Assembly (NCBI GenBank): GCA_964499705.1
Contig: CAZCME010000003.1
Location: forward strand, 124,001-188,000
Length of the DNA stretch: 64,000 nt
From: an uncultured bacterium
GTDB lineage: Bacteria > UBA8481
Direction: 5' to 3'
Below the pieces are notes generated by a model that did no database searches, was not told where the DNA came from, and saw only the letters and a program-made list of their open reading frames with translations. The stretch's first letter is position 1, and every line of letters begins with the position of its first letter. This document shows positions 1 through 64,000 of this stretch, one piece after another. Position numbers and translations under genes: made by a program.

Positions 1-572
1 TGAAAAGAACGATGCGGTTTGAACCTGTCGCGCATCATCGCGTCGTAAGCCGTCTTCGTCATGATCTTCGGCACCCCCGAGTAGAATCCGCCGCCGCCCC
101 CGCCGTCGTAAATCCGCACCGCGATCCGGTTCTCTTCCTTCCAGATCGCCTTCGGAACGATGTAGGAACGGTTCATCTCCCACTTCGTCTCGAAGGCCGG
201 CGGCATGCCGCCGGTCGATCCGACGCGAGTCCCGTTGATGTAAACCTCGTCCGCGTCGTCGATCTTTCCCAGGAAAAGAACGAGATCTTCATCCCGCAGT
301 TCCGGAGCCAGGGTAACCGACTTGAAATACCAGCCGAAGCCGTCGTAACCGTTGTATCCCGCGTCCTCCCATTTCGTGTTGATGGGGATGGATACCGCCG
401 AACCCGGGACGCCGGCGGACCACGTCGGATCATCGCCCTTGGCAAAGAGCCATCCCTCGCTGAGAGCAACGGAGGCTTCCTGGGAGACGGCTTTTTCTCC
501 CGTCATGGCGATCAAGGCAATGATGATTCCCAGGATCGTGCGCGTGCCGGCCGTGCGAGAATATGAAATCAA
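1..572 (-). CDS. Secreted protein with galactose-binding-like jelly-roll (GH2/beta-galactosidase-type sugar-binding) domain; 3' end runs off the window
   Basis: Not in the ORF track; translated manually from TTG at 572: hydrophobic signal, then WLFAKGDD...WEDAGYNGYDGFGWYFK...LFLGKIDDADEVYINGTRVG...NRIAVRIYDGGGGGG. Confidence 0.75.
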   Translation of the reverse strand, partial: MISYSRTAGTRTILGIIIALIAMTGEKAVSQEASVALSEGWLFAKGDDPTWSAGVPGSAVSIPINTKWEDAGYNGYDGFGWYFKSVTLAPELRDEDLVLFLGKIDDADEVYINGTRVGSTGGMPPAFETKWEMNRSYIVPKAIWKEENRIAVRIYDGGGGGGFYSGVPKIMTKTAYDAMMRDRFKPHRSF

Positions 573-632
573 GAGCGTACCTTTCCCTTCGTCTTCATAT
601 TCCCCGTCGCACTTCCTGGCGGAATGCCGGGA

Positions 633-1682
633 CTAGAGCGCGTATTTCGGGCCCGCCGTCACCACGACGTCCTTGTAATTTTCCATCGTGATCGCCTTGA
701 CCGGAGTCAGCACGGTCTTGATCCCGACCGCATCCTTGTAGGTGGTGGGAGGATCCTTCGCGTCGGGCGTTTTCCCGCTCGCGATGTCGACGGCCAGTTT
801 CGCGGCCGTGGCCGCCAGCGTGATCTCATCCTTGTAGATGTCCTGCTGCTGCTTGCCTTCAATGATGTATTCCACGTTCGACTTGTCCGCGTCCGCGCCC
901 GTGATGAAGATCTGTCCGATCTTTCCGGCCTTCTCCACGGCCTGGACCGCGCCGCGCGCCATCCCGCTGTTGTTGCAGAGAATGGCTTTCACGTCCTTAT
1001 TGGAGACGAGAGCGTTCTCGACTGTGGCCAGGGCTTGCTCCGTGCCCCACGCGTCATGATACTGCTTCACGGCCACGGTGACGCCTGCCGCTTCCAGCGC
1101 GTCCAGGTTCGCCTTCGTGATCGCTTCCGCGACGCTGTGCCCCTGCTGCCCGCTGCAGATGACGACCTTGCCCGGCCCGCCGTTCGCCGTCATCCACGCG
1201 ATGGCGGCTTCCGCCTGGAGCTTGCCGACGTCGAAGGAATTCTGGCCCGCATAGAAATCGAGATCCTTGTGGTTGATCATCCGGTCATACGCGATGACGG
1301 GGATGTTCTTCGCGTGAGCCTTTTCCACGAACACGCCGGCGTTGTCGCTATTGACCGGCTGGATCACGAGGACGCTGACACCCTGCGAAAGCAGGGACTC
1401 GACATTGGAGGCCTGTGTCGCCTCGTCGTTGTTGGCTGAGAGAAAGATCACTTCCGCGCCGGCGGCTTCGGCCGCTTCGATGAACGCGGCCTTGTCCCGC
1501 TGGTAACGCTCTTCCTGTTCCGTCCCGAGAATGAATCCGATCTTGACGGCTTTGGGGGCGGCCGGAGCGGCATCCATGGTGGGCGTCGGAGCCGGAGCCG
1601 GTTTGCCACAGGCGATCGTGGAGACGAGGAGAAAGGCGCCGGCCAGAATCAGGCCGGTCAGTCGAATGGAACGAGCATACAT
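633..1682 (-). CDS. Sugar ABC transporter substrate-binding lipoprotein (XylF/ChvE-like)
   Basis: Lipobox-like IAC; EERYQRD, VIAYDRMI, ILCNNSGMARG and ITGADAD motifs; GGAGG before ATG 1682. Confidence 0.85.
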   Translation of the reverse strand: MYARSIRLTGLILAGAFLLVSTIACGKPAPAPTPTMDAAPAAPKAVKIGFILGTEQEERYQRDKAAFIEAAEAAGAEVIFLSANNDEATQASNVESLLSQGVSVLVIQPVNSDNAGVFVEKAHAKNIPVIAYDRMINHKDLDFYAGQNSFDVGKLQAEAAIAWMTANGGPGKVVICSGQQGHSVAEAITKANLDALEAAGVTVAVKQYHDAWGTEQALATVENALVSNKDVKAILCNNSGMARGAVQAVEKAGKIGQIFITGADADKSNVEYIIEGKQQQDIYKDEITLAATAAKLAVDIASGKTPDAKDPPTTYKDAVGIKTVLTPVKAITMENYKDVVVTAGPKYAL

Positions 1683-1757
1683 GCGGAAGCCTCCGAAAAA
1701 GGAATGCGAATTTGTACTCGCTCCTTGATGGGGAATCAACGCGAAAGTGAACCGGTT

Positions 1758-1867
1758 TAACAGGATGGGCAGGATTGGGGAGGAATGAAAACCACTTCCC
1801 GATAACAGGACTGCATTACCCTCATTTCTGCCGTAAATCCATCCTGCCTATCCTGCTCATCCTGTTA
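1758..1867. repeat. Intergenic palindromic (REP/MITE-like) element, family A copy 1
   Basis: TAACAGGATGGGCAGGAT (1758-1775) and ATCCTGCTCATCCTGTTA (1850-1867), one mismatch; same arms at 16510-16593. Confidence 0.85.
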
Positions 1868-1981
1868 TTACTTCTCGCGGGGAACTTCGGAGAACCGCTT
1901 CAGGGCGCGCCGGAAGTCGCAAATCCAAAGCATCCTTCGGAGCGCGATGTCAGGATTCAGGATTTCGCCTATACTTCGCCC

Positions 1982-3853
1982 ATGCCGTCCCTGGTCCTGC
2001 CTTCCGCCACGCTTGCCCCCATGGCGGCGATGCTTATCTCCGCGTTGCTCGCTTCCGTCGCACTGCTTCAGGGTAACCGGTCCTCCCGGACGTTTGGCCT
2101 CCTCGCGCTGGCCAATGCGCTCTGGTGCGCGGGCGATGTCGTTCACCGGGCCGGGCAGCCGGCTGGAATCTGGATCATCTATATCGGCAACCTCGCGGTG
2201 CCGCCGCTCCTTCTTCTTCTCGCGGCCGTGATGACGGGCGGCGCGTTCACATCGTTCTTCACGACGATGCTCATATCGTTCGGACTTCAGTCCGCGCTCG
2301 TTTCCCTGCCCGCCGCACGGCTCCGGTTGGAACAGGCGCTTGCCATCTACCTGGCGGCGAGCCTCGTGTACGCCCTCTATGATCTCGGTCGGCTTTCCAC
2401 CTGCGCGGAATCGCGGATCACGCGGCTCCGGTTGCGCGTTCTCATTCTCGGCGTCGCCGTCGCCGGATTCGGCGGGCTTCTCAACTATGCGAACGAATTC
2501 GGATGGCGCATCCGCGAGACGGGAGCGATCTTCAATGCCGTGGGCGTGGGCATCATCGCCGCGGCAGCGCTCCGGTACGGCATCTTCGATCTCGGCAGGA
2601 TCACCGCGATCGTTCTTGTCGACCTGACGCTCGGATTCCTCTTCTGCGCCTGGGCCTTCGCAGGCTACTCCTTCGCGCCCAGGGCTCATCTTCCACCGCT
2701 CGTCCTGGCCGCCGTCTTCGTCATGATCGGGCTCCCGGTCGCGGGCCGGATCCGTCACGCCATCGCGTCCTTCTTCGAATCGCTCCTCCTGTCCGAGCAG
2801 GTCGACGGCGCGGCACTTCGGATCGAGACGTTCCGCGATCTTACCGACGCGCTTGATTCACGAGCCGTCCATGAAGCGCTTCTCCGCGCGGTCGCGCGGA
2901 TCGCGCATGCTCCGGGAGCCGTCTATCTTCCGGATGAGATGCGCTGGCGTCGCGTCGCGGGAGAGACCGGTCCCGATGTCGTGGAGGATACGCCGCCGTC
3001 GACCGCCGCTTATGAAACAGACATCCCCGCGCGCCTGCGGAAGATGGCGCCGCGTTCCGGCGCCTGGCTGAGATTGGGCCGCGGCGCTCTTCTCGTCATG
3101 GAGAAGAAATCCGGCCGGCCGTTTTTCGCATCCGACAGGGTGCTCCTTGCCGACCTGGCCGGCATGGCGACACTGGCCCTGACGCGGATCGAGGAAACCG
3201 AGAGGAGGGCCCGCGCGGAGGAGGAAGCCATCGCCGGCAAGCTCTCGGCCGGCGTCGCGCACGATGTTCTCAATCCGGTCGGAGCGATCGCGGGCGCGGC
3301 GGAGATGATCTTGAAGAGAAATCCGGATGATGAATTCGCGGGTATCGTGAAGATGGAAGCGGCGCGCGTCGAGCGGATCTGCCGCGATTTTCTCGAATAC
3401 GGCCGCCCGTTTCCGCTCGAATTTCGATCCTGCGTCCTGCGCCCCGTCCTGCAACGCGCGGCCGCGACGATGCGCGCGGATGCCTCCTGCGCCGGTGTGG
3501 AATTTACCATCGCGGGCGATGTGATCCTGAACGCGGATGAAGATGCGCTGTACCGATTGGCCACCAACCTGTTTCGAAATGCCGTGAAGGCCGGATCACG
3601 AATCGTCGATGTGTCGATCGCTCCGGGCGAACTCCTCTTCGATGACGACGGGCCGGGAATCGCTCCGGGCGAGAGGGAGCATATCTGGGAACCGTTTCGC
3701 GCCTCGCGCTCAGGCGGAACAGGCCTGGGCCTGCCGCTCGTCCGGAAAATCGCGGAAGCGCATGGCGGTTCTGTTGGCGTCGAAACGTCTCCGCAGGGAG
3801 GCGCGCGATTCCGGATCCGGCTGCCGGAGCATCAGGATCCTCAAAAAGGATGA
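1982..3853 (+). CDS. Membrane sensor histidine kinase (multi-TM, GAF-like, HisKA, HATPase)
   Basis: Many TM segments; H-box GVAHDVLNP; NLFRNA, DDGPGI, GGTGLGL; start uncertain (track starts at 1775 inside the repeat). Confidence 0.88.
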   Translation: MPSLVLPSATLAPMAAMLISALLASVALLQGNRSSRTFGLLALANALWCAGDVVHRAGQPAGIWIIYIGNLAVPPLLLLLAAVMTGGAFTSFFTTMLISFGLQSALVSLPAARLRLEQALAIYLAASLVYALYDLGRLSTCAESRITRLRLRVLILGVAVAGFGGLLNYANEFGWRIRETGAIFNAVGVGIIAAAALRYGIFDLGRITAIVLVDLTLGFLFCAWAFAGYSFAPRAHLPPLVLAAVFVMIGLPVAGRIRHAIASFFESLLLSEQVDGAALRIETFRDLTDALDSRAVHEALLRAVARIAHAPGAVYLPDEMRWRRVAGETGPDVVEDTPPSTAAYETDIPARLRKMAPRSGAWLRLGRGALLVMEKKSGRPFFASDRVLLADLAGMATLALTRIEETERRARAEEEAIAGKLSAGVAHDVLNPVGAIAGAAEMILKRNPDDEFAGIVKMEAARVERICRDFLEYGRPFPLEFRSCVLRPVLQRAAATMRADASCAGVEFTIAGDVILNADEDALYRLATNLFRNAVKAGSRIVDVSIAPGELLFDDDGPGIAPGEREHIWEPFRASRSGGTGLGLPLVRKIAEAHGGSVGVETSPQGGARFRIRLPEHQDPQKG

Positions 3854-3872
3854 AGCGGGGACGACGTCCCGG

Positions 3873-5000
3873 TTATTCCTCCTGCTCGGCCGGAATATGA
3901 ACTCTCACGAGCGCGCCCTTCCACTCGGATTCATCGATCTCGATCCTGCCTCCCGCTTCCCGCACGAAGGCGTGCACGATGGAGAGACCGAGCCCTGTTC
4001 CCTGGCCGATTTCCTTCGTGGTGAAGAACGGCGCGAGCACATGGGAACGGACATCGGGAGGAATGCCCGGCCCATTGTCGGAGATTTCGAGAACGATTCC
4101 TTCCCCGGAGGGGCGTGCTGAAATCCTGATGCATCCGATCTTTTCCGGATGTGAGGGCTGCTGCGATCCCGTCCTGACGGCGTCCAGCGCGTTCCTGAGG
4201 ATCGGGAGGATGATCTGTTCCAGGTTGCCGTCCGCCGAACGAAGAGCCAGAGCGCGAGGCGATATTTCCGTTTCGATGGAAATACCTTCGGCCGATCCGT
4301 CCTGCTTCACGATATCGAGAACCACGTCCACGGCGGATTCGACCGGGACATCGGAGATCGCGGGAACCGCGCGGCGGACGATCTGGAACAACCGGTGCAC
4401 GATGCTGTCGATGCGCGCCACTCCGGTCATGATATGACCGATCCGTTCTTCCGCCCGGGATTGAGCGCCTTTCATGGAGAGCAATTGCGCGTTACCGGAG
4501 ATGACGGCCAGGGGATTTCGGATCTCATGGGCGAATCCCGCGGCCATTCGCCCGAGGGCCGCGAGCCGACGGCGCTCCATCCGCTCGATCTCCGCGCGCC
4601 GCGCACGTGTTTCCGCAACGCGGATCCGATGAAGGGACCGAGTCCAGTTCCGGCTGACGGCCCAGGATCCGAGAAAGGCGAAGAGAAGCGAGAGCAGGAG
4701 GCCGCGGATGAAATGGAGCATATGCATCTGCTGGAAGTCGAGATTCGGAAAGAGAGCGTGTTCCAGGATTTCCGTCGAGGCCAGGATAAGGACGCTGACC
4801 GGCACCGCCATCATGGCGAGGACCAGAGGGGAAACCGGTCTGCCCGTGATCGGCTCGACGGGCCGGTCGGCCGCTGCCGCGCCGTCCGTGGCGCCCGCGG
4901 CACTTCCTCCGTCCGGTCGGTCGCCGGCCGCCATGACCGCCGGATCAACTTCACCATGGGTTTCCGGATTGCGGCGCGGCGCGTAGCGATCTCTGCTCAT
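3873..5000 (-). CDS. Sensor histidine kinase with 2 TM helices
   Basis: FAHEIRNPLA, RNALDA, DNGPGI, PFFTTK, GTGLGL. Confidence 0.9.
   Translation of the reverse strand: MSRDRYAPRRNPETHGEVDPAVMAAGDRPDGGSAAGATDGAAAADRPVEPITGRPVSPLVLAMMAVPVSVLILASTEILEHALFPNLDFQQMHMLHFIRGLLLSLLFAFLGSWAVSRNWTRSLHRIRVAETRARRAEIERMERRRLAALGRMAAGFAHEIRNPLAVISGNAQLLSMKGAQSRAEERIGHIMTGVARIDSIVHRLFQIVRRAVPAISDVPVESAVDVVLDIVKQDGSAEGISIETEISPRALALRSADGNLEQIILPILRNALDAVRTGSQQPSHPEKIGCIRISARPSGEGIVLEISDNGPGIPPDVRSHVLAPFFTTKEIGQGTGLGLSIVHAFVREAGGRIEIDESEWKGALVRVHIPAEQEE
4869..4923 (-). repeat. Intragenic hairpin element, copy 1
   Basis: 47/55 ungapped identity to 35742-35796 in dnaG. Confidence 0.85.
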
Positions 5001-5033
5001 GGGCGTGTCGTCATCGATGGGATGGGAATTATT

Positions 5034-5507
5034 TCAAAGCGGGGCTTCGGACAGCGATAGCGAGAGCGTGACGCGTCCGCACTTCGTGTCGAAGGGGACG
5101 ATCAGGTGCCGGGATCCCTTCGCGGCGTAGATCTCGGAACGTTCACCCATCATGAACGTGGGAGGAGTGATGTTGCAATGGAAGCCTTTCGATTCGAGCA
5201 TGATCATGGCATTGCCCGAGATCATGTTGGCCAGCTCGTTGATCGTGGACCGGACGAGGCTGTTGATCCCCGGCATGTCCTCCCCGTTCATGACGGTCGC
5301 GATCTGGATCGCCGTTCCGCGATCCATGTCGTAGACGACATGGCCGAGCAACCGGCCGTTGATGCCGATCATCGTCGCGACACCCGACGAGACGACGGGA
5401 TCGTCGCGGACCTGGAGCAGTCCCCGGGAAATGCCCTGGTCATCCAGAAGCTGGCTGATGACGGAGACCGCGGATTCCGTGAAGGGATTGAGGTAGTCGG
5501 CTTTCAT
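5034..5507 (-). CDS. cheX: Chemotaxis phosphatase CheX
   Basis: YLNPF N-terminus, ELANMISGNA (ExxN) and ITPP motifs. Confidence 0.92.
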   Translation of the reverse strand: MKADYLNPFTESAVSVISQLLDDQGISRGLLQVRDDPVVSSGVATMIGINGRLLGHVVYDMDRGTAIQIATVMNGEDMPGINSLVRSTINELANMISGNAMIMLESKGFHCNITPPTFMMGERSEIYAAKGSRHLIVPFDTKCGRVTLSLSLSEAPL

Positions 5508-5950
5508 TCAGCCTCGGAGGACTTGATTCCCAGGACGGATCTCACCACGCGATACACATCCTGCCGCTGGAAGGGCTTGACGATGAAATGTTTGGCTCCG
5601 AGCAGGATCGCCTGCTGTATCAGTTCCTTCTGGCCCAGCGCGGAGACGACGATGATCTTCTGGGCGGGATGAAGAGCTCGGATTTCCCTGATCGCGTCCA
5701 ATCCGTTCATGCGGGGCATGGTCAGGTCCATCGTGATGAGGTCGGGCTTCTCAGGCATCGCCTGGAACTTTTCCACGGCTTCCCGGCCGTCATGAGCGAT
5801 CTCCGAGACGGACCCTTCGAACGAGAGGACGATCCTCTTCAGGTTGTTGACCATGAAATCGGAGTCATCCACGATCATGATCGCATAGGGAGTTCCGTCT
5901 GGTTTCTTTGGGAGCGCATGCTTCTGTTCGTCGGTCAGCTCCGTCGTCAT
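5504..5950 (-). CDS. cheY: Single-domain response regulator CheY
   Basis: IVDDS, ITMDLTMP, VSA, FIVKPF; stop overlaps cheX start. Confidence 0.88.
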   Translation of the reverse strand: MTTELTDEQKHALPKKPDGTPYAIMIVDDSDFMVNNLKRIVLSFEGSVSEIAHDGREAVEKFQAMPEKPDLITMDLTMPRMNGLDAIREIRALHPAQKIIVVSALGQKELIQQAILLGAKHFIVKPFQRQDVYRVVRSVLGIKSSEAE

Positions 5951-6453
5951 GCCTTCTTGCCCTCATCCACTTTTCTCAGGGCATTTTCCTCCTCGATGCT
6001 GAAGACGCGGTCGAGATCCAGCAGGAGCAACCAGCGATCGCTGTCGACTCCGAGCGGAGCCACGCCGCGGAGAAATGCGCTTCCCCGGCAGGCAAGGCCC
6101 GAGGGCAGAGGGCGGATCGCGCTCGCTTCGAGCTTCCTGATGGCGCTGACGCTGTCGACAAGGAAGGCCACGAGAAGTTCCTTCACGGCGGCGACCACGA
6201 CGCGGCTCATGCGACCATGAGGAGCAGGAAGGCCGAAGCGTATGCGGAGATCGATCACCGGGATCGCATAACCCCGCAGCTTCATGAGTCCCACGATGAA
6301 TTCGGGTTGGCCGGGAATGCCGGTAATCTCCGGAGACCTCAGTACTTCGCGAACCTGTTCGACGGAGATTCCATATTCTTCACCGCCGATCCCGCATCCG
6401 ACGACGGCCAGTTCGAGGGATTCGGGTCTTGCCTTCATCGCGAGAATTGTCAT
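5947..6453 (-). CDS. cheW: CheW scaffolding protein
   Basis: EEYGISVEQVREV, PEFIVGLMKLRG-IPVIDLR, FLVDSV. Confidence 0.9.
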   Translation of the reverse strand: MTILAMKARPESLELAVVGCGIGGEEYGISVEQVREVLRSPEITGIPGQPEFIVGLMKLRGYAIPVIDLRIRFGLPAPHGRMSRVVVAAVKELLVAFLVDSVSAIRKLEASAIRPLPSGLACRGSAFLRGVAPLGVDSDRWLLLLDLDRVFSIEEENALRKVDEGKKA

Positions 6454-6899
6454 GGCTTCGGCTTTCGCCGCTCCTTGCGGGGCTTCTTTTTTTCATGCTC
6501 TTCATCGCACTTCGCGGCCGCAAAACCGACACAGCTTCCCTGAGCCTCATGGCATCTGGCACCCAGGACATGTTCCAGAAAATCCCGTGTCTGCCGAAGC
6601 TCCTTCTTCCGGCCGGCCTGCATGAGTTTCGCGGAGCAAGAGCAGATCGCGGCAAGCTCGACCGGCGCATTCAACGCGCCAAGATAGAGAAAACCCGGAC
6701 AAGGTTCGATGCCGAGACCCTTGGCCACCTTGGACATCGTTATGAACGTGGGATTCACCTTTCCTCGCTCGAGACGGTTGTAATACTGGACGTCCAGGCC
6801 CGCGTCACGCGCCACCGAAGCCTGAGTCACGCCTCTCAACTTGCGAACGTGACGAATGCGCTCACCCAATGCGCGGAGGGTCTTCAAATCGTGATTCAT
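6450..6899 (-). CDS. XRE-family HTH regulator with Cys-rich C-terminus
   Basis: LGERIRHVRKLRGVTQASVARDAGLDVQYYNRLERGKVNPTF. Confidence 0.88.
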   Translation of the reverse strand: MNHDLKTLRALGERIRHVRKLRGVTQASVARDAGLDVQYYNRLERGKVNPTFITMSKVAKGLGIEPCPGFLYLGALNAPVELAAICSCSAKLMQAGRKKELRQTRDFLEHVLGARCHEAQGSCVGFAAAKCDEEHEKKKPRKERRKPKP

Positions 6900-6931
6900 T
6901 CTGCATCACTACAATTCAACGGACGCGAAAC

Positions 6932-6984
6932 GACAATTGTCATATAGGACAATATCAAAAGCAGGTTCATACTTCTGTGACAAT
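6932..6984. promoter_or_regulatory. Candidate operator in the divergent xre/MCP promoter
   Basis: GACAATTGTC palindrome (6932-6941), ATTGTC-ATATAG-GACAAT inverted repeat (6936-6953), third GACAAT at 6979. Confidence 0.5.
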
Positions 6985-7020
6985 AGACGCTCCGCCCGCT
7001 TCCCTGGACACTATGCGCCC

Positions 7021-8847
7021 ATGAACGACACTCTGAGCGCGAAATACAAGGTATCGGAATCCAATCTCGCCCGCCGAAGGGAATTTGTCAGGCTCGGCCG
7101 CCAGGAGCAGGATCTTCTCGCATCGTTGCTGCCGTGGGCCGAACGCACCGCGTCCAGGCTCGCGGAGGAATTCTATGACTGGCAGTTCTCCTTCGGCCCG
7201 ACGCGGGAATTTTTCGAGAGCGCCTCGGAGCGGCGCAGGATGTCCATGGAAGCGCTCCGGAAGCACCTCGAATCGTCGCAGGCCGGCTACTTCCTCGACA
7301 TCTTCCGGGGCGCGACAGAGAACTGGGGAGTGGAGTATTTCGAGCGGCGGCTGCGCGTCGGCCAGCTCCACAATGTCATCAACCTTCCGCTCAAGTGGTA
7401 TCTCGGTTCCTATACCGAGTACAACCGTCTTATCCGCCGTCACCTGCTCCGTTCATTCTGGTGGAAGCCCGCGTTCGCGCTGCGGGCGGAAGAAGCGATC
7501 CAGCGGGTCTTCAACTACGACATGCAGTCGATCTGCGACGCCTTCTTCCTCGACTTCGTCGAGACGACCGGCCTGGACGTGGCTTCGATCGAAGTGACCC
7601 GCGGCGCGGATGTGACGGAAGGCGTCGGCGCTCTGAAGGATGCGGTTCGTCATCTCGTTTTGCAGGCGGAGGCGCTCGCGGCGGAGAGGTTATCAGACCC
7701 CTGCCTGGAGAAGACGGTTCCCGGTTCACTCGGCTCGGCTTTTTCCGTCGTCGTCAGGAATCTCAGGCTCTTCGCGAACCGGGCCGGCCATATCGCGGAA
7801 TGCGACCTGAAAAACACGCTGCTGGTGGAGCAGGCCGAAGGCGATCTCTCCTGCTCCTGCGCCCGCATGGTCTCATCCCTCCGCCTTCTCGATCGCCAGG
7901 CCGCCGCGATTGCGCGCGGTGAGCTTAACGCGGCGATTCTCAAGGAGGAGGTTCCTGGAGATCTCGGGAGATCTTTCCGGACCATGATCGATAACCTGCG
8001 ATCGCTCATCAAGAGCTCCAAGGAAGTCGGTGCGCAGGTAGGTTCCGCCGCGACGGAACTCCTGGCGGCGGCGCAGCAGATGTCGCGCGGATCGAAGGAG
8101 CAAGCCGCGAAGCTCGCGGAAGTGACGACGGCCGCGACGGAAATGTCGGCCTCCATCCAGGAAGTCTCCGAATCCTCCACGTCGGCCGCGCGCACCGCGG
8201 CGGAAACATCCGAGCGAGCGGCGTCCGGCGCGGCGGTTGTGGAGGAGACGACGCATTCCCTGGACATGATACGAGAGACATCCCAGGAGACGGGGGACCG
8301 GGTGGGAGCGCTGGCGTCCGCGTCGGCCGCGATCGGGAAGATCGTCGGCACGATCCAGGAGATCGCGGAGCAGACGAACCTGCTGGCGTTGAACGCGGCG
8401 ATCGAAGCCGCGCGCGCCGGCGAGCAAGGCCGGGGATTCGCGGTCGTCGCGGATGAAGTCCGCAAGCTTGCTGAGCGGAGCGACAAGAGCGCGCGGGAGA
8501 TCGGCGAGATCGTGGAGAAGATCCGCCTGGAGATGGAAGCCACGCGGAGCGCGACGTTGCGGGGAGCCGATGTCGCGCGCGAAGGAGGACAACTCGCGGG
8601 CAAACTCCTGGCGACGTTCGAAAAGATCCAGAAGGACATCGGCGAATCGCATAAGGCCGTGAGCGAGATCACGTCAGCGATCAATCAGCAGGCGCGCGTT
8701 TCCGATTCGATCGCCACGTCCGTGGATACCGTCAACGGCATAGCCCGCCAGACCGAGAGCGCCGCCTCGCAGATCGTCGTTCAGTCGAATCAGCTCCAGG
8801 GTGTGATCCAATCCCTCGAGGAAAATCTCGCGGCCTTCCGGCTTTAA
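7021..8847 (+). CDS. Soluble globin-coupled methyl-accepting chemotaxis protein (protoglobin + 3 HAMP-like + MCP signal)
   Basis: FYDWQF and [22 protein letters not shown] globin motifs; [37 protein letters not shown]; no TM segment. Confidence 0.92.
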   Translation: MNDTLSAKYKVSESNLARRREFVRLGRQEQDLLASLLPWAERTASRLAEEFYDWQFSFGPTREFFESASERRRMSMEALRKHLESSQAGYFLDIFRGATENWGVEYFERRLRVGQLHNVINLPLKWYLGSYTEYNRLIRRHLLRSFWWKPAFALRAEEAIQRVFNYDMQSICDAFFLDFVETTGLDVASIEVTRGADVTEGVGALKDAVRHLVLQAEALAAERLSDPCLEKTVPGSLGSAFSVVVRNLRLFANRAGHIAECDLKNTLLVEQAEGDLSCSCARMVSSLRLLDRQAAAIARGELNAAILKEEVPGDLGRSFRTMIDNLRSLIKSSKEVGAQVGSAATELLAAAQQMSRGSKEQAAKLAEVTTAATEMSASIQEVSESSTSAARTAAETSERAASGAAVVEETTHSLDMIRETSQETGDRVGALASASAAIGKIVGTIQEIAEQTNLLALNAAIEAARAGEQGRGFAVVADEVRKLAERSDKSAREIGEIVEKIRLEMEATRSATLRGADVAREGGQLAGKLLATFEKIQKDIGESHKAVSEITSAINQQARVSDSIATSVDTVNGIARQTESAASQIVVQSNQLQGVIQSLEENLAAFRL

Positions 8848-8944
8848 TCGTGATGGGAATGATAGAATGGTATCGGAGTGGGGGATTTCTCCCCGGTGAT
8901 GATACCGTGACGATCATGCGGTCGCGCTCCATGAGGCGCCGCGA

Positions 8945-10687
8945 ATGATGCCACAGCGCGGAATGCGCGAATCAAGCCGTGCGTTGACTCTCGTGGATAA
9001 ATTCGGCATCGATGAAATCAACCTGAAGGAGCGGCGCGCTTTCATAAGGTTGTCCGATGAGGAAGGGACTCTTCTTTCCTCTCTCTCATCGTGGGCCGAC
9101 CGGACCGCCCCCCGGATCGCGCGGGAATTCTACGACTGGCAGTTCGCATTTCCTCCGACGAGAACCTTCTTCGAGCGGTTCTCGTCGGAACGCAAGATCG
9201 GGCTCGATGCGCTGCGAAGAATGCTGGAGACGTCGCAAGCCGGGTATTTCTCGGGCATTTTCCACGGAGCGCGAGATCACTGGGGCGCGGATTATTTCGA
9301 GCAGCGGCTTCACGTGGGACAGATTCACAACCAGATCAACCTTCCGCTCAAGTGGTATCTCGGGTCGTACGCCGAATATGACAACCTGGTGGAAAAGCAC
9401 CTGGAGCGATCCTTCTGGTGGCGGCCCGGATTCTCGCGGCGCGCCGCGCGCGCGATCCGCCGCGTCATGAATTACGACATGCAATCGGTCTGCGACGCCT
9501 TCTTTCTCGACATGCTGGAGACGCTCGGCTTCGACATCGCGGATGTGGAGACGGAACGCGGCCGCGACCGGACGGAACAGCTGTCGCAGATCAAGGAGTG
9601 CGTCGCGATGATCGGAACCCAGGCTTCCGCCGTCGCCGCGGGTAATCTCCGGCATGAATCGCTCGACACCCGCGTTCCCGGCGCGTTGGGAGCCTCCTTC
9701 CACGCGATCACGCACCTCCTGAAGCAGCTCGCGTCGCGCATCCATTCCATCGAGCAGGGAGATCTCGGGAACCATGCGGAGGCGGGCATTCCGGGAGAAC
9801 TGGGAGAGACGTTCGAAGCGATGCTCGACAACCTGCGGTTGCTCATCAGGCATTCCAAGGATGCGGGCCACCAGACCGCGGCCTCCTCGACGGAACTGCT
9901 GGTGGCATCGGAGCAGTTGTCCCGGGGCGCGCGGGAACAGGCATCGAAGCTTTCGGAAATCACCGCCGCGATGACGGAGATGTCCGCGTCGATCCAGGAA
10001 GTCTCGGAGTCTTCCGCCGCCGCGGCGCGCCTGGCGGCGGAGACGACCGAGGAGGCCACCAAGGGCGGCGGCGTCGTGAAGGAGACGGAAGCCGGGCTCG
10101 CGGAGATTCTTTCCGCCTCGGAGGAATCGGCGACGCGCGTCAGCGCTCTGGCGGATGCGTCGGCGGCGATCGGGAAGATCGTCGACGCGATCCAGGAGAT
10201 TGCGGAGCAGACGAACCTGCTGGCCCTGAATGCGGCGATCGAGGCGGCGCGCGCCGGAGAACAGGGTCGCGGATTCGCGGTCGTCGCGGATGAAGTGCGC
10301 CGGCTGGCGGAACGGAGCGCCCGCAGCGCCGGCGAGATCGCGCTCATCATCGAGAAGATCCGCGCGGAGATGGACTCCACGAGAACCGCGATGACGCGGG
10401 GAGCCACTGCGGCGCGGGAGGGATCGCGGATGTCGCAACGGCTCTCCGAAGTCTTCGCGAGAATCCGCGCGGAGGTTTCCGATACGCACCGTTCCATTTC
10501 CGATATCACGACCGCGATCAATGAGCAGGTCAAGGTGGCGGATTCCGTCGCGGCGTCGGTCGATCTCGTGAACAACGTCGCGCGCCAGACCGAAGGCTCG
10601 TCGATGCAGATCGTGGCGCAGGGCCGGGAGCTCCAGGATGTCGTCCATCGCCTGGAAGATTCCCTGAATCGTTTTCGCACCACATGA
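8945..10687 (+). CDS. Second soluble globin-coupled MCP (protoglobin + 2 HAMP-like + MCP signal)
   Basis: Paralogue of the previous gene; [25 protein letters not shown] hairpin-tip motif. Confidence 0.92.
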
Positions 10688-11184
10688 ACCCGGGGATGCA
10701 GGCGAAGGCCGTGACGGCGTCGTCCGCGGACTCGCCCGACCAGGGGCTCGTCACGTTCGGGCTCGGAGACGCCCTGTATGCCTTTCAGGTCGAATCGGTG
10801 CTCGAAGTGGTCTCGCCGCTCCTGGTGACCGCGCTCTTCTCGCTGCCGGATCACGTTCTGGGAGTCATGAACCTGCGCGGCCGAGTTCTGCCCGTTTCGA
10901 GACTTGCCGCTCTTCTGGGAATGCGGTCACCCCATCGAGAGGAACGTGTCGGTCTGCGCGTCCGATGCCGCGACGAGGAAGCGGTCTTCGCTGTCGATCG
11001 CGTTCATTCCGTTCTCTGGATTTCCTCGGCACGATGGGAGGAAGTTCCGGGCGCCTCGCGGGATAGGGAGCGCGCATTTTTCGCGGGAATCCTTCCGCTG
11101 GAAACGCCGGTTACCCGCATCGCCGTGGAGAAACTCTTCGAACCCGCGCTCTGGGGCGCCGCATCCGGCGCCACGGTTTCCTGA
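10684..11184 (+). CDS. cheW: CheW
   Basis: [39 protein letters not shown]. Confidence 0.88.
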
Positions 11185-11185
11185 C

Positions 11186-12982
11186 ATGAAGGAAGAACCT
11201 GTTCCTTCGGCTCTGCCTCCTGCCGGCGTGACCAACGCAAGCGTGGCCGCGATGAATCTGCCGCGTCAGGCCGTGCGGGAGGTCATCGAGATCCTGCACG
11301 AGGCCACGGGCATGCACTTTTCCGAAGGGCGCACCGTGCTCGTGGAACGGCGGATCGCGGAGCGGATCGGTGTGCTGAAGCTTTCGGACTGGAGGCAGTA
11401 TCGCCACCTGCTGGTGGAGGATGTCCATGAGCTTTCACGGTTGATCGAAGCCGTGGCCGTCAATGAGACGTATTTTTTCCGTCACCCGGAACAGTTCCGC
11501 TTCTTCCGCCGGGCCGTGCTCCCCCAGCTTCTCTCGAAGTCCGCCACCCGGTCCGGACCGATACCAGGCACGCCTGTCCGCATCTGGTCCGCGGGATGTT
11601 CCAACGGCTGCGAACCGTATTCGATCGCGATCTCCTGCCTCGAAGCGGAGGAGAGCATCGGACCATTCGCGTGGGAAGTGATCGCCTCGGACATCGACTC
11701 GATCGCGATCGAGGATGCGCAACGGGCGTGCTTCACGGAGCGGGAAGTGTCGCTCGAGCTGACCGAGGAACAGCGCCGCCGCCACTTCGAGAGGAAGCCC
11801 TGCGGACGATGGATGGTTTCGGCGCGGGTGCGCGAGCATGTCCGGTTCCTCCGGTTGAATCTTTTCAAGGATGTGCTGCCGTCCGGGTGCGATGTCATCT
11901 TCTGCAGAAATGTCCTGTACTACTTCTCGCCCACGGCCCAGGTCGACGTCCTGAAGAAATTCTGGAAATCGCTCCGGACGGACGGATTCCTCTTCATCGG
12001 ATCGAGCGAGCCCTATAACCGGCTCGAAAGCTACTTCCGCGTGGTCGGCATCGATGAGCGCGTGCTGCAGGCGTGGAAAACGGACCGGCGCATTCCTGAT
12101 CGCCGGAGCGGCATGACCTTCGCGGATATTGCCGCGCCGGGATCGACAACGCCGGAGGATTCCACATTTGTCGAGCGCCGCGTCGAGAGGCCGGAATCGC
12201 CCGGAGGCGTCATCGTCGGGCAGGGGGAGCGCTTGATGCTGACCGGCGTGATCTCTTCGGCCGGAGACTTCCAGTCCTTTCAACGAGCCCTGACTTTTGA
12301 GATGAGCAATCTCGAGAAAAAAGCGTGGATCGATGGCCGGGAGCTTTCGTGGATCTCCAATGACGCGCTCCACGACCTCCGCATCGTGCTGGAGGAAGCG
12401 GTGCGTCGGCGGCGCGTGCGCATTCAGGGAGCGATCTTTGCCACGGAAAGCGTGGCGTCCTGGTTCGCGCAGGCCGGTTTCGGTTCGCTCGTGGGAAGGC
12501 TGGATGTCGAAGGCGCGGAGCGAAAGGAGTTTTCCCTTGCGCAACCCGTTCCGCGTGCGCCGGAGGTCGAGCGGCTGGGCCCGGCACGGACTGTTGCCGC
12601 TTCACAAGTGGTCGGCACGGATATGCCACCGCGCAAGGATCGTCATTTCCACGATGTGTCCGCCGCCGGCGAAGCCCGGATCGTCGCCTTTCCGGAGATT
12701 GCCGACAAATCCTGCCTGGAGGAACTGCGCCGCGCCCTGGCGAACGCGCTCTCCGGAGGACTTGCCTTCAGCATGTCCGGAGCGGATCCCACGGAGGTGA
12801 TCCTGGAACTGTCGCGCTGTCGGCTCATCGAGGATAGCGTCGCCATCGTCGTCGACCGCGCGGCGAGGTCACGCAGGGACGGGCAGCGGATCGTGCTTCG
12901 CGGCGCGTCTCCGGCCGTGGCGCGATTGCTGACGCGATTCCTTCCCCGCGATTCCGACATCGTCTGGCACGGCAACCGATGA
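11186..12982 (+). CDS. cheR: CheR methyltransferase with long C-terminal extension (two STAS-like domains)
   Basis: NETYFFRHPEQF, IWSAGCSNGCEPYSIA, ASDID, DVIFCRNVLYYF; about 290 extra C-terminal residues. Confidence 0.9.
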   Translation: MKEEPVPSALPPAGVTNASVAAMNLPRQAVREVIEILHEATGMHFSEGRTVLVERRIAERIGVLKLSDWRQYRHLLVEDVHELSRLIEAVAVNETYFFRHPEQFRFFRRAVLPQLLSKSATRSGPIPGTPVRIWSAGCSNGCEPYSIAISCLEAEESIGPFAWEVIASDIDSIAIEDAQRACFTEREVSLELTEEQRRRHFERKPCGRWMVSARVREHVRFLRLNLFKDVLPSGCDVIFCRNVLYYFSPTAQVDVLKKFWKSLRTDGFLFIGSSEPYNRLESYFRVVGIDERVLQAWKTDRRIPDRRSGMTFADIAAPGSTTPEDSTFVERRVERPESPGGVIVGQGERLMLTGVISSAGDFQSFQRALTFEMSNLEKKAWIDGRELSWISNDALHDLRIVLEEAVRRRRVRIQGAIFATESVASWFAQAGFGSLVGRLDVEGAERKEFSLAQPVPRAPEVERLGPARTVAASQVVGTDMPPRKDRHFHDVSAAGEARIVAFPEIADKSCLEELRRALANALSGGLAFSMSGADPTEVILELSRCRLIEDSVAIVVDRAARSRRDGQRIVLRGASPAVARLLTRFLPRDSDIVWHGNR

Positions 12983-15444
12983 TCGCGGACAGTCGCGCGC
13001 GGCATCTCATCGATCGTGCGATGGAGGCTCTCACCGCAGGTCGTCCCGGGGAGATCATAGGGGCCATGGACGAACTGGCGCATCTGGGAGGATCATGGAT
13101 CGGATACTGCGCCGCCTGTTCGAAGCTGGTACGCGAGTGGGAACGCGAAGGCGCGGCGATGACCGCGGACCTGATCCGGGGAGCACTGGAAGAGGCGAGT
13201 GAGGGCGGCCTGGAGAATCCCCAGTTCGACGATTGTATCCTGAAGGCGATCACGGAAAGGCTCGAGCTGTTTCTGCCGGAGGACCCGGGAATCGCCGGTG
13301 CCGGAGAATCCGAAATCGTTTTCGATTACGCGGACCAGGACGGCGCGAATCTCGATCTCTTCGTCGAGGAATCGAAGGAGCAGCTCGAAAAGATCGAGGA
13401 AGGAATTCTTTCGCTGAGCCAGGATCCGGGCGCGGTCGACAAGCTTTTTCGCGCGATGCATACGCTGAAAGGTTCCAGCGGCATGCTCGGCGCCCGTGCC
13501 ATCAACCGGCTGGCGCATGCCGCCGAAGAGGTATTGAGCGGCGTTCGTGACGGCGCGGTCGCACCGACGCTCCGGCTTGAGAAAGCGCTCCTCGCGGCCA
13601 AGGATCTCCTGGCCGATGGCGTGGCGCGCATCGAGGAACGCCTCGATCCGGAAATCGATGTCGAGTCCGCGATCGACGCCCTGCGCTCGCGTGACGGCGC
13701 GGGTGCGGATGTCCCGGCTTCGGCGAAGGAATCACCCGCGGCTCGCCGCGCGGATGAGCCGCCGCAGGGAGAGGCGAAGACACGCGTGTCGAAAGCCGCG
13801 AGCTCGATTCGCGTCGATGCGCGAAAGCTCGATGAGCTCTTCGAACGGATGGGCGAGGCCGTCATTTCCCGCATACGGATCGATGAGCGGATGCGGCGCG
13901 TCGACAGGATCCTGACGCGGCCTCGCGGGGAGAGGACTTGGAGCGAAGTGGAGGAACTCTTCGCCGGGCTGCGGCAGTCGATCGAGGAAGGAGACCGCGT
14001 TCAATCCGCGGTCCAGGAACGCGTTATGGTTCTCCGGCTGGCGCCGCTGGAAACCGTCTTCCGGCGGTTTCCCCGGACGATACGCGAAACCGCCGCGTCG
14101 CTCGGGAAGGAGATAGATTACGTGATCTCCGGCGGCGATGTCGAACTGGACAAGAGCATCTGCGAAGCCATCGCCGATCCCCTGATTCACATGATCCGTA
14201 ACGCCATCGATCACGGAATCGAGAGCCCGGAGGAACGGATCGACCGGGGGAAGCCGCCCGCTGGCACGCTGAAACTTTCGGCTTCCTACCAGGGAGATCG
14301 CGTGCTCATCGAGATGGCGGATGACGGGCGCGGCATCGACGCGGACCGGATCGCCGCGAAGGCGCTCGAAAAGAAGATCGTCAGCGAGGAGGAACTTGCG
14401 AGGATGGACGAGCGGAGCCGGCTGCTCCTGATTTTCCGCGCGGGATTCTCGACGGCCGAACAGGTCACTGCGCTCTCGGGCCGCGGCGTCGGCATGGACG
14501 TGGTCCGGGAAACGATCGAGCGGTTGAAGGGTTCGGTCAATATCGAGTCCGCTCCCGGGGAAGGAACGCGCGTCACGTTGTCGCTTCCCCTGACGCTCGC
14601 GCTCGTCAACCTTCTCCTCGTGCGTTGCGGCGATACCGTCCTCGCTTTTCCGCTTCATGTCGTGAGGGAGACGCTGAAAGTGTCGCGCGAGGAAATACGC
14701 AGGGCGGGCGACCAGGCCGTGATCCGTGTCAGAAACGCTTTCATTCCGCTGATTCCTCTCGCGGAAATACTCGGCCTTCCGTCTGATTCCTCCTCCTCGC
14801 ACCATCATCTCGTGGTAGTGGAAGTGATGGGGCAGACCGCGGCCATCAGCGTGACGCGCCTCATGGAAAGATGCGAGGCGGTCCTGAAGCCTCTCGGAGG
14901 ACTTCTCTCCAGCGCTCCCTTCGTCTCCGGTACGACGATTCTCGGCGACGGTCGCGTTGTGCCGGTCCTGGATCCGGTGCCGCTCCTGGCCGCGGCCAGG
15001 GAATGCGCTGCGTCCGAAGCGGAGCCGGTCGGCGCCGGAAAAAAAGGCAGCGCCGGAAAAATACTCGTCGCGGAGGATTCTCCGCTGATGGCCCGCCGGA
15101 TCACGGCGATCCTGTCGCGGGCGGGATTCGTCGTGACGCACGCTGCCGACGGCGAACAGGCGTTCGAGGCGGCGCGCACCGGTTCCTTTGATCTCGTTGC
15201 GACCGATATCGAGATGCCCGGCTGCGACGGCTATGAATTCTGCCGGCGACTCAGGAAGGACGACGCGTTCAAGTTTCTTCCCGTGATCGCCGTGACGACG
15301 CACACGGACAAGGTCGATCGCATCAAGGGCTTCGAGGCGGGATTCGATGAGTATCTGGCCAAGCCCGTTGACGAAGCGATTCTCCTGGGAACGATCGATC
15401 GCCTTCTTGCGCGGCGTCCGCACGAACCGATCGGCTCCCGATAA
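12979..15444 (+). CDS. cheA: Hybrid CheA (Hpt-dimerisation-HATPase-CheW-REC)
   Basis: FRAMHTLKGSS, HMIRNAIDHGIE, GFSTAEQVTALSGRGVGMDVV, C-terminal REC (AEDS...TDIEMP). Confidence 0.95.
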   Translation: MIADSRARHLIDRAMEALTAGRPGEIIGAMDELAHLGGSWIGYCAACSKLVREWEREGAAMTADLIRGALEEASEGGLENPQFDDCILKAITERLELFLPEDPGIAGAGESEIVFDYADQDGANLDLFVEESKEQLEKIEEGILSLSQDPGAVDKLFRAMHTLKGSSGMLGARAINRLAHAAEEVLSGVRDGAVAPTLRLEKALLAAKDLLADGVARIEERLDPEIDVESAIDALRSRDGAGADVPASAKESPAARRADEPPQGEAKTRVSKAASSIRVDARKLDELFERMGEAVISRIRIDERMRRVDRILTRPRGERTWSEVEELFAGLRQSIEEGDRVQSAVQERVMVLRLAPLETVFRRFPRTIRETAASLGKEIDYVISGGDVELDKSICEAIADPLIHMIRNAIDHGIESPEERIDRGKPPAGTLKLSASYQGDRVLIEMADDGRGIDADRIAAKALEKKIVSEEELARMDERSRLLLIFRAGFSTAEQVTALSGRGVGMDVVRETIERLKGSVNIESAPGEGTRVTLSLPLTLALVNLLLVRCGDTVLAFPLHVVRETLKVSREEIRRAGDQAVIRVRNAFIPLIPLAEILGLPSDSSSSHHHLVVVEVMGQTAAISVTRLMERCEAVLKPLGGLLSSAPFVSGTTILGDGRVVPVLDPVPLLAAARECAASEAEPVGAGKKGSAGKILVAEDSPLMARRITAILSRAGFVVTHAADGEQAFEAARTGSFDLVATDIEMPGCDGYEFCRRLRKDDAFKFLPVIAVTTHTDKVDRIKGFEAGFDEYLAKPVDEAILLGTIDRLLARRPHEPIGSR

Positions 15445-15453
15445 GCCAGATCC

Positions 15454-16470
15454 ATGTCGCGCATTCTTGTCGTCGACGATTCGCTCTACGTCCGCACCGT
15501 ACTCGCCAGAATTCTCTCCGATGCCGGGCACGAAGTCGTCGGACAGGCGGGAACAGGGGAGGAGGCCGTTCGTCAGGCCGCGATTCTCAAGCCCGATCTC
15601 ATCCTGATGGATATCGTCATGGAAGGAATGGACGGCATCGAAGCGACGAGACGGATCATGAGCAAATCTCCGGCGCGCATTCTTGTCCTGTCTTCGCTTT
15701 CGGCCGCGGGGCGACGCGAGACGATCGAGGCGTTGCGCTCGGGTGCCGTGGATTTCCTCCAGAAGCCCGATGCCGCTCACATGCACGATCTCAAGACCAT
15801 GCTCCTGGAGAAGATCAGCGCGACGCTCGCCGCGCATCCCGGCGCAAGGCCACGCAGAGAAAAGGAGAAGACATCGGAGAAGAGCCCGATGCGCGCGAGG
15901 CCGCGCAATCTGCCGGCGACGATTGCGATCGGCGTCTCCACGGGAGGACCCTCGACGCTGTCGCGCCTCTTCGCGGGGATGCCGGAATCATTCCCGGTAC
16001 CGATCGTCGTCGCGCAGCATATGCCTCCGGGATGGACCACGACGCTTGCGGAGCAGCTCTCGGGCGAGTGCGGCATGCCGGTGTCGGAAGCGACTGATGG
16101 CGAGATGATCCGGCCTGGGCATATCTATATTGCGCCCGGAGGGAACAGCTTGAAATTGACGAAGACCGGCCGGGCCCGCGTGACCAGGGAAACGTCGCGC
16201 CGGGGATTTCGCCCGTCCGTCGATCTGCTCTTCCATTCCCTGGCCGTGACGGCCGCGGACCGTTCGCTGGCCATTATCCTGACAGGCATGGGAGACGACG
16301 GCTGCGACGGAGCGGCGGCGGTGCGCGGAGCGGGAGGTACCGTGATCGCGCAGGACGAGGCATCCTGCGTGGTCTTTGGTATGCCTCGCGCCGTCATCGA
16401 GGCCGGTCTTGCATCGTCCGTCCTGTCGATCGACGAGATCTCGGAGTATCTGCGCCGGTTTGCCGACTGA
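15454..16470 (+). CDS. cheB: CheB methylesterase (REC + catalytic domain)
   Basis: GVSTGGP, AQHMPP, TGMGDDG, VFGMP; catalytic triad intact. Confidence 0.95.
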   Translation: MSRILVVDDSLYVRTVLARILSDAGHEVVGQAGTGEEAVRQAAILKPDLILMDIVMEGMDGIEATRRIMSKSPARILVLSSLSAAGRRETIEALRSGAVDFLQKPDAAHMHDLKTMLLEKISATLAAHPGARPRREKEKTSEKSPMRARPRNLPATIAIGVSTGGPSTLSRLFAGMPESFPVPIVVAQHMPPGWTTTLAEQLSGECGMPVSEATDGEMIRPGHIYIAPGGNSLKLTKTGRARVTRETSRRGFRPSVDLLFHSLAVTAADRSLAIILTGMGDDGCDGAAAVRGAGGTVIAQDEASCVVFGMPRAVIEAGLASSVLSIDEISEYLRRFAD

Positions 16471-16509
16471 ACTTTGTTTGCGAGGAGTTCCCCATCCGAT
16501 GGCGAGAAA

Positions 16510-16593
16510 TTAACAGGATGGGCAGGATTTGGTGTTGACGGAATCCGCAATTCTACCGTGAATCTACCCTGCCTATCCTGCCCATCCTGTTAA
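16510..16593. repeat. Intergenic palindromic element, family A copy 2
   Basis: Perfect 19-bp inverted repeat TTAACAGGATGGGCAGGAT / ATCCTGCCCATCCTGTTAA. Confidence 0.88.
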
Positions 16594-16659
16594 ATATTTT
16601 GATGGGGAACTTCCTGGATTTGCCGCAGGTATACCGCTGCCGGCGCAATTGATGATACA

Positions 16660-18032
<1,373 letters not shown>

Positions 18033-18033
<1 letters not shown>

Positions 18034-18133
18034 GGGACATTCTCCAACATTGCAACATTGATAATTCAGGTACTTACGATAATCGATCTGCAAGTCGTGT
18101 GCTCAGAATGTTGCAATGTTGGAGAATGTCCCC
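18033..18133. repeat. Perfect 27-bp inverted repeat with 47-nt spacer (family B)
   Basis: GGGGACATTCTCCAACATTGCAACATT (18033-18059) and its exact reverse complement at 18107-18133. Confidence 0.92.
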
Positions 18134-18371
18134 CATGCGCAGTTTTCTTCGCGGTGCAACAGCTCGATTCGGCGATGCCGATTGGAAATCATGAACTTGC
18201 AATCTGAATGCGGTTCCATTATCCCGGCATGATTTTCGCTCTTCTCCGTGCCGGAGGTGTTACATGCGGAATGATGGTTGTAGTAGCGCGGGTGACGCGG
18301 CGGACGGTCACACGTGGGATTTCCATGAAGGATTCGAAAGCTTGTTCGAGGATACTTCTCATGGCGGCGGT

Positions 18372-18998
18372 ATGAAGGCATCCATTCCCATACTCCTCGC
18401 GGCGTTTGTTCCGCTCCTGCTGGCGGCGGCGGGAACAATGATCGAGCACGGTTGGCTGGGGCATGGGCTCTATAAGCTCGGCCTCCTCTTCGTTCCGCTC
18501 CTCTTCGGAATGAGATTCGCCTTTCCTCAGCGGATGAAGAAGGAATCCGCGACCGTTGCCCTGAGCACGGGCCTGCTGCTCGGTCTTGCCGCTTGGTTGC
18601 TGATCGAGCTTATCCTGCCTCGCGTCGCGGATCCGCGAACTATTCGAGCCGCGTTTGACGCGCGCTACCACTACACACCCTCATCGGCCATCGCGGCTGC
18701 GTGTCTCATTGCAACGGCGAACGCCGTCCTGGAGGAATGGTTCTACCGGGGATTTCTCGATGACGCCGGCGGAAAAATACTTTCGCTCTTCTGCTTTTCG
18801 CTCCAACATTTCATCGTCTTTCGCGGACTCGCGGGAACGGGTCCGGCGTTCATCGCGGCGCTGGCCGTTGTTCCGGCGGGATGGATCTGGTCGCGCATCA
18901 GAACCCGGCATGGCCTGGCCGCGGCGAGTCTCAGCCACATCGTCACCGATGCCGTGCTCCTTGTCGGCGGGCTCCGGCTTCTCGGATACGTGTCATGA
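18372..18998 (+). CDS. CPBP (CAAX/Abi) intramembrane glutamic endopeptidase
   Basis: LEEWFYRG, FSLQH, SHIVTD motifs; multi-TM. Confidence 0.85.
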   Translation: MKASIPILLAAFVPLLLAAAGTMIEHGWLGHGLYKLGLLFVPLLFGMRFAFPQRMKKESATVALSTGLLLGLAAWLLIELILPRVADPRTIRAAFDARYHYTPSSAIAAACLIATANAVLEEWFYRGFLDDAGGKILSLFCFSLQHFIVFRGLAGTGPAFIAALAVVPAGWIWSRIRTRHGLAAASLSHIVTDAVLLVGGLRLLGYVS

Positions 18999-21900
18999 GC
19001 GCCGCGCCGATCAAGTCGGGACTTCTCGACCGAAGCTTCACCGGTTTTCTCACGGCGGCTTTCCTCAACGCGTTCATCGACAACGCCTTCAAGATCATCA
19101 TCTCCTTCGTGATTCTTCGCGAGGCGCCCGGGCACGAAGGGACCGCGCTGGCCGCGGCGGCCGGCATCTTCACGCTGCCGTTCCTCCTCTTCTCGTCCTG
19201 GGCGGGAACGCTGGCGGATCGATATTCCAAGCGCGATGTCTTCGTCGTCATGCAGATCTTCTCCGTCTTCGCGTTCGGGCTCGGCGCTTACGCTCTCTCG
19301 ACAGGCCATCTCGCGCTCATCTTCGCGTCCCTGTTTCTCGCCGGGATGCAGGCCGCGTTCGTCTCGCCCGCCAAGTACGGGCTCCTGGCGGAAACACAAT
19401 CGCAGCAACAATTATCCCGCGCGAACGGGATCACGGAGTCGGTCAATTTTTCCGCGATCGTCCTGGGAACGGCCTTCGGAGGATTTGCATTGGCCGCCTC
19501 GCGGGGCGAAGCGTCGCTCGCGGTCATCGCGTGCGGAATCCTCGCGATCGCGGGAGTCGCCGCCTCGTTTCGCGTCTGGAGCGTTTCACCATCCGCGCCC
19601 ACCGCCCGGATCAATTGGATCAATCCGCTGGGAGAGACTTTCCGGGAGCTGAAAGCCGCGATGTCGGAGCCGAGACTGGGCGCGCCCATGGTGGGGCTCG
19701 CGTTCTTCTGGTTCCTCGGAGCGATGACTCAGATGAACGTGATGCTCTTCGCCCGCGAGGAGCTCTTCGCGGGGCTCTCGGCCGACCTCGTCGAATCGCG
19801 GACGGGGATTCTCCTGACGTGCCTGGCTCTCGGGATCGGAACCGGCTCCATCCTGGCCGGGCGCTGGTCGGGACCGAAGGTGGAGATCGGGCTTGTCCCG
19901 CTCGGCGCGCTGGGCATCGCCGGTTTCCTCTGCGATCTCGGATTCTTCGCCTCGTCCGCGCCACGTGCCGGAGCGGATCTCTTCGCGCTCGGGCTCTCGG
20001 GCGGGCTCTTCGTGGTACCGCTCCAGGCACTCCTGCAGTCGCGCGCTCCGGTTCACCATCGCGGCGCGGTGCTGTCGGCCTCGAACTTCCTCATCTTCTC
20101 CGCCATTCTCGCGGCATCCGGTGCGCTCCCGCTCTTCGAGGCCGCCGGATATTCCGCGCGCGGCATATTTCTCCTCCTGAGCGCGGCGACGCTTCTCCTC
20201 GCCCTGCGGCTGGCTCTCTGGCTCGGAGAATTCACCATCCGTTTTCTCATGTGGCTGGCGACGCACACGATCTACGACATCACGATCCGGGGGCGCGAGA
20301 ATTTCCCGGAGCGGGGTCCGGCGCTCCTCATAGCCAATCATGTCTCCTTCGCGGACGCGGTCCTCATAGGCGCGTGCGGACAGAGGATGATCCGCTTCGT
20401 GATGGATCGCGCGTATTTCGACAAACCTCTCCTGAAACCCTTCTGCCGGCTCATGAAAGCGATTCCGATCGCGCCCGGCGAATCGTCCTCGTCGCGGGCG
20501 AGCCTCATGCTCGCGGCGGAAGAACTGAAGAAGGGGCACGTCGTCTGCATCTTCGCGGAAGGGTCGATCACGAGGACCGGCAATCTGCTCGCGTTCCGCA
20601 AGGGATTCGAGGCGATCGCCCGCGAGGCGCATGCGCCGCTGATACCCGTGCATCTCGACGGGCTCTGGGGATCGATCTTTTCCTTCGACCGGGGTCGCGT
20701 CTTCTTCAAACGGCCGAAGCAGTTGCCTTATCCGGTCACGATATCCTTCGGCCCTCCCGCTCCTCCCGATGCCTCGGCGCATGAACTGCGGCAGGCCGTC
20801 AGCATCCTGGGTTCCGACGCGCTCTCTTTCCGATTGAAGAGCGAGTCCGGCGAAACGCTCCCGTCCGCCTTCATCCGATCCGCCCGCCGCCGGTGGTGGA
20901 AGCGCGCCGTGAGCGATTCGACCGGAGCGACCCTGTCGTACGGAAGGCTGTATTCGGTCGCCGTCGAACTCTCGCATCGACTGGCGAATTGCAATGAGAA
21001 GCGCATCGGTATTCTCCTTCCGCCGGGCGTGGCGGGATGCCTTGCGAATGTCGGGGCGTCGTTCGCCGGTTGTTCGACCGTGAACTTGAATTTCACGGCG
21101 TCTCATGAAGCGTTTCGATCCGCCGTCGAGCAGTCCGGTCTCCGGAGGATCCTGACATCGAAAAAATTCCTGGAGAAAGTGCCGAAGCTCGACCTGGGCG
21201 GCGTCGAGATTCTCCTGATGGAGGATCTCATCGGAGCGCTTCCGCGCGCCGGGATTTTCGCGCGACAATGGTGCGGCTTCTTCCTGCCGGCATTTTTGCT
21301 GCGTCGAGCCCTGTCCCGGCCGATCCCCGGCGATTCCGAGGCGACGGTCATCTTCTCGTCGGGTTCGACCGGGCTGCCGAAGGGAGCTGTCCTCTCGCAT
21401 GCGAATATCCGTGCGAATATCGCCGGCCTCGCGCAGGTCTTCGACGTGACGACCTCCGACGTGATCCTCGGAACTCTCCCGCTTTTTCATTCCTTCGGAT
21501 TCACCGCGACAATCTGGTTTCCGCTCATCGCGGGCTTCTCCGCGCACTATCATCCCAATCCGCTCGATCCGCGCGGCGTCGGCGCCGCTGCGCGAGCGTC
21601 CCGGTCGACGATCTTCGTCACGACTCCGACGTTCGCTTCGACGTACTGCAAGCGCATCGCGCCCGCCGATTTCGCGACGCTCCGGTTCACGATGGCGGGC
21701 GCCGAAGCCTTGCGCGCCGAACTCGTCTCCGCCTGGAAGGAGAAGTTCGGCTCGTCGATTCACGAGGGGTATGGCGCCACGGAATGCTCGCCCGTCATCG
21801 CGGCGAATACTCCCGCGAGGTCGAAGCCCGGATGCGTCGGCCATCCTCTGCCGGGCGTCACGATCCGTGTCGTCGATCGAGAGTCGGGCGACGACATGGG

Positions 21901-22414
21901 CGTGGCCCGCGAAGGCATGCTGGAGGTGCACGGCGCGAACGTCATGCTCGGTTATCTCGACGATCCGCTCCGGACATCCGAGGTTTTGCGCGAGGGATGG
22001 TATCGTACCGGAGACATGGCGGTCGTCGATCGGGACGGATTCATCCGGATCACGGGGAGGCTTTCCCGTTTCTCCAAGATCGCGGGCGAAATGGTCCCGC
22101 ACGGCAGGATTGAGGAAGAACTGCTGAAGATCGTTCCGGAATCGTCCAGCGCCCTGGCCGTCGCCGGCGTCGACGATCCGCGCCACGGCGAACGCCTCGT
22201 AGTTCTGCACGCGATCGATCTGAACGCCTTTGAAGCAACCCGGCGATTGCGGGAATCGGGTCTTCCCAACCTCTGGATCCCGCGACCCGAGGATTATCAT
22301 CGCGTCGACGTCCTTCCCGTTCTGGGTTCAGGAAAGCTCGATTTGAAGTTGATCCATGAGCTGGCCGCGGCCCTGGCGACCCGGGAAACGAGGCCGAAGT
22401 CGCTGGCGGGTTAG
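18995..22414 (+). CDS. aas: MFS-acyltransferase-acyl-ACP synthetase fusion (LplT/Aas type)
   Basis: MFS GTLADRYSKR; NHVSFAD and FAEGSITRTG acyltransferase motifs; FSSGSTGLPKG, EGYGATECSP, WYRTGD adenylation motifs. Confidence 0.92.
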   Translation: MSAAPIKSGLLDRSFTGFLTAAFLNAFIDNAFKIIISFVILREAPGHEGTALAAAAGIFTLPFLLFSSWAGTLADRYSKRDVFVVMQIFSVFAFGLGAYALSTGHLALIFASLFLAGMQAAFVSPAKYGLLAETQSQQQLSRANGITESVNFSAIVLGTAFGGFALAASRGEASLAVIACGILAIAGVAASFRVWSVSPSAPTARINWINPLGETFRELKAAMSEPRLGAPMVGLAFFWFLGAMTQMNVMLFAREELFAGLSADLVESRTGILLTCLALGIGTGSILAGRWSGPKVEIGLVPLGALGIAGFLCDLGFFASSAPRAGADLFALGLSGGLFVVPLQALLQSRAPVHHRGAVLSASNFLIFSAILAASGALPLFEAAGYSARGIFLLLSAATLLLALRLALWLGEFTIRFLMWLATHTIYDITIRGRENFPERGPALLIANHVSFADAVLIGACGQRMIRFVMDRAYFDKPLLKPFCRLMKAIPIAPGESSSSRASLMLAAEELKKGHVVCIFAEGSITRTGNLLAFRKGFEAIAREAHAPLIPVHLDGLWGSIFSFDRGRVFFKRPKQLPYPVTISFGPPAPPDASAHELRQAVSILGSDALSFRLKSESGETLPSAFIRSARRRWWKRAVSDSTGATLSYGRLYSVAVELSHRLANCNEKRIGILLPPGVAGCLANVGASFAGCSTVNLNFTASHEAFRSAVEQSGLRRILTSKKFLEKVPKLDLGGVEILLMEDLIGALPRAGIFARQWCGFFLPAFLLRRALSRPIPGDSEATVIFSSGSTGLPKGAVLSHANIRANIAGLAQVFDVTTSDVILGTLPLFHSFGFTATIWFPLIAGFSAHYHPNPLDPRGVGAAARASRSTIFVTTPTFASTYCKRIAPADFATLRFTMAGAEALRAELVSAWKEKFGSSIHEGYGATECSPVIAANTPARSKPGCVGHPLPGVTIRVVDRESGDDMGVAREGMLEVHGANVMLGYLDDPLRTSEVLREGWYRTGDMAVVDRDGFIRITGRLSRFSKIAGEMVPHGRIEEELLKIVPESSSALAVAGVDDPRHGERLVVLHAIDLNAFEATRRLRESGLPNLWIPRPEDYHRVDVLPVLGSGKLDLKLIHELAAALATRETRPKSLAG

Positions 22415-22492
22415 GATGGTGAGCACGGACCTTCTGCGTCAGCCGATCCTTTTCCTTGTCTCTTTCCCGCTTCGTGATTAAATGAGGTCGAT

Positions 22493-24133
22493 ATGGAACT
22501 GACGATCGAACTCCAGGATGGCTCCACGCGCACCGTGCCCGCCGGCACTCCCGTCGGCGATGTGCTCGGGGAGAACGGCGATCATCTCGCCGCGACCGTG
22601 GATAATCTCGTCGTCAGTTTTCATTACCGGCTTCTCCGGTCGGCGAAGGTGATTCCGTTGAAATACGGAAGCCGCGAGGGGACGGAAGTATACCGACGGA
22701 CGCTTTCGTTCATTCTCTCCGCCGCCGCGTCGAAGATCTTCACGAAATCGCATGTCGTCATCGGCCACTCGCTGGAAGGAGGTTATTACTTCGACCTGGA
22801 GGGCGAGGAGGAACTCGACGGCATCAAGCTGAAGAGGCTGGAGGAGAAGATGCGGGAGCTCATCAAGTCCGACCTGGAGCTCAGCCGCCATTACGTCTCC
22901 GTGAAGGAAGCGATGGGCATGTTCGCGGAACTGGGACGCCAGGACAAGGTGACGCTTCTGAAACGCAACTATCTCCACGATATCGCCGTGTACGGCCTCG
23001 ACGGCTTCTACGATTTTCCCGTCGGCCCGCTCGCTCCTCGAACCGGGCGCCTCTCCCGTTTCGCCGTTTCCCTCTATCCGCCGGGCTTCGTCCTCCGCTT
23101 CCCCGACAAGAAGAATATCGCCAAGATGCCTCCCGCTTCTGACCAGACGCGCCTCTTCGCCGTCTATCACGAGTCGAAAAAATGGTCGCAGATTCTGCAT
23201 ATCGCCAACGTCGGCGAGCTGAACGAGACGATCGCGAAACGGAAATTTCCGGATTGCGTTCACGTAGCGGAGGCGCTGCACGAGAAAAAGATCGCCTCCA
23301 TCGCCGACCAGCTGAGCGCCCGCATTCACGAGACGAGGCTCGTCTTTATCGCGGGCCCGTCTTCGAGCGGCAAGACGACGTTCGCCAAGCGCCTCGGCGT
23401 CCAGCTCCGCGTGAACGGTATCCGCCCCGTCGCCATCGGCATGGACGATTACTTCGTCGATCGCGACAGGACGCCGAAGGACGACAGAGGCGAGTATGAT
23501 TTCGAGGCGCTCGACGCCCTGAACGTCGAGCTTTTCAACGATCACCTCGTGCAGCTTCTCGACGGCAGGGAAGTCACGTGTCCCCGGTACGACTTCAAAT
23601 CCGGCCTGTCTCTTCCGGACGGGCACACGTTGAAGCTGGAGGACGACCAGGTGCTGATCGTCGAGGGCATTCACGGGCTGAACGACCGGCTGACGCCGAG
23701 AATCCCGAGGAACAAGAAGTTCCTGATCTATGTCTCCGCGCTGACGCAGCTGACGATCGACGATCATAACCGGATTCCGACGACCGACACGAGACTCATC
23801 CGCCGCATCGTCCGCGATCGCGCCTTCCGGGGCTACCTGGCGCTGGATACGCTCCGCCGCTGGCCGTCCGTCATCCGAGGCGAGTCGAGAAACATTTTTC
23901 CGTACCAGGAGGCGGCCGATGTCATCTTCAACACGGCGCTCCTGTACGAGCTGGCCGTCCTGAAATCCTACGCGCGGAGATCCCTGGAAGAAGTTCCGCC
24001 CGACCAGTCGGAATTTTCAGAAGCCCGCCGCATGCTCGACTTTCTCCACCTTTTCACGGAAGTGGACGCCGACGCGGTTCCGCCGACGTCGATCCTGCGG
24101 GAGTTCATCGGAGGATCGTCGTTCCGGTACTGA
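22493..24133 (+). CDS. Nucleoside (uridine) kinase with N-terminal ThrRS-like domain
   Basis: YRRTLSF, GHSLEGGYY; P-loop AGPSSSGKTT; IVEGIHGLN; SILREFIGGS. Confidence 0.88.
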   Translation: MELTIELQDGSTRTVPAGTPVGDVLGENGDHLAATVDNLVVSFHYRLLRSAKVIPLKYGSREGTEVYRRTLSFILSAAASKIFTKSHVVIGHSLEGGYYFDLEGEEELDGIKLKRLEEKMRELIKSDLELSRHYVSVKEAMGMFAELGRQDKVTLLKRNYLHDIAVYGLDGFYDFPVGPLAPRTGRLSRFAVSLYPPGFVLRFPDKKNIAKMPPASDQTRLFAVYHESKKWSQILHIANVGELNETIAKRKFPDCVHVAEALHEKKIASIADQLSARIHETRLVFIAGPSSSGKTTFAKRLGVQLRVNGIRPVAIGMDDYFVDRDRTPKDDRGEYDFEALDALNVELFNDHLVQLLDGREVTCPRYDFKSGLSLPDGHTLKLEDDQVLIVEGIHGLNDRLTPRIPRNKKFLIYVSALTQLTIDDHNRIPTTDTRLIRRIVRDRAFRGYLALDTLRRWPSVIRGESRNIFPYQEAADVIFNTALLYELAVLKSYARRSLEEVPPDQSEFSEARRMLDFLHLFTEVDADAVPPTSILREFIGGSSFRY

Positions 24134-24150
24134 GGGAGATCCCGAAGGGG

Positions 24151-26304
24151 ATGAGCCTGATGCTTGCCGTGAACACTGTGCTTGCCCTCTTTCTCTCGAC
24201 GCTCGTCTTCCTTCCCGTGACGGTCGCGGCGGGAGAAGACAAATTGTCCGCGCGCGTCAAGGAATTGGAGCAGCGCGTCCGCAGCCTGGAGTCCAGGATT
24301 CTCCTGGATCCCGCTTCATCCGGATGGGATGTCGTGGGCGATGGTTTCGGAACGGACGCGGAGCTTCCGGAAATGTTCCTGGGCTCCTCGAACATCTCCT
24401 ACGGCGACTTTTCGCGCGAAAGCCGGAAGGTGCTTGCGGAAGGGAGCGGCGTTGTCTGGGGGCGCGTGACCGCGAACGGACGCCCCTGCGCCGGGCTCCG
24501 CTTCCGATTTTTTCTCTCGAAGGATCTCCATACTTCCTGGACCACGTCGGATGAGAGCGGCATCTATCGCATTCATGTTCCTCCGGGAAAATACCTGTAC
24601 CGAGGTTTCGAGTTCGAATTGAAAACAGCCAATCGCCTCCTGCCGGACATGATCGAGGATGATGATGGACCGAGGGGATATAACTTGATGCTGGACGCGC
24701 AGGAAGAGGAGCCCGCGCGCGGGCCCGACTTCGACTTTGTGGACGCCGTCATCGCGATCCGTCCGCGCATGGAGGAGGACGTCAGCGCCATCAGGTTCGA
24801 GTGGAAACCGTATCCGGGGGCGGAATATTATCGCCTGAGGCTCGTTCACACGGGCGTGAAGTCCTACGGGCGCTGGGAAGAACTTTTCCCGCATGGAGAC
24901 TACGCGCGCGTGGACACGGTGAGCGTGACTCCCGAGGCGCTGAACATCACGTTGAAACCGGGGCATTGCTACCACTGGGAGATTCGAGCGTATCGCGGGG
25001 ATGAGGAGCAGATATCGCACAGTCCGATGATCGACTTCCGAATCGCGGGGATGGATTCGGCCGTGCTTGAGACCGAGGTCGAAGAAAAAGACGAGATCAT
25101 CACTTCGGCGCCTCCGTATTTCGAGCCGGATTCGTTCTCTTCGCCGCCGCCTGCCGCCGAAATACCGGCGGATGCGCGCGAGCTGATTGAGAAGCTCCTG
25201 GCCGAGCACGATAAGGAAGTGATGGCGGGGACGCCTCCTCGGCCGCGCGGCCGCCGCATTGGAAATGCCAGCTTCCCCGGCGAGACAGAGGCGTGGGATC
25301 CCGGCCGGATGTCAGCCCAGGGAGAACTTGTCGTGCCGCGCTCATCGATGCCCGCCGTCGCGGTGGGGGAGAGAATATTCGTGCTGGGCGGCCTGGGCCC
25401 CGGCAGGATGCTGGAGATGTTTCGTGGCGACGTCGAAGCGATCTTCGGTTCACTGCATGTCGATCGGCTCCCGACGAATCTCCTGCGCCGGAGATTCCAC
25501 ACGGCGGAATCCGAGGAGGGCCGCATCTACATCATGGGGGGCAATGCGATCGGGCGGGATCTTCCCCAAAGCTATTTTCCGAATGAAGTGGAGATTTACG
25601 ATCCGGCGACGGGGAGGATCGAGCAGGGGGCTCCTCTGCCTTCACCCCGCTACCTGGCCTCATCGGTTCTCCTCGATGGCCGGATCTACCTCATCGGCGG
25701 CAGCCCGCCCGTCTTTTCCGAGCACCGCGACACCGACGGATCCACGTACAGAAGCACCTCCAACAGCCCGCCGGACTCCCGCTGCTTCATCTACGACATC
25801 GCCGCGAACATCTGGCGGGAAGCGAGCCCGATGGCCGTCGCGCGCCAGTGCGATGCGGTCGTATGGGCCGGGAAGATCTACGCGGTCGGAGGCTACGACG
25901 GCAGGGAATCCCTTCGGGCTTTTGAAGTGTATGATCCGGCGAAAGACGCGTGGGAACGGTTGCCCGATCTGCCGTTCGCGACGAGCGCCAACCGGATGGT
26001 CGTGGCCGGCGACATGCTCTTCAGCTTCGGCGACTACACGGAGATGACGCGCGTCTACTGCTATGATTTTTTCCGGAGCACATGGAAGAAGCTGGAGATC
26101 GACCTGAAGCCTGTGCGACACGCCGCCGTCGTCAGGATGGATGACGCCCTTTATGTCATCGGAGGCAACGCGGGCAAGGGGCGCGCCGATTATGACGGCG
26201 GCGCCGGCGCGAATCCGGTCGGTACGATCCAAGTCTTCAAGATATCCGAGCTGATGCGCGCCGCAAGGGAAGGCGCGAAGATGGAATTGTCGTTGCCGAG
26301 ATAA
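24151..26304 (+). CDS. Secreted multidomain Kelch-repeat protein
   Basis: Signal peptide; repeated IFVLGG, IYIMGG, IYLIGG, IYAVGG, LYVIGG with YDP...W. Confidence 0.85.
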   Translation: MSLMLAVNTVLALFLSTLVFLPVTVAAGEDKLSARVKELEQRVRSLESRILLDPASSGWDVVGDGFGTDAELPEMFLGSSNISYGDFSRESRKVLAEGSGVVWGRVTANGRPCAGLRFRFFLSKDLHTSWTTSDESGIYRIHVPPGKYLYRGFEFELKTANRLLPDMIEDDDGPRGYNLMLDAQEEEPARGPDFDFVDAVIAIRPRMEEDVSAIRFEWKPYPGAEYYRLRLVHTGVKSYGRWEELFPHGDYARVDTVSVTPEALNITLKPGHCYHWEIRAYRGDEEQISHSPMIDFRIAGMDSAVLETEVEEKDEIITSAPPYFEPDSFSSPPPAAEIPADARELIEKLLAEHDKEVMAGTPPRPRGRRIGNASFPGETEAWDPGRMSAQGELVVPRSSMPAVAVGERIFVLGGLGPGRMLEMFRGDVEAIFGSLHVDRLPTNLLRRRFHTAESEEGRIYIMGGNAIGRDLPQSYFPNEVEIYDPATGRIEQGAPLPSPRYLASSVLLDGRIYLIGGSPPVFSEHRDTDGSTYRSTSNSPPDSRCFIYDIAANIWREASPMAVARQCDAVVWAGKIYAVGGYDGRESLRAFEVYDPAKDAWERLPDLPFATSANRMVVAGDMLFSFGDYTEMTRVYCYDFFRSTWKKLEIDLKPVRHAAVVRMDDALYVIGGNAGKGRADYDGGAGANPVGTIQVFKISELMRAAREGAKMELSLPR

Positions 26305-26317
26305 GGGCTGCGCAGGA

Positions 26318-26683
26318 TTAATCCTTGATGTGATCGAAGTGCTTGTCCGCGTGGAGAAGATCCACGCCGTGAATATGAGCGCAGGCTTTGATGAGATGAT
26401 CGGTGACAGGAACGGTGCGTCCGGCCCCTCGAACTCTGCGCGCTGTCATGATCGCGCGGGACCAGACTTCCGGAAGAATAGGAAGATTGGGGAGGATCTG
26501 TTCCATTTCATGGAGAACACTTTCTTCGTGATGTCCGCGAGCGCCGTTCCAGAGTTCGATCCGGACGACATCGCACCAGGCCGCCTCACCCGACTTTAAT
26601 AGCGCGCGCACTTCTTCATCAACCTTCGAGTCTCCGTGTGCGCGGAGCATATGAATCCATGCTGATGTATCGACGAGAATCAT
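26318..26683 (-). CDS. vapC: VapC PIN-domain toxin
   Basis: ILVDTSAWI, ELWNG, TDHLI, LLHADKHF. Confidence 0.9.
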   Translation of the reverse strand: MILVDTSAWIHMLRAHGDSKVDEEVRALLKSGEAAWCDVVRIELWNGARGHHEESVLHEMEQILPNLPILPEVWSRAIMTARRVRGAGRTVPVTDHLIKACAHIHGVDLLHADKHFDHIKD

Positions 26684-26692
26684 GGCGACCGA

Positions 26693-26896
26693 TCAATCCA
26701 TCGCGCGCATCTTGTGCAACTCCTCGATCGTCATCAAACCGTCGCATGTTCCGGCGTGACGAATCAGGGCCGCCATCCTCTTCCGCCGGTTGTAGTCCTC
26801 GATCGCCGTCACGACGGCTTGTCTTTTCGTCTTCGCCCGCGTGAATTTCATGGCATCCCGGAGTTCCTTATCGGGAATATCAATTGTAGTTTTCAT
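26693..26896 (-). CDS. vapB: VapB antitoxin (RHH)
   Basis: MKTTIDIPDKELRDAMKFTRAKTKRQAV; directly upstream of vapC. Confidence 0.88.
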   Translation of the reverse strand: MKTTIDIPDKELRDAMKFTRAKTKRQAVVTAIEDYNRRKRMAALIRHAGTCDGLMTIEELHKMRAMD

Positions 26897-26899
26897 GCT

Positions 26900-26918
26900 T
26901 CTATTTTATAGTAATAGA
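26900..26918. promoter_or_regulatory. Candidate VapBC autoregulatory operator
   Basis: TCTATT-N7-AATAGA inverted repeat in the AT-rich segment just upstream of vapB. Confidence 0.5.
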
Positions 26919-26943
26919 TAATCCAAATCAATATCCTCCGGAA

Positions 26944-28350
26944 TCATTGTTTCGGATCTCCGGCGGGAATGAGCGGCCCGGGCCAGGAACGGGGGCCGCA
27001 TTTTGAGCAGTTGCCTGGATTTTCAAGAGATCTTCCGCAGGATGGACATGGGATTCCGCCTTTCTTCGTAACGTAGAACGGAAAGACGAGAATGACCGGG
27101 AAAGATATCAGGAAACCGGTGAGCGTCCAGAAGCATGACGCATGGCCGCGTAGTCCGGCGCATCGGGCGAGAAGGAAACCCGCAATCGCTCCGGAGAAGT
27201 GAAGCGACAGAAAAGCGATGAAGCCGGAGCAAAATAATACGAAGGCATGTCGCACGGCTTCTGGAGCCATTTTGAAACTACTGGGATTTTCCAACATCGC
27301 GGCAATTGCAGTCATGGCCACTATAGGAATCGGCGCCGGTTGGATCGCCGCCTGAAAAATCTCCCTTCGCTCGGACTCCATTTGACCCTGCGACCAGTCA
27401 TACATTTTCACTTGTCCGGTGAATTCGGGCACGAACGTATCGATGGAGACCTCGCCGTTGGACATATCGACGATGAGGACACGATTCCTCTCATTCTCGT
27501 AATAATTAATCGCGAGTCTGTCGACGGACGCGGACGTCACGATGCCAAATGAATTTCCTTTTCCTTGTAACGAAGCAGGCAGTGCGATGCGCACAATGCT
27601 GTCGGGAAATCCGATAAAGAATTCGGTATCCGCGACCCATTGCATCATGAAGGACCCTGCGTCCTGATTGCCCGATGGCGCGAGCAGCGATGAACTCCGG
27701 GTGGATGCCGGCGCCGCGAAGAGCCTTTCGACGGCTGGTGGATCAAGTAAAATCTGATAGAGCCCCGTGGTGTCCATGACGATGAAAGACGCGCGTGGAC
27801 CATCGTTAAAAGTGCTCACGGCGTTCTGCTGAAATCCCTTGATTGAAACATCCGTATCAACGAATCCATCGGGACCAAGCCGTCCGAGCAAGATTCCTTT
27901 GCGTGAATAGAGCGCGTAGGTGCCTTCATCCACGAGCGGAAAACATGCCCTCCCATCACTCTTCCGATTTTTCAAGATATATGCACCCGATGATGGGTCG
28001 TATATTCCAGGTGAGGAGAAAATCTTCTTCCAGGATTCTCTCCACCTGTACCCGTATAGATGATCGGCCTGGGCGTAATTGAAGCCCTGATACCAAGCCT
28101 TCGACAGGAGGGCATCGCTTGCTAATATTTTTTCCTCGGGAGTCAGGGGTTGGCCTCCGGGATAAAAAAATGAATCGGGTTCGTCATCCTTTTGATAGAA
28201 CGTCTCGCCTCTGGTGGTCAGGATCGATTGGTAGCCGCGCGATACGTATGCAGGGTCGGGATAGAAATCGTCGAGGAAAAGCCAAATCATAAGGGAATAC
28301 GCGCAGAGCAGGACGATCGCGCCGGCGGTGGCTCCCATGCGTCGCATCAT
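26944..28350 (-). CDS. Membrane protein with large soluble domain and C-terminal zinc-ribbon (ABC operon accessory)
   Basis: N-terminal TM, C-terminal TMs, CPSC...CSKC; ATGA overlap with the permease. Confidence 0.7.
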   Translation of the reverse strand: MMRRMGATAGAIVLLCAYSLMIWLFLDDFYPDPAYVSRGYQSILTTRGETFYQKDDEPDSFFYPGGQPLTPEEKILASDALLSKAWYQGFNYAQADHLYGYRWRESWKKIFSSPGIYDPSSGAYILKNRKSDGRACFPLVDEGTYALYSRKGILLGRLGPDGFVDTDVSIKGFQQNAVSTFNDGPRASFIVMDTTGLYQILLDPPAVERLFAAPASTRSSSLLAPSGNQDAGSFMMQWVADTEFFIGFPDSIVRIALPASLQGKGNSFGIVTSASVDRLAINYYENERNRVLIVDMSNGEVSIDTFVPEFTGQVKMYDWSQGQMESERREIFQAAIQPAPIPIVAMTAIAAMLENPSSFKMAPEAVRHAFVLFCSGFIAFLSLHFSGAIAGFLLARCAGLRGHASCFWTLTGFLISFPVILVFPFYVTKKGGIPCPSCGRSLENPGNCSKCGPRSWPGPLIPAGDPKQ

Positions 28351-28991
28351 ATTTCCCTCTCCTGATAGGAGCGTCTACCGCCGCAAAAAAAGAGGAAGAT
28401 AGCGCATCCATCCAGAGCTTCGCTCCAGATGGGCCAACCCGCGTTCGTATACCAGATGGCGAGACCAAGCGCGGCGAAGACGGACAGATAGGCGGGCACG
28501 CGCTCCCTTTTCTGGGACGATGCGGCCCAGAGGGTTGCTGAATAGAGAATGAGACCCGAAAGGATGTGCGTGAGGCCGGGATAGGCCATCTCCCATCGGA
28601 AGGGACCGAAGTGACCGCGTGGTGTCGACGTCCAGAGGACGTACAACACATAGACCAGGGGCGTTGTAGCCAGGTACAGGCACATGCCCGCGATGAACTT
28701 GGCGCCGTACAAGACATTTCGACTGACAGGGCGATGAAGAAGAAAAGCTTCGGTCTGGGTCTTGGTATCCGTGGAGATTTGCGAGATTGCCAGGAGAAAT
28801 CCGAAAATGAGAGACACCAGGAAGAGCACTGCCATGAAAAATTGATCCAGCAGAGGGTAGGGATCGCTCCCTGGTAAACGTTTCTTCACGACCCAATTCA
28901 GATACAGGATCAGAAGAATTCCGGTAGTACATGAGATACGAAAGAATATGCGGTGCGCGCGAAATTCGCGGCGCATAAGTGCCAGGATCAT
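28347..28991 (-). CDS. ABC-2-type permease
   Basis: ALMRREFR start; FLLHRPVSRNVLYGAKF; six TM segments. Confidence 0.82.
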   Translation of the reverse strand: MILALMRREFRAHRIFFRISCTTGILLILYLNWVVKKRLPGSDPYPLLDQFFMAVLFLVSLIFGFLLAISQISTDTKTQTEAFLLHRPVSRNVLYGAKFIAGMCLYLATTPLVYVLYVLWTSTPRGHFGPFRWEMAYPGLTHILSGLILYSATLWAASSQKRERVPAYLSVFAALGLAIWYTNAGWPIWSEALDGCAIFLFFCGGRRSYQEREI

Positions 28992-29881
28992 GGTATTGGA
29001 ACCGGGCGAATCATCGATTCGTTCGCCGTCATCGCCACGAATATTTCTTCGAGCGACAGACTTTCTTCTTCCATGGATTCCAGTTCGAGAGCGCGAAGTC
29101 CTTCCGCGTCCGCCGCCACCACGCTCCAACCTCTTCCTTCACGCCGGCGGGACAGGAGCCCCGGAAGCGCGGTGGGGATATCGAGATCGTCCTTTAACCT
29201 GAGATGGTAACGACGGACGCGGCTTCGCAAGTCTTCCAGGTTTGCATCGGCGAGCATGCTGCCCTCTTTCAGGATGATGATCCGATCCGCGACGCGCTCC
29301 ACGTCGTCGAGAATGTGCGAAGTGAAAAGGACGGCGCGATCTCGCTGCGTCAGAACAGCGGCCATGGTCTCGAAGAATTCGTGTCGCACCACCGCATCGA
29401 GCCCCAGCATGGGATCGTCGAGCACGAGAACATCGGGATCGGCACCCAGAGCCAGAACAAGCGCCAACTGGCCGCGCTCGCCGTTCGAGAGATGCCCGAC
29501 CCTTCGTTTGAAGGGAAGGCGGAAATGTTCCTGGAGACGTTGCACACCTTCTGCGTTCCAGTTCGGATAGAAGGCTCGCGTGAAATGCATCATTTGTTCG
29601 ACCGTGCTCCACGGATCGAGGCGATTGCCTTCGGTCATGTAACCGACCCGCGCCCGGCGCATCGGGGGAAGTTTCCACGAATCCTCACCGTAGAGAAGGG
29701 CCCGGCCCAGGGTCGGTTTTAGCTGTCCCATAAGAATCTTGATCGCGCTCGTTTTACCTGCGCCGTTTCTCCCCAGGAGCGCGACGACCTCGCCCGCTCG
29801 AACTTCGAACGTGAGGCCGGCGACCGCGATCTTGCGTCCATAGGATTTCCAGAGATCATCAAACCGGATAGGGCCGGTCAT
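28988..29881 (-). CDS. ABC transporter ATP-binding protein (YtrB-like)
   Basis: GRNGAGKT, LSNGE, LVLDDP, FTSH. Confidence 0.92.
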   Translation of the reverse strand: MTGPIRFDDLWKSYGRKIAVAGLTFEVRAGEVVALLGRNGAGKTSAIKILMGQLKPTLGRALLYGEDSWKLPPMRRARVGYMTEGNRLDPWSTVEQMMHFTRAFYPNWNAEGVQRLQEHFRLPFKRRVGHLSNGERGQLALVLALGADPDVLVLDDPMLGLDAVVRHEFFETMAAVLTQRDRAVLFTSHILDDVERVADRIIILKEGSMLADANLEDLRSRVRRYHLRLKDDLDIPTALPGLLSRRREGRGWSVVAADAEGLRALELESMEEESLSLEEIFVAMTANESMIRPVPIP

Positions 29882-30285
29882 GATGCTTTTTCCCTCTTGT
29901 CGGCAAGTATGATCCGCAGCCGTGCGCGTTGCTCCGCGTCTTTCCATTCTTCCTCGCTTGCTCCGAGCTTGCGCGCATCAGCCCTCGCCTCCGCGAGCGA
30001 CCTGCGAAGCAGACTCTGGCGATGCCGAGCGGCGATTGGATTTGCCATCCGGACATAGGTACCAGCCCCCTGCTGCCGGTCGACCCATCCCTCGTCCTCC
30101 AGAAGTCGATATGCGCTCTGGATTGTGTTGGGATTGACGCCTTCCTGGCCTGCAAGCTGGCGGACGGACGGCAATAGATCTCCCGGCTGAAAATCCCCGC
30201 GCAGGATGGCGCGTCGCAGTCGTTCCGCGATGCGCCGGTACGGCGGCAGCGAACCTGTCGCTGGAATATCCTGAAAACTCCCCAT
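29878..30285 (-). CDS. GntR-family regulator, YtrA subfamily
   Basis: GDLLPSVRQLA...VNPNTIQSAYRLLE..G..QGAGTYV; short C-terminus. Confidence 0.92.
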   Translation of the reverse strand: MGSFQDIPATGSLPPYRRIAERLRRAILRGDFQPGDLLPSVRQLAGQEGVNPNTIQSAYRLLEDEGWVDRQQGAGTYVRMANPIAARHRQSLLRRSLAEARADARKLGASEEEWKDAEQRARLRIILADKREKAS

Positions 30286-30292
30286 CTGGAAT

Positions 30293-30322
30293 ACTGTACT
30301 AATACAAACAGTACAGTGTCAA
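30293..30322 (-). promoter_or_regulatory. YtrA-type operator overlapping a sigma-70 promoter
   Basis: ACTGTA-N13-TACAGT (30293-30317), similar to the YtrA box AGTGTA-N13-TACACT; TTGACA on the minus strand at 30322-30317. Confidence 0.75.
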
Positions 30323-30386
30323 GGGAATCATCGGCGTCTGAACGGACTCTTTTATTTCCCCGGGAAATCGGGATACACTTTCAGCC

Positions 30387-31712
30387 ATGACAACGCCCCT
30401 TCCGCCCGAGATGTCCGAGCATTTCAAGACGCGCGAGCCTTCCGCGATCCGGCTGGCCCAGATCGAATTCGCCCGGCGGAAGGACCCCGTCATCCCCATC
30501 AACACCGCGATCGGCAATGTCACGCTCCCCATGCACCCCCGCATGCGCGAACGCCTCGCTCGCCTGGCCGAGCCCGGCAGCCCCTTCGCCGGCGGTGTCG
30601 TCAAGTACTCGCCGACGATCGGCGAGGCCGAGACGAGGAAGGCCGTCCTGAACGTGATCGCCTCCAGCGGGTTCCCGACGAAGGGGCTCGATGCGATGAT
30701 CACCGATGGAGGCAGCCAGGTCATGGAACTCCTCGTCGTCGGGCTCGCCGGCAAAGCGGGCAGCGCCGAAAAGCCTCTCCTCCTCATCGATGCCGCGTAC
30801 GTCAATTATCGCTCCTTCGCCGAGCGGTGCGGCCGGGCGACGGTGAGTATCCGCCGGAGCCTTCGGGAGGACGGCACCTACTCGCTGCCCGACATCGCGG
30901 AGATCGAGCGCGTCATCGAGAAGAATCGTCCCGGAGCGATTGTCGTCATTCCCTACGACAATCCGACGGGGCAGCTTTATTCCGAGGAGATGCTCGTCGA
31001 GCTCGCCCGCCTCTGCGTGAAGCACAATCTCTGGATGGTGAGCGACGAAGCTTACCGCGAGCTCTATTACATCGATCGGCCGCCGGTCAGCATCTGGGGG
31101 ATCGATGACACGAAAGTTCCGGGGATCGAGGGGCGCCGCATCGGGATCGACACCGCTTCGAAAGTCTGGAACGCCTGCGGCCTTCGCGTCGGCGCGCTTG
31201 TCACCGACAATGAAGAATTTCTCCGTCGCGCCGTCGCCGAATACACCGCGAATCTCTGCTCCAATGTCATCGGCCAGTACATTTACGCCGCGCTGGCCAA
31301 CGAGAGCCACGACGCGATGCGCGCGTGGTATCGGGAGCAGAAGGAATATTACCGGGCCATGATGAGCCGGTTCTGGACGGACCTGAACGAGCAATTGCCC
31401 GGCATCATCATCTCCGTGCCGCATGCCGCCATCTATTCCGTCGTGGATGTCCGCAGGATCGCACCACCCGATTTTGACGCCCTGGATTTCGTCATGACCT
31501 CGGTCCGCACCGGCGCCGTCGAGATCGACGGAAAGAAATACACGCTCCTCGTCTCACCCATGGCCGACTTCTACGATTGTCCGCCCGGCACGCCTAATCC
31601 CGGGCGGACTCAGATGCGCATCGCCTTCGTCGAGACTCCGGAGAAGATGGAGCTCGTCCCGCGGGTCTTCGCCGAGCTCTTCCGATCTTACTGCGCGAAT
31701 CGCCGGCTGTGA
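30387..31712 (+). CDS. PLP-dependent aminotransferase class I/II
   Basis: DNPTG, SDEAY, TASKVWNACGLRVG. Confidence 0.9.
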   Translation: MTTPLPPEMSEHFKTREPSAIRLAQIEFARRKDPVIPINTAIGNVTLPMHPRMRERLARLAEPGSPFAGGVVKYSPTIGEAETRKAVLNVIASSGFPTKGLDAMITDGGSQVMELLVVGLAGKAGSAEKPLLLIDAAYVNYRSFAERCGRATVSIRRSLREDGTYSLPDIAEIERVIEKNRPGAIVVIPYDNPTGQLYSEEMLVELARLCVKHNLWMVSDEAYRELYYIDRPPVSIWGIDDTKVPGIEGRRIGIDTASKVWNACGLRVGALVTDNEEFLRRAVAEYTANLCSNVIGQYIYAALANESHDAMRAWYREQKEYYRAMMSRFWTDLNEQLPGIIISVPHAAIYSVVDVRRIAPPDFDALDFVMTSVRTGAVEIDGKKYTLLVSPMADFYDCPPGTPNPGRTQMRIAFVETPEKMELVPRVFAELFRSYCANRRL

Positions 31713-31716
31713 TCCT

Positions 31717-32448
31717 CTACATCCGCGTCGTCGCGTCGACCTTCAGAAGGACCAGGTAGCCCGCATCCAGGGCCAGTTCCCCCGTTCGCGTCGCGGGCAG
31801 CGCCACGGCGAGGTCATACGCCTGTTTCGCCCAGCGATCCATGGACGGTGACAGAAGAGAGAGACGCGATGCCTTGTCGCCGATCCGGAAGAACTCGACT
31901 TCCAGCCGCGCCGGCGAGACGAAGTCGAACGACTTCACGGAAGTGATCCGCCCCTCGATCCACGTATGCGCAGGTACCACGAGCCTTCCATCCGCATAAA
32001 AATCTTCCATCGTTTCCGCCCACACGGGTTGTCCCACATACGACGAGGTGGACGATATCGACGTCATGAGGCGCGCATCGAGCAGTGTTCCCGCGCGCAC
32101 GAGAGGTGCCGAAGCGCGGATGGCCGTCCTGTTGACGGGCCTCGCCGCGGTGACGATCCGGGTTCGAGCGGGAGCCGGCGCCGGCTGAACTTTCACCTGC
32201 GTCGCATCCTGCTTGGCCGTTCCCGCCATGATCGGAGCCTCCGCCTTCTTATCCAATGACTGAGCTTCCGTATCGATGGACGCCGGAATGGGTCCTATGG
32301 CCGCCTGCGGCTCAAACATCGCCGGTTCTTCCGGGCTTGATTCGGGCACAAATCCGGGGCGCTCGACCGCAAACAGTGCGGCGGTTCCTCCGAGAACGAA
32401 GGCGGCGCCTATCGCAAGTACAATGAAAAACTTGGTTTGTGTGCTCAT
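31717..32448 (-). CDS. Membrane-anchored protein with TrbI/VirB10-like beta domain
   Basis: N-terminal TM, Pro/Ala linker, GTLLDARLMTSISS...VGQPV...VVPAHTWIEGRITSV; paralogue of 62026..62820. Confidence 0.65.
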   Translation of the reverse strand: MSTQTKFFIVLAIGAAFVLGGTAALFAVERPGFVPESSPEEPAMFEPQAAIGPIPASIDTEAQSLDKKAEAPIMAGTAKQDATQVKVQPAPAPARTRIVTAARPVNRTAIRASAPLVRAGTLLDARLMTSISSTSSYVGQPVWAETMEDFYADGRLVVPAHTWIEGRITSVKSFDFVSPARLEVEFFRIGDKASRLSLLSPSMDRWAKQAYDLAVALPATRTGELALDAGYLVLLKVDATTRM

Positions 32449-32492
32449 GGTGATCCTGACCTCCTGAGTCGATTAATTTCAGGAATCATCAG

Positions 32493-32509
32493 TGCAGGCG
32501 CCGTGCCAA
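32493..32509 (-). promoter_or_regulatory. Sigma-54 -24/-12 promoter
   Basis: TTGGCACGGCGCCTGCA, GG-N10-GC, 45 nt upstream of the ATG. Confidence 0.65.
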
Positions 32510-32568
32510 CCGCGATGAGGCAGCAAAAGCGGGATCAATCCAAAGCGTTATTTTCCGGCCAGACGAAC

Positions 32569-34605
32569 CTAATCCACGAAGTCTTCGAGCCTTCTGCGCC
32601 GCGTCGGGTGCCTCAGTTTCTTCAAGGCCTTCGCCTCGATCTGCCGGATGCGCTCGCGCGTGACGTTGAAGATCGCGCCGACTTCCTCCAGCGTCCTCGG
32701 GTATCCGTCGTCCAGCCCGAACCTGTAACGCAGCACTTTTTCCTCGCGAGGTGTCAGCGACTGCAGGACGATTTCCAGCTCGTCGCGCAGCATCAGGTAG
32801 GTCGTCGTCTCCACGGGCTGCTCGACGTCCTTGTCCTCGATGAAGTCCCCGAGATGAGAATCTTCATCCTCCCCGATCGGCGTCTCCAGCGATAACGGCT
32901 CCATCGCGATCTTCATGACCCCGCGCACTCGGCCGATGGGCCAGCCCAGCCGTTCCGCGATCTCCTCCGGAAGGGGTTCACGCCCATACCGCTGGATGAG
33001 CTGCCGCGATTCGCGGACCACCTTGTTGATCTGCTCCACCATGTGAACCGGGATCCGGATCGTCCGGGCCTGGTCGGCGATCGCGCGCGTGATCGCCTGG
33101 CGGATCCACCACGTGGCATACGTGGAGAACTTGTAGCCGCGCCGCCATTCGAATTTCTCCACGGCCTTGATGAGGCCCATGTTGCCTTCCTGGATGAGGT
33201 CCAGGAACGTGAGCCCGCGGTTCGTGTAGCGCTTCGCGATGGAGACGACCAGCCGGAGGTTCGCGTTGACCATCTCCTCCTTCGCCGCTTTCACCTCGTT
33301 CTCGCCGGTCAGGACTTCGTCGGCGTCGTGCTGGATCTGCTCGATCTTCGTCGAATACATCCGCTCGATCTCGCGCAGCTTGGACCGCGACTTCTTGATG
33401 ATCTCGACGGCTTCGACGACCTCGGGCTTGGTGATGTTCTTCGGCAGCCGCGAGGGACGCATGTTCTGCATCTTGACGATCTCCGCTTCCTTCATCAAGA
33501 GGCGCCGCTCCCATGAGAGAATCGTGTCGATGTGCGCGCGGATCGACCAGCCGCACTCCTTGATCCGCTCCGTGACGAACTCGATCTGGTTCGGGAGAAA
33601 TCCCATCGCCGCGACCGATTTCTTGACTTCGATCTCCAGCTTCTTCACGCGATCGTTGTGGTCCGGTTTCTGCTCCTTCATCTTCAGAAGCATGCCGAGC
33701 TTTTTACCGGCCGACTTGATCCGGTCCAGGTTCCGCGTGTAGCGCTGCAGCGCGCCTTTGCCCTCGGATTCCAGCTCCGCGGGCGTCAGGGCGATCACGT
33801 CGCGGATACGGAGCTCCCCGCGGTGGATGCGGCGTCGGATCTCGTCCATCTCGAAGACCGCGACCGGCGAGATCGCCAGCGCGGACTTCACGCGGATATC
33901 GCCCGCTTCCATCCGCTGAGCGATCGTGACTTCCTTGTCGGCGGAGAGAAGATCGACCTTGCCGATCTCCCGCAGGTACATCCGGACGGGATCGTCCGTG
34001 GAATGGACCGCGCGCTTCATCGTCGGCGTCAGAGCGACCTGCTTCGGCTGTTTTTCCTTCGGCCCCAGCTTCTCCACGGTCTTGCGCTGCTTGTACTCGT
34101 CCGCATCCTCCACGATCTCGATGCCGTGCTGCGACAGGATCGTGAAGATGTCGTCGATCCGGTCGCCGGATGTGATCTCCTCAGGAAGCAAATCGTTCAC
34201 CTGGTCGAGCGTCAGGTAGCCTTCCTTCTCGCCCGCGGCGAGAAGTTTTCCGACGTCGGGAAGCTCCGCCAGCGCCGCCAGCTCCGCAGCTTTCTCCGGT
34301 GTCAGCTCGCGCGGGGGTTCCTCCAGCGCTTCGATGACCGCATGATCGTCTTCCTCGACGGGCACTTCATCCGGTATGACATCCGGCTCCGCCGCGATTT
34401 CCGGTTCGGCCGCGAACTCATGATCCGCGACGGCCCCTTCCTCCGGTTCCGCGTTCAGCGGCAGCTCGAAGCCTTCATCGCTCCCCAGCTTCTTCGCCTG
34501 CTTTTTCTTGCCGCCCGTCTTGCCGGTATTTTTAACCGCGGCTTTCGCCGCGCTTTTTCCGACAGGCCTGGATTTCTTGTCCGCTTTCTTCTTCTCTTTC
34601 TTCAT
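32569..34605 (-). CDS. rpoD: RNA polymerase primary sigma factor
   Basis: [58 protein letters not shown]. Confidence 0.98.
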
Positions 34606-36488
34606 GCGTTGTCCCTTGTCTGCCGTGCGGCCGATGCTTTTTCATGCGGGGAACTGCTCCGCACGGGCGGATGAAGCGTCTCGCCCTTTTTCTTCAGTAA
34701 TGTCGATAGCCGCTGGGTCATCATGTTTCGTTTCTCCTCTGGAAGATCGGGAAGCTGCAGGTGGGCTGCGCATTCGCTGATGTCGTCATTGATCCGCCGC
34801 ATCTGCACGGTTTTCATGTAATCGTCGAAAAGTTGCCGCGAAGGGCCGTGGGACAGCGGCGCCGTCGCGATGTGGGCCATCAGCTCGAGCCCGAGCCCCT
34901 GGATTCGTCCGCCGAGATCGCCCTTCAACGGTTCGTTGTTGCGGGCGGCCTCGACGAGCGCGGAAAATACGTCGCGCCGGACGGGCTTGGAGAAATCGAC
35001 GGGCTCCAATGTCACCGCCGCTCGGGCCAGGAGCGCGGGATCGTCGAGCATCATGCGCATGAGCGAGAGCTCCGCGTCCATTCCCTTCGCGATCTTCCGC
35101 AGCTTCGTCGATTCCTCCGAAGCCTCCGGAAGGGATTCGTCGGCCGTCGCCGTCAGGGCCATCTCCGGGACTCCGAGGCGCTCCGAGATCGTCTTGATGA
35201 TCGTGGCGCGGATGATCCTGTCGGAGATGCGGTTCAGCGAGGAAACGAGGCCGCGCGCCGCGCGAGCGCGCTCGATGACGGTGTGCGATTCCGCCATCGC
35301 GCATCGGATCCGGTGCTCGATGAAATCCTGGGCGTCGCGAAGCGCGAGGCCGAACGCGTTGGCGCCGTGCTTCTGCAGGGCGTCGGCCGGGTCGAGCCCT
35401 TCCGGCATCTGCGCGACGCGCACGGAGAGCCCCTTGTTGAGCGCGATGTCGATCCCGCGCTCCGCCGCATTCCGGCCGGCGGAGTCGGGGTCGTAGGCGA
35501 GGATGACGGTTGATGTGAAACGCGAAATAGTTGCGACCTGCTCGTTTGTCAGAGCGGTGCCAAGCGACGCGACCACTTCCGAAAATCCTTCCCGATGAGC
35601 GGCGATGACGTCCGTGTAGCCTTCGACAAAGACGGCGCGGCCCGAACGTTTGATCGCGTCCTTGGCGAGATGGAGCCCGTAGAGGTTCCGGCCTTTCGTG
35701 TAGATCTCGGTCTCCGGAGAATTGATGTATTTCGGTCCCTTGGTCGCTCTTGCGCCATCCCTGGCGCCCGCGACACTTCCTCCATCCGGTCGGTCGTCCG
35801 TCCGGTACTCGCGAGCTCCGAACGCGATCGCGCGGCCGGAGACGTCGAAGATCGGGAAGATGATCCGGTCGCGGAAGAGATCGTAGAAGCCGCCGGCCGA
35901 CCGGTTGGAGGAAGTGTCGGGGGCGCGGGAGCGCCCCGAATCGCGCTCGCGCACCAGGCCAGAGACCTTCAGGATCGCGGTCGTGTAGTTCTTCTCCACG
36001 AGCTTCAGGAAGCCGTCCCATTTCTCCAGCGCCAGGCCGATCCGGAACTTGTCGATCTCGCCGGCGCCGATGCCGCGGTCCGCCAGATATTTCCGGGCGG
36101 GCTCCCCGGCTTTGGATGCGAGATTCTTCGTGAAGTAATCGAGAGCCGTGGAGTTCATCTCGTGCAGGGCGTCGCGGAGATCGGTCTCGCCTTTCTTCAA
36201 AGCCTTCAGCGTTACACCGGCGCGGCGTGCCAGCTCCCGGAGCGCGTCGGCGAATGTGACTCCGGCTGTCTCCATCAGAAATGTGAAGATGTCGCCGCTC
36301 TTGCCGCATCCGAAGCACTTGTAATAGCCCCGCTCGCTGGAGACGACGAACGACGGAGATTTCTCGGAATGGAAAGGGCAGAGTCCTTTGAAGGTCGAGC
36401 CCGCTTTTTTCAGCGCGACGGATTCGCCGATGATGTCGACGATGTCGAGCCTGTTCCGGATCTCGTCGATGACGGCGCGGTCGTTCAC
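34602..36488 (-). CDS. dnaG: DNA primase
   Basis: [11 protein letters not shown]...CFGC zinc finger, [25 protein letters not shown] start at 36488. Confidence 0.97.
35742..35796 (-). repeat. Intragenic hairpin element, copy 2 (in dnaG)
   Basis: CGACCGACCGGATGGAGGAAGTGTCGCGGGCGCCAGGGATGGCGCAAGAGCGACC on the minus strand. Confidence 0.85.
35894..35939 (+). repeat. Intragenic hairpin element, copy 3 (in dnaG, inverted)
   Basis: 30/33 match to the 5' part of copy 2 on the opposite strand, then a GC stem with the same GGGA loop. Confidence 0.8.
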
Positions 36489-38284
36489 AGGGTCACCTCG
36501 TCGCCTTCGCGGATCACCGTGAGAAAATCGGCCGCCTGGCCGTTCACCATCGGCGTGAGCGCGGGAGTCCTGTCGGCGAAGAGCTCGTAGAGCCGCCAGT
36601 CCGGCCGCGAGGTGTCCCACGTCGCGGCACGGGGAACGAGCGTCTCCGCGGTGACTCGCTTCCCATCGACCAGCGCGGAACGCGTGCGATCGGCAAGCGA
36701 ATGGTCGGCGCCGTTCACGCGGATCTTCAGGGCGCGCGCGATGGGAAGCTCCAGAAGAGTGGAGAGCGGGACCAGCGCCGGTTCCGCGTTGACGGGTGAC
36801 ACAGTGACGGGCGCGACATGCAAGGATGCGGCGTGAGCGATGGGCAAAGAAGCCTCGGGAAGAGCGGACTTTGCGATTTCCGCCTTCGGCTCCACGACGA
36901 TGGCGTCCGCGCCACGCGCGCCCTTTGCGATCCGGATCACAGCGCCGTTCTCGATCGGAGTGTCGAGGCTGCCGGGCGTGCCGTTCAGAATGATGATAGG
37001 ATCTCCGCCCGGCTCGCCGCCGATCAGGTCGCCCTCCTTCTCGACTGCGCTGCCGGGTTCTCCGAAATAATCCACGGGATCTTCTCCCGAAGATTCCACG
37101 GCGTCGGCGACCGTAAAACGGCGCTCCTGGCTGCGTTGCACCATGAGATGAACCCGCCCGTTCACGCTGAAGGACAGGATGCGAAATGAAGTGGACGAGG
37201 AGAGAATCATACCGAGGCAGGTGAGGAAGGCCGGGCCCTTCACGAGGCCTGACTTGTCCTCGATGCCGGCAATTGTTTCCGCATGGCGGACGCCGATCCT
37301 GCTTTCCGGAATTTTCAGAGCGTCCGCGAGGAGCGCTGGGAGGGAAGGCCAGAGGGAGCCTCCGCCGACGAGGATGATGCCGGAGAGAGTTTCCTTTCCG
37401 CCGAGAAGTTTTCGGATTTCGGAAGCGACCGCGTCCGCGACGTGCGCGGCTCCTTCGTCACCCGCCTGCCGGATCTCCCCAGGATCGCATTTTCGCGAAG
37501 CGCCCCAGAGATCAAGGATGGTCGTCGCGGGATCCCGCTTCACCATGTCGGCATCCCGCGTTGCTAGACCGAGCCGGACGGCGATGGCGTCGGTGATCCG
37601 GTCGCCGGCCGCGGGAACCGACGCGGCTCCGAGAATCCCGCGCGGAGAAAAGAGCGCGATGTCCGACGTGCCCGCTCCGATGTCGATGACGGCGAAGATG
37701 TCGGGTGGCAATGCTCCGCCCGTTTCGCCGGTGCCGAAGAGCGCGGTCGAGACGGCGAGCGGTTCGACCATGATCCGCGACGGAGCGAAACCGGCCTCGG
37801 CGATCGCGGTGATCTTGGCGTGGACGTTTTCGATGGGGAGATACGCGGCCAGGAGCGTGTAGCTGGCGCGGCCGTCGAGACCGATGGGCGAACCGACATC
37901 GCGGCCTTCGCGCTTGAATTCCGTGCGCATGGTTCCGAGGAGCCACTGCCCGATCAGAGGTTTTGTGGAGGCCGCATCGGTGAGCTGCGCCGTTTCCGCG
38001 GCGACGAGGTCGGCCTCGGTCCACGGCGTGGAGCTTTCCAGGGCGATCGTGAAGCGTTTCGTGATGAGATGCCCCCCCGCGATCGCGATCGCCGCGTCCG
38101 TCTTTTCCGGAAGATGCATCTTCTCCCGGACGCTCCGAACGCTCGCGACGAGCGCGGGCTGGTCGAAGACATTGCCTTCACGCATGCATATGGCGTTGTG
38201 CTCCGCATGAACCAGGCGCGCGATGACACGCCCTTCGTGTTCCGCGCAGACGATGGACCGTGTGCCGACGTCGAGCGTGATCAT
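36485..38284 (-). CDS. FtsA-like ASKHA ATPase with C-terminal ubiquitin-like (ThiS/MoaD-like) segments
   Basis: LDVGTRS, VEPLA, IDIGAGTSDIA, AGDRITDAI, LVGGGS; VNG...IENGAVI and VNGQAADFLTVIREGDEV. Confidence 0.8.
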   Translation of the reverse strand: MITLDVGTRSIVCAEHEGRVIARLVHAEHNAICMREGNVFDQPALVASVRSVREKMHLPEKTDAAIAIAGGHLITKRFTIALESSTPWTEADLVAAETAQLTDAASTKPLIGQWLLGTMRTEFKREGRDVGSPIGLDGRASYTLLAAYLPIENVHAKITAIAEAGFAPSRIMVEPLAVSTALFGTGETGGALPPDIFAVIDIGAGTSDIALFSPRGILGAASVPAAGDRITDAIAVRLGLATRDADMVKRDPATTILDLWGASRKCDPGEIRQAGDEGAAHVADAVASEIRKLLGGKETLSGIILVGGGSLWPSLPALLADALKIPESRIGVRHAETIAGIEDKSGLVKGPAFLTCLGMILSSSTSFRILSFSVNGRVHLMVQRSQERRFTVADAVESSGEDPVDYFGEPGSAVEKEGDLIGGEPGGDPIIILNGTPGSLDTPIENGAVIRIAKGARGADAIVVEPKAEIAKSALPEASLPIAHAASLHVAPVTVSPVNAEPALVPLSTLLELPIARALKIRVNGADHSLADRTRSALVDGKRVTAETLVPRAATWDTSRPDWRLYELFADRTPALTPMVNGQAADFLTVIREGDEVTL

Positions 38285-38757
38285 CGGCGCGCGCCCAGCC
38301 ATGCGACGGTGGCCCCGTAGGAACCTTCGCGGGTCTGCGCGTATTCGAACCTGCTGACCGTGGAGCAGCCCTTCAGGCAGCGTTGCACTTCGGTGCGGAG
38401 TTTCCCGGAGCCCTTGCCATGGATGATCCGGATGCGGTCGAATCCCCGGACGAGCGCCTGGCTGATGAACTGCAGGAGAGCCGGTTCGACATCGGCGACG
38501 ACGCAGTGATGGAGATCAAGCTCGTTGTCGAGAACATCCTCGTCGTAGTGCATGGAGACTTCGACCTGGCCTCGGCGCGCCCGTGTGGAATTATGGTCTG
38601 AAGCGCCGGTAATCTCGTCGCGATTCACGAGGATGCGGCCCGTAGCCGTTTCGATCTCCGCGCGCCCTCCGCGAAGCGCCACGAGCGTGCCGGTGACGCC
38701 GTTGCGGATGAAGCGCACGGTTCGTCCGGGAGCGAGATCGTCAGGGGCGCAGATCAT
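38281..38757 (-). CDS. Smr domain protein (MutS2 C-terminal KOW + Smr)
   Basis: ELDLH, RIIHGKGSGKLR, EGSYGATVA. Confidence 0.88.
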   Translation of the reverse strand: MICAPDDLAPGRTVRFIRNGVTGTLVALRGGRAEIETATGRILVNRDEITGASDHNSTRARRGQVEVSMHYDEDVLDNELDLHHCVVADVEPALLQFISQALVRGFDRIRIIHGKGSGKLRTEVQRCLKGCSTVSRFEYAQTREGSYGATVAWLGARR

Positions 38758-38762
38758 GGATA

Positions 38763-39245
38763 TCAGTTCTTGCCTTGCATGAGGGCCGAAAGTCGTTCCT
38801 TGACGATGCGGTTGACGGTTCCCCCGTCGGCTCCGCCCCTGGCGGCGAGTTTGGCCATGGTCCCCTTCATCACGGCGCCCATCTCCTTCATGGTGAGCGC
38901 GCCTTGAAGGCGCGCCTGCGTCTCCGCGAGGACGGCGTCCACGGCGGCGGCGATTTCGGATTCGTCGATCGCGGGCGGCATGAACGATTCTATCACATCG
39001 ATCTCCGCCGATTCTTTCGCGACAAGATCCTCGCGTCCGCCGGACTTGAAGGATTCAATCGAATCGCGCCGCGTCTTGATGGACTTGCGGAAGATGCCGA
39101 GAATATCGCTGTCGGTGGCGGTCACGCGATTATTGATCTCGTGATCCTTGATGGCGGACAGAAGCATTCGCAGCGTTCCGAGCCGATCCTTGTTACCCGA
39201 TTTCATGGCTTCCTTGATGGAGGCCTGCACATCGTCTTTGATCAT
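38763..39245 (-). CDS. yqeY: GatB/YqeY domain protein
   Basis: KEAMKSGNKDRLGTLRMLLSAIK, RRDSIESF..GGREDL, KEMGAVMK. Confidence 0.92.
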   Translation of the reverse strand: MIKDDVQASIKEAMKSGNKDRLGTLRMLLSAIKDHEINNRVTATDSDILGIFRKSIKTRRDSIESFKSGGREDLVAKESAEIDVIESFMPPAIDESEIAAAVDAVLAETQARLQGALTMKEMGAVMKGTMAKLAARGGADGGTVNRIVKERLSALMQGKN

Positions 39246-39306
39246 GAAAAAATTTCCTTTCAGTTCTATCGCGGAACGTTTTTCGAGGACGGCGCGTGTC
39301 GCGTCG

Positions 39307-39648
39307 TCAACCCGGAGGCCAGGACATTTCCCTGCCGCCCAGGATGTGGAAATGGAGATGAGCCACGGCCTGTCCCGCATCGGCGCCCTGGTTGAGGACG
39401 ACGCGGTAACCGGTCCGGTCGATTCCATTTTTCGCGGCGACCGCCGCCGCCGCTTCGAAAATCTCGCACTCCCAACCCGCCAGTTCCGCCAGCGTGGTGA
39501 GATGCTCCTTCGGTATCGCCAGCATGTGATGCGGCGCCTGGGGGCTGATATCCCGAAATACGATGACGGATTCCGATTCGTAGACGCGTTCCGCCGGTAT
39601 TTCACCGGCGATGATCCGGCAGAAAATGCAATCTTCCCGAGTCGTCAT
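39307..39648 (-). CDS. Histidine triad (HIT) nucleotide-binding protein
   Basis: DCIFCRII, PQAPHH, HLHFHILGG. Confidence 0.95.
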   Translation of the reverse strand: MTTREDCIFCRIIAGEIPAERVYESESVIVFRDISPQAPHHMLAIPKEHLTTLAELAGWECEIFEAAAAVAAKNGIDRTGYRVVLNQGADAGQAVAHLHFHILGGREMSWPPG

Positions 39649-39837
39649 GAAGGCTCCATCAGAGTAACTCATATATTATGAGGCAACGGTGGTCGCAACG
39701 ACGGGCATCGCGGGCCCCTTGTGATTGCCCGAACGAAGCATTTTAGGTCATGCAGACCTGAGAAATCAAGGGGTTGGAGGAAAAAAAGCAAAGAGAAGGG
39801 GAGAAGTATTTCTAATTATTTCATATAGCTTCAAAGC

Positions 39838-39935
39838 AAATCGGAATCCGTAATCCGAAATCCCAACATTGAACTTCGCAGGAAAACTTCAGGATTTAGG
39901 ATTTCGTTAGGATTTCGGATTTAGGATTTAGATTT
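39838..39935. repeat. Inverted arrays of 7-nt repeats (family C)
   Basis: AATCGGA/ATCCGTA/ATCCGAA/ATCCCAA facing GGATTTA/GGATTTC repeats. Confidence 0.7.
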
Positions 39936-41548
39936 TTATTCTGATGAGATGTTCCCGAAAACCTCCTCACAATTTCAGTGATCTTCTCGAACCCGAGCGT
40001 CTTGGAAATGAAATCGTCGGCGCCGGTCGCATATGACATCTCCCGATCCTCAATCCGATTGCTTGTTGTCAGCATCACCACCGGAATATTTTTCAGCATG
40101 GTGTCCGACTTCATCTCCGCGAGGACCTCGAAGCCGTTCTTCTGGGGCATGTTGATGTCGAGAAACACGAGCTCCGGGGTGAAGGAATCCTTGTGGCCGT
40201 TCACCTTCCGCAGGCGCGCCAGCGCTTCGTTGCCGTTGCGGGCGACATCGACATCCACCGGCAGATCGGACGTAGCGAACATCTCCTTCATGATGTACAG
40301 GTAATCCTCATCGTCATCCACGAGAAGCAGATGCGAAACGGGCCATGCGACCTCCCTCATGCCGAACGTCACGATGAACTCGGATCCTCCCGCCTCGCGA
40401 TCCAGAGCGAACGCCTTGCCGCCGTGCCGTTCCGCGATCTGCCGGACGATCGCCAGGCCCGCGCCCGTCCCCTCGATCTCCTGTCCCACTCCACGCTGGA
40501 AGAGCTGGAATATTCTTTCCTTCATGAGAGGCGTGATCCCCGGCCCCCTGTCGCGCACCGCGATGCCCGTGCCCTCCGGCCCGTCGTATGGCCCGATCTC
40601 GATTTCCGGAGCCTCACCGGGCTTTCGGAATTTCAGCGCGTTGGAGACGAGATTGGCGAGCGCTTCCGTCACCCAGGTCCGGTGCGCTTTCAGTTCCGGC
40701 AGGTTCTTCTCCACGAGAATGCGCGCTCCCGTCTCCTGGATCTTGTCCGAATACCTCGCCAGCACCTCGTTGACGACTTCATCCCCGTACACGCGCTCCG
40801 TCGTCGACTCGATCTGCTTCGCGCGCGTCAGAACGAGGAGGCCATCCAGGAGGTTCCGCATCCGCTTCGTTCCGCGGATGATCCGGCGCAGGAAATCCTT
40901 CCCCTTTTCATCCATGCCGGAGCTGTACCGGTCATTGAGAATGACCGCGAAATTTTCCACGGCGTTCAGCGGTTCCTTCAGGTCGTGCGTCGCGACGTAG
41001 AACATCGTCTCGAGATCGCGGTTCGAGAGCGCCAGCTCCGCGGTCCTTTGCCTCACGAGGATATCGAGCTCGTCGGCTCGTTCCTTCTCCCGTTCCTTCT
41101 CGCGCTGCTCGATCTGCCGGAGCATTTCGGACTGGCGTTTCACTTCCGCGTTCTTCTTGAAGAGTTCCACGAAGGATCGGACCTTGGAGCGGAGAATCTC
41201 CGGAGCGATCGGCTTCAGAAGATAATCGACGGCGCCGGCCTCATATCCCTTGAAGATATGCGGCTCGCTCGTCAGGATCGCCGTCAGGAAGATGATCGGC
41301 ATGTAGCTGAGGCTCTCCCGGCTGCGAATGAGCGTCGCGGTCTCATAGCCGTCGAGCCCCGGCATCTGGACGTCGAGGATGAGAACGGCGAATTCCTGGT
41401 CCAGGAGCCGCCTCAGCGCTTCCTCGCCGGACGCGGCTTTCACGATATCAACCTGCAGAGGCCCGAGCGCCGCTTCCAGGGAAAGAAGATTCTCCGGCCG
41501 ATCGTCGCAGACGAGGATGCTGACCTTAGATGCTTCGGTTGACTTCAT
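39896..41548 (-). CDS. Hybrid histidine kinase REC-HisKA-HATPase-REC
   Basis: CDDRPENL...LDVQMP; ATHDLKEPL; NLVSNALK; DRGPGI; GTGAGL; second REC LVDDD...LDINMP. Confidence 0.92.
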   Translation of the reverse strand: MKSTEASKVSILVCDDRPENLLSLEAALGPLQVDIVKAASGEEALRRLLDQEFAVLILDVQMPGLDGYETATLIRSRESLSYMPIIFLTAILTSEPHIFKGYEAGAVDYLLKPIAPEILRSKVRSFVELFKKNAEVKRQSEMLRQIEQREKEREKERADELDILVRQRTAELALSNRDLETMFYVATHDLKEPLNAVENFAVILNDRYSSGMDEKGKDFLRRIIRGTKRMRNLLDGLLVLTRAKQIESTTERVYGDEVVNEVLARYSDKIQETGARILVEKNLPELKAHRTWVTEALANLVSNALKFRKPGEAPEIEIGPYDGPEGTGIAVRDRGPGITPLMKERIFQLFQRGVGQEIEGTGAGLAIVRQIAERHGGKAFALDREAGGSEFIVTFGMREVAWPVSHLLLVDDDEDYLYIMKEMFATSDLPVDVDVARNGNEALARLRKVNGHKDSFTPELVFLDINMPQKNGFEVLAEMKSDTMLKNIPVVMLTTSNRIEDREMSYATGADDFISKTLGFEKITEIVRRFSGTSHQNKNLNPKSEILTKS

Positions 41549-42093
41549 GATCGTCTCCTTCCTGCTGCCCTCGCGGGCCGACTTTCTTCCACCGTAACCG
41601 ACGGATTTATCAGGGCCATGAGATCAGGAAACGATAATTCTCCATGCGCGAGAGCCTGTCCGCCTCGTTGCCGGATGCGCCGCAACCCCTCGGCTCCGTC
41701 TGCATTCGCGTTGTTCATCAGAATGGCGATGACCGAGGAGCCGTACGCGTCCGCGGCCGTCTCGAAAAGGATGTCGATGGAAGGCCTGGCGTCATGGAGA
41801 GGGGCCTCCAGCGACAACGAAAATCGTCCCGGCTCCACAAGAAGATGATAATCGGCCGGCGCCAGGTAAACGTGCCCGGCCTGGATTCGCTCCTTGTCCT
41901 CCGGCTCGCTCAAGGGAAGCGCGCATTGATCTCGCAGCATTGTCATTAAATCGTCCGGAGGATTCAGGCTTCGATGAACAGCCATGACGATCGGCAGGGG
42001 AAAATCCGCGGGCAGAGCGGAAAGGATCCGCTGCAACGACTCCGCATCGCTGCTCGTGGCGCCGATCACGACGACTTCGAATCCGGCGTTCAC
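41545..42093 (-). CDS. Stand-alone CheB methylesterase-like protein, degenerate
   Basis: LPADFPLPIV, VYLAPADYHLLV, RPSIDILFETAA; GATSSD replaces GxSxGG; GTG start at 42093. Confidence 0.8.
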   Translation of the reverse strand: MNAGFEVVVIGATSSDAESLQRILSALPADFPLPIVMAVHRSLNPPDDLMTMLRDQCALPLSEPEDKERIQAGHVYLAPADYHLLVEPGRFSLSLEAPLHDARPSIDILFETAADAYGSSVIAILMNNANADGAEGLRRIRQRGGQALAHGELSFPDLMALINPSVTVEESRPARAAGRRRS

Positions 42094-42959
42094 CGGATTC
42101 TCCTGTAGAGCCGCTGCGAACCTTCCAGTTCCTCGAAGTCCGTTTCGATCCCGGTTCCGGAGGAATGAAGCGACTCGCGCGAACCGAGCCCGAGGATGCC
42201 GAAGCGGCAGAGGCTGTCGCGGAAGAGCCGCAGCACGCGCGCCCGCAGAGCCGGGTTGAAATAGATGATGACGTTGCGGCAGAGGATGAGATTGAATTCG
42301 TTGAAGGGTCCTTCCATCGCGAGATTGTGGCGCGAGAAAACGATGTGGCTCTTCAAGTCCGCCCGCATGACCGCGTTTCCCTGCCGGATCGTGTAGTAAT
42401 CCGCGAGCGTTCCCTTGCCTCCCGCCTCGATATAGTTGGTCTCGTAATCCTTCATCAGATCCGCGTCGAAGATTCCCGCCTTGGATCGGCGCACCGCCGT
42501 GTCGCTCATGTCGGTCGCGTATATGCGCGACCGTTCGTACAATTCCTCCTCCCGGAGAAGAATCGCCGTGGAATAAACTTCCTCTCCGGAAGCGCATCCC
42601 GTTATCCAGATCCGCACGAACGGATACGTCCGCAGCACCGGCACGACCTGCTCGCGGAATGTCCGGTGGAATTCCGGGTTCCGGAACATCGTCGTGACAT
42701 GGATGGAGAGATCGAGGAGCAGCCGGTCCATGCACTCGGGTTCGTGCAGAAGCCTGTCCTGCAGGGCGGAGAACGTGTCCAGGCCCTCCTCCATCCGCCG
42801 CCTGTGCAGCCTCCGACGGATCGACGCCGAAGCATACTCTCGGAAATCGAATCCATATCGGGCGTGAACAGCGTCCAGCAGGAGCCGTGTCTCCAGGTCT
42901 TCGATCGCGGCCGCTTCGTCGTGATCGACCGCTTGCCGGGATTGCAGCGCTATCGCCAT
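42090..42959 (-). CDS. cheR: CheR-family protein-glutamate methyltransferase (kinase-associated type)
   Basis: YGFDFREYA, VTTMFRNP, IWITGCASGEEVYS, ILCRNVIIYF. Confidence 0.92.
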   Translation of the reverse strand: MAIALQSRQAVDHDEAAAIEDLETRLLLDAVHARYGFDFREYASASIRRRLHRRRMEEGLDTFSALQDRLLHEPECMDRLLLDLSIHVTTMFRNPEFHRTFREQVVPVLRTYPFVRIWITGCASGEEVYSTAILLREEELYERSRIYATDMSDTAVRRSKAGIFDADLMKDYETNYIEAGGKGTLADYYTIRQGNAVMRADLKSHIVFSRHNLAMEGPFNEFNLILCRNVIIYFNPALRARVLRLFRDSLCRFGILGLGSRESLHSSGTGIETDFEELEGSQRLYRRIR

Positions 42960-42962
42960 GAC

Positions 42963-45900
42963 TCACTCGTAGAGCCAGACCCTGAGGAGCGAGAGGAGCT
43001 GATCAGGATCGACAGGTTTGGTGATGTAGTCGGACGCGCCCGCTTCGATGCAGCGTTCCCGGTCGCCTTTCATGGCTTTCGCCGTGAGCGCGATGATCGG
43101 AAGTCCCTCGAACTTCTTCACCTTCCGGATCCGCCGGATGGCTTCGAAGCCGTCCATCTCCGGCATCATGATGTCCATCAGCACAGCCTGGATGTCGGAT
43201 GTCTCCTTCAATCGCGCGATCCCCGCCTTGCCGGTCTCGGCGTAGACGACCTTCATCTTGTAGCGCTCCAGGAGGCTCGTCAGCGCGAAAATATTGCGGA
43301 CGTCGTCGTCGATGATGAGGATGCGCTTGTCCGTCAGGACCGGATCCGTCTCGTGAATCTGGCGGATGATCTTCCGCTGCGTCTCGGGCAGGTTCGCCTC
43401 CACGCGGTGGAGAAAGAGCGCCGTCTCGTCCAGCAGTCGCTCCGGGGATTTGACACCCTTGACGATGATCGTCTCCGCGGCCTTCTTCAGCCGGGTCTCT
43501 TCCTCCGGAGTGAGATCTTTGCCCGTATAGACGATGATCGGCAGCGCCGTATTCATCGGATCTTCCTTGATCTTCTCGATCAGCTCGAATCCATCCATGT
43601 CCGGCAGCTTCAGGTCGAGGACGACGCATTCGAAGGGCATCTGCTTCAGGGCTTCGAGCGCCTCTTTCGCCGTCGCGACCGCCGTGGAGACGACGTCGGA
43701 GTTTCCGATCAGGTCGACGATTCCCTTTCGCTGCACATCGTCGTCCTCGATGATGAGGAGGTTCTTCGTCCTTCGTCCCACGAACGCCGCGAGATCGTCC
43801 AGGGCCCTGGCGAGCTCGTTCCGGTTCGACGGCTTCTTCACGCAGCGCACCGCGCCCAGGCGCAACCCGCGCTGCGCGTCTTCCTCGACGGAGATGATGT
43901 GCACCGGTATGTGCCGCGTCATCGAGTCGTGCTTCAGGCGGTCGAGCACCGCCCAGCCGGAGATGCCGGGGAGCTGGAGGTCGAGCGTGATCGCGTCGGG
44001 ACGGAACTGCCGGACGAGGCCGAGCGTGGATTCGCCGTGCGTCGTGGCGACGCTCTTGAATCCCTTCTCATGCGCAAGATCCATCAGGATTCCCGCGAAC
44101 TTCGGATCGTCCTCCACGATGAGGAGCACCCGGTCTCCCTCCTTGATCCGGTCCCGGTCGTCCAGGATCTGCGGTTCCTCGTCCAGCATTTCCACGGACG
44201 TGGCCGTGACCCGGGGGGTCATGATGCGGACGGGATTTTCCCAGGCGGAAAGGGGCGCGGGGCGGGATGTCACCCGCTCCATGCGCTCCGCGGATGCCGC
44301 GACGAAGTTCTGGGGCAGGTAGAGCGTGAACCGGGAGCCTTCGCCCAGCATCGATTCGACGCGGATTTCACCGCCCAGCATGTGCGCGATTTCGCGCGAG
44401 ATCGCGAGTCCCAGGCCCGTTCCGCCGTATTTCCGGCTGATGCCGCCCTCGGCCTGCTGGAAGGCCTCGAAGATGATCTTCTGCTTTTCCTTCTGGATCC
44501 CGATGCCCGTGTCCGAAACCGTGAAGGAGATGACCTGGTCCGACTGGTTCAGGATCGGATGCTCCAGGCTCCATCCGCTCATCGCGCTCCCGATCTCCAC
44601 GGAGACTTTTCCCTTTTCCGTGAACTTGAAGGCGTTGGAGAGGAGGTTCTTCATGACCTGCTGGAGCCGTTTCGGGTCGGTGTAGATCGTCTCCGTCAGT
44701 TCCGGAGCCAGCGCGATTTCGAAGTCGAGCGATTTCTCGTCGGCCACCTGCCGGAACGTCCGGTCGAGGTGAGCTTCCAGGTCCAGGAAGCGCATGTCGG
44801 TCAGTTCCAGCGCCATCTTACCGGCCTCGATCTTGGAGAGGTCGAGAATTTCGTTGATGAGTCCCAGCAGATCCGCGCCCGACGCATGGATCGTCTGCGC
44901 CCACTCCGTCTGCTTCCCCGTGAGATTGCCTTCCGCGTTGTCCGCGAGCATTCTCGCGAGGATCAGCAGCGAGTTCAACGGCGTCCGCAACTCATGCGAC
45001 ATGTTCGCGAGAAATTCGGATTTGTATTTCGAAGTCAGGGCAAGCTGCTCGGCCTTTTCCTGCAGGGATTTCCGGGCGACTTCGACTTCGCGGTTCTTCG
45101 TCTCGACTTCCGCCTTCTGTTCGGCGAGGAGCTGGGCCTTTTCGCCGAGCTCCTGGTTCGTCTGCTGGAGCTCCTCCTGCTGCGACTGGAGCTGTTCGGC
45201 GAGCGCCTGCGATTGGCGGAGCAATTCTTCCGTGCGGATCGTGGCTTCGAGGGAGTTCAGGACGATGCCGAGCGTCTCGACGAGCTGTTCGAGGAAGGAG
45301 ATCTGCACCGGCGTGAAGGGATTGAAGGAGGCGAGCTCGACGACGGCTTTCACTTCCTGCTGAAACAGAATCGGCAGGACGATGATGTTATACGGGCTGC
45401 CGTCGCCCAGTCCGGAGCTGATCTGGATGTAATCGGCCGGAGCCTGCTTGACGAGAATTCTCTGCTTCTCCACGGCGCACTGGCCGACGATGCCTTCGCC
45501 GGCGCGGAACTCGTTCGCGAGACCTTTCCGTTCCTTGTAGGCGTAGCTGGCCAGGAGCTTCAAACGAGGCGCGGCTTCTTCCGGGTTGTTGATGTAGAAG
45601 ACGCCGTGCTGCGCCTCGACAACCGGAGCGAGCTCGGACAGGAGGAGGCGCGAGACGGTCTGCAGCTCCTTCTGCCCCTGCATCATCGCGGCGAACCGGG
45701 CGAGGTTCGTCTTCAGCCAGTCCTGTTCGCGGTTCTGGAGCGTGGTCTCGCGGAGATTGCGGATCATCGTGTTGATGTTTTCGCGGAGCGCGAGCACTTC
45801 TCCGGAGGCCTCGACGATGATTTCGCGAGTCAGGTCTCCTTGCGTCACGGCCGTTGCGACTTCGCCGATGGAGCGGACCTGGGTCGTCAGGTTCGCCGCG

Positions 45901-48900
45901 AGGAGGTTGACGTTGTCGGTGAGGTTCTTCCATGTGCCGGAGGCGCCGGGGACTCGGGCCTGTCCGCCGAGCTTGCCTTCTGTTCCGACTTCGCGCGCGA
46001 CGGTAGTGACCTGTTCGGCGAACGTCGAGAGCGTATCGATCATGTCGTTGATCGTGCCGACGAGCTCCGCGATCTCGCCGCGGACCTGGAGCACGAGCTT
46101 GCGGCGGAGGTCGCCCTTGGCGACGGCCGTCACGACGCCGGCGATGTTGCGGACCTGGTCCGTCAGGTTGGAGGCCATCGTGTTGACGTTGTCGGTCAGG
46201 TCCTTCCATGTGCCCGAGACGCCTTTGACGCGGGCCTGGCCTCCGAGCTTGCCGTCGGTGCCGACTTCGCGCGCGACGCGCGTGACTTCGTCGGCGAAGG
46301 AGGAGAGCTGATCGACCATCGTGTTGATCGTGTTCTTGAGTTCGAGGATTTCGCCTTTGACGTCGACCGTGATCTTCTTGGAGAGGTCGCCCTGCGCGAC
46401 GGCTGTCGTCACTTCGGCGATGTTACGGACCTGGCCGGTCAGGTTCGACGCCATGCGGTTGACGCTTTCCGTCAGGTCTTTCCACGTGCCGGCGACACCT
46501 TTGACGACGGCCTGGCCTCCGAGGATGCCTTCTGTTCCGACTTCGCGGGCGACGCGTGTCACTTCGTCGGCGAAGGAGGAGAGCTGGTCGACCATCGCGT
46601 TAATGGTGTTCTTCAATCCGAGGATTTCGCCTTTGACGTCGACGGTGATCTTCTTCGTGAGGTCGCCGGATGCGACGGCCGTCGTAACCTCGACGATGTT
46701 TCTCACCTGGTTCGTCAGGTTCGACGCCATTGTGTTGACGTTGTCCGTGAGGTCTTTCCACGTGCCGGCGACGCCCTTGACGACGGCCTGGCCTCCAAGC
46801 TTGCCTTCCGTTCCGACTTCGCGCGCGACGCGCGTGACTTCGTCGGCGAAGGAGGAGAGCTGGTCGACCATCGTGTTGATGGTGTTTTTCAGCTCGAGGA
46901 TTTCTCCGCGGACGTCGACGGTGATTTTTTTCGTCAGGTCCCCCTTGGCGACGGCCGTCGTCACTTCGGCGATGTTGCGGACCTGGTCCGTCAGGTTCGA
47001 CGCCATGCGGTTGACGTTCTCCGTCAGGTCCTTCCACGTGCCCGAGACGCCTTTCACGCGGGCTTGTCCTCCGAGCTTTCCTTCCGTTCCGACTTCGCGT
47101 GCGACGCGCGTGACTTCGTCGGCGAAGGAGGAGAGCTGGTCGACCATCGTGTTGATGGTGTTTTTCAGCTCGAGGATTTCTCCGCGGACGTCGACGGTGA
47201 TTTTTTTCGTCAGGTCCCCCTTGGCGACGGCCGTCGTCACTTCGGCGATGTTGCGGACCTGGTCCGTCAGGTTCGACGCCATGCGGTTGACGTTCTCCGT
47301 CAGGTCCTTCCACGTGCCCGAGACGCCTTTCACGCGGGCTTGTCCTCCGAGCTTTCCTTCCGTTCCGACTTCGCGTGCGACGCGCGTGACTTCGTCGGCG
47401 AAGGAGGAGAGCTGGTCGACCATGGTGTTGATGGTGTTTTTGAGCTCCAGGATTTCTCCGCGGACGTCGACGGTGATCTTCTTCGAGAGGTCGCCTTTGG
47501 CGACGGCCGTCGTCACGTCGGCGATGTTACGGACCTGGTTTGTGAGGTTGGACGCCATCGTGTTGACGTTGTCCGTCAGGTCCTTCCACGTTCCGGCGAC
47601 GCCCTTGACCGCGGCCTGTCCGCCGAGCTTTCCTTCGGTGCCGACTTCGCGCGCGACTCGAGTGACTTCGTCTGCGAAGGAGGAAAGTTGATCCACCATC
47701 GCGTTGATGGTGTTCTTTAATTCCAGGATCTCGCCTTTGACGTCGACGGTGATCTTCTTTCTCAGGTTGCCTTGCGCGACGGCCGTCGTCACCTCGGCGA
47801 TGTTGCGGACCTGGTTCGTCAGGTTGGACGCCATCGTGTTGACGTTGTCGGTGAGATCTTTCCACGTACCGGCGACGCCCTTGACGACGGCCTGGCCTCC
47901 CAGCTTGCCGTCCGTTCCGACTTCGCGGGCGACGCGGGTGACTTCGTCGGCGAAGGAGGAGAGCTGATCGACCATGGCGTTGATCGTCTTCTTCAGGCCC
48001 AGGATTTCGCCTTTGACGTCGACCGTGATCTTTTTGGTCAAGTCTCCCTGTGCGACCGCCGTCGTGACCTCCGCGATGTTGCGAACCTGGTTCGTGAGGT
48101 TGAACGCCATCGTATTGACGTTGTCGGTCAGGTCCTTCCACGTACCGGCAACGCCTTTGACGACGGCTTGTCCTCCCAGCTTGCCTTCCGTTCCCACCTC
48201 GCGGGCGACGCGCGTCACTTCCGACGCGAACGAGTTCAGCTGGTCGACCATGGCGTTGATCGTCACCTTCAGGTCGAGAATTTCTCCTCGGACGTCGACG
48301 GTGATCTTTTTCGAGAGGTCTCCGAGCGCGACGGCCGTCGTCACTTCGGCGATGTTACGGACCTGGTTCGTCAGGTTCGAGGCCATGGTATTGACGTTGT
48401 CCGTCAGGTTCTTCCATGTGCCCGAAACGCCTTTCACGCGCGCCTGACCGCCGAGTTTCCCCTCGGTACCCACCTCGCGCGCGACGCGCGTGACTTCATC
48501 GGCGAACGAGCCGAGCTGGTCCACCATGGCGTTGATGGTGTTCTTCAGCTTCAGGATCTCGCCCTTGACGTCGACGGTGATCTTCTTCGTGAGGTCGCCC
48601 TTGGCGACCGCCGTCGTGACCTCCGCGATGTTGCGGACCTGGTTCGTCAGATTCGACGCCATGATGTTGACGTTATCCGTCAGGTCCTTCCACGTGCCCG
48701 CGATACCCTTCACGCGGGCCTGTCCCCCCAATTTCCCTTCCGTTCCGACCTCGCGCGCCACGCGCGTCACTTCCGACGCGAACGAGTTCAGCTGGTCGAC
48801 CATCGTGTTGAATGTGTTCTTCAGCTTCAGGATTTCGCCCTTGGCGTCGATCGTGATCTTCTTTGAGAGGTCACCGTTGGCGACGGCCGTCGTGACCTCC

Positions 48901-49523
48901 GCGATGTTACGGACCTGGTTCGTCAGGTTCGACGCCATCCGGTTGACGTTCTCCGTGAGGCTCTTCCATGTTCCGGCCGCGCCTGGCACCTGGGCCTGGC
49001 CGCCGAGCTTGCCTTCCGTGCCGACTTCGCGCGCGACGCGCGTGACCTCGGACGAGAACGACCTGAGCTGGTTCACCATGCCGTTGACGACGTGACCGAT
49101 CTGCCGGTAAGCGCCGCGGACGGGACGGCCTTCGATCTTCAGGGCCATCGTCTGGGAGAGGTCTCCCTTGGCGACGGCGGAGATGACGCGCGCGACTTCC
49201 TGCGTCGGCCGGACAAGGCTTTCGATGAGGGAGTTGAGGGATTTAATGCGTTCCGCCCACGATCCGGACGCGCCGGAGAGGGACGCGCGTTCCGTCAATT
49301 TGCCTTCGCGGCCGACCACGATGCTGATCCGGGCCAGCTCATCGGTTGTGGCTTCCGAGAGGTTGGCGATGTCGTTCACCGCTTTCGCTATTTCCGCGCT
49401 GATGCCTTTACTGGTTTTGGCCATGGGGAGGCGCACGCTGAAGTCGCCCTTCCTGATGGCCTGAAGGGCGACAAGAATCTTGCCCGCCTCCACGCTCGGT
49501 ATCGCTGTCACTTCCGGTGTCAT
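42963..49523 (-). CDS. Cytoplasmic poly-HAMP hybrid histidine kinase (about 13 x 92-aa repeats, GAF, HisKA, HATPase, 3 REC)
   Basis: Twelve clear VAREVGT[ED]G[KI]LGGQA repeats plus one degenerate; [21 protein letters not shown]; three REC domains; GGGAGGT before ATG 49523. Confidence 0.95.
46825..47423. repeat. Exact 276-bp tandem duplication inside the poly-HAMP gene
   Basis: Sequence identical at offset 276 from 46825 to 47423. Confidence 0.88.
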
Positions 49524-49563
49524 TAAATCCACCTCCCTTTTTTGGGTGATTGTTTTTGCCGCG

Positions 49564-50220
49564 TCATCGCGAAGCGGCCTTTCTTCCTGCCGATTTCGCC
49601 GATACGGCGATGGGTATGCACTGGTTGATGATCTCCAGCAGGACATCCTTGCGGATGGGCTTGGCGAGAACATCTTCCGCGCCCGCCAGAATGAGCGCGT
49701 CGATCTCCGATTTGCGGGCCGCTCCCGTCATGCCGACAATATGCGTCCCCTTCGTCTCGGGCTCGGATTTCAACGCCCGGCAGACCTCGATGCCGTTCAC
49801 GCCCGGCAGCTTGATGTCGAGAAGCACCAAGGCCGGCCGTCGCTGATGCACAAGGCGGCCCGCGTCGAAGCCGTTCATGGCCGTCAGGATTTCGAGATCG
49901 GGCCGAAGCCCCTGGATGCGGACGACGAGAGATTCGAGATAGTCCTCGTCGTCGTCCACAACAAGAAGGACCTGCTCGTTGTTGGCCGGGGAAAGCGGGA
50001 TGCCCTCGCGCTCCGCGAACGCGACCAGATCATGCTCCAGCATGCGGCGATGTCCCCCGAAGGTGCGGTGGGCCGGGATGGCGCCCGAGTCGATCCAGCG
50101 CTGGATGGAGGAGAGGCTGACGCGGAGGAACCGGGCGGCTTCCACGGGCCCAAGGAGCTTGTTTTCGTCCGAGGAGTCCGCAACGGCCTGCGGCTCGGTC
50201 TTGCGCGTCTTGCGGGTCAC
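49564..50220 (-). CDS. Response regulator with N-terminal excisionase/BldC-like (HTH_17) domain
   Basis: [38 protein letters not shown], then REC (VVDDD, LLDIKLP, KP). Confidence 0.9.
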
Positions 50221-50236
50221 GAGAAATGTCTCATGG

Positions 50237-50276
50237 AAGCAATTGAATGATATGAATGGTTTGATCGGTTTGTCAA
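50237..50276 (-). promoter_or_regulatory. Sigma-70 promoter overlaid by four 9-bp direct repeats
   Basis: TTGACA-N18-TATCAT; CAAACCGAT CAAACCATT CATATCATT CAATTGCTT. Confidence 0.65.
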
Positions 50277-50411
50277 GGGAGGCTTGTAAAAATATTCAAC
50301 ATTCCCACTTGCGCCGCTTCCCCTTTACCGGTTACATTTTTTTTGTGGAGCGCTTGACCCGCAATTTCCTCGTCCGCCGGCCGATTCGAATCGTGGAGCC
50401 ATGTCCGCCTC

Positions 50412-50807
50412 GTGCTTGAAGAAGAAGCCAAGGCTCTGAATGAGTTCATCCTGTCCGTCATCGACTCTCTCGGACAGCTTGAAGTGCTCCTTCTCCTCCG
50501 CGCGCACCCGGACCGAACCTGGAACGCGAAGGAGGTCAGCGATGAGCTCCGCACGAACCCCGCCGCCGCCACCGGTCATCTCGAGAGTCTCTTCCACCAC
50601 GGGCTTCTTTTCTATTCCGACCAGCCCGCGCCTCTTTATAGATACCAGCCGCAGTCCGGAGCCATGACCAAAGCTGTCGACGTCGTGGCCCAGGCCTATC
50701 GCGACGACCGGCTCAGGGTGATCAGCCTGATCTACTCCAAACCCATCGACCGGCTCCGGATCTTTGCTGATGCGTTCAAGATCCGGAAGGAGGATACTCC
50801 GTCATGA
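50412..50807 (+). CDS. Conserved hypothetical winged-helix-like protein
   Basis: IDSLGQLEVLLLL..WNAKEVSDELRT..RVISLIY..FADAFKI; coupled to the two small membrane genes. Confidence 0.7.
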   Translation: MLEEEAKALNEFILSVIDSLGQLEVLLLLRAHPDRTWNAKEVSDELRTNPAAATGHLESLFHHGLLFYSDQPAPLYRYQPQSGAMTKAVDVVAQAYRDDRLRVISLIYSKPIDRLRIFADAFKIRKEDTPS

Positions 50808-51064
50808 TGGCCGGTCTCGTCTATATTCTCTGCTCGCTCACAAGCCTCGCCTGCTCGCTCGCGCTCATGAAGGCTTACTCGAAGAGCAAGGTGCGGATGC
50901 TTTTCTGGAGCGGGCTGGGTTTCATCGCCCTGACGGTCAACAACGTCCTCCTCTTTGTCGACCTCGTCATGGTTCCGGCCATCGACATATCGCAGCTCCG
51001 TATATTAACCGGTCTTCTGGGCGTCGCCGTCATCGTGTACGGGCTTATCAGGGAAACCGCATGA
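50804..51064 (+). CDS. Small 3-TM protein (DUF5985-like)
   Basis: VYILCSLTSLAC...LFWSGLGF...NNVLLFVD. Confidence 0.75.
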   Translation: MMAGLVYILCSLTSLACSLALMKAYSKSKVRMLFWSGLGFIALTVNNVLLFVDLVMVPAIDISQLRILTGLLGVAVIVYGLIRETA

Positions 51065-51324
51065 ATCCCGACTTCTATCATTTCATGTCCGGCGCCATCA
51101 TGATGGGCTGCTGGGTCGTGGGTTTGTTCTTCATGCGGTTCTGGAAAAAAACCGCCGACCGCTTCTTCGCCTATTTCGCGATCGCCTTCTGGATCATCGC
51201 CCTCGAACGAGTCTGCCTCGTCTTCATCGACGTGACCGACGAATCGCGATCATGGGTCTACCTCATGCGCCTCGTGGCGTTTCTCCTCATTCTCTTCGCC
51301 GTCGCCGACAAAAACCGAAAATAG
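51061..51324 (+). CDS. Small 3-TM protein (DUF5985-like)
   Basis: SGAIMM...GLFFMRFWKKTADRFF..FA.AFW...RLVAFLLIL..DKNR; ATGA overlap. Confidence 0.75.
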   Translation: MNPDFYHFMSGAIMMGCWVVGLFFMRFWKKTADRFFAYFAIAFWIIALERVCLVFIDVTDESRSWVYLMRLVAFLLILFAVADKNRK

Positions 51325-51353
51325 GGGACATTTGTTCCATATCCGAAATTCTT

Positions 51354-51513
51354 TAACCACGAACCACACGAAAATAATGATGTATCGTCGCTCGTGACCG
51401 AAAACATATTCTCCCCAACAGCCTGATCTCGTTCTCGACAACATCTAAAAAATATCCAAAGTAAATGGAAAGAATCATCCTGACGTTCGTGTGGTTCGTG
51501 TGGTTCGTGGTTA
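51354..51513. repeat. Intergenic palindromic element (family D)
   Basis: Perfect 19-bp inverted repeat TAACCACGAACCACACGAA (51354-51372) / TTCGTGTGGTTCGTGGTTA (51495-51513) plus one extra 9-nt unit. Confidence 0.85.
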
Positions 51514-51552
51514 TTGATTTTAAAAATAGGGATATTGCGGGATCCGCCAGGT

Positions 51553-52254
51553 TCAAACCTGCAGATTGGCCAGAAACCCCGCCAGCAGCACCGCGGTTTC
51601 AGCTCGATATGTCTGCGCCCCTAAGGCGACAGCCCGGCTTCGGGCGCGCAGCAGCTCGTGTTCGCGCGGGGTCCATCCGCCCTCGGGACCTGCAAGGATG
51701 ATCTCGGGCGAGGCCTGCCGCAGGAAGGACGAGACGGATTCACCGGTGATGTCGAGATGAGCGCACCTTTCGAACCGTTCGAGGACCGCATCCAGGCTCA
51801 TCACGGGATCCAGCACCTGCGATCCCGCTCCGGTGCCGGATTGCAGCGCGGCCGCCTCGGCAATCCTCCGCCAGCGCTTCAATTTCTCCGGACTGCATTC
51901 ACGCGGGACGCTGCGGTCCGCCCGATAAGGCAGAATCCGCGCGACACCCGTCTCGCCGGCCTTCTCGATGGCCCAGTCCATCCGGTCCCCCTTGATGAAG
52001 GGAATGCCGAGCGTGATGGGAATCAGCTCGAACGCGGGCCGGGCCTCGCCCGTCAGCGCCACTTCGAGGTGATGCGGCGACAGCGCCGTGATCGTCCCCG
52101 TGTGTTCGCGTCCCTCGTCGTCGACGATGATGACGGGCTCCCCCTGCTTCAACCTGAGGACGTCGGCGATCTTATGAGCCGCGTCGGTCTGGAGCGTCAC
52201 TCGTTCGCCGAGGGGGCCGTGGTGCCGGATGCGCCGCGCGGACTTGATGCTCAT
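51553..52254 (-). CDS. rsmE: 16S rRNA m3U1498 methyltransferase
   Basis: VLRLKQG, IEKAGETGV, EAAALQS, GPEGG, YRAETA. Confidence 0.9.
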   Translation of the reverse strand: MSIKSARRIRHHGPLGERVTLQTDAAHKIADVLRLKQGEPVIIVDDEGREHTGTITALSPHHLEVALTGEARPAFELIPITLGIPFIKGDRMDWAIEKAGETGVARILPYRADRSVPRECSPEKLKRWRRIAEAAALQSGTGAGSQVLDPVMSLDAVLERFERCAHLDITGESVSSFLRQASPEIILAGPEGGWTPREHELLRARSRAVALGAQTYRAETAVLLAGFLANLQV

Positions 52255-52997
52255 CGCACTTCCAGCGTGACCCATTCGCCTTCGACGATCCGGCCTTTCA
52301 CTCCTTCCACGACGAAGGACTCCTCGGAGAGAATGCCGGAAAGGATGATCGTTCCGCCCGGCGCCAGCAGGGCGCGGAATTTCGGGACCAGGTGTTCCAG
52401 CACCGAGGTCTGGATGTTCGCCACGATCACGTCGAATGTGCTATCCGGCGGAACGTCGGTCCCCAAAAGCGTCAACCGAACCTTGTTGACATCCGCGTTC
52501 TTCCGGGCGATCTCCACGGCGACGGGATCGGAATCGGCCGCGACGACGTCGCGCGCTCCCAGAAGACAGGAGGCGATACCGAGGATGCCGGAGCCACATC
52601 CGAAGTCCAGTACGCGGTCGCCTTCCTTCACGTGCCGCGCCAGCATCGCGAGGCACCCGCGCGTCGTGGCGTGATCTCCCGTGCCGAAGGCCATCTCCGG
52701 TTCGATGACGATCATCTTCATTCCGGCCGGCGCTTCGTCGACAAGCCAGGGAGGCGCCACGAAGAAGGGGCCGACCCGGACGGACCGGACACGCCGTCTC
52801 CATTCCATCGACCAGTCCGTTTCTTCGATGGTCCGCAATTCCCCCTCCAGTTCGCCGGTGACACGGCTCAAATCCGCGTCCTCGGGAAACCAGGCGATGA
52901 TCCTGTCGCCTTCCTCCTGCATGCCCAGCGTCTTCATCTCGAAAAAAAGCGCCACGGCCGTTTCGGAATTTCGCGTCGTGAAGGTGAGATAGCGGAT
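52251..52997 (-). CDS. prmA: Ribosomal protein L11 methyltransferase; apparent start is ATC at 52997 (first standard start is GTG 52955)
   Basis: IEPEMAFGTGDHATT, VLDFGCGSGILGI, IVANI, LSGIL. Confidence 0.9.
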   Translation of the reverse strand: MRYLTFTTRNSETAVALFFEMKTLGMQEEGDRIIAWFPEDADLSRVTGELEGELRTIEETDWSMEWRRRVRSVRVGPFFVAPPWLVDEAPAGMKMIVIEPEMAFGTGDHATTRGCLAMLARHVKEGDRVLDFGCGSGILGIASCLLGARDVVAADSDPVAVEIARKNADVNKVRLTLLGTDVPPDSTFDVIVANIQTSVLEHLVPKFRALLAPGGTIILSGILSEESFVVEGVKGRIVEGEWVTLEVR

Positions 52998-53000
52998 GGA

Positions 53001-53870
53001 TTATTCCTCGGATCCGTCTTGAGGCGTGAGCGCCTCGCGCACCGCGATGATGCCGCCCAGCATGCCGATCGCGCAGGCGAAGAAGATCGAACCGGCCACG
53101 CGTTCCGGCGGCAGGAACTCCACCTCGAACCACGGGATCCCGGTCGCGGCGAACCGGTAGCCGGCGTAGAGAACCGCGAGTCCCAGGACGGAGCCGATGA
53201 TTCCGAGGAAGGCTCACTCGAAGATATGAGGCGCCCGGATCGTGAAATCGGTCGCGCCCAGGAGGCGCAGGATCCGGATCTCGCTCCGCCTCGCGTGCAC
53301 CGTCGCGCGGATGCCGTTCATCACGATGAGAAAGATGAAGAAGGCCATGATGCCCCCGATCCACCGCGTGAGCGTTTCCATGGTGCGCGCCAGCCTGTCG
53401 AGACGCTCGACGGTATCCTGGCCGAAGAGAACGTCGCTGACGCCCTTGATGGTCCGGATCTGGTTCGCCAGCGGCCGGGGGTCGGTCACATCGGAATTCA
53501 ACTGGACCTCGATGAACGCCGGAAATGGATTGGCTCCGAGCGCCTCCGTGATACCGGACGTCTTCTCGTCCCCCTGCTTTCTCCGGAAAAAGTCCAGCGC
53601 TTCATCCTTCGTGTAATGCCGCGTCTCCGCGACCCCGGTCATCTCCAGGATTTTTCCCGAGACGGTCATGCCGTCCGCATCGTCATGCAGCAGGACCTCG
53701 ATTTTCGACGCGGACCGGAACGTGTCGATGCCGACGTGGAGGTTATGGGAGAAGAGAAGGAAGCCCGCGAAGATGAGCATCGCGATCGAGACGGTCGTGA
53801 CGGCCATCAGGGTCCGGAATTTCCCGTCGCGCACCGAGGAACTCATTTCGCGCAGCGCGTAGAAGATCAT
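53001..53870 (-). CDS. ftsX: Cell division permease FtsX interrupted by in-frame TGA at 53214-53216
   Basis: NPFPAFIEV, NGIRATVHARRSEIRILRLLGAT..IRAPHIFE*AFLGIIGS; two further TM helices before TAA at 53001. Confidence 0.85.
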
Positions 53871-54580
53871 CGGATATCCGTCGTCAAGCCGCTGGCCGCG
53901 TTTCCTCTTGCCGCGACGAGGCGTCCGTTCCGAAGATACAGCACGGGTTGCCCGGAGGCATCGACGCGCTTGACGTCGTGCGTCGCGACGACGACCGTCG
54001 TCCCCTCCCTGTTAGCCGCCGCCAGGAGCGCGAAGATCTCCTCGGTGAGTTCCGGGTCGAGGTTGCCGGTCGGCTCGTCCGCCACGAGGAGTTCCGGCTC
54101 GATGACGAGCGCGCGGGCCATCGCGACGCGCTGCTTTTCCCCTCCCGAGAGCGAGACCGCGATCTTGTGCGCGTGATCCGTCATCTTCACCCGCGCCAGG
54201 GCCTCGCCCGCGCGGCGAAGCGCCTCGCTACGCGAAACGCCCGCGATCTCCAGGGCCAGCGCGACATTATCCCGCGCGGACTTGCGGAGAATGAGGTTGA
54301 AGTCCTGGTGCACGATCCCGATGTTGCGCCGCAGCATCGCGAGGCCGTGATGGTCGAGCCCGGAGATATTCTTTCCGCAGACGGTCGCTTCTCCGTCGTC
54401 CGCATGGCACTCTCCGTACAAGAGCCGCACCAGCGTCGATTTTCCCGCGCCGCTCGGCCCGGTCAGGAAGACAAACGCCCTCTCCTGGATGGCGAAGGTG
54501 ATGCCCGCCAGCGCCGGCCCTTCATCCTCGTCTCCCTCGAATGTCTTGGAGACACCCTGGAATCGAACGATCGTTTTCAT
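53867..54580 (-). CDS. ftsE: Cell division ATP-binding protein FtsE
   Basis: GPSGAGKST, LRRNIGIVHQDF, LSGGEKQRV, ADEPTGNLDP; adjacent to ftsX. Confidence 0.92.
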   Translation of the reverse strand: MKTIVRFQGVSKTFEGDEDEGPALAGITFAIQERAFVFLTGPSGAGKSTLVRLLYGECHADDGEATVCGKNISGLDHHGLAMLRRNIGIVHQDFNLILRKSARDNVALALEIAGVSRSEALRRAGEALARVKMTDHAHKIAVSLSGGEKQRVAMARALVIEPELLVADEPTGNLDPELTEEIFALLAAANREGTTVVVATHDVKRVDASGQPVLYLRNGRLVAARGNAASGLTTDIR

Positions 54581-55365
54581 CCGTCCAAGGTAGAGGACGA
54601 TGCCGGAAATTGCAAGATGGCGGCGGCGACCGCGTCGCTTCCTCCGCGCTTGAATTTCCGGATCAGGCCGGTCCCGATGAGTACGGCGTCGTAACCGGCC
54701 GGCACTTCCGCTGCTTTCTCATATCCGGATTCGGCGACACGGATCACGCCTTCGGGAATCATGGCATGCAGCTCCTGTGAAAGCCCGGTGTCCGTCCGAT
54801 AATCCCCCGCGGCCAGGTTCCGATTGTTGATGCCGATGATGCCGGCCTCGCGCGGTATCTTGAGGAGATCCTCCCGCGCATGCGCCTCATACAGCACATC
54901 GAGCCCCAGGGCTTCCGCGTGCGCCCCAAGTTCCGCCAGTTCCTCCGCCGGGAGGAACGTCGCGATGAGAAGGATGGCGTCCGCGCCCAGGATGCAGGCC
55001 TCGTCGATCTGTTCCTTCGAGAGCGTGAAATCCTTCCGGAGGATCGGGAGATCCGTCTTCTTCGCCAGGCGCTCGAGTTCGCCCGCGCTCATCCTGAAAT
55101 GGGAATCCGTCAAGATCGAGAGCGCATCGACTCCGGCCGAAATATAGGCCGCGAGCAGCGCATCGATGTCGACGCCGAGATCGCCGGTCGATGGCGAGGA
55201 CCGCTTGATCTCCGCGATGACCGAAAGCCCCGGCTTCGCCAGCGCCGCGCGGAAGGATCGGCGCTCGCGGATTCGCGGACGCCCGGACCACGTCCTGTCC
55301 GCTCGAAGCTCCGCGATCTCCTCTCGCTTCCTCGCGAGAATCTCCTCGATGGAAACGGGCTTCAT
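54577..55365 (-). CDS. trpC: Indole-3-glycerol phosphate synthase
   Basis: IAEIKRSSPS, LSILTD, PILRKDF, GADAILLI, IGINNRNL, VAESG. Confidence 0.93.
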   Translation of the reverse strand: MKPVSIEEILARKREEIAELRADRTWSGRPRIRERRSFRAALAKPGLSVIAEIKRSSPSTGDLGVDIDALLAAYISAGVDALSILTDSHFRMSAGELERLAKKTDLPILRKDFTLSKEQIDEACILGADAILLIATFLPAEELAELGAHAEALGLDVLYEAHAREDLLKIPREAGIIGINNRNLAAGDYRTDTGLSQELHAMIPEGVIRVAESGYEKAAEVPAGYDAVLIGTGLIRKFKRGGSDAVAAAILQFPASSSTLDG

Positions 55366-56720
55366 GCCGCGTCGAGCCGGTGCGAGATGGATCGGATGTC
55401 GCTCATCAGGACGGAGGTATATCTCCAGAGCGTGACGAACGCCAGCGCGATGAGACCGTACGCCAGCGCGGCGGCGATGTCCTCTTCGTGGCGCTGAGCG
55501 GTCGCGTCGAGAAAATCCAGGTAGCTTTCCAGGAAGAGCCCGAACCCGAGGATCGCCCACGTCACCTTCATCGTGCCGCACCCGTAATTCACGACGAGCG
55601 GCGGAAGCGACGCGAGGATGACGAGATCGAGAACGAGGATCGCCTGCCCGACGGTCTCCGCGCCCGGAATCACGGTCATGCCCTCTACAGGTTGGACAAT
55701 GGCGACGATGATGAAGACGATCGACGCGAAGGCGATGGCGGTTATGAACATCACCATCGTCTGCGCGATCTCGAATCCCCATCGCATGTACTGGCGCAGG
55801 ATGAAGAGGCACGACAGGACGAGCGACGTTCGTGAAAAGAGCCGGATTCCCTGCAGGGTGGTCGCTTCCAGTTGTTCCCTGTACAGGTGAGCCATCGCCG
55901 TCGGGACGAGCGCGAGGAACAGGAGCACCAGGAATGTCCGAATGTTCCTGGCTTCGAAGTGGAAAATGAGGATGAGAAGAAAAGCGCACGAGAGGAGGAT
56001 CGAAGCCGGGATGAGAAAGCGATGGAAGATGAGGAAGTTTTTCGGGGAGAGAAGGAGCGGAGGCAATACGGCCGCGGGAAGAAGAAGGAGGATGCCGTTC
56101 CGGACAAGAGATCCGATTTCCCGGTAGGAGAACTCGTTCTCGGGATCTCGTTTCGCCGCGAGCCCGGCGTGGAGAAACAGCGGGCCGGCCGCCGTGCCGA
56201 GCGCTTCCAATCCCATCGGCTCATGGCTGAGCCGGCGCGCGAACGTGAGGAGGAACATGAGGAGCGCGGCGGCGAGCGTGCCGTTGAAGATGGTGTGCAT
56301 CTTCAGGATGGTGGATTCGTCGCGGGCGTTGCCTTTCATGAGCGAGATGGAGACCGGCAGGATGAGCCAGAGCAGGACCGCGATGAACGGTCCGGCTCCG
56401 GGGATGAGCGCGAGAAGGCTCAGGCCGTAGAAGGCGCGATGCCATTTTCCCTGGAGAATGTAGTGCACGACGGAGAGGCCGAATGTGGCGGCCAGGGCGT
56501 TGGCGAGCGCGGAGAGGGACAGCAGCATGTCGAGCTCGGGGATCGGGAGCAGGGGCGAGGCGGTCCAGTGCAGGAGGAGCAGGAGGATCGACGCGGCCGC
56601 GGCCGCGACCTGCGCCAGCAGCACGGAGCGGATGCGTCGGGATTCGGGCGCGACGGAGATGCGAACGCCGACGAAGAAGAGGAGAGCGAGGGAACAGACC
56701 GTCACTATGGCGAGACTCAC
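55362..56720 (-). CDS. Hypothetical polytopic membrane protein
   Basis: About 12-14 hydrophobic segments; overlaps both neighbours by 4 nt. Confidence 0.65.
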   Translation of the reverse strand: MSLAIVTVCSLALLFFVGVRISVAPESRRIRSVLLAQVAAAAASILLLLLHWTASPLLPIPELDMLLSLSALANALAATFGLSVVHYILQGKWHRAFYGLSLLALIPGAGPFIAVLLWLILPVSISLMKGNARDESTILKMHTIFNGTLAAALLMFLLTFARRLSHEPMGLEALGTAAGPLFLHAGLAAKRDPENEFSYREIGSLVRNGILLLLPAAVLPPLLLSPKNFLIFHRFLIPASILLSCAFLLILIFHFEARNIRTFLVLLFLALVPTAMAHLYREQLEATTLQGIRLFSRTSLVLSCLFILRQYMRWGFEIAQTMVMFITAIAFASIVFIIVAIVQPVEGMTVIPGAETVGQAILVLDLVILASLPPLVVNYGCGTMKVTWAILGFGLFLESYLDFLDATAQRHEEDIAAALAYGLIALAFVTLWRYTSVLMSDIRSISHRLDAA

Positions 56721-58264
56721 GGCCTGGACAGAGCCTCCTCGCAGGCCGCGACGAGCCCTTCGAGCGACGAGGCCCGCGCGGTGACCGGCTCGAATCCATG
56801 CTCCACGATGGCCGCGGACGTGATCGGTCCGATCGAGACGAGAGGCACGCCGTCGAGCAGGGCGCGCTCACCGGCGGAGCTCATGAAATTCTTCACCGCC
56901 GCCGCGGATCCGAAGAGGATCGCGTCCACATCGTGCTTATCGAGGCAGCCGCGCAGCTCGCTCATGTCCGCGGGTATGGCTTCGTAGACCGGGACGACAT
57001 TCACGGCGTCGCCGAGATGCTTCACGATCACATCGCGCGCATCCTTCGCGCGCGGAAAGAGGAACCTGCGGTTCGCCGGATCGCCGAGCGCCGCGCACAG
57101 GCCTTCGCCGGTCGCGTGCCCGGGCACGATGTCGACACGGAGCCCCATCGCGGAACGGATCTTCTCCGCGGTCGAGGAGCCGATGGCGGAGATCTTCAGG
57201 CCCGCGAATGCCCGGCCGTCGAGTTCCAGCGCTTCGAGCCGGTCGGCGACGATGCCGACGGCGTTCTGCGACGTGAAGATGATGTCGGTATACCGGTTCA
57301 ACGCGCGAAGCTCGCGGTCGAGGTCATCCGCCGGAAGTCTCTTCAGCGCGACTCCCGGGGCTTCCAGCACGGCTGCTCCGCGATCGCGCAGCATGCGGGC
57401 GAGCCTGGAATCGTCGTTACGCGCGCGGGTCACGACGACTCTCTTGCCGAAGAGCGGGCGCGATTCGAACCAGTTGATCCGCTGCCGCACCTGGACGACT
57501 TCGCCGATGATGAAGACGGCCGGTGAACTGATTCCGGACGAAGCGGCCTTTTCCGCCATGTGAGCGAGGGTCGACACGACGGACCGCTGGTTCGATCTTG
57601 TGCCCCACTGGATGACGGCAGCCGGCGTTTCCGGATCGCGGCCCAGCCGGATCAGCTCGGCGCTGATCTCCTCGATCTTCGACGCGCTCATCATGAAGAC
57701 GAGCGTCCCCTTCAGTTGTGCCAGCGCGGCGAACTCGGGGCCGCGCGTCAGGATGTCCGCGCCGTGGGACGGATCGCGCATGCCTGTGATGAACGTGACC
57801 GAATCGGCCATGCCTCGATGCGTCACGGGAATTCCGGCGTACGCGGGAACGGCGATGGCGGAGGAAATGCCGGGGATCACATCGAACGGGAGGCCCGCGG
57901 CGGCGAGAGCCAGCGCTTCTTCGCCGCCCCGGCCGAAGACGAACGGATCTCCGCCCTTCAATCTCACGATGACGCTCGATGTCGTGGAACCTTCGGTCAC
58001 GAGGAGCCTGTTGATCGCGTCCTGCGACGTCGCGGCGGCGTGTCGAGTGGTCACGGTCCGGGCCGGCGGATCGGATTGGAAGGCCGAGCCTTCACGACCG
58101 CGCTTGCCCACGTAGATTTTCCGGGCCTCCGCGCGCACGAGGGCCATGATCTCGTCGCTGACGAGCGCGTCGTACACGACGACGTCGGCCTGCCTGATCA
58201 GTTCCAGGGCCCGTACGGTGAGAAGGCCCGGATCGCCCGGCCCGGCTCCGACGAGATGGATCAA
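56717..58264 (-). CDS. cobA: Uroporphyrinogen-III C-methyltransferase/synthase fusion (CobA-HemD)
   Basis: LVGAGPGDPGLLT, RLKGGDPFVFGRGGEE; PLFGKRVVVTR, IFTSQNAV, SIGPIT. Confidence 0.93.
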   Translation of the reverse strand: MIHLVGAGPGDPGLLTVRALELIRQADVVVYDALVSDEIMALVRAEARKIYVGKRGREGSAFQSDPPARTVTTRHAAATSQDAINRLLVTEGSTTSSVIVRLKGGDPFVFGRGGEEALALAAAGLPFDVIPGISSAIAVPAYAGIPVTHRGMADSVTFITGMRDPSHGADILTRGPEFAALAQLKGTLVFMMSASKIEEISAELIRLGRDPETPAAVIQWGTRSNQRSVVSTLAHMAEKAASSGISSPAVFIIGEVVQVRQRINWFESRPLFGKRVVVTRARNDDSRLARMLRDRGAAVLEAPGVALKRLPADDLDRELRALNRYTDIIFTSQNAVGIVADRLEALELDGRAFAGLKISAIGSSTAEKIRSAMGLRVDIVPGHATGEGLCAALGDPANRRFLFPRAKDARDVIVKHLGDAVNVVPVYEAIPADMSELRGCLDKHDVDAILFGSAAAVKNFMSSAGERALLDGVPLVSIGPITSAAIVEHGFEPVTARASSLEGLVAACEEALSRP

Positions 58265-59130
58265 CGAAGCTCCGCTACCGCGCGTTCGACTGCTTCATCG
58301 AGATCGGGGGAGAGCACATCGCAGCGCCGGAATCGTCCTCCGATATCCGCCGCCGCGACGATCCGCCACCCGGGCAGCACGATCGCTCCCAGCGCGAGAT
58401 GACATCCTCCGCCCATCGCCGCGAGAATTTTCCTTTCCGCGTCCGCAGCCCGCCGGCTGGGTTCATGATCCAGCACGCGAACTTTCTCCGCGACGTCTTT
58501 TCGCGCGACCTGGATCGCGAGCGCTCCCTGCGCCGGCGCGGAAGGAAAAATCTCGAACGCCAGGGATTCTCTCTCGCGATCGATGCCCATGCGACGGAGA
58601 CCCGCGGCGGCGCAGATCAGCCCGTCGGCGAGCCCCTCGTCGATTTTCCGGAGGCGGGTATCCACGTTGCCGCGGATCGGCACGATCTCGATATCGGGCC
58701 GGCATGCTCTCAGAAAAGCCATGCGCCGCGGGCTCGATGTCGCCACGCGCGCTTTGTCAGGAAGCGAGGATAACGTCGAGCCGGCTCGCCGCGCCGACGG
58801 GACGAAGACATCGCGCGGATCCTCGCGCTCCGGCACCGCGGCCAGCATGAGCTCGATCGCGCCGCTCGCGCGATTTTCCACGGGCAGATCCTTCATCGAA
58901 TGCACCGCGATGTCGGCGACGCCGTCGAAGAGAGCTTTCTCCACTTCGCGCGTGAAGACGCCCGGCGTCGACATCCGCGCGAGCGACGTGTTCTGATCGC
59001 GGTCGCCCTCCGTGGAAACGATGTGCAGCTCGGCCTCGATACCGGCCTTTTCCAGGAGCATCCTGGCGACCCATTCGGACTGGACTCGCGCGAGCCGGGA
59101 ACCTCGCGTGGCGATCTTCAAGGGAGTCAT
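58261..59130 (-). CDS. hemC: Hydroxymethylbilane synthase
   Basis: IATRGSRLA, DIAVHSMKDLP, TSSPRR, IRGNVDTRL, GGGC. Confidence 0.95.
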   Translation of the reverse strand: MTPLKIATRGSRLARVQSEWVARMLLEKAGIEAELHIVSTEGDRDQNTSLARMSTPGVFTREVEKALFDGVADIAVHSMKDLPVENRASGAIELMLAAVPEREDPRDVFVPSARRAGSTLSSLPDKARVATSSPRRMAFLRACRPDIEIVPIRGNVDTRLRKIDEGLADGLICAAAGLRRMGIDRERESLAFEIFPSAPAQGALAIQVARKDVAEKVRVLDHEPSRRAADAERKILAAMGGGCHLALGAIVLPGWRIVAAADIGGRFRRCDVLSPDLDEAVERAVAELR

Positions 59131-59133
59131 CGG

Positions 59134-59961
59134 CTACCTGTTCTTTCCGCGGCTCGCGGAAGCAACCTTCCACGCGACGCAATCTTCCAGAAAGTCCCTG
59201 ATCATCCTGAGCTCGTTCACGGGCAAGGGGGAGATCGATTCCTTCATCCTGTCCGCCAGAAATCGCAGACTCGATTCATCATTATACTTCGACGCGATTC
59301 CGCGCTGCAATTCTTCGAGCGTCCTTCCGGATTCGACGCCGGGATCTCCGCCTAGGACCGTTTCCACGCGCTTCCTGATCCGTTCCGCTTCCAGGCCGAC
59401 GAGGGTCTCCAGGGCCGCGGGGTACGAGCGCTTCATCTCCTCGCGCATCATCCTTTCGAGATCTCCCGCGGAGAACCGGTAGTGCGCCTGCGCGCAGGTG
59501 CCGCTCAGCTCGAACGCGATCTCGCAGGATCGTTCCGTATCTGCGGGCTCGCCGATGACGGCGATGTCCGAACGGAGATCGGTGGCATCGAGACATCCCG
59601 CTTCGAGAAAATGCCGCGTCATGCCGTGGGAACCGCCGACGATCCTGCCGCGCAATTCGCCGAAGATTTTCCGTGCGACGCGCAGTGCTTCGCGGGGCCA
59701 CCCGAGATCCCGGGGAAGTCCCTGGTCCTTCCTGATTCGCCTCGCGGAGCGAATCGCTTCCCGCAACGCCACCGCCCCGGCGTAGTCCTTCGGAATCAGT
59801 TCGGCGGCGAGCGCCGCCGCGTCCGCTTCCGCCGACGGCGCGTCGAAATAACCGGTGACGCCGATGCCGAGAAATCGCTTCAGGAGGCTTTCGGCGTCGA
59901 TCGCCGGGACATCCTTGCGGGATGCCGTCGGTCCGGCCCGTCGAGGTTGCTCCGTGATCAT
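59134..59961 (-). CDS. Degenerate glutamyl-tRNA reductase-like protein
   Basis: AIRSARRIRKDQGL...ALRVARKIFGELRGR and FSAGDLERMMREEMKR resemble HemA segments; canonical hemA position; no STCNR or GAGE motif. Confidence 0.6.
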   Translation of the reverse strand: MITEQPRRAGPTASRKDVPAIDAESLLKRFLGIGVTGYFDAPSAEADAAALAAELIPKDYAGAVALREAIRSARRIRKDQGLPRDLGWPREALRVARKIFGELRGRIVGGSHGMTRHFLEAGCLDATDLRSDIAVIGEPADTERSCEIAFELSGTCAQAHYRFSAGDLERMMREEMKRSYPAALETLVGLEAERIRKRVETVLGGDPGVESGRTLEELQRGIASKYNDESSLRFLADRMKESISPLPVNELRMIRDFLEDCVAWKVASASRGKNR

Positions 59962-59968
59962 GCGCGCC

Positions 59969-60807
59969 TCAGCTCCGCGCGAAGGTATGGAATGTCTCTC
60001 CGAGAATGAAGAAGGAATGGATCGCCATGACGAGGATGCCGAGGAGAAACGACATGATGACGACGCGGTGCCGCGTCCAGCCCCAGCGCGCGCCCAGGAT
60101 GAGGATGACACCGGCATACAGGCAGAGCGCCACGAGGACGCGGATGTTCGTATCCGCGAGGAGCTTGGCGGGGGGCACGGCGCCGCGAAGAAACAGCATC
60201 GCGAAAAGGAGGCCGGTGAGGATGCAATAGAGCCCGCTCTTGACGCCGACGCGCATGATCTCCGCGGACCGATCGAGCGGCGGAAGATGATCGAAGAGAG
60301 CGCCCATCCGCTTCAGGCGCAATTCGCGGTCCTGCAGCAGGAACAGGCCGGCTCCAAGCGCGGCGGCGAAGAAGGAGGAGTACCCCGCGTAACCGAGAAC
60401 GGCGTGCGCGAGGATGCCGAGTCCCTCGATCATGCTCTCGGCTTTCAACTCGTGCGCTCGCGTCGGCGCGCCCGCCACGACGAGGGAGGCCAGGAGCGCC
60501 AGCGGCGAGACGATGAGCCCGAGCAGAAACACGCGCATGCGGACGATGAACGCGACGCCGATGACGACCCATCCGAGCGAGAGACCGGCCAGAGCGCTGC
60601 GCGCGTCGGAGAAGGGCATCTCGCCGCGCGCCGCCCCCGCCAGCAGATCGCCCAGCTCGGCCAGGGCTCCGATGAAGAGCAGGAGCACGCCGGTGCGCGA
60701 GGCGTCTTCCGCCAGCTTCCGGGTCGCGGCGTCTTCGTGGATGAGATTGCGTTCGTAGATGATGAAGCAGAGGAGCGCCAGTGCGTAGAGCGGGATGGGG
60801 AGAAAGC

Positions 60808-60811
<4 letters not shown>
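59969..60811 (-). CDS. CcsA/HemX-like cytochrome c assembly family membrane protein
   Basis: LAHAVLGYAGY, LFLLQDRELRLK, LPPLD, C-terminal FHTF; 8 TM segments. Confidence 0.8.
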
Positions 60812-61821
<1,010 letters not shown>

Positions 61822-61955
61822 GGGAGCATCATATGGGGTCATGCCACATTCCCGCAACAATGCCGAGACCGGCGATGCCGGTGATCGCGCCTCGATTCGA
61901 GGCGTTGCGGCACATCATGTGTGCTTCTTCTCGCGGAAGAATCCTGTTTTCAAAG

Positions 61956-61971
61956 AGGCACGCTCCATGCA
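61956..61971 (+). promoter_or_regulatory. Sigma-54 -24/-12 promoter
   Basis: AGGCACGCTCCATGCA, GG-N10-GC, 55 nt upstream of ATG 62026. Confidence 0.55.
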
Positions 61972-62025
61972 CTCACCTACCTGCAGTGTTATAATGGAAA
62001 CGAAAAGCAAATTGAGGAGGGGTCC

Positions 62026-62820
62026 ATGAGTCCAGGTCAGAAGATCGCCACCGCGGTCGTGGTGGGTATCGTTGTCGTGTTGACGGGTGCGTATGCGCTT
62101 ATTGCCATGGAGCGAAGCAATGGCTCGTTGGAAAGCGAGTCCGCGACGGACACGCAGGCGGTGACTCCATCGGAAACGATCGCGTCGGCGATGCCATTGC
62201 ATATCGAGGCGACCAGTCCGGATATGACGACCGTGACGCCACGTTCATCCTCGGCGCGCCGCGCATCCGTTACGACAACATCGAACGCGAATGTCAAGAC
62301 CGATGCCGTGATGAAGGCGGCACCCATGATTGCCGCGGGAACAACCGTGGACGTGAAGATTCAGACGCACGTTTCTTCGCGCAATGCCAAGGTCGGCGAT
62401 CGGGTCGAGGCTGTCACGATCAACAACGTCATGATGAACGACAGGATTGTGATACCCGCGGGAACGGCGGTCGTGGGAGAAGTGACGGAAGTCAGGCCCG
62501 CAGCGGAGACGAAATCGGCGGCCGTCCTGAAGATCGCCTTCTTCAAGATCGGCGATCATTCGACACGCCTGGCGGTGGTGACCCCGGACCTGGCCGCGCG
62601 GGCCCGGACGGCCAATCGCGCCGTGGACGCGGGACTTGTCATCGGTGGAGCGGCCACGGGCGCGGTGATCGGCAACCAGACCGATGCGAAGCATGGCACG
62701 GAGATCGGCGCGGTCGTCGGCGGTGTCGCCGGCGGAATCGCCGCGGCCAATATCGGAGCCAACGTCCAGTTGAAGCTCGGCGAGACGGCGACGCTGAAGT
62801 TCACCAATGATGTGATGTGA
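62026..62820 (+). CDS. Membrane-anchored TrbI/VirB10-like protein with glycine zipper
   Basis: GAGGAGG RBS; TM; AGTTVDVKIQTHVSS..KVGDRV..VIPAGTAVVGEVTEV; GGAATGAVIG..GAVVGGVAG. Confidence 0.7.
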   Translation: MSPGQKIATAVVVGIVVVLTGAYALIAMERSNGSLESESATDTQAVTPSETIASAMPLHIEATSPDMTTVTPRSSSARRASVTTTSNANVKTDAVMKAAPMIAAGTTVDVKIQTHVSSRNAKVGDRVEAVTINNVMMNDRIVIPAGTAVVGEVTEVRPAAETKSAAVLKIAFFKIGDHSTRLAVVTPDLAARARTANRAVDAGLVIGGAATGAVIGNQTDAKHGTEIGAVVGGVAGGIAAANIGANVQLKLGETATLKFTNDVM

Positions 62821-62844
62821 GACAAGGGACAGGAGAGAAACGCC

Positions 62845-63318
62845 ATGTCGGTGCCAGGGGTTCTGCTGATTTCATACCTCATATTTACTCCCGGCCCCCT
62901 GGACCGTTATGGCGGCCATCTTGATGTAACGAACGGGGATTATCACGTTCACGCGGGAGGCTCCTACCAGTTCCGGTACGTGGATGCGACAGGGCGCATC
63001 TGGGAAGGACAGGGGCCAAGGCCCGAGGAGAACCTGAGATTTTACGGAGAGGATGTGCTCTGGAGCACGCCGTTCGTTCCGATCGTCGTCGGCACCGTCT
63101 TCGCGGCCATGATCATCGGTTACAAGGCGGATATCTGGCTGCAGCGAAGGCGATACCGCCATGCGATCCGACACCGCATGAGCGAGGTTCAGATGACGAG
63201 GGAGGAAGCCGCGCGGAAATACATCGTTCGTCCCTATGTCAGGTGGCAGGGATCGGAACGCCGGGGCCACGACCGGAGGGCGCGTGAACGTCGCGCCGGA
63301 GACCGCCGCGCCGCGTGA
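62845..63318 (+). CDS. YHYH-like domain membrane protein with C-terminal (D/E)RR repeats
   Basis: PGPLDRYGGHLDVTNGDYHVH; TM; ERRGHDRRARERRAGDRRAA. Confidence 0.6.
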   Translation: MSVPGVLLISYLIFTPGPLDRYGGHLDVTNGDYHVHAGGSYQFRYVDATGRIWEGQGPRPEENLRFYGEDVLWSTPFVPIVVGTVFAAMIIGYKADIWLQRRRYRHAIRHRMSEVQMTREEAARKYIVRPYVRWQGSERRGHDRRARERRAGDRRAA

Positions 63319-63366
63319 CGCAGGCGGAGCTTGCGGGCCGGAGCTTGATTCCGTAGAATTCTCATC

Positions 63367-64000
63367 ATGCCAACGCTCACTGAAAAGATCTTCGCCCGCA
63401 AGTCGGGCAAGTCGGCGCTCTCTCCGGGCGACAACGTCTGGGTCAGTGTCGACGTGCTGATGACGCATGATGTCTGCGGACCCGGAACGATCGGCGTCTT
63501 CAAGCGTGAATTCGGCGAAAAGGCGCGTGTCTGGAATCCGGATGCGGTCCTCATGATTCCCGACCACTATATTTTCACCGCCGATTCCAAGTCGAACCGC
63601 AACGTCGACATTCTCCGCGATTTCGCGCGGGAGCAGGGCATTCGCTACTTCTACGATGTCATAGACGACCCGAACGGCCACTGGGTCTTCGACCAGGACA
63701 AGGGCCCGCTGAAGAAGCAGTACGGATCGCATTTCGCCGGAGTCTGCCACACGGCGATGCCGGAAAAAGGGCACGTCCGCCCCGGCGAGATACTCCTGGG
63801 AACCGATTCGCATACGTGCATGGCCGGAGCCTTCAACGAGTTCGCGACCGGGATCGGCAACACGGACGCGGGATTCGTCCTCGGGACGGGCAAGTTGCTC
63901 CTGAAGACCCCTCCCACGCTCCGCTTCATCTTCGACGGCGACCTGAAGCCCGGCGTCATGGCCAAGGACATCATCCTCCATATCATCGGCATGATCGGTT
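63367..64000 (+). CDS. leuC: 3-isopropylmalate dehydratase/homoaconitase large subunit, 3' truncated by the window
   Basis: Translated manually: MPTLTEKIFAR...LMTHDVCGPG...IPDHY...GVCH...GTDSHTCMAGAF...AKDIIL. Confidence 0.9.
   Translation, partial: MPTLTEKIFARKSGKSALSPGDNVWVSVDVLMTHDVCGPGTIGVFKREFGEKARVWNPDAVLMIPDHYIFTADSKSNRNVDILRDFAREQGIRYFYDVIDDPNGHWVFDQDKGPLKKQYGSHFAGVCHTAMPEKGHVRPGEILLGTDSHTCMAGAFNEFATGIGNTDAGFVLGTGKLLLKTPPTLRFIFDGDLKPGVMAKDIILHIIGMIG

Follow-up and report, generated by a model that had tools for sequence, protein, structure and literature searches.

Introduction

Tetrapyrrole synthesis is controlled at glutamyl-tRNA reductase (GluTR; HemA or GtrR), and the closest described systems to the locus reported here are this enzyme itself, the HemX-GtrR pair of Bacillus subtilis and Staphylococcus aureus, and the plant proteins GBP and FLU. 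According to the excerpts of the 2018 S. aureus paper drawn on here (PMC5801465), HemX lowers the abundance of GtrR post-transcriptionally, an effect known for decades, by a mechanism left undefined there, neither a partner of HemX nor the GluTR residues involved are known, and hemX and gtrR are adjacent in 106 of 113 genomes. As far as the abstract of PMC9614494 and the titles of the entries 4n7r and 5che go, GBP and FLU are non-enzymatic, bind GluTR and tune aminolevulinate synthesis.

The locus described here resembles the HemX-GtrR system, as that system appears in the excerpts of PMC5801465, in that a putative PF01578-type eight-helix membrane protein adjoins a gene of predicted GluTR fold in a uroporphyrinogen operon; it differs in that the neighbour of hemX is a dead relative of GluTR, the active GluTR is encoded elsewhere, and contact between the two neighbours is predicted. 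The protein in question is, like GBP and FLU, apparently non-enzymatic; their fold is unrelated to GluTR, whereas it appears to be GluTR-derived and is predicted to bind a membrane protein instead. We infer that it represents a new family, here called pseudo-GluTR, which would act together with a HemX-like protein through a predicted binding and a predicted regulatory role, and which would enlarge the GluTR superfamily by a family of pseudoenzymes. Our literature search, which covered mainly search listings, found no paper describing a GluTR pseudoenzyme family.

A shortened reading frame within a haem gene cluster

In the window, meaning the whole stretch of 64,000 nucleotides that was analysed, a tight cluster of genes is read from the minus strand in the following order.

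60808..61860, minus strand: mtnA, methylthioribose-1-phosphate isomerase (NF004326, 431.4 bits), first in the cluster
59969..60817, minus strand: HemX-like membrane protein of 282 aa, CcsA/Cytochrom_C_asm superfamily (PF01578, 26.4 bits)
59134..59961, minus strand: pseudo-GluTR reading frame of 275 aa, a putatively non-catalytic, shortened glutamyl-tRNA reductase relative
58261..59130, minus strand: hemC, hydroxymethylbilane synthase (TIGR00212, 257.7 bits, cut-off 164)
56717..58264, minus strand: cobA/hemD fusion, uroporphyrinogen-III C-methyltransferase plus uroporphyrinogen-III synthase (Pfam and NCBIfam)
55362..56720, minus strand: polytopic membrane protein of 452 aa, no known family (no Pfam match; best NCBIfam E 0.62)

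The mtnA gene, which is also a neighbour in the relative genome G003, overlaps the HemX-like gene by 10 nt; 7 nt separate the end of the HemX-like gene from the start of pseudo-GluTR, and 3 nt separate the pseudo-GluTR stop from the start of hemC. The cobA/hemD fusion (TP_methylase 175.1 bits, HEM4 150.6 bits, NF004790 285.5 bits) overlaps hemC by 4 nt and is itself overlapped by 4 nt by the gene for the 452-aa membrane protein, which may be the last of the cluster; the minus strand from 54500 to 62500 showed no terminator-like site. Of the nine runs that contain this DNA, none is listed as an RNA source. These family matches agree with the sequence-only reading, which had placed hemC and cobA/hemD downstream and a CcsA-type gene upstream of the reading frame under study. 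The PF01578 score of the HemX-like protein in the window lies below the cut-off of 29.9, and no WWD motif was seen in this protein; its orthologues in the phylum match PF01578 at E <= 0.01 in five cases out of five, with a best E of 1.6e-21.

The open reading frame in the hemA slot had been described as intact, and its frame of 275 codons is indeed free of stops, with a coding-type GC3: GC by codon position is 0.645/0.496/0.761, much like that of hemC (0.714/0.503/0.759). A GAGG stands 6 nt 5' of its ATG. Another ATG at 60117 was considered as the start and rejected, because the extension that it would add, 59962-60117, has a GC pattern (0.46/0.83/0.58) that is non-coding in that frame. The HemA-like segments quoted earlier were all located in the translation, in the order claimed: AIRSARRIRKDQGL at residues 69-82, ALRVARKIFGELRGR at residues 92-106, IVGGSHGM at residues 107-114, SDIAVIG at residues 131-137, FSAGDLERMMREEMKR at residues 163-178 and LEAERI at residues 190-195.

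Relationship to glutamyl-tRNA reductase

By BLASTP, pseudo-GluTR gave a single match to the HemA of its own genome, 39 residues long and located in the NADPH-loop region (E 5e-4), and its identity to GluTR is 14-21%. Scans of pseudo-GluTR and of all 12 family members against Pfam and NCBIfam returned nothing significant, the best of the non-significant matches being HTH_58 (E 0.023) and MinC_C (E 0.12). In contrast to GluTR, pseudo-GluTR fails the TIGR01035 model, with no match at E <= 1, as well as GlutR_N (PF05201), Shikimate_DH and GlutR_dimer (PF00745), which match none of the 12 family members. A sequence-profile search of the PDB with the family alignments, at E up to 10, returned weak unrelated matches (uS2, AdcR, nucleobindin, urocanate hydratase) and no GluTR. 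Since sequence-to-profile searches miss GluTR, the case for homology is built on profile-profile comparison and on a predicted model.

Local alignment by hhalign of the 12-row family alignment against 10 GluTRs, both small alignments (Neff 3.6), gave Prob 91.4, E 9.2e-7 and a score of 55.0, as against scores of at most 19.3 for the controls (the reversed alignment and 30 column shuffles). A colinear extension pairs pseudo-GluTR 47-240 with GluTR columns 133-399, and the global alignment covers 258 columns from GluTR column 81 onwards (Prob 95.2, E 7.8e-9). The GluTR alignment comprised 10 of the 13 loci with a GluTR match above cut-off; the other three (L012, L015 and L017) were omitted because the motif filter gave no ORF there that was 300 aa or longer and carried the two motifs.

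The AF2 model of pseudo-GluTR (pLDDT 85.8, pTM 0.75, with lower pLDDT of 76-85 in the C-terminal helices) has the overall GluTR fold, namely a helical subdomain, a nucleotide-binding-type domain, a spinal helix and a C-terminal helical domain. GluTR chains occupy Foldseek ranks 1-7 (1gpj, E 2.8e-5), the next family following at E 0.11. In a VIA-align search of 48,161 chains, 1gpj ranked first and 4n7r_A third, and among the top 50 no other match exceeded 90 residues. The alignment to 1gpj joins model residues 17-251 to chain residues 55-393 (230 aligned) with a Z of 8.8, which is in the middling range of the tool, and an rmsd of 11.4, which is high (11 A), as would be expected of a hinged multi-domain protein. 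The comparison with GluTR by HHpred-type and AlphaFold methods that had been proposed as a check thus returned hhalign probabilities of 91.4-95.2 and GluTR as the top fold match. The ESM Atlas model of the protein is poor (pLDDT 0.38); its match to MreB-like folds (TM 0.32) was disregarded, and ESM Atlas yielded no usable feature match for pseudo-GluTR.

If an unrelated Rossmann-like gene had been inserted between hemX and hemC and its likeness to GluTR were convergent or due to chance, one would understand why the HMM-to-sequence searches give no link to GluTR, why the identity is so low and why the VIA Z stays below 9. Such an origin is nonetheless quite improbable: the hhalign score lies far above the shuffled and reversed controls, the colinearity runs over ~190-258 columns and includes parts outside the Rossmann domain, other Rossmann enzymes appear in Foldseek from E 0.11, behind the seven GluTR chains, and cover only model residues ~81-189, and the gene occupies the exact position where relatives have hemA. 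We conclude from profile comparison and predicted fold that the homology of pseudo-GluTR to GluTR holds.

Catalytic parts lost and structural parts retained

Three segments of the reading frame serve as landmarks in the comparison with GluTR.

59644..59718, minus strand: family motif LPxDLG(Y/W)xREAxRxAxKIFxxLxGR, residues 82-106
59620..59643, minus strand: IVGGSHGM, what is left of the GxGxxG NADPH loop, degenerate and shortened, residues 107-114
59419..59523, minus strand: family motif AFExGG...AxYRFxxxDLxRxxRxExKRxYP, residues 147-181

With 275 aa as compared with ~400-430 aa in GluTR, the protein lacks the N-terminal beta-alpha subdomain together with the (S/T)CNR catalytic cysteine; the start of the global hhalign alignment falls after the TCNR motif, the VIA alignment begins at 1gpj residue 55, and the family alignment has neither a conserved Cys nor a conserved His. 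The GExQILGQ stretch is deleted relative to GluTR in the hhalign comparison, the NADPH-binding Rossmann domain (PF01488 type) is ~70 residues short, and in the AF2 model the Rossmann remnant is reduced to four strands. Opposite LILVGAGEMG in the HemA encoded by the same genome, IVGGSHGM aligns with two gaps, of 2 and 4 residues, and GxGxxG is not conserved across the family. The alignments to GluTR therefore bear out the statement that the N-terminal catalytic segment is absent and that IVGGSHGM stands where LxIGAGEM is expected.

Of domain I the helical part is predicted to survive, and of domain II a remnant of four strands; also retained in the model are the long helix and, at the C-terminus, a helical domain. 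In its modelled architecture, from the helices of domain I to those at the C-terminus, pseudo-GluTR would agree with GluTR (TIGR01035; 1gpj, 4n7r, 5che, 5yjl). The motifs ...A.KIFG.L.G+ and Y.(Y/F)...DL are likewise common to both. The best-aligned stretch, residues 82-106, corresponds to the helix that precedes Rossmann strand 1 in GluTR (AVELAxKIFGxL); within it, P83, G87, E91 and F100 are nearly invariant in the family. In the colinear hhalign alignment, residues 147-181 lie opposite the final strands of the GluTR Rossmann domain and the beginning of the spinal helix (vYLYDIDDL), and here Y161, F163 and P181 are nearly invariant. The columns of the C-terminal helices are poorly conserved. 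As for the dimerisation domain, GlutR_dimer is unmatched in pseudo-GluTR, and likewise in the true HemA of the same genome at E <= 0.001.

The hemA slot and the true haem genes

Pseudo-GluTR sits in the same slot as GluTR, after a hemX-like gene and before hemC. In the relative genome G001, from the same taxonomic family, the order is ccsA-like, hemA, hemC, and in G002 a ccsA-like gene is followed by hemA, so that in both an orthologue of the HemX-like gene stands directly before a true hemA; in G000, G003 and G004 the ccsA-like gene is followed by a member of the pseudo-GluTR family. The designation of the position as a hemA slot is upheld by the first of these relatives and is consistent with the hemX-gtrR adjacency given in the excerpts of PMC5801465.

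The sequence-only reading had argued that aminolevulinate must come from another source, such as a second hemA, and had suggested searching the genome for hemA, hemL and hemB; all three were found. A bona fide hemA lies on another contig (TIGR01035, 266.1 bits, cut-off 209.55) and has the motifs ATCNR and GAGEMG, and hemL (564.5 bits) and hemB (460.4 bits) are encoded in the same genome. The true HemAs of G000, G003 and G004 form a clade of their own (support 98/96), and their genes lie at an Aminotran_5 / CBM48-MBL locus. In this lineage, the functional GluTR is encoded away from the hemX-hemC locus. An annotation trap is thereby corrected, a gene in the hemA position not being hemA, in a little-known groundwater phylum with 5 species genomes. 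As to the parent GluTR of the family, the per-sequence hhalign scores of the co-resident, moved HemAs (39.5, 36.0 and 35.8) and of the other HemAs (24.4-34.2) differ by too little to decide.

Spread of the family and purifying selection

Approximately 10 singleton relatives were found by phmmer among 1.84 billion representatives, at 27-62% identity, and the family alignment that includes the G004 copy spans 22-62% identity; seven family members are metagenomic. A word-indexed homologue search returned pseudo-GluTR itself and one other protein (P0003), and searches of genome contigs and metagenome contigs gave no further related loci. Within the phylum, the family occurs in three of the five species genomes and is missing from the other two, which are 86% and 88% complete, and its role would therefore be lineage-specific.

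The full-length relatives have intact frames and similar lengths of ~240-305 aa. In a strain ~89% identical at the nucleotide level, the gene carries at least 36 differences, the 36 listed being distributed over the codon positions as 8/5/23, and an in-frame 3-nt deletion. The comparison among relatives that had been proposed as a check for selection gave 20 synonymous and 10 non-synonymous changes among 30 changed codons, a count that covers 36 listed differences from the assembled contigs of one run. These data support the view that pseudo-GluTR is kept by purifying selection.

A decaying hemA remnant without function, the other possibility raised at the outset, would account for the large deletions relative to GluTR and for the presence of a functional hemA elsewhere. 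It is scarcely tenable in view of the frames that stay intact in relatives of ~240-305 aa at 27-62% identity, the confident predicted fold, the coding-type GC3, the third-position bias, the excess of synonymous over non-synonymous changes and the in-frame indel. The pseudo-enzyme reading fared better: homology to an enzyme family, loss of the catalytic residues and, on a partial list of differences, evidence of purifying selection are found together.

Predicted docking on the HemX-like protein

A complex model of pseudo-GluTR with the HemX-like protein reached an ipSAE of 0.62, a measure of model confidence obtained here on shallow custom alignments (5 and 12 rows), and the best of three controls reached 0.00. 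In a calibration that is rough for custom alignments such as these, solved complexes attained the 0.62 mark in 58 cases out of 80, and mismatched pairs in 2 out of 110. Agreement between the runs is at least 96% of contacts, and the partner has a pLDDT of at least 79. On pseudo-GluTR the predicted interface is made up of two halves, residues 91, 94-95 and 97-102 and residues 161, 163, 167, 170-171 and 174. On the HemX-like protein it is formed by loop 162-183, the main cytoplasmic loop, with the conserved sequence QDRxLRxxRxGxLFDxLPPLxRS. Among the interface residues, E91, F100, Y161 and F163 are each conserved in 11/11 and D167 in 10/11, and position 98 is K in 8 cases and R in 2. The model supports a predicted binding in which pseudo-GluTR contacts the main cytoplasmic loop of its HemX-like neighbour by means of residues that it has in common with GluTR, and we infer from this a regulatory role with HemX.

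The protein may instead act mainly on the true GluTR, forming heterodimers by its retained long helix and C-terminal helices, as a dominant-negative or a stabilising subunit, with or without HemX. Dead paralogues often regulate their active counterparts, which is a common pattern among pseudoenzymes; the GluTR fold match extends over the spinal helix and the helical domain at the C-terminus (model to 251, chain to 393), and the true HemA of this genome, with GlutR_dimer unmatched, has an unusual C-terminus. We consider this role unlikely, given that the most conserved residues fall in the predicted HemX interface and that the C-terminal helices combine poorly conserved columns with a lower pLDDT.

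Alternatively, pseudo-GluTR might catalyse a new reaction of the tetrapyrrole branch or bind a small molecule there, for example by sensing or handling haem, an intermediate derived from uroporphyrinogen or a nucleotide in the Rossmann cleft. Such a role would suit the probable co-transcription with hemC and cobA/hemD and the conserved polar and aromatic residues D85, R90, E91, Y161, D167 and R173. Residues 88-100 are presumably equivalent to the helix that carries Cys-170 in Salmonella GtrR. Through this cysteine Salmonella GtrR binds haem, according to the excerpts of PMC5801465 and PMC8913508, which also speaks for a ligand. Several findings stand against such an activity and leave it more doubtful than action on the true GluTR: the family has no conserved Cys or His, the Rossmann remnant is four-stranded and without GxGxxG, the most invariant residues lie within the predicted protein-protein interface, and neither SirC/CysG-type nor other enzyme families matched in the Pfam scans and among the fold matches listed. 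The idea of a precorrin-2 dehydrogenase had been prompted by the Rossmann remnant and the siroheme-type neighbours; the SirC/CysG-N type was dropped as absent from those scans and listed matches, an absence that does not amount to proof.

We regard it as probable that pseudo-GluTR is a non-catalytic, GluTR-derived protein in the ancestral hemA slot that docks on the HemX-like protein as a mimic of GluTR. This descendant of GluTR (HemA) has lost its N-terminal subdomain, the GExQILGQ substrate motif, the GxGxxG loop and ~70 Rossmann residues, and presumably with them catalysis. It would be co-transcribed with the HemX-like gene and with hemC-cobA/hemD, and it would dock on the HemX-like loop by the surface common to it and GluTR, made up of the ...A.KIF... 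helix together with the Y.F...D strand and helix start. Once docked, it may serve as a GluTR mimic, either a decoy or an adaptor, in HemX-dependent control of tetrapyrrole synthesis.

More tentatively, and with less confidence than in the docking itself, we suggest that the mimic retains mainly the GluTR surface recognised by HemX and works as a competitive decoy or adaptor on the HemX loop. If so, it would set the share of the relocated, active GluTR that escapes HemX-dependent down-regulation, and it would reveal the HemX docking site on GluTR, namely the ...A.KIFG.L helix and the Y.Y/F...DL strand and helix start. Because a stripped-down GluTR adjoins hemX and its invariant residues coincide with the predicted HemX contact, and with motifs present in all GluTRs, the locus offers a concrete and testable hypothesis of where HemX may touch GluTR.

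An intact reading frame at the hemA position

The frame at 59134-59961 (minus strand), called pseudo-GluTR here for its relation to glutamyl-tRNA reductase (GluTR, HemA/GtrR), is unbroken over 275 residues, and all HemA-like peptides that the sequence-only reading had quoted from it are present in the order claimed. Its GC content by codon position (0.645/0.496/0.761) is close to that of hemC (0.714/0.503/0.759), and a GAGG lies 6 nt 5' of its ATG. A longer frame from the ATG at 60117 was rejected, as it overlaps the upstream gene and has a GC by position of 0.46/0.83/0.58, which is non-coding in frame. The gene stands in the following cluster.

Genes of the cluster
60808-61860, minus strand: mtnA (methionine salvage), 10-nt overlap with the Cytochrom_C_asm-type gene
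59969-60817, minus strand: Cytochrom_C_asm-type (HemX-like) membrane gene, 7-nt gap to the pseudo-GluTR frame
59134-59961, minus strand: pseudo-GluTR frame, 3-nt gap to hemC
58261-59130, minus strand: hemC, 4-nt overlap with the cobA/hemD fusion
56717-58264, minus strand: cobA/hemD fusion, 4-nt overlap with the gene for a 452-aa membrane protein
55362-56720, minus strand: 452-aa polytopic membrane protein, no Pfam/NCBIfam family

The minus strand shows no terminator-like site across this stretch, and the gene for the 452-aa protein is probably in the same operon as cobA/hemD. mtnA, also the upstream neighbour of the HemX-like gene in genome G003 (locus L004, 3121-3726), is an odd yet conserved partner for a tetrapyrrole operon.

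Loss of catalytic parts and relationship to GluTR

The absence of the N-terminal catalytic segment and of the GxGxxG loop, first noticed from the sequence, holds: about 80 N-terminal GluTR residues are missing, including the (S/T)CNR cysteine motif (ATCNR in the true HemA of the genome), and the loop reads IVGGSHGM (GxGP-like in other members) and is shorter by two and four residues on either side. Also absent are a 12-residue stretch with the GExQILGQ motif and about 70 residues of the Rossmann domain, of which the structural model retains four strands (107-109, 133-136, 148-151 and 161-164). Pfam and NCBIfam searches gave no GluTR domain (best E 0.023 and 0.15). The features that define GluTR, namely the catalytic cysteine, the NADPH site and a match to the curated models, were each looked for and each found lacking in pseudo-GluTR, and the gene is therefore not to be annotated hemA.

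Several independent results agree on the relationship to GluTR. BLASTP against the genome's own HemA returned a single 39-residue match (17 identities, E 5e-4), which pairs ALRVARKIFGELRGR--IVGGSHGMTR of pseudo-GluTR with AARLTGKIFGSLKGRKLILVGAGEMGR of HemA, that is, the helix and glycine loop opening the NADPH domain. Local hhalign of A3, a 12-row alignment of the pseudo-GluTR family, against 10 GluTRs (10 of the 13 relatives' loci above the TIGR01035 cut-off, L012, L015 and L017 having failed the motif filter) gave Prob 91.4, E 9.2e-7 and a score of 55.0 over 59 columns, as against 18.7 for the reversed alignment and at most 19.3 for 30 column-shuffled alignments. At a looser threshold the two were colinear over 193 columns (pseudo-GluTR 47-240, GluTR columns 133-399), with DIAV paired to DIVI and AHYRFSAGDLERM to VYLYDIDDLESM, and the global alignment covered 258 columns from GluTR column 81 (Prob 95.2, E 7.8e-9).

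The comparison of predicted folds, proposed as a check by the sequence-only reading along with that of profiles, pointed the same way. With an AlphaFold2 model built from A3 without templates (pLDDT 85.8, pTM 0.75, disorder only at residues 1-19), ranks 1 to 7 of a Foldseek search of the PDB were all GluTR chains (1gpj, E 2.8e-5); the Arabidopsis GluTRs 5che, 5yjl and 4n7r had E 1.8e-3 to 8.5e-2, and other Rossmann enzymes followed from E 0.11. VIA-align placed model residues 17-251 on 55-393 of 1gpj with 230 aligned at Z 8.8, a middling value for this tool, and at an rmsd of 11.4, which reflects a hinged, elongated protein; the Arabidopsis chains reached Z 7.6-8.7 and the next family, FolD/MTHFD, at most 6.0, over model residues ~81-189 only. 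In a Foldseek-independent search of 48,161 chains 1gpj ranked first and 4n7r_A third, the other rows of the best 50 being helical matches of 50-90 residues, mostly to the C-terminal 70 residues. Sequence-profile searches of the PDB up to E 10 did not find GluTR.

Pseudo-GluTR shares the fold of GluTR as predicted, and on the profile, BLASTP and fold results taken with the synteny it very probably descends from that enzyme. Per-sequence hhalign scores for the HemAs of genomes that also carry the family (39.5, 36.0 and 35.8) are slightly above those for the others (24.4-34.2), a gap too small to single out a donor lineage. A likeness arising by chance or convergence is improbable, being contradicted by the hhalign controls, the colinearity and the synteny.

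Displacement of the true hemA

That the frame sits at the canonical hemA position is supported by two other species of the phylum, which totals five species genomes. In G001 the order is ccsA-like gene, hemA, hemC, and in G002 (locus L013, G002:C2, 3-668 and 665-1498, plus strand) a true ccsA, a HemX-type ccsA-like paralogue and hemA stand in that order; the first two are tandem PF01578 paralogues, and the true ccsA carries, by eye, a WGTYWSWD (WGxxWxWD-type) motif. In the source genome (G000), G003 and G004, a member of the pseudo-GluTR family follows the ccsA-like gene in place of hemA. According to PMC5801465, hemX and gtrR are adjacent in 106 of 113 genomes surveyed, so a hemX without an adjoining true hemA is unusual.

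The sequence-only reading had reasoned that aminolevulinate must come from another hemA, another route or uptake, and the first of these is what we found: its proposed search of the source genome (4.67 Mb, 45 contigs, 96% complete) for a second hemA, hemL and hemB recovered all three. The remaining C5-route genes lie on contigs other than that of the window: one true hemA on C10 (TIGR01035 266.1 bits, cut-off 209.55; GlutR_N 110.6-113.5 bits; Shikimate_DH 109.1 bits), hemL (564.5 bits vs a cut-off of 527.3) and hemB (460.4 bits). The TIGR01035 match to this HemA (locus L001, G000:C10:87411-91436, 1498-2697, plus strand) is confined to positions 2-352 of the 416 in the model, with no GlutR_dimer match at E <= 0.001, and the matches to those of G003 and G004 to 1-367 and 2-331; the C-terminal domain seems to be divergent in the relocated HemAs of this lineage. 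In all three genomes hemA lies between an Aminotran_5 gene (class-V aminotransferase) and a CBM48/AMPK-CBM plus metallo-beta-lactamase-type gene (loci L001, L014 and L016; neighbours assigned by Pfam for G000 and by eye for G003 and G004), a setting that is conserved but unexplained.

The relocated HemAs form one clade (support 98/96), to which the operon-type HemAs of G001 and G002 do not belong, in a tree of 10 rows with long branches, composition warnings and a root for drawing only. Pseudo-GluTR and relocated HemA occur together in three of three genomes and neither was seen in the other two; these related genomes probably reflect a single evolutionary event and so do not count as independent support. 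The hemA operon of G001 (L010, G001:C121), a genome listed in the same family, is strikingly AT-rich by eye (Lys/Ile/Asn-rich translations), and in the tree its HemA falls among those of other phyla; the cause may be transfer, or else an error of binning or classification.

Family range and selection

A word-indexed search of 5.8 billion proteins returned pseudo-GluTR itself and one relative at 61% identity only, and phmmer against all 1.84 billion cluster representatives gave 10 relatives at E <= 0.001 (27-62% identity). They are 92-305 aa long, none having the length of GluTR; all 10 are singleton clusters, and the sole name given anywhere is 'hypothetical protein'. The range of the family is three of the five species genomes of a small phylum (G000, G003 of the same family and G004 of the same order), with DNA in groundwater/aquifer metagenomes (nine public runs from four studies, the source perhaps among them), and singleton metagenomic sequences; it was not found in G001 (86% complete), G002 (88% complete) or any of 36 sampled genomes of other lineages. 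Full-text literature searches returned no account of a GluTR paralogue that has lost catalysis. Pseudo-GluTR and its relatives form a new and very rare family of pseudoenzymes within the GluTR superfamily, from an obscure lineage and with a proposed function. Its 12 aligned rows show two conserved blocks, LPxDLG(Y/W)xREAxRxAxKIF and AFExGG...AxYRFxxxDLxRxxRxExKRxYP, nearly invariant P83, G87, E91, F100, G122, Y161, F163 and P181, and no conserved Cys or His.

Contigs of four metagenome runs were compared with the window, and those of run X7 hold a relative ~88-93% identical over the whole frame, with an in-frame 3-nt deletion at 59802; in X4 and X7 GTG replaces the ATG start codon at 59961. 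Among the differences listed between X7 and the window, at least 36 lie within the frame. They affect 30 codons, with 20 synonymous changes and 10 non-synonymous ones, the start codon included, and they fall 8/5/23 by codon position. This substitution test, which had been suggested from the sequence alone, gives a pattern indicative of purifying selection, as read from a partial list and assembled contigs. The idea of a decaying gene, raised by the sequence-only reading as its alternative to a pseudo-enzyme, fails against this codon-position bias, the confident fold and the open frames of similar length kept by relatives at 27-62% identity, and is now extremely improbable.

A predicted HemX-docking surface

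The gene upstream belongs to the PF01578 superfamily and is, by position and type, probably the HemX of the operon: the window copy scores 26.4 bits, below the cut-off, PF01578 matches five of five orthologues (best E 1.6e-21), and the four other PF01578 genes of the genome are all strong. A complex model of the HemX-like protein (a 5-row alignment) with pseudo-GluTR (the 12 rows of A3) scored 0.62, the best of three controls 0.00; of 80 solved complexes 58 pass the mark for this score, as do 2 of 110 mismatched pairs, rates that are rough here as our own alignments were used. Three runs share at least 96% of contacts, with a partner pLDDT of at least 79. To our knowledge no HemX-GluTR complex has been solved, and according to PMC5801465 HemX had no known partner, so it seems unlikely that the model merely reproduces a structure from its training. 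The model supports, and does not show, binding of pseudo-GluTR by the HemX-like protein.

On the HemX side the predicted interface comprises residues 162-183, a conserved loop (QDRELRLKRMGALFDHLPPLDRS) that is the largest cytoplasmic one if the published topology of eight helices with the N-terminus outside applies, and also from the hydrophobic stretches by eye, and on the pseudo-GluTR side residues 91, 94-95, 97-102, 161, 163, 167, 170-171 and 174. There E91, F100, Y161 and F163 are each conserved in 11 of 11 members, D167 in 10 of 11, and K98 as 8 K plus 2 R. The interface coincides with two stretches common to the family and the relatives' GluTRs, KIFG and Y.Y/F...DL.

The reading that we favour is that selection has kept, of the old hemA, a HemX-docking surface on a GluTR-shaped scaffold. 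Pseudo-GluTR would then mimic GluTR alongside HemX, whether as decoy or as adaptor, in the control of flux into uroporphyrinogen. Such a regulatory role would make it, at most, a regulator built from the enzyme's shell. A putative heterodimer with the true GluTR, compatible with the HemX-mimic reading, is rather unlikely, and a new ligand-binding or enzymatic role still less likely, disfavoured by the truncated Rossmann domain and by invariant residues in the predicted protein interface. The HemX-mimic reading offers a specific, testable hypothesis at residue level for the recognition of GluTR by HemX, a question of long standing.

The haem-binding Cys-170 of Salmonella lies in the helix equivalent to residues 88-100 of pseudo-GluTR, and the family has no cysteine at the equivalent position. 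Haem binding by Salmonella GtrR via Cys-170 is described in PMC5801465 and PMC8913508.

Two further genes of the window deserve mention. Divergent from the operon and upstream of it, 61921-62820 (plus strand) encodes a protein of 299 aa that ends in a glycine-zipper 2TM domain (Rick_17kDa_Anti, 25.9 bits). An unusually long poly-HAMP hybrid histidine kinase of 2236 aa is encoded at 42963-49673 (minus strand); Pfam finds in it 12 HAMP stretches (HAMP 387 bits, HAMP_2 363 bits), three receiver stretches and GAF, HisKA and HATPase_c domains.
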